A DNA stretch of 64,000 nt, taken from IMG/VR virus record IMGVR_UViG_3300025133_000026; one strand, given 5' to 3'. The notes beneath the pieces were generated by a model. The model did not search any database. It was not told where the DNA came from and saw only the letters and a list, made by a program, of their open reading frames with translations. Below are positions 1 to 64,000 of this stretch, piece by piece. The position numbers and the translations under genes were made by a program. This stretch comes from a virus. Positions within the stretch are counted from its first letter, which is position 1; every line of letters begins with the position of its first letter.

Positions 1-1
1 T

Positions 2-229
2 CCGTATACAGGTGAGGTAATTCAGGGAAAGAAGATTCATGTAGAAATAGACTTCTTCTTTAAAACAACCGCTAGTGACGTTGACGGACCCACCAAGTTC
101 ACCATGGATGCCCTGGAAAAAATTGTCTACTTCAATGATAAGCAAATTTATTCGGTCAAGCTTACCAAAAACAAAGATAAAGATAATCCCCATGCTAAAA
201 TTCGAGTATATGAAATCATTGAACTCTAA
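2..229 (+). CDS. rusA: RusA-family Holliday junction resolvase, C-terminal part (5' end outside window)
   Basis: Not in the ORF track. Manual translation of frame 2 gives ...IHVEIDFFFKTTASDVDGPTKFTMDALEKIVYFNDKQIYSVKLTKNKDKDNPHAKIRVYEIIEL*, matching the RusA pattern DxDxxxK-x3-DAL-x4-Y-x-(N/D)DxQI. Confidence 0.8.
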   Translation, partial: PYTGEVIQGKKIHVEIDFFFKTTASDVDGPTKFTMDALEKIVYFNDKQIYSVKLTKNKDKDNPHAKIRVYEIIEL

Positions 230-247
230 AACACGGACAACTTCTAA

Positions 248-472
248 TCCCTCCAAAATAAAGAAAAAAAAAGGAAGGAAGAAGAAATCCAAATACTAGA
301 AACCACCTACAAAAGACAAGTGTGGTATAAACTAACTAACTGGGAAAGATACATCTTGTATCTCCACTCATACTGCGGCTTAACGGCTAGAGATATTAGC
401 AGGATTACAGGAGTGGCGAAGACAGATATAGCAAAAGATATAAAAGGAGTATTAGATGGCATTCGCTGTTAA
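248..472 (+). CDS. Small sigma-70 region-4-like helix-turn-helix protein; start unresolved
   Basis: Open frame 248-472 translates ...LTNWERYILYLHSYCGLTARDISRITGVAKTDIAKDIKGVLDGIRC*, a sigma4/LuxR-type HTH pattern. There is no ATG in frame (GTG at 320). It may join the ATG at 210 through the A9 run at 264-272. Confidence 0.55.
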   Translation, partial: SLQNKEKKRKEEEIQILETTYKRQVWYKLTNWERYILYLHSYCGLTARDISRITGVAKTDIAKDIKGVLDGIRC

Positions 473-920
473 GGGCAGACCAGACACTTATGGTGCTACA
501 AACCAAGGTGACATTGTGGATAATACATTTCCACACGAAAACTTTAAGACAGTTGTCTGGGATGATCCTAAGGATTGCCCGGGTTTAACTATTGACTTCG
601 CAGACCGAGAGAAGGAAGAGTCTATCAGTACCTTTATTTACAACTCTCTTAGAACAAGAACCCTTCCCCAGGTTTGGGAGCTTGAATTAAGCAGCAACAT
701 GAAGACAACAAATACACGGTGGACAGGTATCATCGATGACAGAAAAATGTACAAGCGTCCTCTTCGAGACTCATGTACAGAAATAGCTCGTCAAATACTA
801 GGCACAGACAATGTCGTTGGTATTCGTATTACCCAACAACATGGTGCTCAGCTCGCCATCAATCCAGATGGCCCTGCGGATACAAAGAGAAGTCTAACCA
901 TGGTCTACAAGGCACTGTAA
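456..920 (+). CDS. Hypothetical protein (154 aa)
   Basis: ORF with AAAGGAG Shine-Dalgarno just upstream and a terminator downstream; no recognised motif. Confidence 0.75.
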   Translation: MAFAVKGRPDTYGATNQGDIVDNTFPHENFKTVVWDDPKDCPGLTIDFADREKEESISTFIYNSLRTRTLPQVWELELSSNMKTTNTRWTGIIDDRKMYKRPLRDSCTEIARQILGTDNVVGIRITQQHGAQLAINPDGPADTKRSLTMVYKAL

Positions 921-942
921 GTACTTGTTTCATAAGAAGACT

Positions 943-971
943 AAGAGGGAGCCTGAGTGCTCCCTCTTTTT
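943..971 (+). terminator. Rho-independent terminator
   Basis: AAGAGGGAGC-ctgagt-GCTCCCTCTT 10-bp stem running into a T tract, 22 nt after the stop at 920. Confidence 0.85.
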
Positions 972-976
972 ATGTT

Positions 977-1531
977 ATGACTGATGCCTTGGACAGATAC
1001 ATATTCCCTCTTGGGACTATTCAGAGAGCGCCCGCGGCTATCTCTTTGTTGAATAATATTTATAATAAATATGAAGTCAATTGCCCAACGAGAGAAGAAC
1101 AACAAGAATATGTTGATCATATAAAAACTTTCTTATCATTATCAACAGCTGTTGCTCGTGGTTATCTTTTCTTACCAATTCCCCACATTCCCGCCTTGGG
1201 AATGTTAGGGGTAGTCCAGTTACCTGTTAATCCTATTTATTTTAGAGGAGTTTCTTCTCCATTTGGAATACATACCACCAACCCAATTGGCCAAGATGTT
1301 CTTGACATTAGTGTATTGTGGCAACAAAAACTAACGACAAAACCAGAGAGAAGAAAAAGCGAAGTAATAAAAAATAGGCCTATCGGAGAAGAAGGCTTTG
1401 CCTTTAAGTGTCTCCCAGATAGAACCTATTTATTACAAGACTGCGAATGGGTTGCAACGAACCCACCCACTTTAATTGGAAATAAATCCCTCTTGCTGAT
1501 TAAGACTGATGATAAGATTCAAGCTGAGTAG
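977..1531 (+). CDS. Hypothetical protein (~184 aa; start moved from 773 to ATG 977)
   Basis: The 773-976 part overlaps the previous gene and spans the terminator. The downstream part has protein-like composition and is the only long ORF in the gap. No SD seen. Confidence 0.45.
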   Translation: MTDALDRYIFPLGTIQRAPAAISLLNNIYNKYEVNCPTREEQQEYVDHIKTFLSLSTAVARGYLFLPIPHIPALGMLGVVQLPVNPIYFRGVSSPFGIHTTNPIGQDVLDISVLWQQKLTTKPERRKSEVIKNRPIGEEGFAFKCLPDRTYLLQDCEWVATNPPTLIGNKSLLLIKTDDKIQAE

Positions 1532-1718
1532 CTCTTGACTCTACACCATCCATACGGGTCTTCAGTTGCTCAACATCTGTTTGTTTGAGAAGACCCAACT
1601 GTGTTATCTGATCAATTGTGATAGTACGCCCGAGAGCAGTGATAACATCATTCATCTTATTCTCAAGTGCCTTGACTCTAGCCAACAGGGATTGATACTC
1701 CACAGAACTAACAGGCAT
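1500..1718 (-). CDS. Small coiled-coil protein downstream of the holin (possible lysis accessory)
   Basis: MPVSSVEYQSLLARVKALENKMNDV... shows a heptad pattern. ATG 1718 is preceded by GGAGG and coupled to the holin stop. Confidence 0.6.
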   Translation of the reverse strand: MPVSSVEYQSLLARVKALENKMNDVITALGRTITIDQITQLGLLKQTDVEQLKTRMDGVESRATQLESYHQS

Positions 1719-1719
1719 A

Positions 1720-1971
1720 TTACATCGCCTCCTCTTCGAAACCATTTTGTTTTTTCTCTACAGGAGAGAACTTGGCCGCTACATTGGATGCAAAATAAGC
1801 ACCCCAAATCATACTTAGAAAAGCAACCCATTGCTCACCTGCAATTAGCACCCACTGAACAGCACCAAAAGCCGTCCAGGTTAAAGGAACTGCAAACAAT
1901 AAGGTAACCAATATTGTTAGTCCTACGGCTGCAGAGAATTTACGGGAAACCCATTTATTATGTTGTTCCAT
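1720..1971 (-). CDS. Putative holin
   Basis: 83 aa with an N-terminal SRKF motif, two hydrophobic segments and a charged C-terminus, at the end of the late block. Confidence 0.65.
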   Translation of the reverse strand: MEQHNKWVSRKFSAAVGLTILVTLLFAVPLTWTAFGAVQWVLIAGEQWVAFLSMIWGAYFASNVAAKFSPVEKKQNGFEEEAM

Positions 1972-1974
1972 TTT

Positions 1975-2964
1975 CTAAGTATAGCATCCTAACTGTAATG
2001 CCGTTAAATCGCTGAGATACATTTCTCGAAGAAGATCTCTCCAACTATAGCTAGGAGTCCAATCCAGGATAGCTTCTGCTTTAGAACCATCGCCTTTAAG
2101 ATATGGAACATCAGACGGCCGCATGTATCGCTTATCCATCCGATATACATCTTCATATTTGAGTTCTGCAAGTTCACAAACATACGCTAACATCTCCCTG
2201 ATTGATACTGATTCACCAGTTGCAATCACAAAATCTTGAGGTTTATCTTCTTGAAGCATTAGGTGCATAGCTCTAACATAATCTTTACTATGCCCTATGT
2301 CTCTGTATGCATCCATGTTACCCATATCTAGGCGATCTTGCAAGCCTAATTTTACAGAAGCAACACCTTTTGTGATCTTCCTTGGAGCAAAGTCTAATCC
2401 TCGTCTAGGTGACTCATGATTAAAAAGGATACCAGAACAGCAGTGAAGATCGTAGGCTTCACGATAGTTACGAACAGCATAAAAGCTAGCAGCTTTAGCA
2501 ACAGCATAAGGGGACCGGGGGTCGATGGGTGATTCTTCATTGTAGCCAGACTCAGGACATTTCATTCCTCCAAACAATTCACTTGTTGCGGCAAAGTAAA
2601 CCCTGGTCATAGGGCTCTCTTGTCTTACCGCTTCTAGTGCTCCAATAGTGGCCTCTGCGTCCACCCTGAAGGTCTGTATTGGCTCTTTGAAGGACTGGCC
2701 GACATGGGACATGGCTGCAAGCAAATAAAGCTCTGTGGGCTGTATCTGGCGCATTAGAGACTGCATCTGAGCATGGTCACATATATCACCAGGAACTAAA
2801 TGAAGTTTAGGGTGTTCTTTAATAAGTTTAATATTATTAAAGTTATTCCCTGTGCTCACTCTGCGATATAATCCATAAACATCGTAATCTTGTCCAATAA
2901 GATACTCTGCAAGATAACTGCCATCCTGGCCCGTCACCCCGGTAATCAACGCACGCTTCTTCAT
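1975..2964 (-). CDS. gmd: GDP-mannose 4,6-dehydratase
   Basis: ALITGVTGQDGSYLAEYL, SHVGQSF, TSELFG, PRSPYAVAK (YxxxK), ILFNHESPRRG, GNMDAYRDIGH. Confidence 0.95.
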   Translation of the reverse strand: MKKRALITGVTGQDGSYLAEYLIGQDYDVYGLYRRVSTGNNFNNIKLIKEHPKLHLVPGDICDHAQMQSLMRQIQPTELYLLAAMSHVGQSFKEPIQTFRVDAEATIGALEAVRQESPMTRVYFAATSELFGGMKCPESGYNEESPIDPRSPYAVAKAASFYAVRNYREAYDLHCCSGILFNHESPRRGLDFAPRKITKGVASVKLGLQDRLDMGNMDAYRDIGHSKDYVRAMHLMLQEDKPQDFVIATGESVSIREMLAYVCELAELKYEDVYRMDKRYMRPSDVPYLKGDGSKAEAILDWTPSYSWRDLLREMYLSDLTALQLGCYT

Positions 2965-4061
2965 TCTGCCTCCACAGAGTTTACTGCTTCAACAACAAGA
3001 TTTGCTTGTTCTTTTGTCATACAGGGATGAATTGGAAGAGAGATAAGGCGCTCAGATAGAGCTTCACAAACAGGTGTAGTTGCCGAACCAAAGAGCCCAG
3101 TCTCAGATAATGCCTCAGGATAATGATAGCCAAAAGCAATGTCAGCATTTGTCAAAGCAATTGCCACATGGTCACGATGCTTAGGGCTATCACAGCGATA
3201 TTCATAGAGATGATAAACATGAGTTGATCCTACTTGTTTCCCAGGCGACCGGTGTTCAAATGCATTGTCATATATCTTCGCCACTTCTTGTCTCTTCTTG
3301 TTCCATCCATCTAGAGCCCCCAGAGCATGGAATAACTGAGCTGCCTTGATTGTGTCAAGTCGAGAATTGCCTCCTAGGATTTTATGCTCATATTTCTTTT
3401 GGGCGCCCTGGTTGATCCAGGTACGAACATAATTAGCAATCTCTGTATTGTCTGTTAAAACAGCTCCACCCTGTCCTATAGTACCAAGGTTCTTGGCAGG
3501 ATAAAAGGATGTTGTGGCGGCATCTGCATAAGCTCCTAGGTGTTGTTTATTAAAAGTTGCTCCCAGTGACTGCGCGCCATCTTCTATTAAATAAACTCCA
3601 TGAGCCCAACACAGATCTTTTAGTTTAGCCATGTCTGGCCTTTGACCATAAAGAGATACAGCGACAACAGCAAGAAATTCACCTTTCCTAAAAGCAAGAT
3701 GATTTCTTACAGAATCTATATTAATTAGATATGTATTCGGATCAACGTCAACAAAGACAGGCTCTAGTCCAGCCTGTACAGCAGCGTAGGCAGTTGCAAT
3801 AAAAGTATTATTTGGCATTAATACTTTTTTTCGCTTAAGACTACCAGGAAGAGAAGAGAACACAATCCGCAAGGCATCCGTTCCATTTCCTACACCAACT
3901 ACATGTTTGCATCCAGTATAGTCTTCAAGAGCATTCTCAAAACGTTTAAGATATGATCCTCCAACAAACTGACAAGTATGAAGAATATCTAGAACATCTT
4001 TATCAATTGCATCCTGTATCTCTTTATACTGTCCGGGTAGATTTACAAAGTTAACTTTCAT
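2961..4061 (-). CDS. DegT/DnrJ/EryC1/StrS PLP-dependent sugar aminotransferase
   Basis: GVGNGTDAL, IEDGAQSLG, SFYPAKNLG (PLP lysine), GGNSRLDTIKAA, HVYHLY, LISLPIHP. Confidence 0.95.
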   Translation of the reverse strand: MKVNFVNLPGQYKEIQDAIDKDVLDILHTCQFVGGSYLKRFENALEDYTGCKHVVGVGNGTDALRIVFSSLPGSLKRKKVLMPNNTFIATAYAAVQAGLEPVFVDVDPNTYLINIDSVRNHLAFRKGEFLAVVAVSLYGQRPDMAKLKDLCWAHGVYLIEDGAQSLGATFNKQHLGAYADAATTSFYPAKNLGTIGQGGAVLTDNTEIANYVRTWINQGAQKKYEHKILGGNSRLDTIKAAQLFHALGALDGWNKKRQEVAKIYDNAFEHRSPGKQVGSTHVYHLYEYRCDSPKHRDHVAIALTNADIAFGYHYPEALSETGLFGSATTPVCEALSERLISLPIHPCMTKEQANLVVEAVNSVEAE

Positions 4062-4076
4062 TTTGATTATAGAATC

Positions 4077-4484
4077 CTATTCTCGAAGAAATCCAGTTTT
4101 TTGGGTTCTTCCTTTTAGATGTTTATTAAAAAATACCAAGTCTGTTCTGTTCCACTTCTTATAACGTCCATGATTTACCAATCTCATCTTCTTTATTACT
4201 TTGTCTTGACCGCCATGCTTTTTAATTATATTTTTATTAAGATGGACTATATAGTTTCTTACTAATAGTTTTCCTAACCTTTCGTATTCTACAAAAGGAA
4301 TGCTTCTTTGATATCTGCTCGAAACAAGATCTATCAGTCGTAAAAAACTATGATGTTTTGTAAAGATATATGATTCGCCTCGCTGACCAACAATTTTTGG
4401 ATGACTAAAGATTACATTTGCCATGTATGTAGTCCCTGATCGCCCGTGGCCGCCAATAATAATTGGTGCTTTTGGTGGCATCAC
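4077..4484 (-). CDS. Sulfotransferase-like protein, abnormally short (135 aa)
   Basis: 5'-PSB loop IIIGGHGRSGTTYMANVIFSHPKI...GE at the N-terminus and a sulfotransferase-like C-terminal tail; the central part is missing. Confidence 0.65.
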   Translation of the reverse strand: MMPPKAPIIIGGHGRSGTTYMANVIFSHPKIVGQRGESYIFTKHHSFLRLIDLVSSRYQRSIPFVEYERLGKLLVRNYIVHLNKNIIKKHGGQDKVIKKMRLVNHGRYKKWNRTDLVFFNKHLKGRTQKTGFLRE

Positions 4485-5386
4485 TTACTCCTTGCTGCTT
4501 TTAATACTTGTTCTTTGTGAGCATAATCTCTTTCATTTACAATTCTTATATCACATAATTGTCCAGATTCTGGAAGTACCAATACATCTAAAAGATTAAA
4601 GTCTTTGTCATATAGATTGATAGCAGAATCTCCACTCTCTCGATCTTCTCTAGATTTGCACTCTGAAACTCCGACGATGTAGCAATCTCTTGTGACAGCA
4701 AAACCACGTAACCAGGCGCCCTTGCCCAAGAATCTTTCTCTTTGTTTCTTTGTGTTTTGCTCAGTCCATAAAACTCTCCCATCATGAGAGCTAAAGGTTA
4801 AAATCTCACTACCTTCTCTGTAAACATTATGAGCTGCATAGCCAGCTGTAAAGCTATCTACTTCAGTCAAATTCTTGTCAAGAATAACTATACGGCTTTT
4901 ACGCTTAAGCTTCTTTTCTGTTCTTGTATTGAAATGAAGTCCAGCAGGACAATAGCCTACTTGGTTATGTTCAACAACATAAAAAAGTTCTTCTTCTTTG
5001 TCATACCAAATGGAATTAAAATGATTAAGGTCATTGCCTGTTGGTCGCCAACTAACTGGATCAAAAGCGCCATGCCGATATATGTAAAGAGAATTCGTCC
5101 CACTGTCTACTACTATTAGACTTCCTTCAAGATGAATCACTTGGTGATGGTGAGTTCCAGGTAAGTCTAATTCGTGTTTCTTTTTAAAGCTATGGTCCAT
5201 GACCAAAAGCTTTTCGCTTTTTGTGGCTATTTTATCTTGGTTCTCTCTTGCAACAACATAAAGATTATCTTTATCCCAAGACATACCATAATAAAGCCCC
5301 TGTCCTGTTAAGACAGGAACTATCTGTTTGTCCTGAATATGATAAACAGCTTGAGCCGTTGACACTAAAAAACTAGGCCACTTCAT
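4481..5386 (-). CDS. Beta-propeller protein resembling the TIGR03032/DUF4915 family
   Basis: Repeated blades (GLYYGMSWD, NHFNSIW, AHNVYREG, WLRGFAVTRDCYIVGVSECKSR); adjacent to the sulfotransferase. Confidence 0.55.
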   Translation of the reverse strand: MKWPSFLVSTAQAVYHIQDKQIVPVLTGQGLYYGMSWDKDNLYVVARENQDKIATKSEKLLVMDHSFKKKHELDLPGTHHHQVIHLEGSLIVVDSGTNSLYIYRHGAFDPVSWRPTGNDLNHFNSIWYDKEEELFYVVEHNQVGYCPAGLHFNTRTEKKLKRKSRIVILDKNLTEVDSFTAGYAAHNVYREGSEILTFSSHDGRVLWTEQNTKKQRERFLGKGAWLRGFAVTRDCYIVGVSECKSREDRESGDSAINLYDKDFNLLDVLVLPESGQLCDIRIVNERDYAHKEQVLKAARSK

Positions 5387-5984
5387 CCTTATCAAACCTC
5401 TTGTTCACTAGAAGCTTACCTGTTGATTCCATCTCAGAAAGATATTTTTCTACAATATCATCTGTAAAATTGAGATTGCAGTCAATTCCAATTCTATCTT
5501 CCAGCGGTACTTCGCCAACCCTGACTGCTGGACAGCCAAGATAAATGCCACCCTCTTCGCAATCTTTAACCACTACCGCGCCCGCACCAACGATAACGTC
5601 CTTGCCAATAGTAATACCAGACACAAGGGTTACACTGCCACCAATGATAGCACCTGATTTAATGTGAACACCACGAGAAATTTTCTTTACATTGCGTTGA
5701 AAAGAAACATTCTTCTCATGAATAATCATTATGCCAGGACCAATAAAAACTTTGTCTTCTATGACAGTCCCTTGTGTAATGCAAGACATTCTTTTGATAT
5801 GAACATCATTTCCAATCAATACAGTTCCTGAGGTGTTGCAGTAGTCGTCAAATTTTACATTGTTCCCAATGCGAGTTCCAGAATGAAGCTTACAAAAGTC
5901 TCCAATCTTTACATCGTCACCAAGAACAACATCATTGTCGATAACTGTATATTTTCCTGCTCTTGTATTCTTTCCTATTTTCAT
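5373..5984 (-). CDS. Left-handed beta-helix (hexapeptide-repeat) acyltransferase
   Basis: Continuous [LIV]G-x4 repeats; IVGAGAVVVKD...GCPAVRV. Confidence 0.85.
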   Translation of the reverse strand: MKIGKNTRAGKYTVIDNDVVLGDDVKIGDFCKLHSGTRIGNNVKFDDYCNTSGTVLIGNDVHIKRMSCITQGTVIEDKVFIGPGIMIIHEKNVSFQRNVKKISRGVHIKSGAIIGGSVTLVSGITIGKDVIVGAGAVVVKDCEEGGIYLGCPAVRVGEVPLEDRIGIDCNLNFTDDIVEKYLSEMESTGKLLVNKRFDKDEVA

Positions 5985-6628
5985 TCAAACACCCACCTTT
6001 TAAGCACTGCCGGAACACCAGCAACAAGAGTTCTTGAAGCAACCGACTTAGTGACAACAGCACCAGCTGCTACTATTGCATTTTCTCCTATTTCAACACC
6101 AGGGAGAAGCGAACTGTTTTGTCCAATTCTAGCCCCTTTTTTAATAACAGGGCCAGCACTAGTCCATTCTTTTCCTTGAGGCGCTAACCTACCCATAGAG
6201 TTGTCGTTGGCACACATCGTTCCTTGTCCAATGAAGACACCATCTTCAATAGTCATGTTGCCAGAAATATTGCATAAATCCATGATTTTTACTTTGTTGC
6301 CAACAGTAGTTTTGAATCCAATTTTTGCATTCATTCCAACAATACAAAATTTACCAAGAACACAATGATCTCGGAGCTTGGCGCCATCACCGATAAGAGT
6401 ATTAGCTCCTACATAACAACCATGGTAAATAGTTGCTCCAGCCCCGATTACACAGTTCTCTTCAATATAAGTAGAAGTTAATTCTGTGCTGGGCTTTCGG
6501 CTAGTTGCACCAGAGGGAACTTTCGGCGGCTTTCCAATTACAGCAAAAGGACCGACTGACACGTTCTCACCCATAACAACACCTTCATAAATATAACAAG
6601 GAATCCCTTTCCATTCTGTTAGTATCAT
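5981..6628 (-). CDS. Left-handed beta-helix sugar N-acyltransferase (WbpD/FdtC-like)
   Basis: Hexapeptide repeats, MCANDN motif, IGENAIVAAGAVVTKSV...VAGVPA. Confidence 0.88.
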   Translation of the reverse strand: MILTEWKGIPCYIYEGVVMGENVSVGPFAVIGKPPKVPSGATSRKPSTELTSTYIEENCVIGAGATIYHGCYVGANTLIGDGAKLRDHCVLGKFCIVGMNAKIGFKTTVGNKVKIMDLCNISGNMTIEDGVFIGQGTMCANDNSMGRLAPQGKEWTSAGPVIKKGARIGQNSSLLPGVEIGENAIVAAGAVVTKSVASRTLVAGVPAVLKRWVFE

Positions 6629-7485
6629 TAAATTTCTCCATGAGCTTTTAGTACTTCTAATATAAATTCAGCACGTTGTAGATAGGTGTGGTGGCACAAC
6701 ATATGCTTATAAGCCTTTTGTCCTAACTCTATTAAATCTTTTGGATATCTAGAATAATATTCTAAAGCGGGCTTTAGTTTAACAGATTCAATATAGTGTT
6801 CGTTTGGAGTAAAAAGTTCGCGTAAACCTTTGTGTGGGTATGTCAACACAGAAACTTGGCAACTAAAACTATCAAAATATCTTATTGGAACACCTGGCTT
6901 GCCCTCTTTCCAGAGATAATCATTCCAAATACCTATAGAGGCTAAGCTTTTAGATAAATGCCTGAATCTTTCTCTGTGGTAAAGATGGGGAGGAATGTTT
7001 CCCATAAGTTTATACATCCCTCCAATATCTTTCTTTATTTCTCTGTGAAGTACTCCGCGCAATGTGTCTTCTTTGCTTTTATCCTTAGCAAGGAGAACAA
7101 AATCAGATCTTTTTTTAGCGACCATCCATCCTCGCTGTAGACCAGCAAAGGGAAGGTAAAAACTATTTTTGACTTCGCGACGAGTTGTAAAATAATACTT
7201 TATTCCTCGTCGCCCACGAGCTAATTCGTGGCTAGCTTCCTTCTCCCAAAATATACAGATATGTTTTTTCTTTAATTTCTTTAAAATATTTGTAGGAGGT
7301 AATGTCGAAGGACAGGGGAATATAATTAGATCAATATTTCTTGCTTTGAGCCATCTTGATAATTTCTCATAAGGAAGTCCTAGCACTTCGTTGTGGCAGT
7401 GATAAACATTGTGCCCAAGAAGAGTAAAGCCACAACCTAATGCCTTCTCCAAAGGTCTTGTATGGCCAATAAGTATATTTAACAT
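6628..7485 (-). CDS. Glycosyltransferase, CgeB-like (GT-B)
   Basis: C-terminal LFTPNEHY...HHTYLQRAEFIL pattern typical of CgeB/Glyco_trans_1_2 proteins. Confidence 0.75.
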   Translation of the reverse strand: MLNILIGHTRPLEKALGCGFTLLGHNVYHCHNEVLGLPYEKLSRWLKARNIDLIIFPCPSTLPPTNILKKLKKKHICIFWEKEASHELARGRRGIKYYFTTRREVKNSFYLPFAGLQRGWMVAKKRSDFVLLAKDKSKEDTLRGVLHREIKKDIGGMYKLMGNIPPHLYHRERFRHLSKSLASIGIWNDYLWKEGKPGVPIRYFDSFSCQVSVLTYPHKGLRELFTPNEHYIESVKLKPALEYYSRYPKDLIELGQKAYKHMLCHHTYLQRAEFILEVLKAHGEI

Positions 7486-8408
7486 TTCTTTAATATATCT
7501 TCAATATCTCCAACAACCCTCATTCCAAGACTCCCTGGAGAAACAAAAGGTTTATCTAATAAAATCCAATCTGCAAATTCATCAACAAGCAAAGCCAATG
7601 GCTCTTTAACTTCTCCTTCATAAATAGACATCCAACTATAACGATGGGCCATGTCTCTATCAATACCAACAATGGCTTTGTCGTAAATAATAAGAGGAGA
7701 GTCAGACAACATGTCATACTCAATCATCCCATTAGTTCCGACTACAGTTGTTGTTCTGTCTTTCTTCGGGTTTAACCAGCTTAAATCTAATCCATAAGTC
7801 ATCCCAGTTTTGTATTCTATATGGATAGTTGCTGTATCAACAACATCATTCTGTAGATGAGTTCCAGAAACTACAGCCGAGACTTGAAAGTCAGAACCAA
7901 AAAGATAATCCATAACGGCTAAGTCATGTGGTGCTAAATCCCAGATAACTCCAGACAATTGGAACTTACCAAAATTAAGACGTCTAGAAACTACATGAAG
8001 AATATCCCCAATTTTTCCAGCTTGAATTAATTTTCTAAGTTGTCTTATATGTGAACTAAACAAAAATGTATGATCTACGCCTAATTTAAGATTCTTTTCA
8101 GCGGCCAGCCGGACAAGGGCTTGTGCATCTTTTAGGGTTGTTGTTAGTGGCTTTTCTACAAGGACATGTTTTCCTGCCAACAAGGCTTCTTTTGCCACAC
8201 TATAGTGGGTTTCGGGAGGAGTAGCAATAACAACAGCATCGAAGTCTCTCATGGCCAATGCATCTTTTAAAGACTTTTCTTCCCTCTCTTCTTCGCCTGC
8301 TTGCATATCAACCAAAGCAGTCACTTTTATTCTGCTATTTTTTTCTAAATTTCTAAGTAACTTTGGGCCCCAATATCCTTTATGTCCTACAAGACATATA
8401 CTTAACAT
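7479..8408 (-). CDS. Gfo/Idh/MocA NAD-dependent oxidoreductase (WbpB/WlbA-like sugar dehydrogenase)
   Basis: GYWGPKLLRNL, DAVVIATPPETH, KHVLVEKP, DHTFLF, WDLAPHD. Confidence 0.92.
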   Translation of the reverse strand: MLSICLVGHKGYWGPKLLRNLEKNSRIKVTALVDMQAGEEEREEKSLKDALAMRDFDAVVIATPPETHYSVAKEALLAGKHVLVEKPLTTTLKDAQALVRLAAEKNLKLGVDHTFLFSSHIRQLRKLIQAGKIGDILHVVSRRLNFGKFQLSGVIWDLAPHDLAVMDYLFGSDFQVSAVVSGTHLQNDVVDTATIHIEYKTGMTYGLDLSWLNPKKDRTTTVVGTNGMIEYDMLSDSPLIIYDKAIVGIDRDMAHRYSWMSIYEGEVKEPLALLVDEFADWILLDKPFVSPGSLGMRVVGDIEDILKKC

Positions 8409-9257
8409 TTAAACTCCTAACTTATAGTTTTCGATTATTTTTAAATAAGCTTTAGCCATTTTGAATGCCGACCATTTTTTATAGACTAACTCTAAACATT
8501 TATTAGAGCAGTAAGTATAAAAATCTTTATCTGTACTCAGTTCTTCTAAACAAACAACAGCGTCTTCTATTTTCTTGAAAGCAAGACTATTGAGTATAGG
8601 ATGAAGAGAAATTAACTTTTTGTTTCTGGGATGAAGTAGTGTTACTACAGGCAAACCACAAGCCATGGCTTCTTTTGGAGCTAAACCAAGAGAGTAGCTT
8701 AGAACAAATACTTTGCTTTTCCAATAAAAATTCCTCACTCCATCTTTCTCTACTGCGGGTATATCATACCCTACCAAAGGAATTTCCTTAAATTTTTGCA
8801 TTTCTTTTAAAAGATCAATTCTCTTTTGGTCATAGCGTGCTTTGTTCCAAATATCAGCACAAGAAATAAACCCAAATCTCGAAGTCACCGAAGGTCTCCA
8901 AAAGTTTAGATCTATACCATTGGGAATGTGATGGATACCTTTTTTGGGCTGACAAAGCATACCACCCTCAAGGGGTGAACGCTCATCAACAATGATAATT
9001 GGTCGATGAGTTGTAGGCAATCGATGATCAAGAGACCATCGGTTATGATCAATTAACAAAACATTTTGCAGATCAATTAACTTTCCTGCCTCTACAAAAG
9101 TAATAGAAGCAATGATTAAGTCATAAGGAGAGAGGTCTAAATCAAAATCTTTCGGAGTGGCAGGGTTGACAGTTATGTCCATTAGTCCAAGAGAATAAAA
9201 ACCTTTAGCTAAATAATCACCCCAGGTGGGATGATGCGGAAGAATCAATATATTCAT
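8409..9257 (-). CDS. Glycosyltransferase, GT4-like (GT-B)
   Basis: HHIPNGIDLNFWRP; SKVFVLSYSLGLAPKEAMACGLPVV. Confidence 0.8.
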   Translation of the reverse strand: MNILILPHHPTWGDYLAKGFYSLGLMDITVNPATPKDFDLDLSPYDLIIASITFVEAGKLIDLQNVLLIDHNRWSLDHRLPTTHRPIIIVDERSPLEGGMLCQPKKGIHHIPNGIDLNFWRPSVTSRFGFISCADIWNKARYDQKRIDLLKEMQKFKEIPLVGYDIPAVEKDGVRNFYWKSKVFVLSYSLGLAPKEAMACGLPVVTLLHPRNKKLISLHPILNSLAFKKIEDAVVCLEELSTDKDFYTYCSNKCLELVYKKWSAFKMAKAYLKIIENYKLGV

Positions 9258-10066
9258 ACATTAAACTTCCACTTCTTTTTTCTTTTAATCCAAGAAACGA
9301 TAACCTTTGGGTGAGATCCTGCAAAAGTCTGTGTTTTAAGACTACCTGGATTATAGACAAAACTTGACTGAATGTATCTTTTATTGCGAAAAGAACGATA
9401 GTTCGCATTCTCTACAGCAAACTGTTTCTTTAGTTTTTTCCCCATAGCTTCCGCGTCTCTGCACCAACCGTAATGGTTTACAAAAGCAGATACTTTTTGT
9501 ACATCGGCGCGAGCATAAAACTTTTCTGTATTGATATCAATATTATCAACACCAACAGCTACATGAGAACAGCCAGGCCTAGCAATAAACCTTACTTTTT
9601 GATTTCGACGAGTAAGCTTTGAACGCTCTTGATACCATTTAGTGTCTATCACTTGTTTTTGTGCTTTCACCCCAAAGAAATGCCTAAACTTAAATACAAA
9701 ATAATTTTTATCTCTTCTTTTACTTATCTCTATTATCTTTTTTGCTGTCTTTGAGGGCACTACTTCGTCAGCATCTGCTCTCCAAATCCATTCGCTTGTA
9801 CAGGCCCGCAAAATCCGAGTTCTTAGTTTAGATTCAGTAGAGCGGTTTAACGCCCAAGGATGCCGCAAAATAACAAATCGTCCATTTGGCTGAACTTGAT
9901 AAAACTCTTCTTGAAGATCTAACAACAACTCTAATGTATTATCAATAGAGTGTGCTTCCAAAATGACTATCTCATTAGAAAAAGCAAAAAGAGATCGTAT
10001 AGCTGCTTGCATTGGATAGTCAAGAATCTCCACATCCCTAACCCACATTACTGAACTAACAGACAT
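9254..10066 (-). CDS. Glycosyltransferase, GT2-like (GT-A)
   Basis: EIVILEAHSIDNTLELL, WIWRADADE (DxD), HYGW motif. Confidence 0.85.
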   Translation of the reverse strand: MSVSSVMWVRDVEILDYPMQAAIRSLFAFSNEIVILEAHSIDNTLELLLDLQEEFYQVQPNGRFVILRHPWALNRSTESKLRTRILRACTSEWIWRADADEVVPSKTAKKIIEISKRRDKNYFVFKFRHFFGVKAQKQVIDTKWYQERSKLTRRNQKVRFIARPGCSHVAVGVDNIDINTEKFYARADVQKVSAFVNHYGWCRDAEAMGKKLKKQFAVENANYRSFRNKRYIQSSFVYNPGSLKTQTFAGSHPKVIVSWIKRKKKWKFNV

Positions 10067-10072
10067 AAGTGA

Positions 10073-10411
10073 TTACTTTACTTCAAATTCAGCATCAACC
10101 TTGTCATACCAAGTCACTCCTTCACGAACTAAACCAAATCTTATTTCGTATTTTCCTGACAATAAAGAAAGATCAGCTGCTTCAAAAGAAGTGCGATAAA
10201 CCACTGTTTCTCCAGCAGGAACAGTATCTGCCCTAACTAGCCCTACCCTATAAGGTATCTTTATTTCCTTGTCTCCAACAAGATGTCTTATACGACAAGG
10301 CCTAATCAGTAATTTACTTTTGCTCTGATCTTGACCAGTAGTATTGTCTAGCTCAAGAATAAAGAAGAATTTATTCTTTCGACGATAAGCTTTGATTACT
10401 TTGAGTTTCAT
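10073..10411 (-). CDS. Small Ig-like beta-sandwich protein within the GT cluster
   Basis: Beta-rich, ending GKYEIRFGLVREGVTW, a pattern like GT-associated Ig-type domains (recalled, not searched). Confidence 0.5.
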   Translation of the reverse strand: MKLKVIKAYRRKNKFFFILELDNTTGQDQSKSKLLIRPCRIRHLVGDKEIKIPYRVGLVRADTVPAGETVVYRTSFEAADLSLLSGKYEIRFGLVREGVTWYDKVDAEFEVK

Positions 10412-11790
10412 AAGTCCATAACCTCGATAAGCCTCTTGGCAGAAAGATCATAATTCTCATTCTTCCTAACCCATTGAGCGGCTTTCTTTCCTTTTTTAAA
10501 TGCCTCTCTTTTGTGAGAGACAATATGACGCATTTGTTCTACTAAATCATCAGTATTAATTTTAGCATACTGACCAAAATCATCTGATCCATTATTGTGT
10601 GATCTTAAGAATTTAGGCAAGTCAGCTCGTTGTAAGCCACTTGGATTCACCCAATAAGCGATATCATCCTTGCATATTTCTGTAAGAGAAGACCAGTTAC
10701 AAAGAATAACGGGGAGTCCCGTGCACATAGCCTCTCGTGGAGGTAGGCCATAGCCCTCTCCGTTAGAGGGAAATAGGAAACAGTCGGCCCGGTGCATTAG
10801 ACTCACCAATTCTTTATGCGGCAACCTTGCATCTATAACCTCAACATTGCTTGGCAAGTTAGGCTTGTTTCCTCCCCACCCTCCGCTGATTTTTAAAATA
10901 AGCTTCACATCTGTTCTATTCCCAAAAGCTCTTTTGAATGCTGCCAACGTCAGAGGGTAGTTCTTCCTAGAGTTAGACCAATGCGCATTAGCTAGCAAGA
11001 GAAACTCAAAGGGTTTATCTCTCTTTGCTCTATTCTCACACATAGGCCATATCTTATGATTTACCCCCAAGGGAACTTTGTGGATAGGAACTTTTACCCC
11101 TGCGTCTTTGAAAATCTTTTTACAAAAGTCAGAAGGAACAATAAGGTGATTAAACTTATTGTTAATTCTACCGGCCCAGGCGCTAGGAACCTTTGTCGTT
11201 TCGAACATTGTGAGAATATATTTCTCTGCTCTTTGACATTTTCCATGCGTCCTGGTTATAGCTGGAGTATGATATAAAAGATATTTCTTGTAAAGGAAGT
11301 TTCTTTCATTAACCAACTCATGGAATTTTGCACTAGCTAAATGATTGTTATTCCTACGTGTAGGGACAAATGACATAGAGATATGTGCACGATCCAGAGC
11401 GAGAACTAATTGCTCTGTACTATTTCCATAACCATCACAAGGGTCGAACACTCCTTCAAATACCAATCCTTTCTCCAGAGGAGCTACAGATTGATCCATA
11501 AAGGCGTGGCCTAGTTCTTTACACAAAGCCGTATAGACATCCTCTACATCTTTTCCATTCTTCAAGCATCTTGAATAGTCAATTACATATCCAAAACGTT
11601 GTCTTTTGAATCCCATAAGAGGGATAATCCCTATCCCAGGATATTTTTGAGGTAAGCCCGGTGCTGGGTTGGCGAGAGCAAAATGCCAACTATACCTAGA
11701 GGTTTCCTCTTTTATCTTGTTAATAGCTGCAAAATAAATTTTATATAGTTCTGGGTTTTGTTTAGGAAATTGAATAACTACTTTTTTCAT
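10408..11790 (-). CDS. Glycosyltransferase, GT4-like, with N-terminal extension
   Basis: TMFETTKVP, LIVPSDFCKKIF, RKNYP, ADCFLFPSNGEGYGLPPREAMCTGLPVI. Confidence 0.9.
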   Translation of the reverse strand: MKKVVIQFPKQNPELYKIYFAAINKIKEETSRYSWHFALANPAPGLPQKYPGIGIIPLMGFKRQRFGYVIDYSRCLKNGKDVEDVYTALCKELGHAFMDQSVAPLEKGLVFEGVFDPCDGYGNSTEQLVLALDRAHISMSFVPTRRNNNHLASAKFHELVNERNFLYKKYLLYHTPAITRTHGKCQRAEKYILTMFETTKVPSAWAGRINNKFNHLIVPSDFCKKIFKDAGVKVPIHKVPLGVNHKIWPMCENRAKRDKPFEFLLLANAHWSNSRKNYPLTLAAFKRAFGNRTDVKLILKISGGWGGNKPNLPSNVEVIDARLPHKELVSLMHRADCFLFPSNGEGYGLPPREAMCTGLPVILCNWSSLTEICKDDIAYWVNPSGLQRADLPKFLRSHNNGSDDFGQYAKINTDDLVEQMRHIVSHKREAFKKGKKAAQWVRKNENYDLSAKRLIEVMDL

Positions 11791-13820
11791 TTTAAAGTCA
11801 AAAGCTTTTGAGCTGTAACAACAAAGGTCTCTGCCACTGCAGAGTCTACTGTTTGCAACAACTCTTTCTTAATTGTAACGAGTTCATCATTATAAAGATA
11901 TCCTTCAGAGGCAATGTCAAAAGCTGTCCCCAATTCTTCGAGATCAAATCCCTCGACTTGACCAAGGACTTTCTTTGTTTCAGAATAAAAAACATTATGA
12001 AGTTCTGTATTTCCCTGTAAGAAATAAGAAGCGTTAAAGGGCATGTCCAGCTTTTTGAGTGCTGGAGAACTTATCGTAGGCTTTCCATATAGCATTGCTT
12101 CTTTCAAGTAAGTACCCAAGTGAACATCATCTAATTGAATGTAAACATCAATCCCCCTAAACCATTTATGCATAACTGCTCTATTGGTCAAAGGAACAAC
12201 ATTAACAGAAGGACTTACAAAAGGTGCTTCGCCCGATGCCAAATCCTGTAATAGTGTTAACTGAAGGTCTTTCCATCCAAACTTTTTTGTTCCCTTTATT
12301 AAATCCTGTAACCTTGATCTTGAAACATTCTTAACAACACTACCCACTACAAGCTTGTTTTTGGTTGGGTTGTGAATTCGAGAAAGACTAACATTTAAAG
12401 GTAGGTCTACTACATAGATTGGCTTAGAAACTCCTGCGTCGATAATTAAAGACTCTGCATATTTAGATGTCACAAACAATGCATCATAGTCTCGAGTTAA
12501 TCGATTGATTGCTTCTCGAGAAAGCTTCCTCTCTTCTATTAGTACAAAAGCAAATCGCAGTAATCCCTGCGCTGGCATTGCATAGTTCGTACGAACAAGA
12601 GTGGAGGTTTTAAACACATCAACAACCAAGGCATCCTTGTTGTTTTGGGATGGATTAAGAGAAGCCTTGAAGCCTATCTTCTTGAAGATCTCCTTTAGAG
12701 ATTCTGCAAGATAACCTGTTTCAAAATCTGGCTCAATCAGAGTGAAGATATCGATAGGTATTTTCTTATCAAGAATAGTTACTAGATCTTTATCTAGTCT
12801 AGATTCAATCGCCTGGCCGACTTCTTGATAGGTAATTCCTTTCATACAAGCAATATTGATTGAGCACGGCTTGTAGAAACACCCAGCACATGGAAGGTCA
12901 CTAAATACAGCAGTTGCATTTTTGTAATGATTCAGCCGAGCCATGGGAGGAGTAGAACCGAAGACCCCTACAATATCTTTTTCAAGCGCACCTGCGATAT
13001 GAAGCATCCCTGAGTCAGGGCCAACAAAAAGACTACAGGCATTTACTAATGCAGACTTCGCTCTTAGGTCAAACTGAGAAACATCCCATGTGTTCTTATA
13101 GTCCCAGGTCCTACCCAGTCTTTTATTATGATCGTTAACAAGGAATTTTAAATCATTTCTGATGCTATTCAAATAACCAATAAGATGGACATACTTTCCA
13201 ACAGGCCATGTCCGGCGAGGGTCAACAGAAGCAATATCTAAGAAAACTAATTTAGTGCCATTGAGTTTGCCAAACTGTTTCTTCAGGATTTTCCCCACCC
13301 ATTCCTTTTCTTTTTTAGATACAATGTAAGTAGGCTTCTTGTTCGGAAGCCTAATCCCTACATAATCTGCAAACAAATCAATACGATTGCGAGGATATAA
13401 ATTCTTGTTTTCATGGGTAAGGCCCGCTGTCGTAATATCAGAAAAGAAATGGTAATCTTCTCTATTGACTTTTTGGAAATCAACAACATGATCTATATGA
13501 GGATTCTCTTTAAGAAGATCGCTCAAAACTCCAGGCTGTGTAGCATATGTCGTTTCACAGTTGGGGTAGAAATGCTTAAAAGCCTCCAAGACAGGAGTTG
13601 ACATAATGATATCACCGATACCGCCTAGCTTTCTCTGAATACAAACCTTAACAATAGATTGATCTCCTCCTAGTTGAGGAACAGAATTCTTTTGTTGAAA
13701 GTTCGGACGCTTTTGAGCCTTTCCTCTTCCACCATTTGTGACAACGGGGATTTGCTTTCTTGTTGGACGAGCTACTCCTCGACCACCGATACGTCTATTC
13801 TTTCTAAATACATTTCCCAT
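11787..13820 (-). CDS. GT9 (heptosyltransferase-like) glycosyltransferase fused to a second degenerate GT-B domain
   Basis: RKLGGIGDIIMSTP, LFVGPDSGMLHIAGAL, VFG, CAGCFYKPC; the C-terminal half has LFVTSKY and LKEAMLYGKPTIS. Confidence 0.88.
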   Translation of the reverse strand: MGNVFRKNRRIGGRGVARPTRKQIPVVTNGGRGKAQKRPNFQQKNSVPQLGGDQSIVKVCIQRKLGGIGDIIMSTPVLEAFKHFYPNCETTYATQPGVLSDLLKENPHIDHVVDFQKVNREDYHFFSDITTAGLTHENKNLYPRNRIDLFADYVGIRLPNKKPTYIVSKKEKEWVGKILKKQFGKLNGTKLVFLDIASVDPRRTWPVGKYVHLIGYLNSIRNDLKFLVNDHNKRLGRTWDYKNTWDVSQFDLRAKSALVNACSLFVGPDSGMLHIAGALEKDIVGVFGSTPPMARLNHYKNATAVFSDLPCAGCFYKPCSINIACMKGITYQEVGQAIESRLDKDLVTILDKKIPIDIFTLIEPDFETGYLAESLKEIFKKIGFKASLNPSQNNKDALVVDVFKTSTLVRTNYAMPAQGLLRFAFVLIEERKLSREAINRLTRDYDALFVTSKYAESLIIDAGVSKPIYVVDLPLNVSLSRIHNPTKNKLVVGSVVKNVSRSRLQDLIKGTKKFGWKDLQLTLLQDLASGEAPFVSPSVNVVPLTNRAVMHKWFRGIDVYIQLDDVHLGTYLKEAMLYGKPTISSPALKKLDMPFNASYFLQGNTELHNVFYSETKKVLGQVEGFDLEELGTAFDIASEGYLYNDELVTIKKELLQTVDSAVAETFVVTAQKLLTLK

Positions 13821-13841
13821 AATCCACGTTTTTAAGACTTA

Positions 13842-15815
13842 CTATCTATACCAGCAAACATTGATTGCTACGACACCAACATCACCATCCCAATCATCGT
13901 CGGCATGTCCAACAACTCTTGTTAACTTCAACAAGAGTGGTCCCATTTTAGGACTCTCAAGGTCTTGAATACCAAAATCAACAGTATATATTAAATCTTC
14001 AGACGTTCCCATTACCCAACCTGTTTTTGAAATGCTATCTACATTTACCCATACAGGATTTGCCGTCTGAGCATCTCCTACTGTATCATAGTTTCCACTA
14101 GCATGAGGATCCGAAGCATCTAGTTGCCAACGACTACCAGTGCCCCCAGCGGGCGCTTCAGGCTTTAGGGTAATGTAGACTCTAAACCTAGAAGGATAGT
14201 TGTCATCTTCATCCATTGGGACTGTACTATATACATATCCTGACTCTGCGACTGTTTGGTCATATAGACAGCTTCTCCAAACCATTGCAGGTGGACCGGT
14301 GTATTCTGAGTTTGCTGGAGCCGGTCCGGCGGCTGCTGCAGGCTTCATAATTTGATCAGCATGAATTGTATTGTTGGCAATAAGTTTTTCAAAGACAAAG
14401 CCATCTCTTGTAATTTGAACTACATTTCCATTTTCATCTTGTGTGTATAGTTCAGAATCTCCACTGTCATCTTTTGAATATACTTTTACAGAACCTGTTG
14501 TGGCACCAGGATCACCGCTAGATTCTTCTAAGACAATAGGGACATCTCCCTTCGTAACAAGTTCGTCAATATGAACTTCTACTTTTGCAGATCCGCCATT
14601 GTCTGCAACAGAGAATAAAGAAGAGCCTAGTCCAGCAACAGTATCTCTGATTTGTACTTGACCGATACCACCAAGAAGACTAATACGGCCATTTGATCCA
14701 GCCTGATATGCAGTATTAAGAGACCAACCATTTAGTTCTGCATCAAGTGCCTGGATGGCTGCTTCGAGGGTTGTCCCATCAGAGACAGTTGCGATTGGGC
14801 CAGAGTCACTATAAGTACCAAGGATGTCATCAGCATCAAGACCATGAGGGTTTATTGCTGTTTGGGCCGCGGACCCCTTAGAGTCAATATGAGCTGCAAG
14901 AGAAATAATATTGGAATCATATCCTGGAGCAACTCCTGCATCTGTATTCCACACCCCACCTCTTAACCGAGCCAGCTCCCACCGAAGTCTATTGAGATCA
15001 TCTTCGAGTGTTGTTACTGTACCAACCCTATTTAAAATAGTATAATCTACAGAATTATCTACACCCGTTTGGGGAATCAACTCATCGTAAACAAGGTCAC
15101 TAGTATTGGTCGTATGAGACAAGGTAATATCATTAGATGAAATTAGGCCTGTTGCATAGCTAGAACCACCATGAACTGCTAAAAGTGCTTCAACCATCTC
15201 TAGAACAGAGTTTGATAAGTCTCTATTCCCATCACAGTCAAGGACATAGTCATTTCCAAAGACATCTTTGCTCAACTGAGTGAGATTGAGTTCTGCACAG
15301 CTAAGTCGACCATCCATCGAAGTAGAAGAGCTAGAGGCAGTGCTATCAAATGCTTTTGATCCGATATAGGCTTTGGTATAAGAACTAATTCCTGTTACTG
15401 ATCCAATCTGTGCCTCTAAAGAAGCAATAGATGTATCAAGCTGATTAGAAAGCTTGATAAAGCTTTCTTTGATTGTCGCTCGACGATTTCCCTCAAAGAA
15501 CAAATACATTGTTCCTTGATCTGCAATTGTAGAATTGCTTAAAGCGATATTTCCATCAGTCCAAATATGATCACCACCCAAACCATAAACAGCAGCATCT
15601 AGAGAAGCTGTTAATAATGGTTTCTCATCATCATCAGCTCCACGAGGCAAAGCACTCAGTAAAGGAACAAGGGTGTTGTTGTGAAAATTTTGAAGTTCAG
15701 TTAGGTCCGCAGCAATCTCTACGAGAGAAGAGTTTAACTGTTTCATCGGGAAAGCTCCACCAGAAACGAGTCTTACTGACCGTGATCTAGGAACAATAGT
15801 TTTTATCTTTGACAT
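13842..15815 (-). CDS. Virion fibre/structural protein (657 aa)
   Basis: Coiled-coil segments plus a G/S/T-rich beta region; lies in the structural block. Confidence 0.55.
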   Translation of the reverse strand: MSKIKTIVPRSRSVRLVSGGAFPMKQLNSSLVEIAADLTELQNFHNNTLVPLLSALPRGADDDEKPLLTASLDAAVYGLGGDHIWTDGNIALSNSTIADQGTMYLFFEGNRRATIKESFIKLSNQLDTSIASLEAQIGSVTGISSYTKAYIGSKAFDSTASSSSTSMDGRLSCAELNLTQLSKDVFGNDYVLDCDGNRDLSNSVLEMVEALLAVHGGSSYATGLISSNDITLSHTTNTSDLVYDELIPQTGVDNSVDYTILNRVGTVTTLEDDLNRLRWELARLRGGVWNTDAGVAPGYDSNIISLAAHIDSKGSAAQTAINPHGLDADDILGTYSDSGPIATVSDGTTLEAAIQALDAELNGWSLNTAYQAGSNGRISLLGGIGQVQIRDTVAGLGSSLFSVADNGGSAKVEVHIDELVTKGDVPIVLEESSGDPGATTGSVKVYSKDDSGDSELYTQDENGNVVQITRDGFVFEKLIANNTIHADQIMKPAAAAGPAPANSEYTGPPAMVWRSCLYDQTVAESGYVYSTVPMDEDDNYPSRFRVYITLKPEAPAGGTGSRWQLDASDPHASGNYDTVGDAQTANPVWVNVDSISKTGWVMGTSEDLIYTVDFGIQDLESPKMGPLLLKLTRVVGHADDDWDGDVGVVAINVCWYR

Positions 15816-15822
15816 AACTTCC

Positions 15823-17877
15823 TTATCCCAACTTTAGTAAGAACCCCTCAAGGGCTGGAGATACTTCAGCATTGTTGGTTTGTAACTTAGCTCTGAATAC
15901 AATTGTATCAAAAGTCTTATCTCTGAGCTTATATTCCACCAGATATTTTTCATTTATATAATCTGCATCTTCTGCATTAATCTTAATAAGAAAGATTATA
16001 TTTCCATCATTGTCTAAAGTTCTACTATAGACAAGTCTGTCGGTATCTGATCTGCCAGAAAAAGCCGTAGACCCTTCGTAGACACCAAGTCCTTCTGCAA
16101 AAACGTCAGCACCAGCATAAGTCTTTTCGTCAGTCCAACCAGAAGGGTAACTATATCCTTCGATAAGTAATTTATGATTGTAAGGATAGAGACTGTCTTT
16201 AGATTTCAGATCATCTAAGTCTGTAGCTGCTACAACTGTTAGCCAGTTGTTTGTTGTTGTCTTTATAGTGTGTCGGCCTTGAGTTAATGTAACAACTCCA
16301 CTAGAGGTGACATCATTAATGGTTATTTCTGAAGACCCAAAATCTATTTGCAACCCATCTGTTGCTCGTATGTCTACAACAGTAGATACAAAACCTTCTT
16401 CCTCGTGACTCCATCCTCGAGATTTTCCTCGAACAGTTGTCTCAGAACCCTTTTCTCCTGTATTTCTCCAAAATACAATTGAATCTGTATCTAAATTGTC
16501 AACATCTGAACTTGAAATATAAAAGTTAGTAACTCCGTCATCTTTGTTTGTTAAAGTATACGAAGCTGTCTGGTTATAATCCAGAGCAGTAACCCCTAAG
16601 GTAGAATCATGTCCTACTGTTGCATCGCTGGACTTTACTGTTACTGCATCACTAAAATCAATGATGTTTGAATATGTAGCATTTTCTCTTTCAAGAGGAG
16701 ATATTGATAAATAGGTTGCCCCATTATCTACCGAAACATAATAAAGAATATCAGTGTCTTCTGGTAAGCTTTCACAAACAGAACAGGCTACCTTTTGAAA
16801 AGTCTTTTTGTTTCCATCACCATCTAAAACAGATAAAGGAGTTGACTCTACAAGATAAGTATTCTCAGTGTTGAATTTTGTTTTGTACAAAGCTAGCAAC
16901 TTAAGACCTATTTCATAGACATAGTTTCCATTACTGTTCTTGTCATCAGCCCCGGCCTTTGTAATCAATAGTTTAATAAAGCGAGCCTCGACTTCAGGAA
17001 AAGTCCATGTAGCTCCAGTCGTAACTAATTGAGTACTATTTGTTGTGGGGGCCAAGTCATAGTCAACACCATTCGAAGAATAAAACAGAGAGACTGTGAA
17101 ACCACTAACGGCTGTAGAGCCTGCCATCTGAATACTAACTCGGTTGATAGTCTTAGTTTCTGGGAGTTTAGCAACATAGGATACAGTTACTGTTCCCTGT
17201 GTACTTAATTGAACATAGTGTAACCACTGAGTATTCTCATCGGAAAGAGCCTTTATGGCTTCAAAATTATCGCCGGCCGCAGACGAGACTAATCCAGACC
17301 CAGAAGCCTGAATACCTACATCAGTGCTCTGCACTTCTCCTAAATCAATTCTTTCATAGTCATCACTGTCAATGTTTGCTTCTCCAACTGAGATAATTCC
17401 ATTTGTAGTATCAACAAAGGCAGTTGTCGCTGACATCTCAAGACTATCGACAGTTAAGAAATCATCACTTACATAATTAAAATAGCCCAGAGTGTCTTGC
17501 TCCATAAGTAACAAAGAGTCAATTCGATCCTCAACAGATTCAAGAGTACGGCGCAAAGTTAAGTAATTGGAAGACCATTTTTTGTTCTTGCTCAAAATCT
17601 CTTTTTCTAGATCTTCGATTGTTTCCCACAAAGCCTCAGAGTCTACTGTATAGCGGTGTAGCATTTCATTTGTTTTGCTCGCAGAGCTTTCCTCTGCAAA
17701 AGCAACACTGGAATCTTTGAATCTGAAGAGTGGTCTTTCTCCTAGTCTAGGATAAGTCTTTTGTAGTTCTTCAAATTCTTCAAGCAAATCATCAGCAAAT
17801 GGAACTTCTCCATCTTTGAGATGCTCTAGCAAAAGTTCAGACAATAGTATGTCGTTATATTTAGATCCCAAAGACAT
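15823..17877 (-). CDS. Virion structural protein, paralog C of three (helical N-terminus plus discoidin-like beta-sandwich)
   Basis: Shares motif order with the 1038-aa and 623-aa neighbours (see findings). Confidence 0.55.
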   Translation of the reverse strand: MSLGSKYNDILLSELLLEHLKDGEVPFADDLLEEFEELQKTYPRLGERPLFRFKDSSVAFAEESSASKTNEMLHRYTVDSEALWETIEDLEKEILSKNKKWSSNYLTLRRTLESVEDRIDSLLLMEQDTLGYFNYVSDDFLTVDSLEMSATTAFVDTTNGIISVGEANIDSDDYERIDLGEVQSTDVGIQASGSGLVSSAAGDNFEAIKALSDENTQWLHYVQLSTQGTVTVSYVAKLPETKTINRVSIQMAGSTAVSGFTVSLFYSSNGVDYDLAPTTNSTQLVTTGATWTFPEVEARFIKLLITKAGADDKNSNGNYVYEIGLKLLALYKTKFNTENTYLVESTPLSVLDGDGNKKTFQKVACSVCESLPEDTDILYYVSVDNGATYLSISPLERENATYSNIIDFSDAVTVKSSDATVGHDSTLGVTALDYNQTASYTLTNKDDGVTNFYISSSDVDNLDTDSIVFWRNTGEKGSETTVRGKSRGWSHEEEGFVSTVVDIRATDGLQIDFGSSEITINDVTSSGVVTLTQGRHTIKTTTNNWLTVVAATDLDDLKSKDSLYPYNHKLLIEGYSYPSGWTDEKTYAGADVFAEGLGVYEGSTAFSGRSDTDRLVYSRTLDNDGNIIFLIKINAEDADYINEKYLVEYKLRDKTFDTIVFRAKLQTNNAEVSPALEGFLLKLG

Positions 17878-20800
17878 TAGATCATTCCTTCTGTAAGTAC
17901 TCTAAATCTGATATCTCTCACTATCGGAGAGAAGTAGGGGGCAAGCTCCTTCAGCTCTTCTTCTGAAAGTGGAACATATTCATAACTATATTTGATACTT
18001 CCTTTCTTTAGTCGTGTTGTTTCGAGTGAGATAGTGTTTGCTTCTAAGTCTACCTCTACATCATCAGCTGGAATCTTCTTGGCAACTATGTAGTGGAATT
18101 GGTATTTAGAATATTTATAAGTAATATCTACAGAGTCAGTGACTGTCCATTTGCAATAGATCAGTCCAGTTGCATAGTTTACACTATAGGCTCCATTTCC
18201 TGGAGCTTCTCCAGAGGCGAAGGCATAGGTCGCTGTAGTCCCTTCTGGAATACCGCTACCCCCTAGATTTACTGTTACTAACCCTGTCGCTGGCTCCGAG
18301 TAATAGTTTCCAACAGAACCACTAACTGCTGCTGCAGTGCTTACTGGAGTTGTAAAAACAGAAGCATCCGAATACTTTACTCCATAGGTTGCGATGAATG
18401 CGTCGCCGTTGTTTATTGAAAAAGTATAAACACCAGAAGCCCCAGTAGAAACAAGATTTTCTGTTTGTACAGCAACCGCATTGTTTAATTCAGTATAGCC
18501 ATCAATAAAGTCTACTTCTTCTGGAGTGTAAATATCAAAGATGCCATCTCCCAAACTGATTGTTCCAGGGATTACAGCCTTCTGAGAAAGACGAATAAGT
18601 TTTCCAGAACTGCTGCTTACATTTGCAACATGGGCTCCTGCAACTGACTTTCCATTTTTATCGAAAGGCTCTCGTGCTGCCCCAGTTGTATCTGTCCATT
18701 CTTGACTAACAAAAGCATCAGAAGGGATATAGACAGTATTGTAGTTTCCGGAGTCTCCTTGTCTAATCTCATACTCTTCTGCCTCAGAAACTGTATATGC
18801 TTTATAGGTGATTGTCGTTACTCTGTCTTCTGCTGCTGGTTTTGAGGAAGTGAGGATGCCCTTCTCATAATCAATATGATAATCTCCTGTACTAGAAACA
18901 TCAGCTAAATCTGCTTCGAGAGTAACATAGCTCGTTGCAGCCAATGCACCCAAGAAGTTTCTTTCTTCAATTTGAACAGTAGAACTATCAATGGGGGCTT
19001 GTTTAAGAGAAATCTCGTCTTCACCAACAGGGAGGATTTCTGTAATAGAAGAGGCTGGAGGCGTCGTTAGCTCAAGCTTGCAGCTTTTCTTGTCTCCATC
19101 TGAAGGAAGTGCTAGGAGAGCTGTATAGCCACCATCAACTACAGAAAAAGCAAGAGTCTCTGGAGTCAACCCAGCAGTAATAAAGGCACCGGCCCTAGGG
19201 CTGGCACTGTTTCCTGTATTCGTTCTTATATCGCCATCGCCAAAAATGACATAGCCGCTGTTGTCAATGTAGAATGATTGACTCCCGGCACCTGCAGCAT
19301 CGAGAGTACTTTCTGCATTAACTCTAGTCCAGGCTTTTCCAGCAACATATACAGTTACGTCAGACTTCAAGATTGAAGACTTTGGGAAAATGTCAAAAGG
19401 AAGCTTAACTCTTAGAGGCCCACCAGTACCTCTAGCGATAACAAATCTTCCTTTGGCAAAATCATCATCTCCACGAGACCCGACGGGACTCTCAAATATA
19501 TATACAACATCAGAGGCCAATGTTTTTGACGGAGTAATTGTTGCAGGAGAAGAGTCTAAGGAGACTTTAGAGAGTTCAAAAGCTACAGGGTTGCTTCCTG
19601 CTCCTTCAAACAAAGAGCTAAGCTCTTCAAACTTTTCAGAGTTTCGAGAAAGAGAAATCCTATATCTTAGGTTTTGATAGCCATTCCCTGTATCGTAGGT
19701 AACAATTTCCTCTTCTGAAACAGAAGACTCTAGTGGGTAGATGTCATTCCACGTATTTCCATCATCTACTGTCACACTAAAGGCTACTTCCCCAATCTCA
19801 TTAGTTGTCGGAATGTAAGCAGAGAGAAGGCCCAGTTTCCACAGAGGAGCATTGAGAGAAAGAGAGCTAGAAACTATTTCGCCAGAGTCTTCATATTGTA
19901 CACTGTAAACATCTATCGACTTAACGCCAATGGCCAATCTATTTTTTACTCCACTACTGGTTTCAATTCCTACTGGGTATTTTTGAACAAGAGTACAGGA
20001 AACATACTTGGCCCTTCGTGGGAGAAAGGGATAAGTGAACACGCCCTTGTAATTAGCAGATTCTGGAGAAACAGTGTAGAAAGTATCCTCAGACTCGTCT
20101 AGGTAATCTGCCAGCGGAGCATCTCCACGTATAGTCGTCCAAGATGTCCCGTCAGTTGAAACTTTAATATCTTCAATAACCACACCCTCGAGTGTTCCAA
20201 AGTTTACTGGATCAATAAAGATCTGATTAATTATCCTTTCACTCTCTAATTCCAGAATCAACCGTACCGTTAGCGGATCTGAAGTCTCATCTGTATAGTA
20301 AGTCTTTTCAAATTCTACCCAAGTGTCTGCATTTTGGTCACCAATGTTCCCTAAATTAGATTGGGCGCCATACTGATTATTTGTATCTTCGTTGTTTCCA
20401 AGAACACCATTTGTTGTGTTTTCGTCTAGTTTGATTTTCTTTACGTTGATAACAGTAGAGGACACAATTGGAAGAGAAACAAAAGCACCGCTTGTATTTA
20501 CTTCCGCCTCTGTCGCTCCAAGAAGCTCTGACTCTATGTCAATATTTTCTGTAGTGCTAAAATTGTCTCCCAGGGCAAAACCAATATCCCCTAGATAGAT
20601 TTTATAATCAGCAAGCTTCCCGTCCGTCCTCCGTAAACGCCCCAAAAGATCATCAAGTTCAGAGACTTGTCTGTTAAAACTAGACACAGCAAGTTTATCT
20701 AATGCTTGTAAATGGATGTAGAGAAGAATTAAGTCCTGTCTAATACGAGAAAGGATTTTATTCCATTCCTTGTAATCAGCATATGTTCCAGCTGATACTT

Positions 20801-20993
20801 TTGGCGCTTCTTTGAATCTAACTCTGTTCGAGATTTCTCGATAAGCTGTCATCAGTTCACCAAAGGTTTTGCTTAGTTCTTCTTCTGTCCTAACGTCTCC
20901 TGTTCTAAAAGACTTTACTAATTCTCCCAAAACAAGAGAAACCTTCTGTTTGAGTACTTTAGAGGATTCATCAAGATATTTATTCTGACTCAT
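17877..20993 (-). CDS. Virion structural protein, paralog B of three (1038 aa)
   Basis: WNKILSRIRQDLILLY...DNFSTTENID...INQIFIDP; several YxxDYxxG modules. Confidence 0.55.
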   Translation of the reverse strand: MSQNKYLDESSKVLKQKVSLVLGELVKSFRTGDVRTEEELSKTFGELMTAYREISNRVRFKEAPKVSAGTYADYKEWNKILSRIRQDLILLYIHLQALDKLAVSSFNRQVSELDDLLGRLRRTDGKLADYKIYLGDIGFALGDNFSTTENIDIESELLGATEAEVNTSGAFVSLPIVSSTVINVKKIKLDENTTNGVLGNNEDTNNQYGAQSNLGNIGDQNADTWVEFEKTYYTDETSDPLTVRLILELESERIINQIFIDPVNFGTLEGVVIEDIKVSTDGTSWTTIRGDAPLADYLDESEDTFYTVSPESANYKGVFTYPFLPRRAKYVSCTLVQKYPVGIETSSGVKNRLAIGVKSIDVYSVQYEDSGEIVSSSLSLNAPLWKLGLLSAYIPTTNEIGEVAFSVTVDDGNTWNDIYPLESSVSEEEIVTYDTGNGYQNLRYRISLSRNSEKFEELSSLFEGAGSNPVAFELSKVSLDSSPATITPSKTLASDVVYIFESPVGSRGDDDFAKGRFVIARGTGGPLRVKLPFDIFPKSSILKSDVTVYVAGKAWTRVNAESTLDAAGAGSQSFYIDNSGYVIFGDGDIRTNTGNSASPRAGAFITAGLTPETLAFSVVDGGYTALLALPSDGDKKSCKLELTTPPASSITEILPVGEDEISLKQAPIDSSTVQIEERNFLGALAATSYVTLEADLADVSSTGDYHIDYEKGILTSSKPAAEDRVTTITYKAYTVSEAEEYEIRQGDSGNYNTVYIPSDAFVSQEWTDTTGAAREPFDKNGKSVAGAHVANVSSSSGKLIRLSQKAVIPGTISLGDGIFDIYTPEEVDFIDGYTELNNAVAVQTENLVSTGASGVYTFSINNGDAFIATYGVKYSDASVFTTPVSTAAAVSGSVGNYYSEPATGLVTVNLGGSGIPEGTTATYAFASGEAPGNGAYSVNYATGLIYCKWTVTDSVDITYKYSKYQFHYIVAKKIPADDVEVDLEANTISLETTRLKKGSIKYSYEYVPLSEEELKELAPYFSPIVRDIRFRVLTEGMI

Positions 20994-22851
20994 TAGTTTC
21001 CTCCTGTGCTAAAAGAGTATAGTCGAAAACAATTGGCGTTTCTCTTGTAAAACTAAAATCTAGACTCCTTGTAATGATGACCATATACAAATGGCTATAG
21101 GAAACAGATTCATCTGAAGAATAAGTGTAAGTGATTGCTCTTGAACCAAGCTTGGCTGTTTGGCTTGCATTTAAATCTTTATCTGTAGCTGCTGTGTAAG
21201 AAGTTGTATAGACAGAAGAGATGATCGGGGTCAAAATCTTTACCCTTAATTCTGGAGGTGGGCCTCCAACCGCGGCAGCTTCAAGATCCGTTAGTGTTGA
21301 GTAGTAATTCAGACCATCAACAGACAACTGATAATCAGTTCCAACAGCTAGTTCAATAAAATCTTGATAAACTTTTACCGTATTGAAGGTAGGGAAGAAC
21401 CTAGTCTTTGACACACCATTATTTAGCGTAAGAACTTCATGCGTTACACTATCTGCAGAAACAGGAATTGGCGTTCTCTCTAATGAAACAAAAAGTCCCG
21501 AGCTGTCATAATTGAGTTTAGCTATATAAAACTCAATAGCATCAAGTGGATTTCCATTAGATGCTAAAGAATTCTCAATTGCTGCAGTAGCATATACTTC
21601 TTTTAGTCGTCCTGTAGAAACAATCGGACTTGAAGAAACATAAATACCTAAGTCTTGGAATGAGTTCTCTCCACACTCGACAAAGTCATATCCTAGAGTA
21701 TAGAAATAACCTCGCGCATACTTGTCGGTTTCTCCACCGCTCCCAACGGTGATTCCTTCTACTCCTCCTGCATCCATAAGGTCTTGGATTTCAGCAATGT
21801 CTTCTGGAGTGTCTGAGTAGTAAAAGTCTGCAATCTCGCTATAGCTTTTCTGTGAAGCTGTTACTCTTATAGATTCTGCAACTACTCTAGAGAAAGTAAA
21901 GGTAACTTTCTCCGTGATCGCTTGTGGTGTAGAAAGAATATAATAAGAATTCCCATCAACATCTTGATAGGAGATACTTTCAATAGTCATTGATGTATCT
22001 GTGACAGGAGACAAAGTAATATAATTGATTTGTTGCGCACCGCTTAAAGTAAATTCTACAGTTAAGTCAACGCCATCACTTGGAGGAGTTGTTTTCTCTC
22101 CACCTTCGTCTTGGTCTACAAGAATAATAGGGTGAACCCAAAACTTTCCATCACTATCTGAATATAAATTCGTTATAGAGTTATCGTCTGGCTCCATATC
22201 TAAATCAGATTCTGTTGTGTCATTTCCTTCAATGACATCAACTACTGTGATAGTGGCTTTTGTTGTCTCTCCACTCAGGGGTAAGGTAAGTCCCTCTGCT
22301 GCAACATCCACAGTGCTTATTTGAGAATCAGAAAGCAAGGCTCCAGATCTTGGGTCTACATATAATAGTTTTCCAATCTCAGTATCATATTCATAAGATC
22401 CAGCTTTGAGGGTATTGAAAGTATTATAATCAATTAACCCATAGTCTGGTTCTGTAGTTAGGATCTCATATCGACTGATTTCTGTATCAAGTCGAGCTAA
22501 TGAGTTTTTTAAATCTGTCAGTTTTTTACTAAAAAGTTCTCTGTGAGAAATACTCAAATCACAAAACCCCTGAACTCTGTCAAACAGAACACCCAGGTCA
22601 TTGTCAATATACTTTACTAAAGTATTGTAATACTCTGAAGTTATCTGATCTAAGGGAGTGACATTCTTTTCGCTAGCTGTCAAAGGACGTGATAAATTTC
22701 CACTCTTTTCAACAAGAGAGTCTAGTGCTGTTTTGAAATCAGCAAGATTTGATATCTTGCTACCAGCAAGCTCTTCTTGTAATAAAGTTTCTATCTCTGC
22801 TTTTTGGGCCCCACTAAGGTTACTAGCGAAACCCTCCAATAGACGTGCCAT
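20980..22851 (-). CDS. Virion structural protein, paralog A of three (623 aa)
   Basis: YNTLVKYIDNDLGVLF...INYITLSP. Confidence 0.55.
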   Translation of the reverse strand: MARLLEGFASNLSGAQKAEIETLLQEELAGSKISNLADFKTALDSLVEKSGNLSRPLTASEKNVTPLDQITSEYYNTLVKYIDNDLGVLFDRVQGFCDLSISHRELFSKKLTDLKNSLARLDTEISRYEILTTEPDYGLIDYNTFNTLKAGSYEYDTEIGKLLYVDPRSGALLSDSQISTVDVAAEGLTLPLSGETTKATITVVDVIEGNDTTESDLDMEPDDNSITNLYSDSDGKFWVHPIILVDQDEGGEKTTPPSDGVDLTVEFTLSGAQQINYITLSPVTDTSMTIESISYQDVDGNSYYILSTPQAITEKVTFTFSRVVAESIRVTASQKSYSEIADFYYSDTPEDIAEIQDLMDAGGVEGITVGSGGETDKYARGYFYTLGYDFVECGENSFQDLGIYVSSSPIVSTGRLKEVYATAAIENSLASNGNPLDAIEFYIAKLNYDSSGLFVSLERTPIPVSADSVTHEVLTLNNGVSKTRFFPTFNTVKVYQDFIELAVGTDYQLSVDGLNYYSTLTDLEAAAVGGPPPELRVKILTPIISSVYTTSYTAATDKDLNASQTAKLGSRAITYTYSSDESVSYSHLYMVIITRSLDFSFTRETPIVFDYTLLAQEETNESE

Positions 22852-23300
22852 TAAGCCTCTTCATAGATTAAATCTATTTGGAAATAGAGACGGCGAGCAG
22901 TCTCACTTGAGGGCGGTGTTACTTTAAAAGTAATCTCTACACTTTCTCCAGGGCTAATCCCTGTTGATGTAGTCGGACCAATAGATAGTGGAATCGCGTT
23001 TGAGGTCTTGTCACCTACACCAAATTGAAATTGAGTTGTTGTTACATTCTGCACAATGCTCAATCCTTCTCCTGTTGTAGCTCCCCAAGTCAATAGATCG
23101 AACCAATCCTGAACAAGACCTTGTCCTGAGGGTTTGGTTACTTCTCCTTCCAAGTCAGCTACACTCAAATAAAATCCTAAAGAACTAGCTATACTATCTC
23201 CAGTATTTTTGAGAGTAAAAGCATAAGATTGATTTGCTGTATTTGCAAAAGGCTCCTCAACCAGGGAGCCAGATTGAGACCATTCTAATGTTACTGCCAT
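22851..23300 (-). CDS. Small Ig-like virion protein
   Basis: All-beta pattern (FTLKNTGD...ISPGESVEITFKVTPP); coupled to its neighbours by TAATG overlaps. Confidence 0.5.
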   Translation of the reverse strand: MAVTLEWSQSGSLVEEPFANTANQSYAFTLKNTGDSIASSLGFYLSVADLEGEVTKPSGQGLVQDWFDLLTWGATTGEGLSIVQNVTTTQFQFGVGDKTSNAIPLSIGPTTSTGISPGESVEITFKVTPPSSETARRLYFQIDLIYEEA

Positions 23301-23860
23301 TAAAGCACCTTTGCCCCGTACACTGTACTCGATGGGCTTTCAATTTCACCCAAGCTCAATGCATGAATCTTAAAGTAATAAGTTACATCTTGTGTTAAGC
23401 CACAGTTTCTATACTCATTATACCCATAAGTTGTTCCGTCTACGGTTGCAATCTTTTCAAACTTTTTATCAATATAAAGAGAACGATAGATTATAAATCT
23501 ATAAGTTGGATCTTCTAGCTCCCAACGTAATTTAACACAGCCTGATTCTGGAGTTATAGAAATAAATTCAGGAATGACGCCATCGTAAATAATCACAGGA
23601 TACTCGCCTGCACTCATATGTTTTTCTATAAGGTTTCTTATAGCCTTCTTTTCTAGATCTCCACCATACTCTTTAAGAAGTGTATAGGGAACACGGATAA
23701 CATGAGTAGCATATTTAGGATAAGAGTATCCTCCAGAAGGAGAGATAGGAGGAGTATAAGCTAATTTATAGTTAACGAGGAGCGCCTCTTCTAAATTGTT
23801 TGTTTCAACGCCGCCACCATTGCTTCTGGCATCAATAAAAACTGCATCGCCACCAGCCAT
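23300..23860 (-). CDS. Virion protein with C-terminal fibronectin type III domain
   Basis: VKLRWE...FIIYRS...GLTQDVTYYFKIHAL...ESPSS fits the FN3 W/Y/Y pattern; GGAGG SD. Confidence 0.7.
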   Translation of the reverse strand: MAGGDAVFIDARSNGGGVETNNLEEALLVNYKLAYTPPISPSGGYSYPKYATHVIRVPYTLLKEYGGDLEKKAIRNLIEKHMSAGEYPVIIYDGVIPEFISITPESGCVKLRWELEDPTYRFIIYRSLYIDKKFEKIATVDGTTYGYNEYRNCGLTQDVTYYFKIHALSLGEIESPSSTVYGAKVL

Positions 23861-25404
23861 TAGACCTCCAAGGGCTCTGGACGAGCCGTTTCCAATACAT
23901 TAATTTCAGCCAGTATGAGATATTCTGGATACTTATCTTCAAAAGACGCACCATAGATTCCCTCTGCTGCATAGTTCAGTCCGATAACAGAATTGGTGTT
24001 TATTGAACCATCGCTATTGAGTGGCGAAAGATTAGGGACAAATGTTCCTCCAGTCTGGGATATATAAATAATTTTATTATCTCTGACGAATAAATGATAG
24101 AGAGAAGCTTCGTCTGTACCCTTTACATCTGGAACTATATAGAGAACTGTCATCTTGTTTAGAATATCTGGATATTGAATTGGATTAAAATTCACAACAG
24201 TGTAAGTGTACTCTCTCTCTTCATAATAATAAGCAGCCCGCAAGTCATGCCTGTCTTCAATTGTTACACCATCTAAAACAACAAAGCTTTCTTGCGAGTC
24301 CCAAGAAGAGATAGCGGTAGAGTTATATTCAATATCAGTTGCCCCATACTTTGTGCCTTCTAGAGTAGTGTCTGTTGTTAAAACATATTCAACCACACCT
24401 GTCGTCTTGTCTTGAATAATGATAGAGAAATGAATATTTTCGTCTGTATCAATTCTAAGCATTTCTCTTTGTAATTTCAAAACATTATTCGATACTTTCA
24501 GTGCCTGTTCGTATCCAACTTGTTTCAATGGGCCGTAAGGAGTAAAAATTTGTAAGTCAAACTCTTCTGGATAATAAGTATAGTTAACTCCATCCAGTGC
24601 TCTTGTAAACTGTCCTACAGTTACACCAAATTGCCACGGGTCTTCAGCTTGAGTTAAGACTGGTGGTGTAGGATTGATTCGTGTCTGGGGAGAATCTTTT
24701 ATATAATAAATCCCATAAACTGGAAGGGTGTAATGAAAACGCCCATTCCTCTCATCCTTTGTATAGGCCGTTACTCCTTCTTTTACTGTGGCAGTATCAA
24801 AATCAATGTCATCGAAAGTTGCTTCTGTGTAAATTTGTTTAGGATTCCAAACCTCGCTAACAACATTTCCTGATGAATCTATTGACTGAATGTAATAAAG
24901 ACGATATCTTCCAGTAAGCTCATCAAACCAGTTCTCAAAGTTTGCATAAATCTCAGAAACAGACGAACTTGTTTTGTACAAACCAGTACTAACATCGGTA
25001 CTTCCATTATGTGTTACTTGACGAATGGAAACAGTGGAAGTGTTTTCTGGGAGAGAATGCTTCTTGAAAAGAGGAGTAACGTTTCCGGCACTGTCCGTGA
25101 TGACTTGATCTGTTATTAGAAGATTATCCAGATCGCTACTAACAGTTTTTGTAGTAGTCGCCGTCACTTCTGCAAAATACGTAGGTCTTGTAGAGTTCTC
25201 TTTTACATCTGCTGATCTATTAACATAGCTAATATCTTTCTCTGCATGTATTTCAGGTAGACCAACATAAGAGAGAGGGATGTCTTCATCGGGTACAGAT
25301 TGACTGTACTTGATATACTCAATCCTTTTTTGTACTAACTGTCGCGTAGAAAGAATCTTTTCACCTGCAACATTTGTAATAGAGAGCTTGTGAACAAGAC
25401 CCAT
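23860..25404 (-). CDS. Virion structural/baseplate-associated protein (514 aa)
   Basis: Coupled ORF in the structural block; beta-rich; no catalytic motif. Confidence 0.5.
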   Translation of the reverse strand: MGLVHKLSITNVAGEKILSTRQLVQKRIEYIKYSQSVPDEDIPLSYVGLPEIHAEKDISYVNRSADVKENSTRPTYFAEVTATTTKTVSSDLDNLLITDQVITDSAGNVTPLFKKHSLPENTSTVSIRQVTHNGSTDVSTGLYKTSSSVSEIYANFENWFDELTGRYRLYYIQSIDSSGNVVSEVWNPKQIYTEATFDDIDFDTATVKEGVTAYTKDERNGRFHYTLPVYGIYYIKDSPQTRINPTPPVLTQAEDPWQFGVTVGQFTRALDGVNYTYYPEEFDLQIFTPYGPLKQVGYEQALKVSNNVLKLQREMLRIDTDENIHFSIIIQDKTTGVVEYVLTTDTTLEGTKYGATDIEYNSTAISSWDSQESFVVLDGVTIEDRHDLRAAYYYEEREYTYTVVNFNPIQYPDILNKMTVLYIVPDVKGTDEASLYHLFVRDNKIIYISQTGGTFVPNLSPLNSDGSINTNSVIGLNYAAEGIYGASFEDKYPEYLILAEINVLETARPEPLEV

Positions 25405-27134
25405 TAGTCTATATAAGTAATAACTGCTTTAAAGTTAGTTGCCCCCGGCCATGAGCCAGCAGCAGAAAAGTCAAAATTAAGCGTGTTTGCACTGCTGTCA
25501 TAATATACACCATACGAACCGCCAGATAATAGCGTAGTATAAGTTCCTGGCGCAACCCATTTACTAGTACCCACATCCACCAGTACCTGTACTCCAACTA
25601 CAGTCTTTGTGCTTAAAGCGCTAGGCATCGCAACAGAATCAATCCCGCCAGCAGGCGCTGCTGTAACAGAGTCTTCGACAATTTTCGTTTGCCACAAGGT
25701 GCTACTTGCACTGTTGTCATTCCTAATTCCATCTAATGCAGTAAGTCCTTCGTCAACCCGAAAGGTTTTTTCAACCCTAACGCCCTTGGTTTTAAAAGTA
25801 ACAACATCAAGCGCTTGCGCATAATGGACATAAGCTTGAGACCCAAAATAAATTCCAAAAGAATCTGATGTAGTAGAAAACGGAGTGACTCCAGTAGGGG
25901 GAGTGTCTGATGCTAATCTAAAATCTGTTAGCATTGCATTTAAAGTAGTGTCTCCTAATCCAGGATTTCCCCTATAGAGATACTGTGGGTGGTCGACCCG
26001 ATCTCCTGTTCCAGTAGTATAGGGCGTGAATTGAAAAACAAAGCTATTGAGGGTTTCTCCCCCATGGGCTAGCTGATCAAGATCACCGTGCTTTATCCTT
26101 TGACTACCATTTGTTCCATCATGTCTGTGCTTCCGATACCTAGAGCGAAGAGAGTCTAAAGTTCTTGTGATATCCACACCAACTACGCAAAGAGAATATC
26201 TATCAGAACCAACCTCTAGAGTTACTCCTGTATTTACGCTAACTTGAATTGAAGTTTGACTTACATAGAAAAAAGTAACATTTGGAAGAACCACCTTGCT
26301 GTCGCCATCCCAGAGACCGACAAGGCCTTCTGCTATTTGATCTCCAGCAGTGTATTCATTAGAAAAATACTCAGGAAGATTAAGCTGAGCCAAATAGTTA
26401 AGATCATCGACCGCACTCAGTGTCGTTGATGTGTCATCCCAATTTGCCTGTTGATCAGTGACTGTAGGGAAAGCAATAGTATATTTTCCAGCTGTTGGTC
26501 CAGATACCGTGCATTTTGTAGACTGATTGGGGTCTGGAATTACATTAAAGCGCGCCCCCTCGTAAGTGTCTCCCATATAAGAAGCACTGACATCAACATC
26601 ATATGTGGCTGTACCAGGGCTAGAACCTGTATCCCAAACAACAACACGACCTGTAGAGTAGTCTACATAATATTTTCCTGTAGTACTTACACCACCCTCT
26701 GTTGTCTCTGTTGCAAACTGCGTTCCATTTGAAAAGGTAAGTGTTCCACTCTCTGGAATGAATTCTAGATAGAATTCATTCACATTTGCAGGAACACTCT
26801 CTCCAGTAATTGTCGCTGTATTGTCTGAGAGAATGCGAGGATTGAGGGCCGAGGCAGGCCCCATCAGCCTAGCAAGATTCAATATTTGTAGATGTCTTTG
26901 TTCAGACCCAAGACTAGTTCCACTTTTATTGAAAGCCCATCCACCAATAGGAGTATTGCTAGATCCAGAAAAAACTGGATACGAATCACCCCAAAGATCT
27001 CCCAAAGCTAAGGAAACTAGATTCAAAGCACTATTCGTTTGTCTTGCCCAATTAGTTAGCTTCTCGGCACTAGGCTGTTCGCCTGCAGAAAAGGTTACAT
27101 TAACTGGAAATAAATCACGTAGTTTGTCAGACAT
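25404..27134 (-). CDS. Tail fibre-like protein (576 aa)
   Basis: N-terminal FSAGEQPSAEKLTNW docking-type region, HRHDG and DHPQY knob-like motifs, G/T-rich C-terminus. Confidence 0.55.
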   Translation of the reverse strand: MSDKLRDLFPVNVTFSAGEQPSAEKLTNWARQTNSALNLVSLALGDLWGDSYPVFSGSSNTPIGGWAFNKSGTSLGSEQRHLQILNLARLMGPASALNPRILSDNTATITGESVPANVNEFYLEFIPESGTLTFSNGTQFATETTEGGVSTTGKYYVDYSTGRVVVWDTGSSPGTATYDVDVSASYMGDTYEGARFNVIPDPNQSTKCTVSGPTAGKYTIAFPTVTDQQANWDDTSTTLSAVDDLNYLAQLNLPEYFSNEYTAGDQIAEGLVGLWDGDSKVVLPNVTFFYVSQTSIQVSVNTGVTLEVGSDRYSLCVVGVDITRTLDSLRSRYRKHRHDGTNGSQRIKHGDLDQLAHGGETLNSFVFQFTPYTTGTGDRVDHPQYLYRGNPGLGDTTLNAMLTDFRLASDTPPTGVTPFSTTSDSFGIYFGSQAYVHYAQALDVVTFKTKGVRVEKTFRVDEGLTALDGIRNDNSASSTLWQTKIVEDSVTAAPAGGIDSVAMPSALSTKTVVGVQVLVDVGTSKWVAPGTYTTLLSGGSYGVYYDSSANTLNFDFSAAGSWPGATNFKAVITYID

Positions 27135-27141
27135 GGTTATC

Positions 27142-29826
27142 CTATGAAATTGTTAACAAATGCAATTTGCTCGCGAAGGGATTCGCTATTGCAGTACCAG
27201 AACTTCCGGCCACTGGGTTTATTGTAACAAATGTTGCTCCATCTAAGCCGCTTGCAGCCACCAAGCTGTCATCTCCTAACCTCCAACCGTAAGGGACTTT
27301 TCCACTAGTTCCAAGATAAACTCCTTTCAGATAATCAGGAAGATCAGCCTGGAGTTGAATTGTATTAGAAAGTACAGTTCCTCCAGATAATGGATCTACA
27401 GCAGAGGCTTGAAAAGGAATGCTCCGCGGCGTACTTACCCAATAAGCTCCAAGATTTGTTTCAACATCAGATTTATTAGGTGTCGCCAAAGCATAATCAT
27501 ACGTTAAGGTTGTTGTTCCATTAGCAACTGTAATCGTTGTGGGATAGATAGGACGATAAGCACCAAGCTCAGAAGTTACAGGATTGATGGATGTTGTGTC
27601 ATATATATATAAAACTCTTTTCTTTCCATTTAGTCCAGAAGCACTCCATTCTGTCCAATCAGTTCTTAGAACACTGACAAAATCTATGTTACTTAGAGTC
27701 ATCCCAATATTGCGGTCAAGGTAAAGTGTTTTTCCAACCCAATAAAGAAGAGTTGCACTTTCTCTATCTCCATCTTTACCGTAAATTGTCACAGTGGCCC
27801 CATCTAGACTTCTATCACTATAGACTTTGTCAGGATCAACAGTAGTGTCATGTAAGAAAGTAGCTTCTATAGAACTTTTTGCTAAGCCTAAACTTACGGC
27901 AGTTGTGTATGTGGCTGTATCAATGTCGAGAAGAACACCAACGGTACCTCTCGATGGATCGTCTTTTGTTACTGCATAGATATAAACATCTTCTGGCTCA
28001 AGATCTGGATACTCTCCTTGGATTGTTAGAATGCGAGTATCTCCAGAGCCAATAGTTATATCTGTTACAAAGGTTCCCAAGAGGTCGAGGTTGGCTCCTA
28101 AGCTATAGCTGGCGGTAACTTGACCTTGGGCATTCGTGAAGCTTGTAAAAGCATTCTGGGCACCATTAAGAAGCCCTACGAATGGGTATATTGTTTCGTC
28201 AATAGTTGTTTCAATTTGAGAAACGATATCTCCGTTTCCATCATAAGCTGTAGCTGTTAGTAACGCATAATCAGCACCAATATAAAGTGGGCCATATGTG
28301 TTTCCAAAAACCTGTTTCTTGTCAGTTTCTAAAGTAAGACTAACAATAGAAGACGGGATTCTGGAGATATAGACTATTCCGCGCGGGTCAGGGTTACTTA
28401 CTGGTCGAAGGTCAACATCTTTTCCAAGAAGAGTTGTTGGTTCGTCAGCAAGACCATACTCAATTCTTGGCGTTGTCGAATATCCCATGTAGATAGCTTC
28501 GCTGCTTGTTGGGACTGCACCGGACCTCTGCCAGGTAATAGATACACCTTGAAGATGAGTAGCAGCTATTGTAGAGGCATGCCCTCGTTCACATTGTAAA
28601 AGTTGAGTTGTATTTCGTCCAACATAACGAACAAGTTCATCCCCTGTCTTAATGATTCCCTTCTTCGGCCAATGTTCAATGTCGCCAATAACATTAATCA
28701 TTGTGTCTGTGTCGGAAATAGTCAAGCCCAAGGCAATCTTGTCTTCGTACATTGCTGATCCAAAAGTCAAAGTTCCAAGATCAAAATCTATTGAATAGAC
28801 TTTGTCACTGGGCCCATGATTAGTTAAATCATTTGAGGTAGCCTGCAGCCAGAGAGTATCATCAACATAAACCAAATGGTTTGCCTGAGACCCAGAAAGA
28901 GTATCGTTGGGAGATACTGGGAAGTACTTTGTAAAGTACTTCTGTAAACTCCCTCCAGAGCTTGTTCCTAGCTTTTCTAACAATAATTCAGGACCATTTG
29001 TGAACTGGGCAAGATAGGAAGCATCTGTTCTTCCTACAGTAAAAGCAAAGTTTTGATTAAAGTAAAGGTTTTTGTTTTCTTGATCATAGAATAATTCATA
29101 CTTGTGAAAAGAATCTACCTTTGTATAATCGGGCAGTCCATCCGAAGTTAGAGTACTTTCTCTTCCAGAACTTGTTAGTGTTCCCGTAAACTCACTAACC
29201 AACTCTGCGATTCGATAAGGAAAGGCACTGAGATTATCTTCTCGCCTGTAGATTCCAGCAATAATTGGGCTTGAGGTCGATGGTTCAAACTCAAGAGTTA
29301 TTTTATCTGTAGTTACATCGAAGCCAGACACAAAGCCTACATAAAGAGAATGCATTACATGCTTATCTCCAAACAAGAAATAAGGCTGATGATGACTATA
29401 ATAGTAGCCTTCATCAATTCTTGGAAGCCAGGATTTTTTTCGTTCATCATCTTTCCAGAAACGAACTAGCTCAGAAACAGAACAGTCTTCCGTCTTCTCT
29501 CCAACACCAGAATGCCAGTGGGCTTCTTTTGTCCCATTATGTAGCTGGTGGGAGATATTTCCTACAGTTCCCGGAAGAAAAGTCTTTTTGTCTTCTAGGT
29601 CAACCCAGCGATTTATATCAAATTTAAATCCCTTGTATGGGTGATCGCTTTTCCACGGCATGTCTGCAATGTCATTGTAAGGGCCAACAATAGGTAGTTT
29701 CTCTGAAGTAACAAAGACATCTTGTCTTAAAGATAAACTTACAGTTCCAGAAGTGATAACTGCGCCACTTCCTCCTAAACCAGATGTAATGGGATTACCG
29801 CCTAATCCACTAGTAACAACAGACAT
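27142..29826 (-). CDS. Baseplate/fibre-associated protein with an Ig-like (Big_1-type) domain (894 aa)
   Basis: LLTATAYDGNGD...FTNAQGQVTASY; YSIDFDLGTLTFG; ELVRYVGRNTTQLLQCERG. Confidence 0.5.
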   Translation of the reverse strand: MSVVTSGLGGNPITSGLGGSGAVITSGTVSLSLRQDVFVTSEKLPIVGPYNDIADMPWKSDHPYKGFKFDINRWVDLEDKKTFLPGTVGNISHQLHNGTKEAHWHSGVGEKTEDCSVSELVRFWKDDERKKSWLPRIDEGYYYSHHQPYFLFGDKHVMHSLYVGFVSGFDVTTDKITLEFEPSTSSPIIAGIYRREDNLSAFPYRIAELVSEFTGTLTSSGRESTLTSDGLPDYTKVDSFHKYELFYDQENKNLYFNQNFAFTVGRTDASYLAQFTNGPELLLEKLGTSSGGSLQKYFTKYFPVSPNDTLSGSQANHLVYVDDTLWLQATSNDLTNHGPSDKVYSIDFDLGTLTFGSAMYEDKIALGLTISDTDTMINVIGDIEHWPKKGIIKTGDELVRYVGRNTTQLLQCERGHASTIAATHLQGVSITWQRSGAVPTSSEAIYMGYSTTPRIEYGLADEPTTLLGKDVDLRPVSNPDPRGIVYISRIPSSIVSLTLETDKKQVFGNTYGPLYIGADYALLTATAYDGNGDIVSQIETTIDETIYPFVGLLNGAQNAFTSFTNAQGQVTASYSLGANLDLLGTFVTDITIGSGDTRILTIQGEYPDLEPEDVYIYAVTKDDPSRGTVGVLLDIDTATYTTAVSLGLAKSSIEATFLHDTTVDPDKVYSDRSLDGATVTIYGKDGDRESATLLYWVGKTLYLDRNIGMTLSNIDFVSVLRTDWTEWSASGLNGKKRVLYIYDTTSINPVTSELGAYRPIYPTTITVANGTTTLTYDYALATPNKSDVETNLGAYWVSTPRSIPFQASAVDPLSGGTVLSNTIQLQADLPDYLKGVYLGTSGKVPYGWRLGDDSLVAASGLDGATFVTINPVAGSSGTAIANPFASKLHLLTIS

Positions 29827-29834
29827 CTAGCCCC

Positions 29835-30347
29835 TTATGTGGTAGGAACTCTAGAGTAAGGTTGTTGCGAAGTAGCTTCACCGTCCGCGTCGAATAAGTC
29901 GAACGTATTGGTTAGTAAACCACTAGAATCATAGAATTTCAATTGATTGTCAGCTATCTCCCATTTTCCAACAAGGACATCTACTGTTTGGTTCATCTTA
30001 GAAAGGGCTGTTACAACATTACTGGCCACTGTGTCCAGTGTTGCGGATATATTGTTTGTAAGCTCGTGAGCATTATCAAATTTTGTAATTTCACCATGAA
30101 TAAAACGTTCACTAGCCTCGGCAATACCCGCGCCGGCATCTATGGTAAAAACTACCTTTTCCACACCACTGTATTTTGCTGCGTCCCAATTTACAACAAA
30201 TTTATAATGACCATTACCTATTTCTGAAATAGTTTCAGGGGTGATTGCTGCACCGGACAAAACATTTCGAAAGGAGCCAAAGGTCGGGGTCAAGCCTGTC
30301 GCCACCGACCCAGAATCTGTGATTGTAAGAGAATAAGTTTCTGACAT
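29835..30347 (-). CDS. Small virion accessory protein (170 aa)
   Basis: EIGNGHYKF N-terminal beta region, short coiled coil, C-terminal GKWEIADNQLKFYD...FDLFD. Confidence 0.55.
   Translation of the reverse strand: MSETYSLTITDSGSVATGLTPTFGSFRNVLSGAAITPETISEIGNGHYKFVVNWDAAKYSGVEKVVFTIDAGAGIAEASERFIHGEITKFDNAHELTNNISATLDTVASNVVTALSKMNQTVDVLVGKWEIADNQLKFYDSSGLLTNTFDLFDADGEATSQQPYSRVPTT
30100..30114. repeat. 15-bp direct repeat, copy 1 (ATAAAACGTTCACTA)
   Basis: Identical to 31603-31617; both encode SERFI in frame on the minus strand. Confidence 0.8.
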
Positions 30348-30405
30348 TATGATTTCCTAACAACTTTTTAATTTGACTTGCAAGCACTCTGAGTCTATCA
30401 CTCAT

Positions 30406-31515
30406 CTACTCTAGTACGTCCCAGACTTTGACCCACAGCTTCTCGGCGTGCGCGATCTGGTCAGAGCGGTTGCCAGCCTTGCCGACAACTACTGCTGCCG
30501 TGCTAACGGCGAGATAGTTTGCGGTTGTGGCCGCCATGTTAAAGCCGAGAAGGGTATTGGTGTCCTTAGCGCTAGCCCACGAACCACCCGAGAATGCGGT
30601 CTGGTAGTCGGCTGCGTCCGTACTGTAGTAGACCTCGACCTGGTTCGGATTCAGCAGGCGAAGCCCCATCACGCGGGTCTTTGCCCCAGGTAGTGGTCCA
30701 CTGGAATCGTTCGACAGAGCGTTGTTTTGGAGCCTGGTGCACTCCACCTCTTCGACACCACCATTGTCGAAGCCCGCCTTGATCAGAAGGGCATCAGACC
30801 CCGCATCACCGGGCAGGGTGGTTGGGTCACAGATTCCAAACACCGCCTGCGCGAAGCCCAGGGTGAAGGTGTCGTTGGCGAGGAGCAGCTGGAGGTCCAC
30901 CACCTGCCGGCTGTCTACGTAGGCGGCAACGAGGTCGGAGATCAAGATGTGGATGTTCGGCCCACGGGAGGTGGTGGTGCTCTCCCAATGTCTGGTGCCG
31001 GTGTTAGTCATTTTCAAACCAGTGCCATTGATCACTTGGAAGTCGGACGTGTAGATCATGGCTTCGGCGGTCCACGTCTTGGAGTCGAGTGTGATGCTGC
31101 CGTCGCCAGCCGCATCGATGTCGAGGCTCGCCTCGGTTGTAAAGTCGAGCTCGTACTCGTTAGAACCCCAACTCGTTCCGCCTGCGCCAGCCCGAAGTGT
31201 TCGGCTGGTTTCTTGTGAATCAGAGTCTACTGTCACTGTACATCTAATTTCCCAAGACCCCAGGGCATCGGGAGTAAAGGTTGGCGTCTCAACATTTGCA
31301 TCGCTAAATTGAGTTGTACTGGCCGACCCATCGGTAGGATCGATACAAGACCAGGACCAGGCCGTCGCCGTGCCTCCTGTAACGGTTGGAGCAACTTGTA
31401 CTTCTGCCCCAAGCGCGGGCTGGGTTGCATCAGCAGCGAGCCCAACAGTCCATTGTGCACCACCACCGGATACAACACTTTTGAAGATTTTCCCTTTTTT
31501 ATGGAATCCTGACAT
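30406..31515 (-). CDS. Putative receptor-binding/decoration protein: PKD/Ig-like N-terminal domain plus GC-rich beta-sandwich C-terminal domain
   Basis: TAWSWS...PTFTPDALGSWEIRCTVT (PKD-like); C-terminal two-thirds encoded at about 60% GC. Confidence 0.55.
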   Translation of the reverse strand: MSGFHKKGKIFKSVVSGGGAQWTVGLAADATQPALGAEVQVAPTVTGGTATAWSWSCIDPTDGSASTTQFSDANVETPTFTPDALGSWEIRCTVTVDSDSQETSRTLRAGAGGTSWGSNEYELDFTTEASLDIDAAGDGSITLDSKTWTAEAMIYTSDFQVINGTGLKMTNTGTRHWESTTTSRGPNIHILISDLVAAYVDSRQVVDLQLLLANDTFTLGFAQAVFGICDPTTLPGDAGSDALLIKAGFDNGGVEEVECTRLQNNALSNDSSGPLPGAKTRVMGLRLLNPNQVEVYYSTDAADYQTAFSGGSWASAKDTNTLLGFNMAATTANYLAVSTAAVVVGKAGNRSDQIAHAEKLWVKVWDVLE

Positions 31516-31952
31516 TAGCGTAGTCCTTCGGCAATCACACGCCCTAGTTTCTTGTTTAAAGTAATTGTAGTCACTCCATCAGGTCGATCAAGACGTCCAG
31601 AGATAAAACGTTCACTATCTTCTGCGCCGGCGGCATCAAGGTAATGAACTGTCACAGTTTGGGCGCCGACTCCAGCTGCATTATCATTCGCATGTTCTGA
31701 AACTACTGACATCTGTTCCCCAGCATCGTCGGGAAAAGGAATACGAGTATGAGATGTTGGGGCGGGCGTTAAGTCATTACCACGCCACAAGTCTTCTCCT
31801 GTGATCGTTGTTCCTATGCTTTCTCGTTCCGCCATCGCCTCCATAATTCTACAGCCAGGAATTAGACTCATCTGAACTTTACGAATAAAATCAAAATCTT
31901 GCCTACCGTGCGCCCTGGAAGAACCACCTAAGACTACTGTTTTTACAGACAT
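31515..31952 (-). CDS. Short, probably chimeric or truncated virion accessory protein (145 aa)
   Basis: EDLW...MSVVS...GAQTVTVHYLD N-terminal part followed by a tail resembling the 170-aa protein. Confidence 0.5.
   Translation of the reverse strand: MSVKTVVLGGSSRAHGRQDFDFIRKVQMSLIPGCRIMEAMAERESIGTTITGEDLWRGNDLTPAPTSHTRIPFPDDAGEQMSVVSEHANDNAAGVGAQTVTVHYLDAAGAEDSERFISGRLDRPDGVTTITLNKKLGRVIAEGLR
31603..31617. repeat. 15-bp direct repeat, copy 2
   Basis: Identical to 30100-30114. Confidence 0.8.
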
Positions 31953-32852
31953 TTATTCACCCCAGGTTCTTTTGTGAACAGAAATAAGTTCATTAATGAT
32001 CTCAGCACCTTCTGCGGTTGGTAATTCACGAACTGTATTCCCATCATCATCCGTATGAGCTTCTAATAATATTTCCTGAACATCGGGATTGTAAACAGTT
32101 TGAATTGCAATCGGAGACCATTTTAAAAGCAATGGGAACCGATGATATGAAAAGCTCACAGTTCCTTCTATAGGATTATAAGTGTGTAGTTTTCCTTCTT
32201 CATAGTTTATCATATACTCCTCTGGTGCACTTGGGGTTGAAGAAACCTCTGTTCTTAATCCAGTTGCCTCTGAAAAGAGTACAGAACTGCCAAGATAATT
32301 TCCAACCTTAAGAACATCGTCAAAGTTATTAATCTTGGAAGCTCTTAGTGGATAACCGTAACTATAAATCTCTGAAGAGACCTGCTCTAATTGCAAGCTT
32401 TTGCTATAGTCAGCAACCCCACTGGATGTAATGGTCCAATTATCTAAAGCATTAATCAAGTCAAGAACCTGATAAACAAAATATCCGTCAGTTCTGTCTG
32501 TTAGGTCTATTTGAAGATCTATAGACTTGCTTTCAAAGTTAGAATAAAGAGTAAGGTATTTAGGAGTTATAGTAAGCCCTAGATTCGGATTAATGGGGAA
32601 GCCATCACTGTCTCTTAGAACATCGACTATAAGTCCGGTTGTCTGACCATCTAAACCCAGCTCTCTTGTAATTCCATTATAAAGCCCCCTGGAACTCCCA
32701 GAGGCTTTATTAATAAATGCGTCAAGGACTCTATCTTTATAAACAGGAAGGGTTTCGGAAGGAAGACGGTAAAGATTAAGTAGTTGACCAATTTGATCAA
32801 TCGTACTTGTAATCTTTTTCTTCTGTGGGGTTCCTGTAAACACTACACTCAT
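31953..32852 (-). CDS. Baseplate wedge subunit (gpI-like N-terminus)
   Basis: IDQIGQLLNLYRLPSETLPVYKDRVL resembles the LDxxGxxxxLxRxxxE-x4-YRxR wedge motif; downstream of baseplate J. Confidence 0.55.
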   Translation of the reverse strand: MSVVFTGTPQKKKITSTIDQIGQLLNLYRLPSETLPVYKDRVLDAFINKASGSSRGLYNGITRELGLDGQTTGLIVDVLRDSDGFPINPNLGLTITPKYLTLYSNFESKSIDLQIDLTDRTDGYFVYQVLDLINALDNWTITSSGVADYSKSLQLEQVSSEIYSYGYPLRASKINNFDDVLKVGNYLGSSVLFSEATGLRTEVSSTPSAPEEYMINYEEGKLHTYNPIEGTVSFSYHRFPLLLKWSPIAIQTVYNPDVQEILLEAHTDDDGNTVRELPTAEGAEIINELISVHKRTWGE

Positions 32853-34543
32853 GCTGTCACCGTTACAGAATCATACTCTTCTCTGAAATAAATAACCTTC
32901 TGTTCATAATCAATCAAAGAGTAATCATAAAACAAATTTACTTTATAAAGCTCATTATCTGTTGTCGCGACACAGAGCTTTTGGTCTGAATTAACTACAA
33001 GGCCTTTTGCAGACAAGCCAGCTGGCATCGATAGCTTTCTATCTATATTCTTAGATAATCTTGTTATCAAAAAAGTATCTGTTTCTGTTTCTTCATCATC
33101 AAAAACAGTTTCTAACTTAACCACTCCGAGCCAATTAGTAGAAGATGTCAAGGTAGTTGAATCAATGTCTACTCTTCGTTCATTCCACCCTGTGAGTTTA
33201 TTGGACTCAACCCAAGAAGATGTTGCAGAAAGTATATTTCCAGACCAGTCATGATATGTACGAGTTACTGTTCCGTTCTCGCGGTCATAAATCGTTACAC
33301 TTAATCTTGTTTTGGAGATAGGACGGACTGGCTTTACTCTACGAGTGGAAATCTCTATATTTAAAGAAACAGTAGGGAGGAGCCAGTTACTAGGAATATC
33401 TAGAATTAATTCACAATCAGGTGTTCGTTCTAACAAAGCTTTCTGGAGTGCAGTAATTCCAAGACTGTCTTCTTGTTTCTCTTGGAGCAAGCCCAGGGGC
33501 TTCGCAGAAAAGAATAGAAGATCGGAAGCAGTAGCGGCAACAATTATGTCTGAAAAGGGCAAACGCTCGATGTCAACGATTTCTTCTGTTAGGAAAGTTC
33601 CATCTGTATCCAATAAACCATATTCATATTCTGTAGAAAGTGACCCAAACCCCTGGCTCGCTAAAGCAGCACTTGCAATGTCAGAGATTTGAAACTTGAG
33701 ATATGGAAGATAACCACCCGAAACTGTCGTGTTGGTTACTTCATACCACAGTTGATGTTGTCCATCAATATCCATCCAAATCCATTCGTTTTCTGGAATA
33801 ACAGATCTATTCATCCCTTTGGTTACTTCTAGAAAAGTTGCATCGTCATAAATACCTCTGACCTCGATAGAGGCTAGCTCTTTCCATCTATTAATGCTTT
33901 TCTTTGTAGTGTTTCTGGTAAAGATTAAGTGTTCTTCTATTTCATCTACCTCTTTTATTGGTGTACCTGTAAGAACTACCTTTCCAATTTCGGCATCTCC
34001 AGACTCAAGTCTTGAACCAAAAAGCTCGCCGTTTGTTACTTCAACATAAACATGGCCTAAATCTTGTAACCCTGTGTCGTTAATTACAGCGTTATCTAAA
34101 CCAAGAAGACTTGTGCTCTCTAGTATTGTGTTTGAATAAGAGCTAGACAAAAGAGTAGTTGACAACCTGGTTGGAAATACATTCTTTTTACTAATGCTAT
34201 AGAACGAAAAAGCATTCGAAGGACTGATTGTTATAGACTCAGATCCCGACAATGCGACAATCGTAGGAGCAGTCCAGAGAGGCTTTCCAACTCTTTGTTC
34301 TGTTGAAGAAAATACAAAATCCTGACCAACACGAAGAATATAAGCAAAGGCTTGCTCATTTAAGTCTGTCTTTTCAATAAAGTAATTATTCCCAACTCTT
34401 AGTAACTCTTCAAGAATTTCGTCCATGAAGGACAAACCACTATTCATGAATACATGAGCAACAGAGTCTGCTCTCGCTCTTGCACGAGACCAACGTGGGA
34501 AATTGTTAAGTGCTCGTTGTGTAGTCCAGGAAAGGTTACTCAT
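32849..34543 (-). CDS. Baseplate wedge-associated protein (564 aa)
   Basis: Follows baseplate J; N-terminal FPRWSRAR...FMNS helical motif. Confidence 0.5.
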   Translation of the reverse strand: MSNLSWTTQRALNNFPRWSRARARADSVAHVFMNSGLSFMDEILEELLRVGNNYFIEKTDLNEQAFAYILRVGQDFVFSSTEQRVGKPLWTAPTIVALSGSESITISPSNAFSFYSISKKNVFPTRLSTTLLSSSYSNTILESTSLLGLDNAVINDTGLQDLGHVYVEVTNGELFGSRLESGDAEIGKVVLTGTPIKEVDEIEEHLIFTRNTTKKSINRWKELASIEVRGIYDDATFLEVTKGMNRSVIPENEWIWMDIDGQHQLWYEVTNTTVSGGYLPYLKFQISDIASAALASQGFGSLSTEYEYGLLDTDGTFLTEEIVDIERLPFSDIIVAATASDLLFFSAKPLGLLQEKQEDSLGITALQKALLERTPDCELILDIPSNWLLPTVSLNIEISTRRVKPVRPISKTRLSVTIYDRENGTVTRTYHDWSGNILSATSSWVESNKLTGWNERRVDIDSTTLTSSTNWLGVVKLETVFDDEETETDTFLITRLSKNIDRKLSMPAGLSAKGLVVNSDQKLCVATTDNELYKVNLFYDYSLIDYEQKVIYFREEYDSVTVTA

Positions 34544-35826
34544 TATTCAGTTACACTCAAGAAAGAGAATTGAAAGGGCTGTACAAGGCTAGTCTCTGCT
34601 ATTACAATCTCATGATCTTCTATCTTGTATCCATCAAAATCAACACCAAGGGAAGATGTAATCTTTGAGCGCCCAGCAAGTAGTTGCGTCTTTCTTCTTT
34701 GGTTTGCTGTGTCTGAAGCCCTGTAAACATAAAGTTCGTCAAAGAAATCTTTATTGGGTCTGGTTCCGAAAGAAACAATTCGACTATCAACTGCAAGCAT
34801 TCTTCGGACAAGCCCTTCGAGATCTAGTTCTTGACCAATGCCCTGGTCTGCAAAGAAATTATAAATAGAGACCAAGAGATCTTCTTCCATGTTTATTTTT
34901 TCATCTGCAGTCAAGGGTTCTGACGTATTTACTCTTGTAACAAAACTTAGTCCAACTTTAGGCGGGGCGTAAGCTGTAACGTATTCTCCAGCAGAACTTG
35001 TTCTATCTATTGCCGCTTGTGCTTGTGCAACCATAGATGTTGGGGTTTGATTATCTTGACCCGCAACAAAAACACCAACTGTGCCAATGCCATCGAAGTA
35101 CTTGTTGATAGAAAAGTCTATAACACCAGGGACAGACAAAAGAGAAAGTTGCAAGGCCAAGGCGTTAGACGCCTGTAAGGCTGTAGCTGCAATTGAAATT
35201 GCATATCTATAATCACTATCAGTTTGCCTGTCAATGCCATTGACAATAGCAAATCTATTGGTAACTAGAAGACTGCCCACGCCCGCATTTGTATAAGAAG
35301 TAAAGTTATGACTTACCAGAGTATTAGAACCTAGATTTTGTTCTTTGCCTTCAACAAGTGCCTCTACTCCGACATAACCAATCGTGCTAGCTGAGCTAAG
35401 AATTGTTGTTGAGATAACTTGATAAGAAACAGGCTCAGAAACAACACCACCTGTTCTGCTTTCAATAATAGTTCCAGCAACTATAGTGATATCATTCCCG
35501 TTATTAATGCTTCCAAAAGTGCCCCCGCCATCAACATAGAAAACAATGTTTTCTTCACTAACAAGCGATAGCGCCTTCTTCGCTTCCTTACGTCTCAAAC
35601 TAAAAAGTCTTCCAATTGAATCAAGATTACGACCTGTTGCAGATCCTAAAAAAGCCTGATTAAAATTAGACTGAAAGAACTGATAAGCAACAGAAAGCTC
35701 AGACCCTAAAGCGTCTGCAATTGCCCGAGCCTTGGATCCTTTTGGTAAAAAAGTTACTCCACTACCTCGTAAGTTTGAAATAAAAGAGCCAACGATATCG
35801 TCATTAGATCTAACTGGGAAAGCCAT
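34543..35826 (-). CDS. Baseplate J-like wedge protein
   Basis: FLGSATGRNLDSIG, VAGTII, VEALVEGKEQN, NGIDRQTDSDYRYAI, SVPGVID. Confidence 0.9.
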   Translation of the reverse strand: MAFPVRSNDDIVGSFISNLRGSGVTFLPKGSKARAIADALGSELSVAYQFFQSNFNQAFLGSATGRNLDSIGRLFSLRRKEAKKALSLVSEENIVFYVDGGGTFGSINNGNDITIVAGTIIESRTGGVVSEPVSYQVISTTILSSASTIGYVGVEALVEGKEQNLGSNTLVSHNFTSYTNAGVGSLLVTNRFAIVNGIDRQTDSDYRYAISIAATALQASNALALQLSLLSVPGVIDFSINKYFDGIGTVGVFVAGQDNQTPTSMVAQAQAAIDRTSSAGEYVTAYAPPKVGLSFVTRVNTSEPLTADEKINMEEDLLVSIYNFFADQGIGQELDLEGLVRRMLAVDSRIVSFGTRPNKDFFDELYVYRASDTANQRRKTQLLAGRSKITSSLGVDFDGYKIEDHEIVIAETSLVQPFQFSFLSVTE

Positions 35827-36269
35827 TAGATTACTCCTAAGATATTATTTTCTGAATATTCATAGTAGAATAGCTTCTTGAGGACATGAGAAGATTTATT
35901 GCTTACTGTTGGAAGCACAGCCAAGCTAATTTCAATCCCCAACGTATTAGGCCCAAGAGGAAATACATCAACAGATATATCGCTTGTGTTTATCCCAGAA
36001 TATGCCTGCAATGCAGAATAAATGCGGATCCTAATTTGTTCTCCTAGTTCCGAAGAGTTTCTTTCTCCTACAAAGTCTCCAAGGCTTGCTCCTATATATG
36101 GGGCATGCTTCCAATCACCCTTGTCAGACTTAACTCTGTCCACAATGGTTTGTGCAATAGAGTAGAGAGGATCGTTTTGAGTTGAGAGTATATCTCCATT
36201 CGGAGAAAGCGCAAAGTCGCCAGCAGTACTATCCCAGAATAAATCTATAGCATCATAATCTCTAGGCAT
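35826..36269 (-). CDS. Baseplate wedge/sheath initiator (gp25/GPW-like)
   Basis: GDFALSPNGDI...IVDRVKSDKGDWKHAPYIGASLGDFVGE...IRIRIYSAL, directly upstream of baseplate J. Confidence 0.8.
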   Translation of the reverse strand: MPRDYDAIDLFWDSTAGDFALSPNGDILSTQNDPLYSIAQTIVDRVKSDKGDWKHAPYIGASLGDFVGERNSSELGEQIRIRIYSALQAYSGINTSDISVDVFPLGPNTLGIEISLAVLPTVSNKSSHVLKKLFYYEYSENNILGVI

Positions 36270-36604
36270 TAAGTTATTAATCCTTTAAGTTCTATTACAG
36301 TAGAGATAAGGGGCTTTAAAGCCTCCAGAGGTAATGAAGGCTTTAGAACAGGGATGGGGGTTACAGGAGTTGATGGAATAAAAAGAAGGGGCCAGAAGTT
36401 AAAACTGGACAATCCTCCAATCTTAATATCATGACTCATCTGTTGGAACAAGACTTTGTCTCCTCCAACTGTAGTCCCTCCTGGAGCTACACTGACAAAG
36501 GAAGAAGGGTCTGAACTGTTTAATGCAGCCCAGTTTTCTCCAACTTCAACAGCAGCTTCTGTGTCAGATCTGACCTTATATGTTTTCTTTTGTTCATCAA
36601 ACAT
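36269..36604 (-). CDS. Hypothetical baseplate protein (possible spike part)
   Basis: Position between hub and gp25-like gene; short beta strands and a Pro-rich tail. Confidence 0.4.
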   Translation of the reverse strand: MFDEQKKTYKVRSDTEAAVEVGENWAALNSSDPSSFVSVAPGGTTVGGDKVLFQQMSHDIKIGGLSSFNFWPLLFIPSTPVTPIPVLKPSLPLEALKPLISTVIELKGLIT

Positions 36605-36606
36605 TT

Positions 36607-37080
36607 TTATCCTAGAAGCCCACTGCCTAAATCAAATCGAAGAGCTTTGTGACTATCTGATTTGTCAGGATCTGTGCTGTTTTTTAATGAATTGATTCCA
36701 ATCAGATGGGCCTCTCCAGTCAAAATTGCAGATCTAGAGAAAACGATCTCGACTATTCCTCCAACTAGTCCACCACTTCCCATAGCATCAGATCCAATTA
36801 GACTTGCGAATACATTTGGATCCATATTTAATGGAAACACAGTTTCCCTAATTATAGCACGGTAGCCAGACCCCTCTCCCCTGAGGGGCTCAACCTTAAC
36901 TCTTACTGTGTTTGAATTAAGGTGATCTCCATACTTTTCTGTATGCTCTTGACCGGGATAGTAAACAGAAATAACTTGTGCAGGGATTTTATTAGTTTCG
37001 TCTCTAATGTTAGATCTAGAGATCTTGTCTTGCATTCTCTGAAGATCTTGCGCCCCTTTTGTTTTTCTTTTAATAGACAT
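36607..37080 (-). CDS. Hypothetical baseplate protein (possible spike OB-fold)
   Basis: AQVISVY...TVRVKVE...GGIVEIVF resembles a gpV/gp5 N-terminal OB fold; follows the hub. Confidence 0.4.
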   Translation of the reverse strand: MSIKRKTKGAQDLQRMQDKISRSNIRDETNKIPAQVISVYYPGQEHTEKYGDHLNSNTVRVKVEPLRGEGSGYRAIIRETVFPLNMDPNVFASLIGSDAMGSGGLVGGIVEIVFSRSAILTGEAHLIGINSLKNSTDPDKSDSHKALRFDLGSGLLG

Positions 37081-40000
37081 TAGCCTTCATCTCCCAATCC
37101 TGTGATGGCCCATTTTTCCCATGTGCTTAAATCGTCACTATATGCATTGACGATATCGTGATTATATAGAGAGAAATCAATAAGCCTATTCATAAAACCT
37201 TCCTCTGCGTCGTCGACCCAAAGACGAAGCTTTCCCAACCATGAATCAAAAATGTTTTCAGGAATATCTTCAGGAATTCCAGCAAGCATGGGGATCCCCC
37301 CTTTTGCGAGAGGGATCACCATGCCAATTGTTTTATCTGTACTCTTTAAGATTTGTCTAAAACCACCGGTTAATTGTGCTCCACTAATAGGTGTTGGATG
37401 AGAGACAAAGTTTGCTGTATTTATAAAAAGATTACCTGCGGCGGCACTTACACCTGTTAAGACTTGCCCCGCAGTCCCCGAGAAAGTATTCGTAGCAAGT
37501 AATCCTGCACCAGCGATCACCCCTCCAACAACAACTCCTGCAGGACCTGTCGCTACACTAGCTACACCGACACCTGCCCACATCCCAGCGCCTCCGCTGA
37601 GCAAAGTTCCTCCAGTTTGAGCAAGGCTTTCGTTTAGTGTTGGGTTCCCAATAGCAGAAGTAAATTCTAATGTATTCCCGAAAAGAGAGCCGGCCGCTTT
37701 TAGAGCCGCCCATCCCATTGAATCTAACAATCCAGTCGACCCCATTTCATTAACAACAACGACAGCATCTGGAATAACAACAGAAATAAATCCTGTGTTT
37801 GGAGAAAAGAAGTGGGTAACTTCTTCAACTTCGACAGGACCTGCCATATCATTGTAGTTGTCCATAAGGAAAACAATATCGTAAGGTTTTAGTTCTGGAT
37901 TTCCCAATAAGGTAAGCTGCCCAGTATACATTTCTTTAAGACCTTCTTGAATCGCTTTCAAAGAATAGCGTTCGGCCATTGCTTGCCCATTGCAATTTTC
38001 AAAGTCCAGATCAGCTAAAAGAATATCTTCATCTGCCATGTAAGGATGATATTTATAAATAGCAACTTCAGACTCTGTCCTTCCTTTGCTTATCGATCTC
38101 CAAACAAATCCGCCGGCTTCTCCGGCGGCCACAAGGCCGATGTTCAGAGAGTTCGCTGATGGCCCGCCCTCACCGAAGGCTTCTTCCTCTCCTCCTTCCG
38201 TAGCTTTACTAACATCGTCTATAAAGTCTAGCGCGCGGCCACCCCAGGTTCTTGCGTTATACCTGACAGCAACACTGTTGTGCATATTATAGGAAGACGT
38301 ACTAATTTCATTAGATACAATATCGTGATAGCTTGTAACAAAATGATATTTGCGGAAAGGCTTAAAGCGTTGACGCAATCCTCTTAAATATAAAGTTAGT
38401 GAAGGAATAAGATTGGTTTCTATGCTCTTTCTTTGCGCTCCAGAGAGAGCAGAAGACCCCAATTGATCTTCTGCTAAATTGATATCTTCTCTTGCCTTGT
38501 TCATTGATTCAATAAAAGCTGGAGTCGCATCTTCGGCCCAATAGCGCTGAGAGGGGATACCAAAGAACATTGTCATTCTAGACCCATAAGGAACAGGAGA
38601 AGCGACCCACCCTGGGTGTCTGAAGGTCATCTCTTGAAAAACATCCCAAATAGTAGTGCTCTTCGGGTGATAAACAATTTGCCTATGGTCCATCCCTCCA
38701 CTAAAATCCCATAACCCATAATCAATATAAACGTCAGGATCAGGAGCATAAATATTATTGTCGGCAGGACTGTCTCTATAGCTGCGCCATCTCTTTAAAA
38801 GAAATTCCTTCAGTCTAAGCTCTCCTGCAGCATTAATTCCTTCTCCAATCCATCCCCGCGCTTGACCCATATTTGCAATTGCACTAGCCCCACTATCAAG
38901 AATTCCATCAATAAGAAATGTATCGGTAGTGTCTGTTAGATTCTGCTGAATTGCGCGACTAGAAGAAAGCAAAGAGTTGACTTTGTTGTCGTAAGTCTTC
39001 TTTGCCGTCATCCATTTTAGACTGTTTCGATAAGTCCTATCATTGTTATTAATTGATAGTTGTTCTCCCACTTGTGGCAAATAACCCCACTGCCATTTTC
39101 CAAAGTGCATAACCTCAGGAGAGCGAATCATTGAAGAAAGGAGATCTGTTGTGTTTAGGTATGCTGTCGCAAAGCTAAGAGTTGCGTTAGCCTCTACTGG
39201 GCCATCAACAGGAAACTCTTCTCCAGAGATTCCCTTCTTCATTTGAACTAGTTCGGTTGCATATGATTGACAAACAATTGTCACAATATCGGTATTGTTT
39301 GACCAGTGTACTTCAACTACCCTGCCATTAAAAACAGTTGACAGAAAGTCGGGGTTGTTTGAATATCCCAATCGTAATTGAACATTCATTCCTTCTCGAA
39401 GAATGATTGAGTTGAATACATCTTCTTCTGCCGACCCTTCTTTTGCTCGAGATCGAGATGCACTCATTTTCTCTGATTTTTCTGTTGGATTGGCTAGATC
39501 TGTGTTCTTTCCTAACACATAGTCTAGATCAGTAATAGCTCCTTGAAGTGTTCCGTCAAGAACACCAGAAACATTCTGAAGCTCTACTACACACAAGTCT
39601 GCAGGTATTTTCCTTGATCTTGTTAATGAAATTGACCGAACTGCATTGTATCCATAGAAGTCATCAAGAGCTGACCAGCTTTCTTCTCCAGAGTCTTCTT
39701 CGATAAAATAGAGTTTAAATGTAGGGAAGGCTCTTTTTAACAAGTATTTTCGGCTTTCAAAGTCTTGCATAGAGTGATATGCAATTTCTTTTAAAGCATC
39801 AATATCAAATTTGTGATCAAGAAGGGGGTCTTTTTCAAAGACTGTCTCTTGTGCAAGGATATGACTTACTCCACTAAATTTACTATTGAAGTGTTTTTCT
39901 ACATTGTCCACTTCTTTTCTAAGAGATTCGTAGCTAGCAGTTCCTCCACTCTTTCTTTTGATAGTTTCTGAGCCGTCAAAATGCTTTCCTATCTTAAACT

Positions 40001-43000
40001 CTTCTCTAAAGTTTTCAGATTCGAAAGTTCCATCTTGTAAAGCATCCATCGAGGCCTTGTTGTTCCTCAGAATTTGGAGAATCTGTTTCTTCAATTTTGG
40101 ATCAGCACTATCAAATCCTTCAATCCCTGCATTGTCTGCATAATTGTAAAAGTAGAAATCAGGGTCTGTAAAAGTACTACTTCCAAAGTATGGATGGTCT
40201 GGCAGGTTAAGATCAGGATAACAAGGAGACCTTTTTCTTGAGGTAGCAGCAGAAGTAAAAATATCCTGAAAGTCAGAGTGTAGCCTTGCTTTTGGGTCTT
40301 GCAAAAAAGCTTGTTGGAGAACGCCAGCAATCAATTCTCTTATCAAGGCTATTAGTTCTAGTTCTTTTGCTTTTTTTGCTCCTGGGCTTAAGGGAGCCAC
40401 TATCTGCTCAGCATCAACACTACCAAGAAGACCTGTTCCAGCAACAGCAGTTCCACCACCCAGCAAAGCGCCCAACCCCGCGGCTGCTGCTCCTGCCGCA
40501 CTCAAGCCAGCACCTATACCTCCAAGAATTCCTGCAACGAATGCATTGGAAGAATCATCTTCTTTGAATTTATGTGCGGTTCCCAATGTAGCAATTAGTC
40601 TATTTCCTAATGTAGACCAAGTTCTATTTCCAAATTCACTGAGAAAGTCTTCTTCTCCGTTTATATAAGAGAATCCGGCCACAGTGGGAACGTTTATTAA
40701 CCGTTTCCCAGTAGTCTGTTCATAGGAAGGAAGGACATATTTCTCTATACCAAAGAAAGGAGCTCTTTCAATGATTTCTTGTCTAGTCAATCCATGATAA
40801 TGACCATCAGAAAGAACAAGGTTTGCAAAGATACAAAGCTGAGCAATATCTTGTAGCTTTCCTGCCAACCATTCATCACCTACATTGTCTACTGTATATT
40901 TGAAATTCCAAGTTTTCCAATACTCTTCTTTCCTTTCTTCTCCTTTCTCATAAATGGTTCCTGTGTCTTTCTCACTTGGAAGTGCACCACGGTAACCTTT
41001 TTGTTCTAAGTGCCCATGTTCGACAGCATGTTTAGAAGGAGCTGTATCGGGTCGATCTTGAAATACCGAACGAAGAACTTTTCGTTCATAAGGCATCCCA
41101 ACCTTGTCTTTTCTGGTATATCTTTGAGTAACTGTCCAGCCCTTTTTCTTTAAGCTAGAAATCTTAGAGGCTTCGCGCACTGAGTCTAAGAACTCTGAAT
41201 CTTCTGGTGGTGCAGGCGGAGGCGCATGTCTTATATTTGTGTCTCCACTAGCGATAAAAGCTCTTTGTTGTTGTCCCCCAATATCTTTATTTAATTGAGA
41301 AGAAGAAGGGTCCATCCTTACCATTTGTCTTGTCGAGTCTTGTCGACTTTCAACAATCTCTACTTTGATGTATTTCTCAAAGAGTCTTTCAACAATCTCT
41401 GCCATCGTTTCTTCAGTGGAGTAACCAGTACTTTGTAGAGATTCTCCAGAGAAGGGTTCCGAGGCTGTTAGTTCAAGATCAAAAGTATAAGATCCTGGAT
41501 GTTGAGGGATCGTATCACTACGCAAATTGTTAACTGCAAATTGGCGAGCCCCAATGAGACGAGAGCCGAAACAGGAAACATTGACTGTCCAAGAATCTGG
41601 GATTGCTCGAAAAAGTCTTGCATTCTTCTGTAACATTCCAACCATATCAACAAGGGCTTTGGCTCCAATGGGAATATCATCTGTCTGTTTAGAGAGAGCT
41701 GCAAAGTTTAAAAAGAGCTTGCCCTCAAAACTTCCGACAAGTTGAGACGTAGGTGTTTCATGACTAAGAAGAGGGAGTGTAGCTATTTGATTTCCAAGTG
41801 TTGCTGACATTGCTGTGCAAATAAAAGCACTGTTGGATCCGAACTCACCTTCTGTTAAAGGAACGATTAATTTCCAATCTCTGTAAATTACATTTGCCAC
41901 ATGTGGGGATTTGTAAAGGTGCCAGCCTTGGGCTGCCAGATCTTTCATCTGTTCAGAGGTCTGTTCTGACAATTTTTCAAAGTCTACTTCAGAGAAAGTC
42001 GGAACAGGACTACTTCCAGAAGAGAAAACAATGGCAGAATCACTTTCTTCAATACTCAGAGTCAAGGGATCTATTGGATCTCCATTCCTTCTAACTTCCC
42101 AGTGAAGGTGAGGTCCTGTACTGAGTCCAGTACTTCCAACGGTTCCAATAAGCTCTCCCTTCACAACTGTACTTCCAAGACCTGTCTCAATAGAATTGAG
42201 ATGCATAAAAGAGTGTTTGTATCCACCAGCTTCTTGGAGATAAACGGTTAAACCATTTGCACTGTTATCTTCAGTTCGGAGTCGAACAATCTTCCCTTCA
42301 ATAGGAGCCACAACAGGTGTTCCAGTAGGTGCTCCGATGTCAACGCCGTTGTGTGGCCTATAGACTTTATCTACAGGATGAAATCGATTAGGATTAAAGA
42401 GAGAAGTAACAGTTCCTTTTGTTGGAAACAAATAGCTCCCAGAGTTAAAATTAGAGTTTGTTTCTGCCAAGACCTCTTCACTTACCGTAGCATTCTTTAC
42501 TAAGGCAGCTACATCGGGACCACTAGGAAGAATTCCGAACTCTTTCCATTCTAGAACAACACTTTTTCCTTTTGTATAGGCAGAAGTATTGTATCTCATC
42601 ACTTGCGCTTCTGGGGTAGCCATAAAGATTGACATTGCCCAAGCGGCTCCAAAGTGGTCTTCCAGCCCTTTTGCTTGAAGATAATTAATATAGTAACGGT
42701 AAATATCAGACTCTTCTGGTGTGACATCTGTGGTTGTCGGCTCTCTAAAAGGAGAAGGATTTAATCCCGTAACATCGACTCTTTGTTCATCCAATTGGAG
42801 ATAACGGGGCTGACTAATCGTTTCAAGACTAGAGAAGGGTGTCTCTTCTTGGAAGATATTCTCTTCTTCTCCTACTTCAATATTATAAATAGTTCTCTTT
42901 TTTCCATCAAGGCTTTCAATATTCCAATCCTTTCTCCACCTTAGGTTTGGAGCATAAGGGGCATAATTGAAGTAGGAGAGAGTTAGCCCGACCTCAAAAG

Positions 43001-43346
43001 AGTGAGGAAGTTCAGGCACAGAAACAACATTCATGTCTCTGGCAGTGAAAGCCAAAGATACATGCCTTGGCATTGAACTACCAATTGCATTTTTAAGATA
43101 TCTATTCTTTACATACCAAATAGGAGTATTTTGAAATTCTAAGACAAGACGATGCAATTGATCTAGATTACCTGGAGTGAATACGAGTCTCAATCCAACA
43201 CTGATGTCTCCCTGCCCTGTAGGGATCTTCGCAGATTGTGAACTACGAAGAGTCTTCCATTCGAAATGTTGATTTGAATGGTTGACAGTTATATCCGTAG
43301 GCGGAATATCAAAAACAAGATCATTTATTTGAAAGTAATTATTCAT
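37080..43346 (-). CDS. Giant baseplate hub-like protein with internal M23 peptidoglycan endopeptidase (2088 aa)
   Basis: M23 at ~42065-42420 (HNGVD, GSTGLSTGPHLHWEV); hub-like segment LREGMNVQLRLGYS...VFNGRVVEV; two Gly/Ala-rich hydrophobic stretches. Confidence 0.8.
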   Translation of the reverse strand: MNNYFQINDLVFDIPPTDITVNHSNQHFEWKTLRSSQSAKIPTGQGDISVGLRLVFTPGNLDQLHRLVLEFQNTPIWYVKNRYLKNAIGSSMPRHVSLAFTARDMNVVSVPELPHSFEVGLTLSYFNYAPYAPNLRWRKDWNIESLDGKKRTIYNIEVGEEENIFQEETPFSSLETISQPRYLQLDEQRVDVTGLNPSPFREPTTTDVTPEESDIYRYYINYLQAKGLEDHFGAAWAMSIFMATPEAQVMRYNTSAYTKGKSVVLEWKEFGILPSGPDVAALVKNATVSEEVLAETNSNFNSGSYLFPTKGTVTSLFNPNRFHPVDKVYRPHNGVDIGAPTGTPVVAPIEGKIVRLRTEDNSANGLTVYLQEAGGYKHSFMHLNSIETGLGSTVVKGELIGTVGSTGLSTGPHLHWEVRRNGDPIDPLTLSIEESDSAIVFSSGSSPVPTFSEVDFEKLSEQTSEQMKDLAAQGWHLYKSPHVANVIYRDWKLIVPLTEGEFGSNSAFICTAMSATLGNQIATLPLLSHETPTSQLVGSFEGKLFLNFAALSKQTDDIPIGAKALVDMVGMLQKNARLFRAIPDSWTVNVSCFGSRLIGARQFAVNNLRSDTIPQHPGSYTFDLELTASEPFSGESLQSTGYSTEETMAEIVERLFEKYIKVEIVESRQDSTRQMVRMDPSSSQLNKDIGGQQQRAFIASGDTNIRHAPPPAPPEDSEFLDSVREASKISSLKKKGWTVTQRYTRKDKVGMPYERKVLRSVFQDRPDTAPSKHAVEHGHLEQKGYRGALPSEKDTGTIYEKGEERKEEYWKTWNFKYTVDNVGDEWLAGKLQDIAQLCIFANLVLSDGHYHGLTRQEIIERAPFFGIEKYVLPSYEQTTGKRLINVPTVAGFSYINGEEDFLSEFGNRTWSTLGNRLIATLGTAHKFKEDDSSNAFVAGILGGIGAGLSAAGAAAAGLGALLGGGTAVAGTGLLGSVDAEQIVAPLSPGAKKAKELELIALIRELIAGVLQQAFLQDPKARLHSDFQDIFTSAATSRKRSPCYPDLNLPDHPYFGSSTFTDPDFYFYNYADNAGIEGFDSADPKLKKQILQILRNNKASMDALQDGTFESENFREEFKIGKHFDGSETIKRKSGGTASYESLRKEVDNVEKHFNSKFSGVSHILAQETVFEKDPLLDHKFDIDALKEIAYHSMQDFESRKYLLKRAFPTFKLYFIEEDSGEESWSALDDFYGYNAVRSISLTRSRKIPADLCVVELQNVSGVLDGTLQGAITDLDYVLGKNTDLANPTEKSEKMSASRSRAKEGSAEEDVFNSIILREGMNVQLRLGYSNNPDFLSTVFNGRVVEVHWSNNTDIVTIVCQSYATELVQMKKGISGEEFPVDGPVEANATLSFATAYLNTTDLLSSMIRSPEVMHFGKWQWGYLPQVGEQLSINNNDRTYRNSLKWMTAKKTYDNKVNSLLSSSRAIQQNLTDTTDTFLIDGILDSGASAIANMGQARGWIGEGINAAGELRLKEFLLKRWRSYRDSPADNNIYAPDPDVYIDYGLWDFSGGMDHRQIVYHPKSTTIWDVFQEMTFRHPGWVASPVPYGSRMTMFFGIPSQRYWAEDATPAFIESMNKAREDINLAEDQLGSSALSGAQRKSIETNLIPSLTLYLRGLRQRFKPFRKYHFVTSYHDIVSNEISTSSYNMHNSVAVRYNARTWGGRALDFIDDVSKATEGGEEEAFGEGGPSANSLNIGLVAAGEAGGFVWRSISKGRTESEVAIYKYHPYMADEDILLADLDFENCNGQAMAERYSLKAIQEGLKEMYTGQLTLLGNPELKPYDIVFLMDNYNDMAGPVEVEEVTHFFSPNTGFISVVIPDAVVVVNEMGSTGLLDSMGWAALKAAGSLFGNTLEFTSAIGNPTLNESLAQTGGTLLSGGAGMWAGVGVASVATGPAGVVVGGVIAGAGLLATNTFSGTAGQVLTGVSAAAGNLFINTANFVSHPTPISGAQLTGGFRQILKSTDKTIGMVIPLAKGGIPMLAGIPEDIPENIFDSWLGKLRLWVDDAEEGFMNRLIDFSLYNHDIVNAYSDDLSTWEKWAITGLGDEG

Positions 43347-46300
43347 ATTTACGACGCTCTCTATTTAGCTCTGCTGGAGATAAGACTCTTCTCCTGTCCT
43401 CTATTCTACTATTAATACTTGTTTTATTGAGTCGTTCTCTTAAGGCTTGATGAAAACCTCCCATATTTATTCTGCTCATGTCATCTCGAATACTCATCCT
43501 TGTTGATGTGCCCTGTCTAGACAAGGACATGCGTGGTTGATGGAATTGACTATCTGGTAAAAAGTCTGTGCTTCCAACGGGCTGATGAATAGACATTTGA
43601 GGCTCTTGTGAGCGCTGCGCATTTAGTAATTCTCCAGAGCGAATTGCATTAAGAATACGGGGGTCTACCTTCTCACCCTCTGCAAGCAAAGGCTGGGGTG
43701 AATACCCTGGATCGCCCAGCAACCCAAAGGCCAAGGCTGAACCTGCGAGACCTAATAGAATAGGGGCTCCGAAGAATCTGTCTCCAAGTTTACCCGCTGC
43801 TCGTCGCGCTCTGTCTCCAAGCTCTGTATTGATTGCTTCTATTGTTTCTCTCGATGCACCAGCAGCTTCAGCTTCTCCAAGCATAGCAGCAAGTACTGCA
43901 GAACCAGGGTCTCCGCTTTTCTTGGCAAGTTCTCGGGCTTTTATTAAGCCTTCAACGCTAAGATCTCTGCCGTGCTGCTCTCTCTTTCTTCTGTATACAT
44001 CAAAGACTTTTCGATCATCCGAACCGAGATAATCCCCGAAAGTATTAACAAGCTTATGAAAATAGTCATCATCTACTTTCAAGGTTCTTGTCTCTCCATC
44101 GCCCACCGAATAATCAATTCCCGTCGCAAGTTCTTCAGGAATTAATTCCTGAGATAGGTGAGAGATAAATTTAAGAATATCAGGATCTCGTCCACCACCT
44201 GAAGACAATGCTGATGCCAAGTCTCGTGAAAGAGTCGGAGCTCTCTCTAGCTTCTTAGCCTTGAGGGTACCTGTTTCCTCTGCGACGGCAAGAAGGTTTA
44301 CAGTTCGAGAAATAAAGTCTTGATCTTTAGACTGGGTGAGAACCGCATACTTGACTTCTTCAAGGGCTCTTGAAAGTGGCCCAATATCTTTACTGTATCT
44401 TTGCTTATAGGCTGCCCGACTAAGACCACCCATTGCTGCTTGGCTATTGACTTGTTCCATCTGTTTCTTTAGAACTTTGGAAAGAATTTGTTGCTCTGCA
44501 GCTCGTGCTTCAAACTGTTGTTCGAACTTTGCCCATCCGGCTTTGTTTTCTGTCATTATCGAAATTGCATTTTTCTCTTGCATTATTTTGATAGCAACCA
44601 TATCTTTGTCAAAGTCAAGGGTCATACCAGGAGCCATACCGAGATCTGCCTCAATTGTGCCTCCTAGAAGTTGTTTGGCGGACTCATTGAGAATATTAAT
44701 ATTCTTCATTCTGTTCTGTATCACAACACGACTAGAAGAATCTGCTGTTTCCAGACCTTGATGAACTCGTAAATAAACAGGCTGGGTTGATTGTTCTCCG
44801 ACTGTTGGGAAACGCCAAATCATTCCAGCCATTGATGATTCACCCTTCATAAAGGCTTTTTTCGAAACAGCATCAAGCTTGGCTCCTCTTGTTAAGTTTC
44901 GTGCTTGGTTTTGAGAAAGAAAGACTGTTCTCTTTAACTCACCAGGGTCTACTTGATCTAAAGTTCCCAAAAGATCTTCTCCAATTGTTCTTCCGGCAGC
45001 AGCCCATTCGTCACTACCTTTCCCTGCCTTAAGAACTAAATCTAGATCAGAAACACCAGCCGCCTGAACAAAAGAAGAGGCTGGCCCAAGAGAGTTGACG
45101 GTTATTCTTTTGTCTGCAGCTAAAGAATACTTTGCCATACTCGTCTTCAGTTTCTTGGCAAAATAGCGTGCTTCTTCTGGAGACTTCGCATCTCTTAATC
45201 CTGAAACATTTCTTGTTATCTCTTTTGTTATATGTCTAAAGTCAACTCGACCACTATTCTTTTGTCTATAATATCCAACACCAGTTTCAAGAGACTCTTC
45301 TCCAGGAAGCATAAAACGTTCAGGAACAATATCAGCAACAGCATCGACTTGAGAGGGAGAAACTTTTCTTAGATCTAAAAGGAAGTCTTTTTTAGGATAA
45401 AGGCGCTCCTTGTCAAGCAAGAGAGAGTCGGCATACCCCATGACATTCATAGACTCACTTGGAAGCTTACCTCCATGGAGACTACTGAGAGATCTCCTTA
45501 GAGTAGCTGCCATTCTCACAGCACCTCTGTTTTCTCCAGAGATTGCAGACATAAGGTCTTGAATCATCGCAGAAGAGAGGTCTTTGTCTCCCAGTTTCCA
45601 GCCGGCAGTCATCAAACCATCAAGACTGCGAGCTTCGAGTGTTGCAAATCGACCTTTGTTAAGCGTCGGGTCATCAGCAGGGACTAAAGCACCCCAAGAG
45701 ATGACCCCACTAGCTTGCTCAATACTTGTCATTACTTGCTTTCTTTCTGCAACAGAAAGACCAACATCTTTTAGAAGACCGCCGAACTTTTTAGCTCCAA
45801 GAACTTTAGCCGCACCCTTAAAGGCTGTGCCTGTCTGGAGCGCACTTCCGAAAACACCAATTTCTCGTGCTTCTAAAAGAGCAGCCCTCATGAAGTCTTC
45901 AAGTGTGCCAGCAGCCCCTTTGGCCATCTTGCCTTGAAGATAATCCAGAGGAGATACCCCTAGAATTCCCTTCATTTTTTGTCTTCTGTCGGACTCAGCC
46001 GAAAGTGTTGCTGATGCCCAGTACTTCAATGCACCTGCTACCTGTCTTTTAACACCGTAGGCACCTTGTTTTACAGATGTCGCGCTGGTGGTTACTGCCT
46101 CTACTCCTTGTGATAAAAGTTTATAATCAGCGCTATCTGCATCTGCTGGATTAATGCGGCCGAGAATCGTACCCATCATTTTGTCATCAATAAATTTAAG
46201 AGTAGTTTTCCAGCCACCACTAATACCTTGTTGTAGTTTGGTTCCTTCTCCAAGACCAAAGATACGTTGCATCTGGAGAACTCTGTTTCCAGCCTCGTCT

Positions 46301-48801
46301 GTTGTTACTCCAATAAGCCTGTCTTGCATTCTTCGTCCTCGAACGGAAAAGATCGGCTTTCCAGTCTCTGCATCAAGACCCAAGAAAACACCTTTTGGCA
46401 AATCCATATCAGGAAGACCTTGCTTTAGATAATCATCTACAAAAGGTGAAGAAACTCCAGCGCCAACAACTCTTTGAGTATGAGGCGAAGCAAACCGTAT
46501 TCCGTACCCACCTTTAGATGTTCTTGTTTTAAACTTCTCATGAAGATACATTTCACCCTCAAGCAAAGAAAGGTTCTTCTCAAGAGTCATCACTTTCTTA
46601 TCATCAATGACTTCAAAAGTTAATGCATGTGGGTTTAGGTAACCATATTTTCCGAGCAGCTCTTCTTCAAATTTGGCCCCAGGGTTTACTGGCATCCAAC
46701 GGTTAAAAGCCTTCAAAGGTCCGCCTCGCATCGCAGCGCCCTTGTTCTTATCTAATTTCCACCCACCGTTAATGTGCGGACTAATGCCTTGTCCTGTTTG
46801 TACTTCTGTAGGAAGTACAACTGATATCTCTCTGAAGCTTTGATAGGGTCGTGACAATACAAAAGGCTCCATCTCTGCTTGTAAAACCTTTCCACTTGGA
46901 CCAGCAAGAGCCTCTTCTGAAGGAAGTCCAGAATACCAATCATAAGCAAGACGATTTTGCTTGTTGGTCATGATAAACATACCTTCCGCTGTTTGCTCAG
47001 GACCCATCAAGTGCACATTTGGTGACCCACCAAGGCGGGCCACGATTTTGTCTTTATCTTTTGTATAAAGTTTATTGTTAACATCTTCATAGATTTCTCT
47101 AGACACAGCAAGATTAGACTGAAGAACATTCTGTAATTCTGCCCCACTTGTTGAGCCAGGAGTGATGTAGCGAGAGAATTTTGAAATTCTCTCCATTCCG
47201 GATCTTAGAATACTTCGTCGCTCCCAGGGTCGAGTCTGGGGAGAAAGAATTCTTCCGAAAATATCTCTTCCTGCTTCCCATAGAGCAGTGCGTCCAGACA
47301 CACTTTTTTCAGCACCCTCTATTCCAACCCTTGACATTGTATAAGCACTGCCATTAGAAGTTAAATAAGTACTCCCTGCATGTTTTCCTGGGAGGATCAT
47401 TTCAAAAGGTCGGTGCGTCCCTTCCATAAACAACCGAACACGGAAGTAATTGCCAGGGTCAGAAGTATGCAAAGCACCTTGACGAAACAGAGTATCAACT
47501 TCAAGAGAAGCTCCTGTGGGTAATTGGTCAAGGCCAAGTCGTCTTGCTACTAGTTTTCTTTCTATATCTGTAGTAGCGCGGGATGAGACACCAGTACCAC
47601 CGAATCCTTTGTTACTTGGAAGAGGAGTGCCTCCATTTTTCAAATTGTCATGAAGAGTTATCATTAGCTCTGCATCTAATGCAGCATACTGCATTTGCTG
47701 AGCAGATAAAGGCCTGAGGCTCCAGTCTGACTGTTGGTAAAGTTTTTCTACCCTAACCCCCATCTCTCTCTCAACCAAAGCGGCAAGACTATGGCTATAA
47801 CCTTTTGTCTTGCCATATTTTTGCTGTGAGGCATCAAAAGTATCAAACACATTGTCAAGCTGTATACCAGCTTTTTCAAGAACTTCTTTTTCAAACTTAG
47901 AATAGTGGATTACTTTTGTTGCTGGCCCTTCCAAGATAGGCTTCAATACTTCTAAAGAAGAAAGTGTTTTCGCATCAATAATCCAAGTTCCTTCATTTGT
48001 CGCTAACTGAACGGTAGATATTTGTTTTGTTCCAAAAGTCTCAACATCGAGACCAAAAACCTCTACACCTTGAACACTTTTAACAAACTCTCCAACAGCT
48101 TGGGCACCAGAGAGAAACTTGACAGGCTTCGTCGTTTTTGCTGTTGGCAGAACGGGGGCTGGTAATGAGTAATCTCTTCGAGCCGCCCCCATGCCTTGAG
48201 AAAGTCCAGTAAACGAGATGTGTTCAGCTGAAACCCCGCCTCTTTTCAAGCTCTTTAGTTTCCCAAAAACACTACGATGACTGATTCCTTGGATTCTTAA
48301 AAACTCTCCTATTTCATTAGCACTAGCACCAGAGAGATATCTGGCAGCATCAGCCATTGTATCCATCTTTCTGTTGTGGGTAGGGTCAAGCATTGTTGAG
48401 AATGCAGCCAAGCGAAGAAGAGGAAGTTCTTTTGCTGAGGTTTTCTTAGAAAAGTCTATAACTTCTTTTGCTAAACTAGCATCGTGCTGTGCGCTGCTGT
48501 GCCGTTGAAAACGCCCGGCGGTCTCAGCGACTAAACTCCCCAAGTCACGGAAGCCTCGTGATTTACGAGAAGGTAAGGTTAAGCTTGGTCGCGATGGAGT
48601 AGGAGAAGGCAGATTCCCCTCTTTCGTTGTTGTAAAAAGACTGTCCGTCCATGCTCCAATATCTTTAAGAGCGTCAACAACCTCGTCTTGATTTCGAGAA
48701 ATAGTCCATGCTGCGGCACCCAATGCAGGAGCCATTCCAACTATAGTGCCCATGCTGGAGAAAATGCCGCCTAAGCCTGATTGTTCTAAATCATTGCTCA
48801 T
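43339..48801 (-). CDS. Putative virion two-barrel (DPBB) RNA polymerase with inserted DEDDy 3'-5' exonuclease, in the tape-measure position (1820 aa)
   Basis: Exonuclease: LDVET, HYSKFE, SDWSLRPLS, YAALD. Beta-like: LGEGTKLQQGISGGWKTT. Beta-prime-like: WRFPT...MTLDFDKDMVAI. Hydrophobic segments at both termini. Confidence 0.7.
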   Translation of the reverse strand: MSNDLEQSGLGGIFSSMGTIVGMAPALGAAAWTISRNQDEVVDALKDIGAWTDSLFTTTKEGNLPSPTPSRPSLTLPSRKSRGFRDLGSLVAETAGRFQRHSSAQHDASLAKEVIDFSKKTSAKELPLLRLAAFSTMLDPTHNRKMDTMADAARYLSGASANEIGEFLRIQGISHRSVFGKLKSLKRGGVSAEHISFTGLSQGMGAARRDYSLPAPVLPTAKTTKPVKFLSGAQAVGEFVKSVQGVEVFGLDVETFGTKQISTVQLATNEGTWIIDAKTLSSLEVLKPILEGPATKVIHYSKFEKEVLEKAGIQLDNVFDTFDASQQKYGKTKGYSHSLAALVEREMGVRVEKLYQQSDWSLRPLSAQQMQYAALDAELMITLHDNLKNGGTPLPSNKGFGGTGVSSRATTDIERKLVARRLGLDQLPTGASLEVDTLFRQGALHTSDPGNYFRVRLFMEGTHRPFEMILPGKHAGSTYLTSNGSAYTMSRVGIEGAEKSVSGRTALWEAGRDIFGRILSPQTRPWERRSILRSGMERISKFSRYITPGSTSGAELQNVLQSNLAVSREIYEDVNNKLYTKDKDKIVARLGGSPNVHLMGPEQTAEGMFIMTNKQNRLAYDWYSGLPSEEALAGPSGKVLQAEMEPFVLSRPYQSFREISVVLPTEVQTGQGISPHINGGWKLDKNKGAAMRGGPLKAFNRWMPVNPGAKFEEELLGKYGYLNPHALTFEVIDDKKVMTLEKNLSLLEGEMYLHEKFKTRTSKGGYGIRFASPHTQRVVGAGVSSPFVDDYLKQGLPDMDLPKGVFLGLDAETGKPIFSVRGRRMQDRLIGVTTDEAGNRVLQMQRIFGLGEGTKLQQGISGGWKTTLKFIDDKMMGTILGRINPADADSADYKLLSQGVEAVTTSATSVKQGAYGVKRQVAGALKYWASATLSAESDRRQKMKGILGVSPLDYLQGKMAKGAAGTLEDFMRAALLEAREIGVFGSALQTGTAFKGAAKVLGAKKFGGLLKDVGLSVAERKQVMTSIEQASGVISWGALVPADDPTLNKGRFATLEARSLDGLMTAGWKLGDKDLSSAMIQDLMSAISGENRGAVRMAATLRRSLSSLHGGKLPSESMNVMGYADSLLLDKERLYPKKDFLLDLRKVSPSQVDAVADIVPERFMLPGEESLETGVGYYRQKNSGRVDFRHITKEITRNVSGLRDAKSPEEARYFAKKLKTSMAKYSLAADKRITVNSLGPASSFVQAAGVSDLDLVLKAGKGSDEWAAAGRTIGEDLLGTLDQVDPGELKRTVFLSQNQARNLTRGAKLDAVSKKAFMKGESSMAGMIWRFPTVGEQSTQPVYLRVHQGLETADSSSRVVIQNRMKNINILNESAKQLLGGTIEADLGMAPGMTLDFDKDMVAIKIMQEKNAISIMTENKAGWAKFEQQFEARAAEQQILSKVLKKQMEQVNSQAAMGGLSRAAYKQRYSKDIGPLSRALEEVKYAVLTQSKDQDFISRTVNLLAVAEETGTLKAKKLERAPTLSRDLASALSSGGGRDPDILKFISHLSQELIPEELATGIDYSVGDGETRTLKVDDDYFHKLVNTFGDYLGSDDRKVFDVYRRKREQHGRDLSVEGLIKARELAKKSGDPGSAVLAAMLGEAEAAGASRETIEAINTELGDRARRAAGKLGDRFFGAPILLGLAGSALAFGLLGDPGYSPQPLLAEGEKVDPRILNAIRSGELLNAQRSQEPQMSIHQPVGSTDFLPDSQFHQPRMSLSRQGTSTRMSIRDDMSRINMGGFHQALRERLNKTSINSRIEDRRRVLSPAELNRERRKYE

Positions 48802-51800
48802 TTGAATCTATCCTCATATTTCTTTCTCATAGCAAAACGAGAGTCTTCTATATTGAGACGAACATCATTTCTACTTTGACTAGATCTTACATCAGAGACC
48901 TCAAGGTCATAGTCTATGATACCAAAGTCAGAGGCTGTCTGGTCGATTATCCTACGAACATCGTTTGAATTTTCTTTTGGAGACATCATTTCATCAACCA
49001 TCTCTTCATTGATGTATGGTTTTCTTGCAAGAAGCCTGACATGACTATCCCAGAAACCAAAATCATGAATATCCATACCTTCAGACATTGCATACTTTAA
49101 CTTAACATCCTCTAAGTCTACACCTGGATGAAAGCCCAGCCAAGAGCGGTCGGGAATGCCACCCTTTTCATCAAAATAAGCAATAACCTCAGCCGGGTCT
49201 GGTTGGTATGCGCTATAGGCTTCTTGTAGTCGTTCTAATGTTGCTGTGTCTCCAGAAAGTTCAGCATCCATGCGAGCCCATTGGGCTTGATAAATACGTC
49301 TATAAGATTCTGGAATCAACTGCAGAATTTCTTCTCTTTCGCTTAATGATCGCGCTGAAGAAAATGCATCAAAATATTTTCTTTGTACTGCAGGGAGGGC
49401 TGCACGGATAATATTCTGATCACCAAAAGCATCAACGCCAGTTACTGTATTGCTTTGTAAACGAATATAATCTTGCGCCTTAGAGCTGTCTCCTTCATTC
49501 AAAGCATTTTTTGCTAGGAGATTCCACTTTAAATACTCAAGTTTATCAAAATGTTCTTCAACATCTCTTACATCTTGCAGATAAGAAGGTGCACCGAATC
49601 CAAGAAGCCCCCTAAAAGAATTAAAGGCAGGACGAACCCAGTCACGAATTGGCTTGTCCCAGAAAGCTAATTGAGTACCATGCATATGATATTGTTCATA
49701 ATGCTCAACAGGGGTTTCTACCCCTGAGAGTAATTTACTGAATGGACGGAAGCCAAACGGGAACAGGTATTCGACTGGAGCAACAAGTTTTTTGAATGCA
49801 ACTGTCCATCCTCTTCCGGCGCCACTAAAAAAAGCTTTTGCTTTTGTTTGCTCATTCATATCAGTGACTTGACCAAAAAGCTTATTTCTTCTATTCTTTA
49901 ATCTTTGATCAATTCTATTCAGTTTAGCCAATGTAGCTTCGCTATAGATGCCAGCTTCAATTCTTCTATTGATTTGTGTTTCAACTGTTCTGAATTCAGA
50001 AGACCAATAGGCTACATCAGAAAGAATCTTGTATTTATGTTCAAGGGGATAGTCTTCTGGATTTAATCCTTCAAGCTCAGGGTGCAGGGCTGCATACCCA
50101 GGCCCAGGCATTCGCCCTTCTCCATATGGAATGTTATATGGATCTCCCGTTCTCAAATCCTTTGGCAGCCAAGAAGGCATCGCATTTGGAATCGGGTTGT
50201 ATTCTTTGATTTCAGAACCCTTTGCAGGGTAATATCGACGAATAGCTTCCGAGGCAAACAGAAGACCGCCTAGTTCCATATCCCAAAATTTCTTACTAAT
50301 GCTAGAAATCTGTTCTGCAGACTGGAGTCTTGTGTCTTGAGAGAATAATCTTGGATCTCCACCACTAGTTATTCCGACATAAGTCTGTTGTAAGAAACCA
50401 ACCAAACCTGCTTGTTCACTGCTACTGTACAAGAAATCAGAAAATCGATTCTTGGGAGAGAAAGGAGAAACAGGGACAGCAGCGCCCAGACCGCCTAGTT
50501 CTGGAATTGGCGGTGTCGATAAACTATCGGGCGGATGGAGCATTTCAAGTTCACCAGATTCGCTTACTTGGACCCACTCTCCAAGATGCATTAGCTTGGG
50601 TGGTTTTAGAACCCTACCCACAGTAGACGCCAGAATCTCTCCAACAAAAGGAACATCATTAAAAGCAGTTGCCGTAATTGGGTATGGTCTGCTTTCATAA
50701 TTGCGTCGCTCTAACTCATATGTAAAGTTCTTTAAAAAGAACTTTTGTAAAGGAGAAAGCTGGTCTTCTGTTACACCCCAAGCTGCTTTTTCAACAGCTC
50801 TTGACATCATTAATGGATACCAGTGAGGTTTGTGGTGGGTAATGTCAGCACCTTCATAAGGTGTTCCTCCAGCCTCCCAAAGCCTACCTCTTCTTACAGC
50901 AACTTGTTCGTCTCCGGAATAAAGTGCTTTTAATTCTTCTGGACTTTCTTTAGAAGCTAACTGACCTGTTGCAAGAGCCCATGCTCCTGCACCCGCTAAG
51001 AACCGAATAGCCCCGCCTCGCAATGGCAAATGTCGATTCTTCCACCAGATAGTGGATCTATTTAACTCTTCTAATAATTTTCCACCACCAGAAGTGAAGG
51101 CGGCCTTCGTTTGTCTCCACCCTTTACCAAGAAACCCGTCTCCTTGGTTGATATAATCTGCCCATCTTTCATCGATTGATTTTTGAAGTGCTATCCTTGG
51201 GTTCTCGCTAGAAAGACCATGAAGCATGTCTTGTTCTACACTATTCCAGGTTTCCTTCGCAGCATCGAGATAGCCTGTTAAAGTGGTTGGAGATCTGGTT
51301 CTCATTCGAGAAGCCCAGTCTCTCCATCGATCAAAATAACCGTGAACTGGTCGTGTTTCTGATACAGCCAATCCTGCTGATCGAATAGCACTCTCTCCTA
51401 CAAAGGTATTAAGCATTTTACGCCCACCAACACCAACAACAAGACCGGCCAACAAAGCAGTTTCCGGTTTTGAGGCAATTGGATGAAGGGAGTCTGCTAA
51501 TTCTCTGTGCCCTGCTCCGATAAAAGGCAATACACCACCAAAAGCATGAGACATATGTGATCTAAAAAGGTTTCCTCTGGTCAGGACTGTTCCAAGGCCC
51601 GGCAAAATACCTTCATCGAAAACAGGAGCAAGGGTAGCGAGCGCAGTACCTGCCCCAACCAAAGCAGAAACTCGAGGAGAAGCACTATAAGCACCTCTGG
51701 CAATAATACCAGTCATTGCACCATAAGCACCAGCAGAAACAAAATTTCCTAGTTCGTCGTTTCTTCGAAGCCAGTCAGCCGTAGATAAGCCTAATCCGAC

Positions 51801-52757
51801 AATACCAATCTTCGCGCCAAGCTTTGCATAACGCGCTTGCATGCTAAAGAAAGACCCCTCTTTAACAACCATATTAAAATTAGGAAGAAAAGAACCCAGG
51901 ATAGGAACTTCTTCTATAAACGTAGAAACTAATTGATTAAGACGTTGGCTAGCAAACGCACCAACTGTTCGTGCGTACTGAAGAGCAAAACCAGTCCTTG
52001 GGCTCAATTCCCCAAAATGAGGAAGAGAGACGCGGGAAGAAGCAGGAACAAACTCAGGCAGCTGGCGGACTCTTTGTCTTTCTAATATTGCTAAGTCTTC
52101 CGCTCGACTTAAATTGACCTCGGCTTGTGTCCTTGGAGCCCCAGAATATGCTGATCTCTCTGAGGTTAATTGTTGATGGAGGTCTTCGTCAACAAGAGAA
52201 AGATGTGCCGCAAAGAATCTATCGTAAGAGGAGTTTAGTGGATCTCCTCTTCTTAGAAGAAATATGTTGTCTGCTAAAGTTCGGCCGTTGAGGGTTAGCC
52301 TTCCACTAAATTCACCGGTTCTATGAAACTGCATAGCGGCATCACGAGCATGGAAGCCACGAGCAGCCAATTGGGTTTCAGACATACCGGTGACTTGACT
52401 AATATATCTTGCTGTATTTCTTCTATTATTTCCAAGGAAATTGGTAGCAATGTTTACGGTACCACCAACAATTTTTTCATGCTCAACAAACGGAGAGACA
52501 ATACCTGGTAGTCTGAGGGTAGGACCAAAGAAAGGAATGGCTTGTTCGAAGCCAGCAAGGCCTCTGTAGAGCCACGTAAAGCCCGTATCGCCCTGATAGG
52601 TCTTACGTCCTGCTGCCCAGAGAGCAGCGCCTCCTGCAGCCGTCCAGGCCCCAGTACGCGCAACTTGGCCCCAAGGACTGGAACCCCCATACACAGTGGG
52701 CTCAGATGACCAAGTAGGTCTCTGAGCCCTTTGTTGGTACTCTCTTGATACGGCCAT
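48798..52757 (-). CDS. Tape-measure-like / ejection protein with several hydrophobic segments (1319 aa)
   Basis: First large ORF after the chaperones; helical, Ala/Gly-rich with multiple TM-like stretches. Confidence 0.6.
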   Translation of the reverse strand: MAVSREYQQRAQRPTWSSEPTVYGGSSPWGQVARTGAWTAAGGAALWAAGRKTYQGDTGFTWLYRGLAGFEQAIPFFGPTLRLPGIVSPFVEHEKIVGGTVNIATNFLGNNRRNTARYISQVTGMSETQLAARGFHARDAAMQFHRTGEFSGRLTLNGRTLADNIFLLRRGDPLNSSYDRFFAAHLSLVDEDLHQQLTSERSAYSGAPRTQAEVNLSRAEDLAILERQRVRQLPEFVPASSRVSLPHFGELSPRTGFALQYARTVGAFASQRLNQLVSTFIEEVPILGSFLPNFNMVVKEGSFFSMQARYAKLGAKIGIVGLGLSTADWLRRNDELGNFVSAGAYGAMTGIIARGAYSASPRVSALVGAGTALATLAPVFDEGILPGLGTVLTRGNLFRSHMSHAFGGVLPFIGAGHRELADSLHPIASKPETALLAGLVVGVGGRKMLNTFVGESAIRSAGLAVSETRPVHGYFDRWRDWASRMRTRSPTTLTGYLDAAKETWNSVEQDMLHGLSSENPRIALQKSIDERWADYINQGDGFLGKGWRQTKAAFTSGGGKLLEELNRSTIWWKNRHLPLRGGAIRFLAGAGAWALATGQLASKESPEELKALYSGDEQVAVRRGRLWEAGGTPYEGADITHHKPHWYPLMMSRAVEKAAWGVTEDQLSPLQKFFLKNFTYELERRNYESRPYPITATAFNDVPFVGEILASTVGRVLKPPKLMHLGEWVQVSESGELEMLHPPDSLSTPPIPELGGLGAAVPVSPFSPKNRFSDFLYSSSEQAGLVGFLQQTYVGITSGGDPRLFSQDTRLQSAEQISSISKKFWDMELGGLLFASEAIRRYYPAKGSEIKEYNPIPNAMPSWLPKDLRTGDPYNIPYGEGRMPGPGYAALHPELEGLNPEDYPLEHKYKILSDVAYWSSEFRTVETQINRRIEAGIYSEATLAKLNRIDQRLKNRRNKLFGQVTDMNEQTKAKAFFSGAGRGWTVAFKKLVAPVEYLFPFGFRPFSKLLSGVETPVEHYEQYHMHGTQLAFWDKPIRDWVRPAFNSFRGLLGFGAPSYLQDVRDVEEHFDKLEYLKWNLLAKNALNEGDSSKAQDYIRLQSNTVTGVDAFGDQNIIRAALPAVQRKYFDAFSSARSLSEREEILQLIPESYRRIYQAQWARMDAELSGDTATLERLQEAYSAYQPDPAEVIAYFDEKGGIPDRSWLGFHPGVDLEDVKLKYAMSEGMDIHDFGFWDSHVRLLARKPYINEEMVDEMMSPKENSNDVRRIIDQTASDFGIIDYDLEVSDVRSSQSRNDVRLNIEDSRFAMRKKYEDRFK

Positions 52758-53359
52758 TAAATATTCCTTAAGGCTCTTGTCTCTTCCGCTATCTTACGAG
52801 AATCGAGAACACCCGATTGTTTTACATTCTGATTGTTCGCTGTAATTTCATATGGCTTTTCAATTATACCACGCTCTAGAAGAACACTTTCGGCCATAGC
52901 AAACAGTCTTATCAGTTCTTGGAATTCAGTTTGTTCCAAGGTTTTTAGATTGTATGAGGGGAAAACTTGCATAATGACAGACTTGATTTGACAATCGACA
53001 GTACCAACATAACCTCTTTGAACATTTAGGGTTTGTTGTAGTTCATTTAATTGATCAATATTCGAGGCCGTAAAAATGAATTTGCCCACAGTGGATATAA
53101 TCCCTGCAGGCAATTCAAGATTCTCTAAGAGACTTTCTTCCATTTTCAGAAGATTCTTCCACCAATCTCCAACAACACATAGTTGAAAAACGTGAATCCA
53201 AATTTCAAATTCTGGTATTCCATTCAAAAGAGAAGATTGATAGAGAGAATGCTCCTTATTGTTTAGAAGACGAAAAGGAACAATCTGTCCATCTCTTAGT
53301 GTCAACCCATAGACTTCTGTACCTTTGGATATTTTCATATCCAGAATGTCTTGGTGCAT
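52757..53359 (-). CDS. Tail assembly chaperone, paralog 2
   Basis: VYGL...FRLLNNKE...CVV...LPAGIISTV...S mirrors the upstream chaperone. Confidence 0.6.
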   Translation of the reverse strand: MHQDILDMKISKGTEVYGLTLRDGQIVPFRLLNNKEHSLYQSSLLNGIPEFEIWIHVFQLCVVGDWWKNLLKMEESLLENLELPAGIISTVGKFIFTASNIDQLNELQQTLNVQRGYVGTVDCQIKSVIMQVFPSYNLKTLEQTEFQELIRLFAMAESVLLERGIIEKPYEITANNQNVKQSGVLDSRKIAEETRALRNI

Positions 53360-53365
53360 AGAATT

Positions 53366-53923
53366 CTATAGCTTAACTACAAGACTCATCGCACGTTCAG
53401 GCTCAATGAAGTAAGAGGACTGCATAATTACTTCGAAAAGAAGATCTCTTAGTCCAGCCTGCTTCGTCATTGCGGAGGTCCCCGCCATTGCGGGCCAGAG
53501 GACACAACGTTGTACAACAGCATCTTTTAGCGCTTCTTGGTCTTGGACTAACTTCTCATTCGCAAGTAGTTGCTTATACCATTCAAAATGCTTTAGGTAG
53601 CGATAAACAAAAACATCACTACTGTGAAGAGGAAGAACATATAGATCACCATGTGCCGCTTTCCATGCAACTAGGTCTGCCTCTGACGGGCCATTTTCTA
53701 ACTGAAGAAGCAAATCCATCGGAGTTGGGCCTGCGGGTGCAGTAGCTTCTTCTTGGGCTTCGACGGCGGGGGAACCTTCTGCAGCAGCTCTTGCTGCTTC
53801 CACTTCTGCCATTCTTGCATCCATCGCTGACGGCTGTGCCTCCTTCTCTGGTGCCATTTGTGCAGCTTCCATAGCTGCTTTCTTTTTGGCTAATTCTTTA
53901 GCCATTGTACTCGTACTTGCCAT
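53366..53923 (-). CDS. Tail assembly chaperone, paralog 1
   Basis: AWKAAHGDLY...FVYRYLKHFEW...CVLWP...AGLRDLLFEVIMQSSYF; lies between tube genes and the tape-measure locus. Confidence 0.7.
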   Translation of the reverse strand: MASTSTMAKELAKKKAAMEAAQMAPEKEAQPSAMDARMAEVEAARAAAEGSPAVEAQEEATAPAGPTPMDLLLQLENGPSEADLVAWKAAHGDLYVLPLHSSDVFVYRYLKHFEWYKQLLANEKLVQDQEALKDAVVQRCVLWPAMAGTSAMTKQAGLRDLLFEVIMQSSYFIEPERAMSLVVKL

Positions 53924-53936
53924 TCTATAAAGCTCC

Positions 53937-54572
53937 TTATCTTATCTCTCTAGCAATAAAAGGATATGATTCAATGATTGGTTCGCCACCTACGCCCACC
54001 GTCTGTGCCGAACCTGTTATATGCACACCTGCTAGTTCTAAACTTGTTCTATTAGCTTCTGCCCCCAAATCAGGGGGAGGACCATATTGTACCCTAATTA
54101 CAAAAGATTGCGAATGTTCGTCTGGACGCTTAAAAGCTGTCGGGACTACTGTTGTGTCTGGAGTTGACCAGTACCTTTCTACAAGCAAGGCGCGCACCTC
54201 CTTATTCAGACCCGGCATGGTGCTATTTGGGTCTATTCGCTCTGTAACTTGAGCTATCTGATCTTTATCATTTAATACACTAACATACGATTCACCACCA
54301 CTCCCTTGTTGAGCCATGTCTATTAGAGTAGGAAGACGTGCTCCATCAAGAAAATTCATATGCAAAACACCAGAAACCTGTACGATCCCTGGAGCAACTG
54401 CATCATATAGAGAAGAAGCATAACCATAGATGGGTCTCTTCAGTTGAATAAGCTGGAACTCAACCCCAACTATTTCTGTTAGTAAACGAGAACCAATAAA
54501 GAGACCAATGTTCGCCCCACTGAAATAATCGTATGAATACGAAGTTTCTTCAACAAAACTATAATCGGCCAT
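53937..54572 (-). CDS. Tail tube-like protein, paralog 3
   Basis: YFSGANI...KRPIYGY...GIVQVSGVLHMNFLD...GEPIIESYPFIAR. Confidence 0.75.
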   Translation of the reverse strand: MADYSFVEETSYSYDYFSGANIGLFIGSRLLTEIVGVEFQLIQLKRPIYGYASSLYDAVAPGIVQVSGVLHMNFLDGARLPTLIDMAQQGSGGESYVSVLNDKDQIAQVTERIDPNSTMPGLNKEVRALLVERYWSTPDTTVVPTAFKRPDEHSQSFVIRVQYGPPPDLGAEANRTSLELAGVHITGSAQTVGVGGEPIIESYPFIAREIR

Positions 54573-54575
54573 CAG

Positions 54576-55265
54576 TTACCCCTTGTATTTGCTATAGGGG
54601 CCATCCCCTATTCCATAACTGTATTGGTTTTTAGCAGATCTTCCAGTAGGAGTTTTTGTGACAGATAGTGTGCTATCTGTTTCAACACTGGCCACAGTAG
54701 AAGCCGCATCGTCTATATCTGGTTGGCGTTCTATGTCAAAGGCTTCATCTTGATGAAAGACAATAATGTCTCTAGCCTTGTATTGGTAAGTGTTTTCTGT
54801 GATCATATCTTCTACTGAAGTTACTATACCATCACTCACTAGGTCCACACCAATAACTGCAAAGCTAGCGCGATGCCCCAGCTCACTAGCGTAGGTAATA
54901 ATTAGATGAAAAGGAGGGATTTCATCAGGAAACATTAAATTTGTTCCTTCTCTCCTTGGTCCACCAAAGCCTGCATCATAACTAAAATCATACTTGTACT
55001 CATTAAACAGGTCCCTGAGAGGATGATCTGCGAGGATAGTAGCTACAAGCGAACCCGCAATAACACGAGGGCCTCTGGTGTGTCCTTTAACATTTGTATA
55101 TCCCAAAGCTCTCACAGGAGATTTCTCCCTAAAGATAGAGACAGAGACTGTCTGTAAGGACTGTAGAAAAACTAACCCTGTCTTTCCGGGTACTAGAGCA
55201 TAAACTCTAGCATCAGTCCCGGAAAAAGACAGGGGGATGTTCTCTGTAAGAACACTAGTAGGCAT
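54576..55265 (-). CDS. Tail tube-like protein, paralog 2
   Basis: SFSGTD...LQTVSVSIFREKSPVRALG...RGPRVIAGSL...DEIPPFHL...TENTYQYKAR. Confidence 0.8.
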   Translation of the reverse strand: MPTSVLTENIPLSFSGTDARVYALVPGKTGLVFLQSLQTVSVSIFREKSPVRALGYTNVKGHTRGPRVIAGSLVATILADHPLRDLFNEYKYDFSYDAGFGGPRREGTNLMFPDEIPPFHLIITYASELGHRASFAVIGVDLVSDGIVTSVEDMITENTYQYKARDIIVFHQDEAFDIERQPDIDDAASTVASVETDSTLSVTKTPTGRSAKNQYSYGIGDGPYSKYKG

Positions 55266-55270
55266 ATGAT

Positions 55271-55927
55271 TTAGTAGTGACCGATATTACCGTCAGTATC
55301 ACGAAGACCGCCCGAAAGACGAGTCCAAGGGACAATTCCCCGGGCAACATAAGTCATTTGCATTTCGGACATAAGGTCATCGATAGAAATACCATAACCT
55401 TCGTTCAGAATCTCTACGCCTAGAACACGCATAATCATCAGTGTGCCTAATTCATTAGCTCCAGTCAGAACAACATCAAAGGGCGGGATTTGGTCAGAGT
55501 ACCAAGGGGTAGCTGACTCTTGATCATCACCCGCTATAGTTGAATCCCCCTCACCACCGGGGTTAAGCCCATCGGTCACTCCGACAATACTCGAGTCAAT
55601 GATTGTGTTAGATGCACCTGTTGAGGGGCGAATCTCCTCTTTGTCAGCTGCGAACTTGGAACTTGAAAAGATTCCTTGTACACCAACAAGAGCATGTGAA
55701 TCGAATACAGCAAAAATCAATGTTCCTGCAATGCCGCGCTTACCGCGAGAGTAAGCACGAGGATCTGGATGCCCAAGCGTATAGATTGGAGCCTTCTCTC
55801 TCTGAACAGCATAAGAAATAGCCTGTAGGGGCAGGGCTGCTTTGTTATGGAAAACAGCCTTAATGTCTACGCCAGAAAGAGAGTTGTATGTATTTTCATA
55901 AGCATCACTTGAAGTCAAGGTCGGCAT
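55271..55927 (-). CDS. Tail tube protein (major tube candidate)
   Basis: SLSGVDI...LQAISYAVQREKAPIYTLG...RGKRGIAGTLIFAVFD...DQIPPFDV; directly after the sheath with a strong SD. Confidence 0.85.
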   Translation of the reverse strand: MPTLTSSDAYENTYNSLSGVDIKAVFHNKAALPLQAISYAVQREKAPIYTLGHPDPRAYSRGKRGIAGTLIFAVFDSHALVGVQGIFSSSKFAADKEEIRPSTGASNTIIDSSIVGVTDGLNPGGEGDSTIAGDDQESATPWYSDQIPPFDVVLTGANELGTLMIMRVLGVEILNEGYGISIDDLMSEMQMTYVARGIVPWTRLSGGLRDTDGNIGHY

Positions 55928-55940
55928 TATCTCTCCTTAA

Positions 55941-57830
55941 TTATTCTGCAGCAAGACTAACGGTTAGGCTAATCTGTCTTAATTCATAGGCAGGAACAAG
56001 AACCATGGGGATCTCTGCCTGACCTGCTACTCTTTGTGCCGGGGTCGCAGTTACATCAAAGTCATAACGCTCTAGGGCATTTGGAACTTTCTCTTGTAGC
56101 TTTGTCTCGATGGCAGTACGGAGGGCTTCTCTTTGTGCTGTGGTGTTTCCTTCACCAAGGAATGGATCAGAGACATCACGGACTGTCTGAACAACATCTT
56201 TGACAATACGAACAGTTGTGAGACGAGTGTAGTCACTGTCTGGACGAGCCGCAGTTGGAGCATCGGTAACAACAACACCCTTCGGCTTGTTAACGAGAGA
56301 GATTAGACGAATACCAGCAAGGTCATCGAGCTTTGAGCCTTTTAGTTGACGAAGTAGTCTAACTCGTCTCATAACCTTGTTGGTCGGCGCACTTTCTACT
56401 CTAAGTCTAGAAACCATGCCAGCATATGAAGTTGCCATTGTTGAGATGTATGAAGTACTAGAGAAGTTATTAGTATGGACAACCACGCCAGCAACAACAG
56501 AAATATACTTTCCGATATCTACCTCAGCATCATTCTCATCAGTTTCTTCAATACCATCAAGCCATGTTCCAACTGGTAGCGAGCCTTCGGTAGCAACAAA
56601 ACCACCACCCTTAGCACCACCCCGGAAGCCAGCAGCACCTGCAAGCCACTTGTTTCCAAGTAGGCCTGTGCCATTGTCTCCAGATGAATTGACAAATTCT
56701 TCTAGGGTTGTTGAGTTGGTTGTGTATTCTGGAAGTTTTCCAATCCAAGAGGATAGTTCGCTTAACGAATACCCGGTAGGAAGCTTCACTGAAATAGCGC
56801 CAATTGGGAATTGCCACTGTTGGTTTGCACGATGACAAAAACGAGCGAGCTGGTAACCAAAGTTAACTTCATGAAAATCAGTCGCTGACAAAGAAGTTCC
56901 ATCAATTTTTGCAGAAGGTCCGGCCGAGCCGATAGATGGGTAGATTTCAGCAATGCCGTCGTCATCAGTGTCCCACCAGAAGTACTCAACACCAAGATAT
57001 TCTTCAACATAAACCTTACCAAGGACGTCGTTGCTTGCACCCATGGTTGGATAAGTCGTTAGACTGGCAAGACCAAGACTTGCGATTTCTGCCGAACTTA
57101 AATCTGCAATGTTGAGATCGTCAAGATATGCATCCATTGGAACTACAATATCGAAATCATAGAAGTCGAGCAGACCATAGGCTTTGTAAAGCTTTTCGTA
57201 AAGCTCCATTCGTGAACAACTAGAACCATCAGTACCTGCAGTGTATGTAACACCAAGGTCAGGAGCAGTGAAGCTTAAAGCGGAGACACCACTCATAAGA
57301 ACAGGAGCAGATACACTCCCAATATCACTACCTTCTCCAGTTGTTGGAGTTCCGGTAACGACTATATCTCCGTTTCCTTCTTCGTCCGCGAGTACACCAT
57401 CGGTGTCGAGGACCCACTCTTCTGCACTAACATCATAAATAACAAGGCGATCATTCGCCGCATCATACCAAATAGAAAAGGCATCACCAGCTTCATCATC
57501 TAATGAATCTGTTGTGACTGTGTAACCTCCTGTAATAGCATCAACACCAATACCCTCAAGAACAGCAGCAGTGCCACCAATTCTCATAAGAGCAACATTG
57601 TCTGCCCCCTGGGCTTTAACCTCATGGGCGCCTCGAGCCAAAGTGCCAACAAGACCAAATTCAGAACGAACGGAACTTAAGTTCTTTAGGACTACGGGGT
57701 TATAATTAACACCCTTTCCAGCAGTGCCTAGAACAAGCACTTTTGGGGCCGAGGAGGTGCTGTCAACCTGTAAGTTGCCATCGACAAGAGTCGGTTGTAC
57801 TCCAGGAAGGTTTGTGTAAAAACTGGACAT
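55941..57830 (-). CDS. Contractile tail sheath protein
   Basis: LVLGTAGKG N-terminus; C-terminal DYTRLTTVRIV...FLGEGN...LVPAYELRQISLTV; precedes the tube genes. Confidence 0.92.
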   Translation of the reverse strand: MSSFYTNLPGVQPTLVDGNLQVDSTSSAPKVLVLGTAGKGVNYNPVVLKNLSSVRSEFGLVGTLARGAHEVKAQGADNVALMRIGGTAAVLEGIGVDAITGGYTVTTDSLDDEAGDAFSIWYDAANDRLVIYDVSAEEWVLDTDGVLADEEGNGDIVVTGTPTTGEGSDIGSVSAPVLMSGVSALSFTAPDLGVTYTAGTDGSSCSRMELYEKLYKAYGLLDFYDFDIVVPMDAYLDDLNIADLSSAEIASLGLASLTTYPTMGASNDVLGKVYVEEYLGVEYFWWDTDDDGIAEIYPSIGSAGPSAKIDGTSLSATDFHEVNFGYQLARFCHRANQQWQFPIGAISVKLPTGYSLSELSSWIGKLPEYTTNSTTLEEFVNSSGDNGTGLLGNKWLAGAAGFRGGAKGGGFVATEGSLPVGTWLDGIEETDENDAEVDIGKYISVVAGVVVHTNNFSSTSYISTMATSYAGMVSRLRVESAPTNKVMRRVRLLRQLKGSKLDDLAGIRLISLVNKPKGVVVTDAPTAARPDSDYTRLTTVRIVKDVVQTVRDVSDPFLGEGNTTAQREALRTAIETKLQEKVPNALERYDFDVTATPAQRVAGQAEIPMVLVPAYELRQISLTVSLAAE

Positions 57831-57845
57831 TTTTTATCCTCCAGA

Positions 57846-58586
57846 TTATGGTTGACTTAAACCTAAATTAAGAATGATATCTCTAAGCTCGGCTTCAACT
57901 ATGTTGAAGGTACGGTCTGTTCGGAAATAATATTTCATCGGTCGACCCTTTAGCCAGTTACCTTGAGTATCGTCCTCCAATCTTACATCCGTTTGTCTTT
58001 CAACAAAGAGTACCTCAGAGATACCTTTTAATTTAAAATACCAACGGTAAATATTCATAAAATCTTCAAACCACAAAGCTCTTGTATTAGCTGCCTTGTT
58101 ACTTTTAGCCCAACAAGTAAATTCTACCACATTCTCCATCATCTGGCCCATAACCACCACTCTTTGGTTAGGGTGGGTGGGGTCAACCTTGACATAGCGG
58201 GCTCTTGGTTGCCATTCACGGCGGTCGCCGTCCTTGAGGGATGTCGAGAGTCGTCCTTGACTTATTCGCGCAGGACAACGCTTTACAAGCCTCCAGGTGA
58301 TAGTTTCAGACAATGCATCTGACGGAGGTGATTCTTCTACCAACTGGACACGATCTGCATTAATGATTTTCTTTCTATTTTGAAAGTCAGTCAGTGCAAT
58401 TTGAACTTCTCTAATTGCATAGTCTATGTCTTTAGATGCTACAGGCAATACTCCAGCTTCTGAAGTATCAGCAGATGAGCCAAGAACATGTACTTTTTTT
58501 CCACCTCTCGCCAAATTGTCTATAAGCTCTTCAACTCTTATAGACAAGTTTGCCAATTCAGGAGGTAGGTCTTTTAGATCTGGCAT
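57846..58586 (-). CDS. Tail terminator / neck protein
   Basis: Position upstream of the sheath; VEFTCWAKSNKAANTRALWFEDFM pattern. Confidence 0.55.
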   Translation of the reverse strand: MPDLKDLPPELANLSIRVEELIDNLARGGKKVHVLGSSADTSEAGVLPVASKDIDYAIREVQIALTDFQNRKKIINADRVQLVEESPPSDALSETITWRLVKRCPARISQGRLSTSLKDGDRREWQPRARYVKVDPTHPNQRVVVMGQMMENVVEFTCWAKSNKAANTRALWFEDFMNIYRWYFKLKGISEVLFVERQTDVRLEDDTQGNWLKGRPMKYYFRTDRTFNIVEAELRDIILNLGLSQP

Positions 58587-59155
58587 TATGTACTGTACCT
58601 TTGCTGGTTGTTATCAATGACAACAGCTTCTTTCTCAGAGCAGTGAACGGCCCAATACTCCAACCGCCCATTGTCTGAACGATAAGGAACAATTGTCTGC
58701 GGTCGATAAAGCTTTAGTCTGGTGTGAGGTGTGTAGATCGAACCATCTTTGTTTGTTCTTAGTTCAACTATACGATCATAATAATCAATAGTCACCGTGC
58801 TTTTCAAATAGAAGACAAGAGTTTGTACATTAATTGTTCCTATCTTTTGATAAAGATCTCTTTTTGTAAAACCAACCTCAGAGCCTCGAACATATGTTCT
58901 TCGAACGTCAATCCACTCTTCATCCCAGAAATAGCCCTCTCCAAGACAAAACGGACAATGAAAATCCATATCAGGTTCTTGAGTTAGTTCATCTACACAA
59001 GAGCATTCAATGAGAGCATCGTTACTGTCTCTTCTCATTCGGCGAAGAAGGCCTTTGTGAGATTTTGCAATTTCAGAACCCGTGCCATCGAACATGTCGA
59101 TAAGCTCTTGTCGAAGATCACCTTCAGCAACTTTTGAATAGAACTTGGTGGTCAT
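58586..59155 (-). CDS. Head closure/neck protein with Zn-binding motif
   Basis: ECSC...CPFCLGEGY; beta-barrel-like remainder; neck position. Confidence 0.6.
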   Translation of the reverse strand: MTTKFYSKVAEGDLRQELIDMFDGTGSEIAKSHKGLLRRMRRDSNDALIECSCVDELTQEPDMDFHCPFCLGEGYFWDEEWIDVRRTYVRGSEVGFTKRDLYQKIGTINVQTLVFYLKSTVTIDYYDRIVELRTNKDGSIYTPHTRLKLYRPQTIVPYRSDNGRLEYWAVHCSEKEAVVIDNNQQRYST

Positions 59156-60180
59156 TAGTTATGCTTTTTATTGTCTGGATCTGTAGCATCGTCTTCCCAG
59201 GAGTGGACAACTCTACGATTCGCTTCTTTAGTATATGTTCGAGAATTAGCGCCTCGACCAGAGTTGTTCCAACTACGACCAAAAGCAGGTCGGTCTGCAT
59301 GTTGACGACCCTTGATTCCGAACCTAGGCTTGAGAGAAGTATGCTCACTAAGCTCTCCTCCAGAAGCTAAGACTCTCTTCCATCGAAGACAAGCTTCTCT
59401 CATGTCGTTTATAAAACTTTGATAGCTCTCTGTATCCCATTGAACTTCTAGTTGATCAAGTTTCTTTTTCTTAGGTAAGACTGAAATAGTATTTTGCAAA
59501 AGAAGCATTCCCGTACGACACATAACATATTGTCGACGAGCATGATTGTACCAATCACTATTTGTAATACTGGTTGTATAAGTTAAAAGATCAGATTCTT
59601 TAGAGGCTTGCCAAATAGTAAAATCTATAGTTTCTGTATCTAAAGACCCGAGGTAGCTTCCTAGCTCTAAATCAACTATATCTGAGCTGACATAATAAGG
59701 ATAGAGAGTTGTTGACCATCTAAATGCATAATCTTCAGCGAGGGTGTTTCCGTCTGTATCTGCAATAGTCTCATCTAAAGTTATCGTAACAACATAGTTG
59801 TTGTCAAGTTCGAGAGACACCATGGAGATTTTCTCAAGGACATCAAAGCTGAAGATAACAGTACTACTAACACCATCGATAGTAGCCACCCAACGGTCAT
59901 AGTAAGTGCCGACTGTTCTGTCAATTGCAACTGGCCATGTATAGGAATAAATTCCTGTTTCGTGCAAGATAACAAGGTTTGTTCCTTGTTGTCCAACGCC
60001 ACCCAAAGAGGAAGTTGTTGCATTCAAAACAATGGCATCTCCGTCTACAACCGAACTATCAGAAGGGTCAGTAGAAAAGATACTTAACTGTGGAGTAGAA
60101 TCAGGATTTATCAAAGTTCCATCAGCATTTGTAAACTGTACAATTAGCTGAATGTCACCATCTTGATACTGATTTCTCAT
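59155..60180 (-). CDS. Head-tail adaptor with N-terminal Ig-like domains
   Basis: ETGIYSYTW...GTYYDRW beta domain; helical adaptor-like C-terminal part (KKKLDQLEV). Confidence 0.55.
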   Translation of the reverse strand: MRNQYQDGDIQLIVQFTNADGTLINPDSTPQLSIFSTDPSDSSVVDGDAIVLNATTSSLGGVGQQGTNLVILHETGIYSYTWPVAIDRTVGTYYDRWVATIDGVSSTVIFSFDVLEKISMVSLELDNNYVVTITLDETIADTDGNTLAEDYAFRWSTTLYPYYVSSDIVDLELGSYLGSLDTETIDFTIWQASKESDLLTYTTSITNSDWYNHARRQYVMCRTGMLLLQNTISVLPKKKKLDQLEVQWDTESYQSFINDMREACLRWKRVLASGGELSEHTSLKPRFGIKGRQHADRPAFGRSWNNSGRGANSRTYTKEANRRVVHSWEDDATDPDNKKHN

Positions 60181-60545
60181 TAGACTGTATCCAAGGCCTC
60201 TGGCAAATCAGACAAGTCAATAGTGTACGTCCCTGGTCCATAGTTCCAAGTAACAGTAGTCCCTGTAGCATCTGCAGGCCCTGTGCTTTCGATAGAAGAA
60301 ACAACTCTGTCTGCCGGACCAATGAAAGTTGTACTTTCTATTCGACGACCACCGTTGGAGTGAAGCAGCCAGGTTCCGTAATCAGGAATAGGATGGCCTG
60401 AAACAGATGTTGTTGTTGGTCTAACTCCTAGATAAAATGCATCGCGGCGGCGCACTTCTCCAGACATTTTAATAATATCTGTACGTAGTAAATCTCCAGC
60501 CGCGTTGTAGTAAAGTCTTTGATATTCAACACTAGCGAATGCCAT
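60180..60545 (-). CDS. Hypothetical virion protein (121 aa)
   Basis: Strong SD (TAAGGAG); coupled within the structural block. Confidence 0.55.
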   Translation of the reverse strand: MAFASVEYQRLYYNAAGDLLRTDIIKMSGEVRRRDAFYLGVRPTTTSVSGHPIPDYGTWLLHSNGGRRIESTTFIGPADRVVSSIESTGPADATGTTVTWNYGPGTYTIDLSDLPEALDTV

Positions 60546-60555
60546 AACCTACTCC

Positions 60556-61635
60556 TTATATATCAATATATAAGTCCTTGCCACTGACGGTAAGGACTTT
60601 GGGTACTGCCCCTATCTCGCTCAAATCGCTTCCATCAAACACACCATCTACAGGATTCACAGTAACAGAGACTGTTTCCTGAGTAATTGTGTCTGAATCG
60701 ATATTGGCAGAGAAGGTTACAGTTATTCTCTTTTTAGTAACAGAAATACGAGTAGACTTATCTACAGGACTAGTAGAAGAAACACTGAGTGCAGTCGTGC
60801 TCGTAGAAGTAGAAGTACCACCCAAAACAGTAGTACTTGTAGTGCTGGGAAGGGAGATAATCGAACCTGACCCAGTGGTGAATGTCCACTTATAAGTCGT
60901 GGTCATATACAAAGGAGCAGAAACATTAAAGCTAAAGCTGTCGTCTACTATAAAGCCACTTCCACCAAAAGTAATATAAACATCATTGTCTAACTCAACT
61001 TCGTTTGTGCTTGTAGTTCCTGTTCGGACGAGACTAGGGGCAGATGTTTTGTACCACTGGTACTTCGCCGTACCTATGTCCCCTGCAGTTGTTATCTCTA
61101 CTATATAACCATCGTCTATAGTGCCTGTATACCCCCCTGAGACTGTTGCTGTGCCCGACCCGAGGTTCATACCCAAGGAGACATCGAAAACAGTCCTAGC
61201 AGCCAAGCCTACGCGAATGGTGTCACTTGAATCTTCATCACCAGCTAAGTAAATAGTATAGGTTGTGCTAGGAGATAAGTTCTTGCTGGGAGAAAAGATA
61301 GCTTTAGTTCTATATGCGCCTGCACCAGCAGAATAAGTTCCAGACGAAACAGCATTGTCGTCTGCATCAAGTTTCTCAAAGGTAAATGTGCCAGCCACCA
61401 AGCCTTGATAATTTGGACTGTCTAAGAACAGTTCAGGCTCTGGCGTTTCAGCCCTATCGAAAGTTTGTAGACCACCACCTGTCCATCGATCAGTGTCGGG
61501 GCCTTCAACGATAAAGGCTTTATTGATTGAAACTGGATCAATTTCTTGATCAAAAACAACCCATACAGTGCTTCCAAGAACAACACCAGAAGCGCTATCG
61601 GACGGAAATACATTTTGAACAGTAGGGGCAGCCAC
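60556..61635 (-). CDS. Ig-like (SbsA/Big_5-type) surface protein with Ser/Thr linker
   Basis: VFPSDSASGV...VVFDQEID...LSPSTTYTI...WTFTTG; likely GTG start at 61635 after AAGGA rather than 61683. Confidence 0.7.
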   Translation of the reverse strand: MAAPTVQNVFPSDSASGVVLGSTVWVVFDQEIDPVSINKAFIVEGPDTDRWTGGGLQTFDRAETPEPELFLDSPNYQGLVAGTFTFEKLDADDNAVSSGTYSAGAGAYRTKAIFSPSKNLSPSTTYTIYLAGDEDSSDTIRVGLAARTVFDVSLGMNLGSGTATVSGGYTGTIDDGYIVEITTAGDIGTAKYQWYKTSAPSLVRTGTTSTNEVELDNDVYITFGGSGFIVDDSFSFNVSAPLYMTTTYKWTFTTGSGSIISLPSTTSTTVLGGTSTSTSTTALSVSSTSPVDKSTRISVTKKRITVTFSANIDSDTITQETVSVTVNPVDGVFDGSDLSEIGAVPKVLTVSGKDLYIDI

Positions 61636-61640
61636 AGACT

Positions 61641-61973
61641 TTAATCCTTGATAAGCCTGAAGGTTCTCCCCAGGGAGACCCACCAGTTATTACTAAGTTC
61701 TTTATTCTTACGCTTTTCTTGGTCTAGCTTGTCCATAAGCTTTCTGGTTTCTTCTGTTCTATTTGCACAGCGAGCAATCCAGAGATCTTTCTCTTGGTAT
61801 AGTTTACGTATTTCTTCAAGTTGACTATCAGAAGGAAGGCCTCTAGCCTCAATGAATATTTCTTCATTGTCTCCTTCTATAATACTGAAGTGGTCGTATT
61901 CAGCATTCTCTTTAATTAGTTTTTTCTTTGTGGCCTCAACCATTGCTTTAAGGCGTAATTCTTCTCTATTCAT
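61641..61973 (-). CDS. Hypothetical charged coiled-coil protein (110 aa)
   Basis: E/K-rich ORF with AGGA SD. Confidence 0.55.
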   Translation of the reverse strand: MNREELRLKAMVEATKKKLIKENAEYDHFSIIEGDNEEIFIEARGLPSDSQLEEIRKLYQEKDLWIARCANRTEETRKLMDKLDQEKRKNKELSNNWWVSLGRTFRLIKD

Positions 61974-61989
61974 GTTGGTTCCTACAATG

Positions 61990-62021
61990 AGGGGCCAGCC
62001 AGTGAGAACCAGCTGGCCCCT
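61990..62021 (-). promoter_or_regulatory. GC-rich stem-loop after the major capsid gene (no U tract)
   Basis: AGGGGCCAGC-12 nt-GCTGGCCCCT perfect 10-bp stem. Confidence 0.6.
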
Positions 62022-62071
62022 GTGGGCTTCAGAGCTTTATAGTTAGCAGGGTTGAACTAACTACCGGTAGA

Positions 62072-63310
62072 TTAAACTACAGCGGTAGTAGCAGGAATTT
62101 CAGCAACCTCGCCAGATACAGTCTGCGTTAGCTGTGCCGGAAGAACGATCTGGTTGGGAACAACCTTAACATTCTTGGCGACTGCAATGGCAAGACCCTC
62201 ATTATAGATACCAATGCCGTAACGTTCACGAAGCTTAATCTTGCGGACATCGACACGAGGATCACTCCATTCATCGGTCGTAAGAGCTTCATCAACAAGC
62301 ATTGCACCTAGCTCGCCTGACTGGAATACAACTACATCAGTAAGTAGAGTATCCGGATCAAATGGCATGAAGGGGCTAACAATTACTCGGAATGGGAAGG
62401 GCATGTAGCTCGGAAGAACGGGAGCACCAGTGGCATTCTGGTCATAGTCATTGACTCCAGAAGCACTTTGTGAACCAGCGTTTCCACCGGGAACGATATC
62501 ACGACCACCACTTAGACCAAGCTTACCTTGGGGACCATTCTGGATCGGGTAACGAGCAGCGGGGGAACCCTGCCATCGCTGGAAGAAGCTTCCACCACCT
62601 GACTGTAGCGCGAAAGAACGCATAGTCGGATCCTTAACCCACATTAGCCATGTAAGCGGGTGAACAAGAATGGTATCAGGAACGAAGCCCTGATGGATAA
62701 GTTGTGCCATCATGTCGAAAAGGTCATCCATTATCATGGAACCATTCGCAGCACCAGCTAGGCCACGTCCAGTGGTTACACCGTGTGAACTAGTTGTGGG
62801 GTCAGCGTTATCGAATACCTTAACACCTAGCGAAAGGACGTGTTGGAAGATCTTGGTTTCTTTGTGACGAGCCATCGCACGACCAGCTTGTCTCATGTAT
62901 AGACCCATGAGATCAAACTGACTGTAGCGAATCATCTCTTCAGTGAAACCAAAAGCCATACCAACCTTACCTACGTTAGCGGTAACCGTCGCACCGCCAA
63001 TCTGGGGCTGGTGCTCTGGGTACTCTTGACCTTCTGCAATATCGTCAGCAGTCATTGCACCCATCGCTGGGAAAACAATTGACTGGCCATACTGATACGG
63101 AATCTGATCTAGCAAACTGGTACCGACAAGGAGAGGCTCTTGTGCCTCTTGGATGATCTGGACTACAACCTTAGGAAGTAGGGGGCCAGCATTGGATGTA
63201 TTTAGAACATCCATCATCTCAAATCTTTTACCAGTCACGAGATCGAGTCCGCCACTCTGTAGAATAGAGCGAGCATGGTTCGTGTCTTTAAATTCAAAAC
63301 CGGACATCAT
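62072..63310 (-). CDS. Major capsid protein (HK97 fold)
   Basis: IAEGQEYPE...KVGMAFGFTEEMIRYSQFDL...AGRAMARHKE...KLRERYGIGI; strong SD. Confidence 0.92.
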   Translation of the reverse strand: MMSGFEFKDTNHARSILQSGGLDLVTGKRFEMMDVLNTSNAGPLLPKVVVQIIQEAQEPLLVGTSLLDQIPYQYGQSIVFPAMGAMTADDIAEGQEYPEHQPQIGGATVTANVGKVGMAFGFTEEMIRYSQFDLMGLYMRQAGRAMARHKETKIFQHVLSLGVKVFDNADPTTSSHGVTTGRGLAGAANGSMIMDDLFDMMAQLIHQGFVPDTILVHPLTWLMWVKDPTMRSFALQSGGGSFFQRWQGSPAARYPIQNGPQGKLGLSGGRDIVPGGNAGSQSASGVNDYDQNATGAPVLPSYMPFPFRVIVSPFMPFDPDTLLTDVVVFQSGELGAMLVDEALTTDEWSDPRVDVRKIKLRERYGIGIYNEGLAIAVAKNVKVVPNQIVLPAQLTQTVSGEVAEIPATTAVV

Positions 63311-63317
63311 TCTCTCC

Positions 63318-64000
63318 TTATCGACTGATTAGGTTGATGATTACTTCGCGGTCGGCACCGGTTGTACTGACATTTAGAGTGTCAGGAAAACCAGAGGTTG
63401 CAGTACCAGGCATTTGGTTCACAGTACCAAGAGACGAGTAATGTGTCTTGACTTTGTCAAGATTGTCTCTCGGATGTGTAATAAAGCCTAGGACCTGGCC
63501 CATAACGGTATTGATACCGGTACCAGTAGCTAATGTAAAGTTAGAGTCACCATCGACCTCAACGAGTGAACCGGGGCGAAGTAGCCCTGTCGCAGCGACA
63601 TAATCGTGGACAGAAGTCGGAACGCTGTTGTAATGGTTGTAAGAAAGTACAGTACCGCTTACGCGTGCTGGAACGGTAGCTCCACCAGAGACCCAGAAGA
63701 AGGCAACGCCAGCTTCGTAATCGAGGTAATAGTCACCGGACTGAGACATACCATCAACGCTAGTGCGCTCACGAAGTAGGAGCGTAGAATCATCAGCAGA
63801 GATTGTAGTTCTCGCAGTGCTCTTAGCCAACGCAGAGTTGGTTAGAGAAGCAGCAATAAAGTCTGTACTTGTAACACCGCTATAGCGAACAGTCGCAATA
63901 ACGTTAGCAGCACTAAAGAGGTTGCCCGCACCATAGGTGAGAGTTGAGCCAGTAAGAGCCGCATCTAGTGTCTCGTCAGTCGACGCGGACGCCAAGTGAG
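63318..64000 (-). CDS. Capsid decoration/cement protein (5' end probably outside window)
   Basis: Frame is open to the window edge; LRPGSLVEVDGDSNF...VMGQVLG beta-tulip-like pattern; immediately upstream of the MCP gene. Confidence 0.6.
   Translation of the reverse strand, partial: HLASASTDETLDAALTGSTLTYGAGNLFSAANVIATVRYSGVTSTDFIAASLTNSALAKSTARTTISADDSTLLLRERTSVDGMSQSGDYYLDYEAGVAFFWVSGGATVPARVSGTVLSYNHYNSVPTSVHDYVAATGLLRPGSLVEVDGDSNFTLATGTGINTVMGQVLGFITHPRDNLDKVKTHYSSLGTVNQMPGTATSGFPDTLNVSTTGADREVIINLISR

What the first reader, a model, noticed from the sequence alone, without database searches (positions are those of the whole stretch)
43339..48801. Single-chain two-barrel RNA polymerase hidden in the tape-measure position of a myovirus tail operon
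Seen: the 1820-aa ORF contains LGEGTKLQQGISGGWKTT (46201-46250). About 540 codons later it has ELKRTVFLSQNQARNL...WRFPT (44803-44817)...MTLDFDKDMVAIKI (DFDKD at 44602-44616). Known: the cellular beta subunit barrel carries two lysines in GDK-x4-GxK. The beta-prime barrel carries R-x-P followed by the Mg-binding DxDxD (NADFDGD). Single-chain virion versions exist: crAss-like phi14:2 gp66 (DFDID) and the tail-tape-fused virion RNAP gp96 of Thermus phage P23-45. Inference: both barrels lie in one chain, in beta then beta-prime order, with all three Asp, the Arg and both Lys retained. The gene sits between the chaperones and the hub and is coupled by ATGA and ATGAATAA overlaps. It is therefore probably a packaged, injected RNA polymerase for early transcription, with an unusual DFDKD variant, in a contractile-tailed phage. 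A plain homology annotation would likely call it only a 3'-5' exonuclease or hypothetical protein.
Basis: partly seen in the sequence, partly recalled or inferred. Interest (0 to 1): 0.93.

Follow-up and report, generated by a model that had tools for sequence, protein, structure and literature searches.

The report
Tail-module RNA polymerase of a myovirus
A 1820-residue gene among the contractile-tail genes of an uncultured marine phage very probably encodes a highly diverged one-chain relative of the cell's RNA polymerase, fused to an exonuclease; the phage would carry it in the particle to start its own transcription, something shown so far only for a few unrelated phages.

Summary
ORF 43339-48801(-) is intact, 1820 aa, and carries the stated motifs and start/stop overlaps. 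Ordinary annotation sees only a DEDDy 3'-5' exonuclease (aa 234-389).

Exhaustive HMMER and contig scans gave nine distant homologues (19-30% identity), all in the same tail-module slot.
- The most conserved 15-residue window of the whole family is the DxDxD loop. R1330, P1332, D1396, D1398 and D1400 are invariant.
- K855 is invariant. K865 is K in eight and R in one. An acidic residue lies 29 aa before K855, the same spacing as in QDE-1.
- These are the eight residues that define two-barrel RNA polymerases.

The module is collinear with Bacillus phage 0305phi8-36. The flanking giants match gp145 and hub gp147, so this gene fills the slot of gp146, a putative tape measure found in virions. Acinetobacter phage ME3 gp36 is a probable cultured relative.

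Packaging and activity are inferred. This scan has noted similar tail-module polymerases on other DNA. Confidence 0.7; new variant of a known kind.

The parts
43339..48801 (-). Whole gene: 1820-aa exonuclease plus two-barrel-polymerase-like protein (P0001)
   Evidence: Open frame. The identical gene lies on several marine metagenome contigs.
48709..48765 (-). N-terminal Gly/Ala-rich hydrophobic segment, aa 13-31
   Evidence: Hydropathy scan. A similar segment lies at the N-terminus of the upstream 1319-aa protein.
47635..48102 (-). DEDDy 3'-5' exonuclease domain, aa 234-389
   Evidence: PF01612 E 4e-27. Matches to NrnC/diDNase, Rrp6 and Pol I exonuclease. D252, E254, Y372 and D376 are kept; E304 stands where the third Asp is expected. 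The domain is absent from the seven other family members scanned.
45982..46404 (-). Compact conserved domain aa 800-940: candidate beta-like barrel
   Evidence: Nearly constant length (132-144 aa) in all homologues. L807, G808, G814, K855 and K865 are invariant in the domain alignment. The fold was not confirmed.
46324..46326 (-). D826, an acidic column (E in the other members) 29 aa before K855: candidate counterpart of Rpb2-D837 / QDE-1 D709
   Evidence: Alignment. The QDE-1 spacing D709-R738 is taken from PMC2919709. Inference.
46201..46254 (-). Basic loop LGEGTKLQQGISGGWKTT, with K855 and K865
   Evidence: K855 is invariant in 9 of 9. K865 is K in 8 and R in one. An acidic residue lies 3 aa before K855 in all. 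The pattern resembles GDKxxxRHGxKG of E. coli beta.
44497..44949 (-). Beta'-like double-psi barrel, aa ~1285-1435
44803..44817 (-). WRFPT: R1330 and P1332, counterparts of Rpb1 R446/P448
   Evidence: Invariant in 10 of 10, together with S1338. The pattern RxPxxGxxS also occurs in phi14:2 gp66 (YRIPNQGQSS) and gp96 (FRNPVMGHGG).
44602..44616 (-). DFDKD metal-binding loop, D1396/D1398/D1400
   Evidence: The three Asp are invariant in 10 of 10. The loop is the most conserved window of the family.
44242..44394 (-). Conserved helices aa 1470-1520 (S1477, A1486, E1509, T1512, K1514; EETGTLKAKK): candidate bridge-helix region
   Evidence: Invariant columns in predicted helices. The functional assignment is my inference only.
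43705..43779 (-). Conserved hydrophobic (transmembrane-like) segment, aa 1675-1699
   Evidence: Hydropathy. Among the three most conserved windows of the family.
43342..43419 (-). Conserved C-terminal tail SRIEDRRRVLSP...RRKYE
   Evidence: Second most conserved window of the family. A like motif (NIEDSR...RKKYE) ends the upstream 1319-aa protein.
48798..52757 (-). Upstream 1319-aa giant protein, homologue of 0305phi8-36 gp145 (a virion protein by mass spectrometry)
   Evidence: BLASTP E 1e-17, four segments. Annotation.
37080..43346 (-). Downstream 2088-aa protein with M23 peptidase, homologue of 0305phi8-36 baseplate hub gp147
   Evidence: Pfam M23. BLASTP E 9e-20.
52757..57830 (-). Tail sheath (55941-57830), tube (55271-55927), tube paralogue (54576-55265), gp142-like (53937-54572), chaperone-like (53366-53923) and a 200-aa ORF
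   Evidence: PHROGs. BLASTP to 0305phi8-36 ORF140, 141, 142 and 144.

Best explanation
P0001 is a new, very diverged single-chain two-barrel RNA polymerase encoded in the tail module of a roughly 178-kb marine contractile-tailed phage.

Proposed anatomy:
- A beta-like module (aa ~800-940) supplies D826, K855 and K865.
- A long, mostly helical connector follows.
- A beta'-like double-psi barrel (aa ~1285-1435) supplies R1330, P1332 and the Mg-binding D1396/D1398/D1400.
- Conserved helices, a hydrophobic segment and a conserved C-terminal tail come last.
- In this phage alone, a DEDDy 3'-5' exonuclease is fused in front.

Proposed mechanism: the gene fills the slot between the tube/chaperone genes and the baseplate hub. 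In 0305phi8-36 that slot holds a virion protein annotated as a putative tape measure. The protein is therefore most likely built into the tail lumen or virion, leaves with the DNA, and transcribes the first phage genes independently of the host polymerase, as P23-45 gp96 does.

Shown here: the motifs, their conservation, the beta'-barrel-like predicted fold, and the synteny. Inferred: the beta-like barrel fold, barrel contact, RNA synthesis, packaging and injection.
For: 1. Family and conservation.
- An exhaustive HMMER search found 7 homologues, and contig scans added 2 more.
- R1330, P1332, S1338, G1392, D1396, D1398 and D1400 are invariant in 10 of 10. K855 is invariant. K865 is K in 8 and R in one.
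- The DxDxD loop is the top conservation window. The K..K and RxP windows are also in the top ten.

2. These residues are the eight invariants that define two-barrel RNAPs (PMC2919709). The acidic-to-basic spacing of 29 aa equals that of QDE-1.

3. Fold.
- Most of the weak Foldseek PDB hits are beta' chains.
- Four of the 10 nearest ESM-Atlas clusters are RNAP beta'/PF00623.

4. The local sequence parallels known virion RNAPs: WRFPTVGEQST...DFDKDMVAI against gp66 YRIPNQGQSS...DFDIDKMYV and beta' NRAPTLHRLG...DFDGDQMAV.

5. Synteny.
- All homologues lie between a gp145-like giant and an M23/SLT hub giant, followed by baseplate genes.
- The module is collinear with 0305phi8-36, where gp145 and gp146 were detected in virions by mass spectrometry.

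6. The complete 189.6-kb relative has one copy of this family. It has no PF00623 match and no sigma70_r2 match.

7. ME3 gp36 sits in the same slot.
- It carries SEESLKFF..GSK, SREPAQGTMSSQ and GGDHDQDQ in the same order.
- Its second half is the best-probability BFVD match (probability 0.96, E 1.3e-3).
Against: - No sequence method links the family to any RNAP. Pfam found nothing at E up to 10. A PDB profile search found nothing. hhalign against gp96, RpoB and RpoC found nothing.
- Both AlphaFold models are poor (mean pLDDT 49.8 and 47.4).
- The fourth acidic invariant is Glu, not Asp, in the other members.
- The K-K spacing varies (6 or 10, against 8 in cells and 5 in QDE-1).
- The R-to-DxDxD spacing is 66 aa, against 35-45 in known enzymes.
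- No repeated promoter-like word was found upstream of genes in the complete relative (a crude test).
- The slot partner in 0305phi8-36 (gp146) has no DxDxD, so the slot does not by itself imply a polymerase.
Confidence: 0.7

Rival explanations
1. It is a structural tail-lumen, tape-measure or ejection protein. Its barrel with DxDxD binds metal for a purpose other than nucleotide polymerisation, for example folding, membrane or peptidoglycan action, or another hydrolytic activity. The resemblance to RNA polymerase would be a relic.
For: - It occupies the slot of the putative tape measure gp146.
- It has long helical stretches, a conserved hydrophobic segment and a conserved C-terminal tail, like many tape measures.
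- The beta-like barrel was not confirmed.
- A myovirus needs a tape measure, and no other gene in the module is clearly one.
Against: - Conservation peaks exactly on the catalytic loop. All eight polymerase-defining positions are kept over 19-30% identity, and apparently in ME3 gp36 too. A relic would not keep them.
- Being a tape measure and being a polymerase are not exclusive, as P23-45 gp96 shows.
Confidence: 0.13
2. It is a genuine two-barrel nucleotide polymerase with a different job. It could be an RNA-dependent or primer-making polymerase, or a PolD-like DNA polymerase working with the fused exonuclease. Alternatively it could be a non-packaged (non-virion) RNA polymerase.
For: - The two-barrel superfamily includes RNA-dependent polymerases such as QDE-1 and YonO relatives.
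- DEDDy exonucleases are typical partners of DNA polymerases. The nearest phage hit to the exonuclease lies in a DNA polymerase gene.
- No packaging data exist.
Against: - The exonuclease is present only in this one family member, so it is not part of the core function.
- The strict tail-module position, with overlapping start and stop codons, argues for a virion component.
- The structural matches are to DNA-dependent RNAP largest subunits.
Confidence: 0.13
3. The motifs are chance matches in a large protein, and the structural hits are noise from a poor model.
For: - One DxDxD per 1820 aa is expected about 0.3 times by chance.
- All fold scores are sub-threshold.
Against: - The three Asp, R-x-P and both Lys are invariant across ten sequences.
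- Motif enrichment among invariant columns has p = 8e-5.
- Every low-rmsd match to aa 1285-1435 is an RNAP largest subunit.
Confidence: 0.04

Closest known systems
Thermus phage P23-45 gp96, the tape-measure-fused virion two-barrel RNA polymerase (Chaban et al. 2024, PMC10770324)
   Same: - One chain with a DFDxD loop and an upstream R-x-P.
- Encoded in the tape-measure slot of the tail module.
- A peptidase-bearing tail giant is associated with it.
- Proposed delivery through the tail to transcribe the first genes.
   Different: - gp96 belongs to a siphovirus and is one 5002-aa fusion with the tape. Here the phage is contractile-tailed and the polymerase-like gene is a separate 1820-aa protein between two other giants.
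- No detectable sequence similarity.
- The loop is DFDKD instead of DFDGD.
- An exonuclease is fused in front.
- No second (gp64-like) copy was found in the complete relative.
crAss-like phage phi14:2 gp66 virion RNA polymerase (Drobysheva et al., bioRxiv 10.1101/2020.03.07.982082)
   Same: - A giant one-chain virion protein, beta-like then beta'-like, joined by a connector.
- A non-Gly residue at position 4 of the loop (DFDID against DFDKD).
- Nearly the same RxPxxGxxS pattern.
- Encoded in a block of giant virion genes.
   Different: - gp66 belongs to a podovirus-like crAss phage.
- The connector is about 140 aa, against about 400 aa here.
- No profile-level similarity is detectable.
YonO-type single-chain RNAP of Bacillus phage 0305phi8-36, the nearest cultured relative by tail genes
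   Same: A one-chain two-barrel enzyme in a phage of the same tail lineage.
   Different: It is encoded outside the tail module. The tail-slot protein gp146 of that phage has no DxDxD. Homology of P0001 to YonO was not tested.
Cellular RNAP beta' and beta (E. coli RpoC and RpoB; Rpb1 and Rpb2)
   Same: - The eight active-site invariants.
- A predicted beta'-barrel fold.
- Pattern likeness to NRAPTLH...NADFDGD and GDKxxxRHGxKG.
   Different: - One chain rather than two.
- No match to the Pfam RNAP domains.
- A 30-aa longer insert inside the barrel.
- None of the other conserved RNAP modules was detected.

Membership tests
Two-barrel RNA polymerase superfamily (eight invariants of Ruprich-Robert & Thuriaux 2010, PMC2919709) | DxDxD Mg-binding loop (Rpb1 D481/483/485) | tested here: met
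   DFDKD at 1396-1400. The three Asp are invariant in 10 of 10, and the loop is the top conservation window.
Two-barrel RNA polymerase superfamily | R-x-P upstream of the loop in the same barrel (Rpb1 R446, P448) | tested here: met
   R1330 and P1332 are invariant in 10 of 10 and lie 66 aa before D1396.
Two-barrel RNA polymerase superfamily | Two basic residues in the other barrel (Rpb2 K979, K987; QDE-1 R738, K743) | tested here: met
   K855 is invariant in 9 of 9. K865 is K in 8 and R in one. Spacing is 10 or 6 aa.
Two-barrel RNA polymerase superfamily | Fourth acidic residue in the beta-like barrel (Rpb2 D837; QDE-1 D709) | tested here: inconclusive
   D826 here and Glu in the other members, 29 aa before K855 as in QDE-1. 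The assignment rests on alignment by eye.
Two-barrel RNA polymerase superfamily | Beta'-like double-psi barrel fold around the loop | tested here: met
Two-barrel RNA polymerase superfamily | Beta-like double-psi barrel fold | tested here: inconclusive
Two-barrel RNA polymerase superfamily | The two barrels face each other, with the lysines next to the Asp triad | not testable with these tools
Two-barrel RNA polymerase superfamily | Mg- and template-dependent RNA synthesis | not testable with these tools
   Needs biochemistry.
Cellular-type RNAP subunits (Pfam RNA_pol_Rpb1_2 PF00623, RNA_pol_Rpb2_6 PF00562) | Match to the Pfam models | tested here: not met
   No RNAP family at E up to 10 in any of 8 members. 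No PF00623 match in the complete relative. hhalign against RpoB and RpoC found nothing.
P23-45 gp96 family | Sequence or profile homology to gp96 | tested here: not met
   hhalign against gp96 aa 327-1200 gave probability below 1%.
phi14:2 gp66 family | Sequence or profile homology to gp66 | tested here: inconclusive
   A sub-profile of the family finds only the DFDxD loop of gp66, with an insignificant score. Full gp66-family profiles were not available.
Tail tape measure protein | Gene between tail chaperones and baseplate hub | tested here: met
   Collinear with 0305phi8-36 ORF140-147. P0001 fills the ORF146 slot.
Tail tape measure protein | Long extended helical protein whose length sets the tail length | tested here: inconclusive
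   About half of aa 430-1629 is predicted helical, but in bundles and with low confidence. The tail length is unknown. The gp145-like neighbour could be the tape instead.
DEDDy 3'-5' exonuclease (PF01612) | Pfam match above cut-off, and the acidic residues plus Tyr | tested here: met
   95.5 bits against a cut-off of 23.6. D252, E254, Y372 and D376 are kept; the third Asp is Glu304.

The most novel reading that the evidence does not exclude
This is the founding member of an undescribed family of one-chain two-barrel RNA polymerases. The family occupies the tape-measure slot of 0305phi8-36-like large contractile-tailed phages and includes the cultured Acinetobacter phage ME3 (gp36). Tail-delivered RNA polymerases would then be a widespread strategy rather than a peculiarity of one thermophilic siphovirus lineage. 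In this phage the enzyme is also fused to a DEDDy exonuclease. That would be an RNA polymerase with a built-in 3'-5' exonuclease, for proofreading, primer trimming or attack on host nucleic acid.
Probability: 0.5. Interest if true: 0.85.

Novelty: new variant of a known kind. Interest (0 to 1): 0.78.

Why it matters
Virion-delivered two-barrel RNA polymerases are proven only for crAss-like phages, phiKZ/AR9-type jumbo phages and P23-45-like Thermus siphoviruses. A sequence-unrelated family in the tail module of large myoviruses would have several consequences.
- Injecting a cellular-type polymerase through the tail would appear to have arisen, or been kept, far more widely than known.
- It would add a deep branch for studies of RNA polymerase origins.
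- It would explain how these phages, which have no recognisable polymerase or sigma factor, might start transcription.
- It would give an immediately testable case in a cultured phage (ME3 gp36).

The exonuclease fusion is unusual for any RNA polymerase. The case also shows that routine annotation ('3'-5' exonuclease' or 'hypothetical protein') hides such enzymes.

Tried and rejected
- **Word-indexed protein searches.** Three searches (whole core, alignment, C-terminal region) returned only the query itself.
- **ESM Atlas feature search.** No usable hit.
- **tblastn against cultured phages.** P0001 hit only the exonuclease part of Pseudanabaena phage DNA polymerases. P0003 and P0007 hit nothing.
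- **Profile searches.** A profile against PDB sequences found nothing relevant. hhalign of the family against single sequences of gp96, RpoC, RpoB, and 0305phi8-36 ORF145 and ORF146 gave no signal.
- **Family sub-HMMs against RpoC, gp96 and gp66.** They land on the DFDxD loops but with insignificant scores. Against ME3 gp36 the hits are collinear but within the shuffle range.
- **Whole-record search of ME3, 0305phi8-36 and MTATph1 with the family profile.** Nothing rang.
- **Further contig scans.** The viral-contig and genome-contig scans with the closer alignment found no more members.
- **Paralogy of the three giants.** BLASTP shows none.
- **T7-type RNAP family search in the complete relative.** Nothing was found, but the control also failed, so this says nothing.
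- **Promoter search.** Exact 8-12-mers upstream of genes in the 189.6-kb relative gave only tRNA T-arm words. The test is crude, so degenerate promoters are not excluded.
- **Complex prediction of the two candidate barrel domains.** No verdict: score 0.00, and the partner fold was uncertain.
- **Foldseek of the beta-like domain model.** Only unrelated weak hits.
- **The 23 published RNAP family alignments, as held in the P23-45 supplement.** They contain no DFDKD or DYDAD. No paper in the library uses DFDKD in this sense.
Full report
**1. The observation**

The minus-strand ORF 43339-48801 is open and encodes 1820 aa.
- The quoted peptides are present. LGEGTKLQQGISGGWKTT is aa 850-867 (window 46201-46254). 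WRFPT is aa 1329-1333 (44803-44817). DFDKD is aa 1396-1400 (44602-44616) and is the only DxDxD in the protein.
- The start overlaps the upstream stop as ATGA. The stop overlaps the downstream start as ATGAATAA.
- Pfam sees only a DNA_pol_A_exo1 domain (aa 234-389, E 4e-27). PHROGs sees nothing. PDB sequence matches are all to DEDDy exonucleases.

**2. Context**

The window is a phage structural region. It holds a major capsid protein, sheath, two tube paralogues, small chaperone-like genes, three giants (1319, 1820 and 2088 aa), small baseplate genes and a Baseplate-J-like wedge.
- No whole genome is held. The same gene lies on marine metagenome contigs, the longest 178 kb.
- By sheath similarity, the nearest cultured phages are Bacillus phage 0305phi8-36, Acinetobacter phage ME3 and Moorella phage MTATph1.
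- BLASTP shows the module is collinear with 0305phi8-36. The tube matches ORF140, the tube paralogue ORF141, the 211-aa protein ORF142 and the 185-aa protein ORF144 (weakly). The 1319-aa giant matches ORF145 (E 1e-17). The 2088-aa M23 giant matches hub ORF147 (E 9e-20).
- P0001 has no match. It fills the slot of ORF146, annotated 'hypothetical tape measure protein' and detected in virions by mass spectrometry.

**3. Relatives and conservation**

Word-indexed searches found nothing.
- An exhaustive HMMER search of 1.84 billion representatives found seven homologues, with E from 2e-62 to 6e-6 and 26-31% identity.
- Contig scans added a 1768-aa protein on a complete 189.6-kb IMG/VR genome and a 1680-aa fragment.
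- Every homologue whose neighbours could be read lies in the same place: after a 1300-1500-aa giant, and before a ~2000-2200-aa giant with M23 or SLT followed by baseplate genes.

In the 10-sequence alignment (19-30% identity to P0001):
- Invariant columns include R1330, P1332, S1338, G1392, D1396, D1398 and D1400. K855 is invariant where covered.
- In a domain alignment, both K855 and K865 are invariant in 8 sequences. The ninth has R.
- The most conserved 15-residue window of the whole protein is LGMAPGMTLDFDKDM. The K..K loop and the RxP segment are also in the top ten.
- Eight of 32 invariant columns fall in the 48 motif columns (p = 8e-5).

**4. Comparison with the defining residues**

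Ruprich-Robert and Thuriaux list eight residues shared by all two-barrel polymerases: Rpb1 R446, P448 and the three Asp; and Rpb2 D837, K979 and K987 (QDE-1 D709, R738, K743, R962, P964, D1007/1009/1011).
- The family keeps seven of them outright.
- For the eighth it has an acidic column: D826 here and Glu elsewhere, 29 aa before K855. That is the QDE-1 spacing.
- The local sequence reads like known enzymes. WRFPTVGEQSTQP...DFDKDMVAIKI compares with beta' NRAPTLHRLGIQA...DFDGDQMAVHV, gp66 YRIPNQGQSS...DFDIDKMYVML and gp96 FRNPVMGHGG...DFDGDTLVVLP. GEGTKLQQGISGGWKTTLKF compares with beta GDKMAGRHGNKGVISKI.
- These likenesses are by eye. Profile methods give nothing. That matches the published statement that RNAP families share little beyond the DxDxD region.

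**5. Fold**

AlphaFold2 on aa 430-1629 with the 8-row alignment gave a poor model (mean pLDDT 49.8), though the C-terminal half reaches 60-80.
- Foldseek against the PDB gave no significant hit, but most of the top weak hits are bacterial or plastid beta' chains.
- The second look gave the same for Pol II, Pol III and E. coli beta' 362-499, with rmsd 3.1-3.5 Å over 82-104 aa.
- Four of the ten nearest ESM-Atlas clusters are beta'/PF00623 families.
- All these scores are below the tool's safe levels, so I rate the beta'-like barrel as moderately supported.

The candidate beta-like domain (aa 640-960, clean domain alignment) folded poorly. Mean pLDDT was 47, with only aa 773-848 at 66-84.
- An attempt to score the packing of the two domains gave no verdict.

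**6. A cultured relative**

ME3 gp36 (1603 aa, 'hypothetical protein') lies in the same slot, between a gp145-like protein and the hub.
- It carries SEESLKFFSVGSK (about aa 620-640), SREPAQGTMSSQ and GGDHDQDQAAV (aa 1217), in the same order and at similar distances.
- HMM scores are not significant.
- Even so, the second half of an ME3 protein of matching size is the highest-probability BFVD match to the model (probability 0.96, E 1.3e-3, 747 columns).
- In contrast, 0305phi8-36 gp145 and gp146 and the Moorella phage giants have no DxDxD. 0305phi8-36 is reported to encode a YonO-like one-chain RNAP elsewhere.

**7. Other features**

- The exonuclease keeps D252, E254, Y372 and D376, with Glu304 at the third acidic site. 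It is absent from the other members scanned.
- A hydrophobic segment (aa 1675-1699) and the C-terminal tail are among the most conserved parts of the family.
- The tail motif recurs at the end of the upstream giant. This suggests a common docking or processing signal.
- The complete relative has a single copy of the family, no PF00623 match and no sigma70_r2 match.
- No exact repeated promoter word was found in that relative.

**8. Verdict**

The best reading is a new, sequence-isolated family of one-chain two-barrel RNA polymerases in the tape-measure slot of 0305phi8-36-like large myoviruses, here fused to a DEDDy exonuclease (confidence 0.7).
- It works like P23-45 gp96 and crAss gp66. It is not a member of their families by any sequence test.
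- Packaging, injection and catalysis are inferred.
- Notes of this scan report similar tail-module polymerases, one of them with an exonuclease, on other DNA. I did not test those, and they are not counted as evidence.

Noticed in passing
window 1975-11790 (- strand): A run of sugar-nucleotide and glycosylation genes sits inside the phage structural region. It contains a GDP-mannose-4,6-dehydratase-like epimerase, a DegT aminotransferase, two hexapeptide acyltransferases, a GFO/IDH/MocA oxidoreductase and four or five glycosyltransferases. It could glycosylate the virion or alter the host surface.
   Followed up: partly
window 43342-43419 and 48801-48880 (- strand): The 1319-aa and 1820-aa giants end with a similar motif..NIEDSRFAMRKKYEDRFK against ..SRIEDRRRVLSPAELNRERRKYE. 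In the P0001 family this tail is the second most conserved window. It may be a shared docking, packaging or processing signal.
   Followed up: partly
L019:10173-14984 (Acinetobacter phage vB_AbaM_ME3, ME3_36): This unannotated 1603-aa protein lies in the same tail slot. It carries E..K..K, RxPxxGxxSxQ and DHDQD in the same order. It is the best-probability viral structure match to the model. It is likely a cultured member of the family.
   Followed up: partly
L018 (Bacillus phage 0305phi8-36 ORF145-147): The positional counterpart gp146 (2537 aa, virion protein, 'hypothetical tape measure') has no DxDxD. That phage is reported to have a YonO-like RNAP elsewhere. The distribution may be complementary: the polymerase is either in the tail slot or elsewhere in the genome.
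   Followed up: partly
window 54576-55927 (- strand): The two tube paralogues hit PHROG 9206, which is labelled 'major head protein'. They are homologous to the tail tube (ORF140) and tube paralogue (ORF141) of 0305phi8-36, so the PHROG label looks wrong for them.
   Followed up: yes
L015:15824-16120: In one related contig an Endonuclease VII gene is inserted among the small baseplate genes downstream of the hub.
   Followed up: no
L021-L030 (G001, the 189.6-kb complete relative): The only words repeated upstream of genes were tRNA T-arm sequences (GGTTCGAATCC), so the relative carries several tRNA genes. It has one long + strand structural block (14.6-74 kb) and long - strand blocks elsewhere.
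   Followed up: no

What the first reader, a model, noticed from the sequence alone, without database searches (positions are those of the whole stretch)
47640..48070. RNase D/WRN-type DEDDy exonuclease domain inserted into the putative virion RNA polymerase
Seen: ExoI FGLDVETFG, ExoII KVIHYSKFEKEVL (Glu where Asp is usual), the RNase D-like SDWSLRPLSAQQ, and ExoIII YAALD. The domain is bounded by Pro/Gly-rich linkers (PVLPTAKTTKP; GGTPLPSNKGFGG), so it looks like a discrete module. No PolA polymerase motifs follow. Known: two-barrel RNAPs proofread with their own active site plus Gre/TFIIS and do not normally carry a DEDD domain. Inference: a tethered exonuclease could proofread or trim transcript 3' ends, or attack host nucleic acid once injected. 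I do not know of a described DPBB-RNAP plus DEDDy fusion, but I could not search for one.
Basis: partly seen in the sequence, partly recalled or inferred. Interest (0 to 1): 0.85.

Follow-up and report, generated by a model that had tools for sequence, protein, structure and literature searches.

The report
Exonuclease module on tail-borne phage polymerase
A marine contractile-tailed phage carries, where the tail tape-measure gene normally sits, a giant RNA-polymerase-like protein that has uniquely picked up a complete 3'-5' exonuclease domain, a fusion I found in no relative and in none of the papers I could search.

Summary
Residues 234-389 of the 1820-aa ORF 43339-48801(-) are a full PF01612 3'-5' exonuclease domain (E 4e-27). 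ExoI D252/E254 and ExoIII Y372/D376 are intact, ExoII has Glu304 where Asp is usual, and Pro- and Gly-rich linkers flank the domain.

The host protein is very probably a single-chain two-barrel RNA polymerase:
- DFDKD and R-x-P are invariant in all homologs.
- A beta-like Lys motif (K855...K865) is conserved.
- The AlphaFold model of aa ~1100-1600 matches only largest RNAP subunits and single-chain RNAPs in its top 16 hits (Z up to 9.2).
- The model of aa 700-1050 matches second-largest subunits (Z 5.2-6.0).

The gene lies between homologs of 0305phi8-36 gp145 and gp147, which is the tape-measure slot. Phage P23-45 gp96 is a published precedent for a tape-measure-fused virion RNAP.

None of the 9 distinct homologs found carries the exonuclease. 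It is therefore a lineage-specific accessory and not an obligate proofreader. Identical sequence in independent assemblies argues against a chimera.

I read it as a co-ejected passenger nuclease acting on 3' ends at genome entry. Substrate and activity are untested. This scan also noted the same stretch in an overlapping window of the same genome, not on other DNA.

Verdict: new variant of a known kind, moderately interesting.

The parts
43339..48801 (-). 1820-aa ORF (P0001): host protein, a single-chain two-barrel RNAP-like protein in the tape-measure slot
48697..48777 (-). N-terminal Gly/Ala-rich hydrophobic segment (aa 9-35), shared in type with homologs
   Evidence: alignment A1, N-terminal block
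48124..48156 (-). Pro-rich linker PVLPTAKTTKP (aa 216-226) before the exonuclease domain
47635..48102 (-). PF01612 3'-5' exonuclease domain, aa 234-389
   Evidence: E 4.3e-27
48031..48057 (-). ExoI motif FGLDVETFG (D252, E254)
47878..47916 (-). ExoII motif KVIHYSKFEKEVL, with E304 in place of the canonical Asp
47674..47730 (-). SDWSLRPLSAQQ (RNase D/Rrp6-like signature) plus ExoIII YAALD (Y372, D376)
47596..47634 (-). Gly-rich linker GGTPLPSNKGFGG (aa 390-402). Homology to the family core begins at aa 403.
45652..46704 (-). Beta-subunit-like barrel region (aa ~700-1050), including the conserved Lys motif K855...K865 (nt 46207-46239)
44560..45081 (-). Beta'-like double-psi beta-barrel (aa 1241-1414) with R1330-x-P1332 (nt 44806-44814) and invariant DFDKD (aa 1396-1400, nt 44602-44616)
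43711..43776 (-). C-terminal transmembrane-like segment (aa 1676-1697), followed by a conserved C-terminal tail (RRPLTP-type)
48798..52757 (-). Upstream 1319-aa protein rich in hydrophobic segments, homolog of 0305phi8-36 virion protein gp145
37080..43346 (-). Downstream 2088-aa baseplate hub with M23 peptidase, homolog of 0305phi8-36 gp147

Best explanation
The segment encodes a complete PolA-exo/RNase D-type DEDDy 3'-5' exonuclease domain. Its catalytic set reads D252, E254, E304, Y372, D376. The domain is an in-frame, lineage-specific insertion in the variable N-terminal arm of an 1820-aa single-chain two-barrel RNA polymerase. In that polymerase a beta-like barrel precedes a beta'-like barrel carrying DFDKD. 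The polymerase gene occupies the tape-measure slot of a marine myovirus tail module, between a gp145-like virion protein and the M23 baseplate hub. Inferred mechanism: the protein is packed in the tail and ejected with the genome, as shown for P23-45 gp96, and the polymerase makes the first transcripts. The exonuclease is a passenger domain, in the way injected 'polyvalent' phage proteins collect accessory enzymes. It acts on free 3' ends near the entry site. DNA ends are the more likely substrate, because the best family models are DNA-polymerase proofreading exonucleases. It is not an obligate proofreader of the polymerase. Shown here: domain identity, motifs, fold assignments of the host protein, synteny, and absence from homologs. 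Inferred: virion location, ejection, catalytic activity, substrate.
For: Domain: Pfam PF01612 E 4.3e-27. PDB sequence matches to diDNase, Rrp6, NrnC, PolI and RNase D align the catalytic residues. NCBIfam best hit is NF011539, bifunctional exonuclease/PolA, E 1.5e-26. The only matches of the protein to phage records (tblastn) are its exonuclease domain against the DNA polymerase region of two Pseudanabaena phages.
Host protein: D1396/D1398/D1400, R1330, P1332 and S1338 are invariant in 8-10 homologs. K855 is invariant and K865 nearly so. VIA-align top 16 hits are all largest RNAP subunits or single-chain RNAPs: Pol I Z 9.2; NRPD1 Z 8.8, rmsd 3.6 over 155 aa; QDE-1 Z 8.6; P23-45 gp96 Z 5.8. The model of aa 700-1050 matches second-largest subunits: Rpo132 Z 6.0 over 232 aa, plus NRPD2, ASFV, A135 and C128.
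Position: major capsid protein, sheath and tube-like genes lie upstream and a baseplate wedge gene downstream. The flanking genes are homologs of 0305phi8-36 gp145 and gp147, which flank that phage's tape-measure gene gp146. The same trio of giant genes is seen in L002 and L008/L009.
Accessory status: no homolog has PF01612 or any other Pfam domain. Homology to the family core starts at aa 403, directly after the Gly linker.
Not a chimera: the identical protein occurs on 7 contigs from JGI 3300006789, JGI 3300006923 and Logan SRR5701579, and the three fetched stretches are base-identical across the gene.
Precedents: tape-measure-fused virion RNAP (PMC10770324); injected polyvalent proteins with accessory enzymes on virion RNAPs (PMC5512222).
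Against: No experiment or proteome shows that this protein is in virions or is ejected. The AlphaFold models are of low to middling confidence (mean pLDDT 56 and 60, from alignments of only 9-10 sequences). Foldseek gave no PDB hit at E<=1e-3. The beta-like match has only Z 5-6. ExoII carries Glu, not Asp, so activity could be reduced or lost. The fusion is known from a single phage genotype, so selection on the domain cannot be measured. Substrate preference cannot be read from sequence: RNA-acting Rrp6 and RNase D score nearly as well as the DNA enzymes. Read-level support for the junctions could not be obtained.
Confidence: 0.6

Rival explanations
1. Cis-acting proofreader or transcript trimmer. 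The tethered exonuclease removes misincorporated or backtracked 3' RNA ends, or trims the 3' ends of early transcripts made by the adjacent polymerase.
For: The two activities are covalently linked through a flexible linker. RNA-acting relatives (Rrp6, RNase D, Mut-7) are among the matches. PolD shows that a two-barrel polymerase can work with a dedicated exonuclease (PMC6355029, listed).
Against: All 9 distinct homologs lack the domain. The domain lies about 450 residues before the beta-like barrel region and about 1000 residues before the catalytic DFDKD. From general knowledge, two-barrel RNAPs cleave backtracked RNA in their own active site. The best family models are DNA proofreading exonucleases.
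Confidence: 0.15
2. Catalytically weakened or dead domain kept as a 3'-end or nucleic-acid binding module. For example, it could hold the leading genome end next to the N-terminal arm of the tail-lumen protein so that DNA follows the ejected protein. It could also be purely structural.
For: ExoII Asp is replaced by Glu304. The domain sits in the N-terminal arm of the protein. From general knowledge of lambda-type tails, the N-terminal end of a tape-measure protein faces the head and so lies nearest the DNA end.
Against: The other four catalytic residues and the DW..RPL signature are intact, and Glu can still bind metal. The full-length, high-scoring Pfam match shows no sign of decay.
Confidence: 0.15
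3. Artefact: an assembly chimera joining an exonuclease gene to a tail gene, or a missed stop or frameshift that makes two genes look like one.
For: The fusion is known from one genotype only. Read mapping could not be run.
Against: The identical 1820-aa protein and identical DNA were assembled in at least three samples by different pipelines. The reading frame is continuous, with family-like sequence on both sides of the domain (N-terminal hydrophobic segment and the core from aa 403). GC3 of the segment (0.295) is like the rest of the gene.
Confidence: 0.03
4. The host protein is an ordinary tape-measure or ejection protein and not a polymerase. The DxDxD motif and the fold matches are chance, so the exonuclease is simply an effector on a structural protein.
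For: There is no Pfam or PHROG hit to RNAP. hhalign to P23-45 gp96 found nothing. Foldseek E-values are >0.01. Model confidence is low.
Against: DxDxD, R-x-P and the K...K motif are invariant across homologs of 20-29% identity. The C-terminal model matches largest subunits and the N-terminal model matches second-largest subunits, in the order seen in QDE-1-like enzymes. Published two-barrel families are known to lack detectable sequence similarity outside DxDxD (PMC10770324).
Confidence: 0.07

Closest known systems
P23-45 gp96, the tape-measure-fused virion two-barrel RNAP (Chaban et al. 2024, PMC10770324; PDB 8h2m/8h2n)
   Same: A single-chain two-barrel polymerase encoded in the tape-measure position of a tail module. 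It has hydrophobic/transmembrane segments, and a cell-wall peptidase lies in the same gene (gp96) or the next gene (here). A structural match exists (Z 5.8, 204 aa, rmsd 4.9).
   Different: gp96 belongs to a siphovirus, has its polymerase at the N-terminus of a 5002-aa protein, and has no exonuclease. Here the phage has a contractile tail, the catalytic barrel is near the C-terminus of an 1820-aa protein, there is no detectable sequence homology, and a DEDDy domain is present.
crAss-like phage phi14:2 gp66 and Neurospora QDE-1 (single-chain two-barrel RNAPs)
   Same: A beta-like barrel followed by a beta'-like barrel with DxDxD in one chain. gp66 is a virion-delivered enzyme. QDE-1 is among the top structural matches (Z 8.6, 236 aa).
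   Different: Neither carries an exonuclease domain. No sequence-level relationship was detected here. gp66 itself was not compared directly.
PF01612 exonucleases: the PolA proofreading domain (NF011539-type bifunctional enzymes), RNase D, Rrp6, WRN, Mut-7, NrnC/diDNase
   Same: Full-length domain match, ExoI DxE, ExoIII Yx3D and the DW..RPL signature.
   Different: There is no polymerase-A domain, no HRDC domain and no helicase. It is not a ~200-aa stand-alone oligomeric dinuclease. ExoII has Glu instead of Asp. All family-specific scores are far below the equivalog cut-offs.
Polyvalent injected proteins of phages and conjugative elements (Iyer et al. 2017, PMC5512222)
   Same: A giant protein delivered with the DNA that combines an early-acting polymerase with accessory enzymatic domains that vary between lineages.
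   Different: That survey describes N4-type (T7-like) virion RNAPs with metallopeptidase, ART, lysozyme and PBECR RNase domains. A DEDD exonuclease is not among the domains it lists.
Archaeal PolD (DP2 two-barrel DNA polymerase plus DP1 exonuclease)
   Same: A two-barrel polymerase working with a dedicated 3'-5' exonuclease.
   Different: The DP1 exonuclease is Mre11-like, a separate subunit, and constant in the family. Here the exonuclease is DEDDy, fused, and sporadic.

Membership tests
PF01612 / DEDDy 3'-5' exonuclease superfamily | Sequence match to the family profile above the curated cut-off over the whole domain | tested here: met
   95.5 bits against a cut-off of 23.6, profile positions 8-170 of 173
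PF01612 / DEDDy 3'-5' exonuclease superfamily | ExoI D-x-E | tested here: met
   D252 and E254 align with DTET of diDNase
PF01612 / DEDDy 3'-5' exonuclease superfamily | ExoII Asp (third metal-binding carboxylate) | tested here: inconclusive
   A carboxylate is present but it is Glu304, aligned to the Rrp6 and diDNase Asp. The effect on catalysis is unknown.
PF01612 / DEDDy 3'-5' exonuclease superfamily | ExoIII Y-x3-D | tested here: met
   Y372 and D376 in YAALD align with YARAD and YAAND
PF01612 / DEDDy 3'-5' exonuclease superfamily | Metal-dependent 3'-5' exonuclease activity | not testable with these tools
   Needs a biochemical assay
RNase D proper (TIGR01388 / PRK10829) | Equivalog-level score and HRDC domain(s) after the exonuclease core | tested here: not met
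   61.9 bits against a cut-off of 298.95. No HRDC or other Pfam hit after aa 389.
Bifunctional 3'-5' exonuclease/DNA polymerase A (NF011539) | PolA polymerase domain following the exonuclease | tested here: not met
   Only profile positions 51-218 of 628 match, at 92.9 bits against a cut-off of 640. No PF00476 hit.
NrnC/diDNase dinucleases | Stand-alone ~200-aa protein with a Leu wedge and a 5'-phosphate cap (PMC11706625) | tested here: inconclusive
   The best PDB sequence hit is a reconstructed diDNase ancestor (E 7e-13). However, the domain is embedded in an 1820-aa protein, and the wedge and cap residues were not mapped.
Two-barrel (DPBB) RNA polymerases | Beta'-like double-psi barrel carrying an invariant DxDxD | tested here: met
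   D1396/D1398/D1400 are invariant. Isolated DPBB domains match aa 1241-1414 at Z about 6, and largest subunits match at Z up to 9.2.
Two-barrel (DPBB) RNA polymerases | Second, beta-like barrel with conserved Lys residues | tested here: met
   aa 700-1050 match Rpo132, NRPD2, ASFV subunit 2, A135 and C128 (Z 5.2-6.0, 219-232 aa). K855 is invariant and K865 is conserved. This is moderate strength only.
Two-barrel (DPBB) RNA polymerases | Bridge helix and trigger loop; template-directed RNA synthesis | not tested
   Model confidence is too low to map these elements. Activity needs an assay.
Tape-measure-fused virion RNAP (P23-45 gp96 type) | Encoded in the tape-measure position of the tail module | tested here: met
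   The gene is flanked by homologs of 0305phi8-36 gp145 and gp147, which flank the tape-measure gene gp146.
Tape-measure-fused virion RNAP (P23-45 gp96 type) | Sequence homology to gp96 | tested here: not met
   hhalign probability 0.2%. Only fold-level similarity, Z 5.8.
Tape-measure-fused virion RNAP (P23-45 gp96 type) | Presence in virions and early-gene transcription | not testable with these tools
   The phage is uncultured and known only from metagenomes.

The most novel reading that the evidence does not exclude
The exonuclease is functionally coupled to the ejected polymerase at the moment of genome entry. Sitting on the head-proximal N-terminal arm, it engages the leading 3' end of the phage DNA and resects it. 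This would expose single-stranded template on which a clamp-less two-barrel polymerase can start without a melting factor. Alternatively, it gives this polymerase true exonucleolytic proofreading. Either case would be the first DEDDy-assisted two-barrel polymerase, and a phage-side parallel to the RdRP plus Mut-7/WRN-type exonuclease pairing of eukaryotic RNA silencing.
Probability: 0.12. Interest if true: 0.85.

Novelty: new variant of a known kind. Interest (0 to 1): 0.6.

Why it matters
Virion-delivered two-barrel RNA polymerases have so far been characterised in crAss-like phages and in the siphovirus P23-45. This locus extends the tape-measure-slot version to contractile-tailed marine phages. 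It does so through a very rare protein family: about 10 distinct members were found in searches of billions of proteins. It also shows that the variable N-terminal arm of such a polymerase can take on an extra enzyme. A DEDDy exonuclease riding on an ejected polymerase has not been described in the papers I could search. If active, it would be a new type of first-minute effector. It could act on the phage's own DNA end, on early transcripts, or on host or defence nucleic acids. It would also be a compact natural polymerase-exonuclease pair to test in vitro. Because only one genotype has it, general importance is limited until relatives or activity data appear.

Tried and rejected
- Word-indexed homolog searches with the whole protein, with aa 1280-1820 and with aa 225-400 returned only the query itself.
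- The exhaustive phmmer search was needed to find the 7 relatives.
- The IMG/VR scan gave one more distinct relative, present on two contigs (L008/L009). The metagenome scan gave one new relative (L011); its other locus (L010) encodes a protein already found, P0005.
- PHROGs gave no hit for the whole protein. The isolated domain gave only a weak hit to a 3'-5' exonuclease PHROG.
- hhalign of the family profile against P23-45 gp96 aa 1-1200 found nothing.
- The family HMM against 0305phi8-36 gp145/146/147 and the P23-45 ORFs found nothing. So 0305phi8-36 has an ordinary tape-measure protein in this slot.
- Foldseek against the PDB gave no hit at E<=1e-3, although RNAP largest subunits dominated the weak list.
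- Scanning IMG/VR with the exonuclease domain alone found no relative.
- The complete relative phage G001 has a stand-alone 208-aa PF01612 gene far from its tail genes. It is only 28% identical over 96 aa, so it is not an evident donor or split partner. G001 has no PolA gene.
- Permissive Pfam scans of aa 1-240, aa 390-660 and the C-terminal 160 aa found nothing.
- No direct repeats bound the domain-coding segment. Its GC3 is like the rest of the gene, so there is no sign of recent transfer.
- Two papers (PMC3769190, PMC12127119) are not held.
- No whole genome is held for the window.
Full report
**Observation.** The finding lies in a 1820-codon ORF on the minus strand, 43339-48801. Pfam PF01612 (DNA_pol_A_exo1) covers residues 234-389, that is profile positions 8-170 of 173, at 95.5 bits and E 4.3e-27 against a curated cut-off of 23.6 bits. 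HMMER alignments to solved structures place D252/E254 on ExoI, E304 on the ExoII aspartate of Rrp6 and diDNase, and Y372/D376 on ExoIII. They also reproduce the DW..RPL signature of the RNase D/Rrp6 group. The best solved-structure matches are a reconstructed diDNase ancestor (7e-13), Rrp6 (7e-12), a DNA polymerase I (4e-10), NrnC, plastid PolA enzymes, Mut-7 and RNase D.

NCBIfam ranks the exonuclease part of bifunctional exonuclease/PolA enzymes first (NF011539, 1.5e-26), ahead of RNase D (6e-17). All these scores are far below the equivalog cut-offs. Against the phage collection, tblastn matches only the exonuclease domain, in the DNA polymerase region of two Pseudanabaena phages. No polymerase-A, HRDC or other Pfam domain is present anywhere else in the protein. 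The domain is complete, its catalytic set reads D-E-E-D-y, and it cannot be assigned to one functional subfamily.

**Surroundings.** The window is a phage structural block read entirely on the minus strand. In order it holds:
- the major capsid protein (62072-63310);
- the tail sheath (55941-57830);
- two tube-like paralogs;
- three small ORFs;
- three overlapping giant genes of 1319, 1820 and 2088 aa;
- a gp6-like baseplate wedge gene (34543-35826).

The 2088-aa protein has an M23 peptidase domain and is a homolog of the baseplate hub gp147 of Bacillus phage 0305phi8-36. The 1319-aa protein, rich in hydrophobic segments, is a homolog of that phage's virion protein gp145. In 0305phi8-36 the gene between these two is the putative tape-measure protein gp146. 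The ORF of interest therefore sits in the tape-measure slot of a contractile-tail module. It has no detectable similarity to gp146.

**The host protein.** Word-based searches found only the query. An exhaustive phmmer search of 1.84 billion representatives with aa 400-1599 found seven relatives at 25-32% identity. Contig scans added two more distinct ones.

In the alignments, D1396, D1398 and D1400 (GM..DFDKDM), R1330-x-P1332 and S1338 are invariant. This is the pattern of the beta' barrel (R-x-P-T...NADFDGD). Further upstream, K855 is invariant and K865 nearly so (K-x4-9-G-x-K-x-T), which resembles the beta-subunit lysine motif.

An AlphaFold model of aa 600-1680 has modest confidence (pLDDT 56). 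Foldseek gave no significant PDB hit, although RNAP largest subunits dominate the weak list. The full VIA-align scan of 48,161 chains put only two-barrel polymerases in the top 16:
- Pol I A190: Z 9.2
- archaeal RpoA': Z 9.1
- Rpb1: Z 8.9
- NRPD1: Z 8.8, rmsd 3.6 over 155 aa
- QDE-1: Z 8.6
- vaccinia Rpo147: Z 8.5
- AR9 and phiKZ non-virion RNAPs
- P74-26 gp62: Z 7.0
- RDR2: Z 7.0

Further down the list, isolated double-psi barrels align to aa 1241-1414, and P23-45 gp96 scores Z 5.8.

A second model, of aa 700-1245 (pLDDT 60), matched second-largest subunits over aa ~700-1050. These were vaccinia Rpo132 (Z 6.0, 232 aa), NRPD2, ASFV subunit 2, A135 and C128. The Z values are middling and the alignments shallow. 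Even so, the division of labour is what a single-chain two-barrel RNA polymerase of the QDE-1/gp66/gp96 kind should give: the N-terminal part matches beta-like chains and the C-terminal part matches beta'-like chains, in that order, with invariant catalytic motifs. I put this at about 0.9.

The same trio of genes (gp145-like, DxDxD protein, M23 hub) recurs around the relatives. All members share a hydrophobic N-terminal segment, a C-terminal transmembrane-like segment and a conserved C-terminal tail. These features fit a tail-lumen, ejected protein.

**Is the exonuclease constant or sporadic?** None of the nine distinct relatives has PF01612 or any other Pfam domain. In the alignment the exonuclease region of the query faces gaps or unrelated sequence. 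Pairwise homology to the closest full-length relative begins at residue 403, immediately after the Gly-rich linker. The N-terminal hydrophobic segment is shared. The domain is therefore an insertion into the variable arm between the N-terminal segment and the polymerase core, and it is specific to this lineage.

A complete 189.6-kb relative phage has a stand-alone 208-aa PF01612 gene far from its tail genes. It is only 28% identical over 96 residues, so it is neither an obvious donor nor a split partner. No close copy of the domain was found in IMG/VR or among large proteins. The nearest clusters by language-model features are small stand-alone bacterial and viral exonucleases.

**Artefact check.** The identical 1820-aa protein is recorded on seven contigs from JGI samples 3300006789 and 3300006923 and from Logan SRR5701579. 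The three stretches I fetched are base-for-base identical across the gene. GC3 of the domain segment is like the rest of the gene. No repeats bound it. Read-level mapping could not be run. A chimera is very unlikely, at about 0.03.

**How it most likely works.** Shown here: the domain, the motifs, the fold assignment, the synteny and the sporadic distribution. Taken from the literature:
- a two-barrel virion RNAP can be part of a tape-measure protein and transcribe pre-early genes during DNA entry (P23-45 gp96, PMC10770324);
- injected phage proteins that carry a virion RNAP often collect lineage-specific accessory enzymes (polyvalent proteins, PMC5512222).

My inference is that this protein is loaded in the tail, leaves it with the DNA and makes the first transcripts. 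The exonuclease would be a passenger that acts on free 3' ends at the entry site. Because the whole family otherwise lacks the domain, it cannot be an obligate proofreader. Because its best family models are DNA-polymerase proofreading domains, DNA 3' ends are somewhat more likely substrates than RNA, but Rrp6 and RNase D score nearly as well. Glu304 leaves activity open. I give 0.6 to the passenger-effector reading, 0.15 to cis proofreading or trimming, 0.15 to a weakened binding module, 0.07 to 'not a polymerase' and 0.03 to artefact.

**Comparison and novelty.** The closest known system is P23-45 gp96. It shares the genomic slot and the enzyme class. It differs in tail type and domain order, shows no sequence homology, and has no exonuclease. 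The crAss-like phage enzyme gp66 and QDE-1 share the single-chain two-barrel plan. PolD shows a two-barrel polymerase with a dedicated exonuclease, but that exonuclease is Mre11-like, a separate subunit and constant in the family. Full-text searches for virion or two-barrel RNAP together with exonuclease, and the polyvalent-protein survey, produced no description of a DEDD exonuclease fused to such a polymerase. Two key papers were not held, so this is absence in what I could read, not proof.

I rate it a new variant of a known kind. Interest is 0.6, limited by the single genotype and the lack of any activity data. Notes from this scan had already flagged the same stretch in an overlapping window, the polymerase, and the three-gene module on this same genome. 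I tested the polymerase claim and the synteny myself.

Noticed in passing
window 48798-52757 (-): A 1319-aa protein with many Gly/Ala-rich hydrophobic segments in its first half. It has no Pfam or PHROG hit. It is a homolog of the mass-spectrometry-confirmed virion protein gp145 of 0305phi8-36, and it is conserved upstream of every DxDxD protein examined.
   Followed up: partly
window 54576-55265 and 55271-55927 (-): Two adjacent paralogous ~220-aa genes directly after the sheath gene. Both hit phrog_9206 (labelled 'major head protein') and phrog_34314. By position they look like duplicated tail-tube genes, so the PHROG label is probably misleading.
   Followed up: no
window 30000-32000: A local GC peak (0.51 against about 0.40 in the flanks) over the 369-aa ORF 30406-31515, which has no PHROG hit.
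   Followed up: no
L013:1486-2112 (-) (IMG/VR record G001, 177 kb into a 189.6-kb complete relative phage): A stand-alone 208-aa PF01612 exonuclease gene in the relative phage. It is distant from the window's fused domain. That phage has no PolA gene.
   Followed up: partly
L002:15824-16120 (+): In a relative's tail/baseplate block, a 98-aa Endonuclease_7 gene sits between the M23 hub and the baseplate J genes. This is another nuclease embedded in the virion module of this phage group.
   Followed up: no
window 43339-43821 (-), aa 1661-1820: A C-terminal transmembrane-like segment (GLAGSA..F) followed by a family-conserved terminal motif (RRPLTP..DL). This is possibly the hub- or tip-docking end of the protein.
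   Followed up: no
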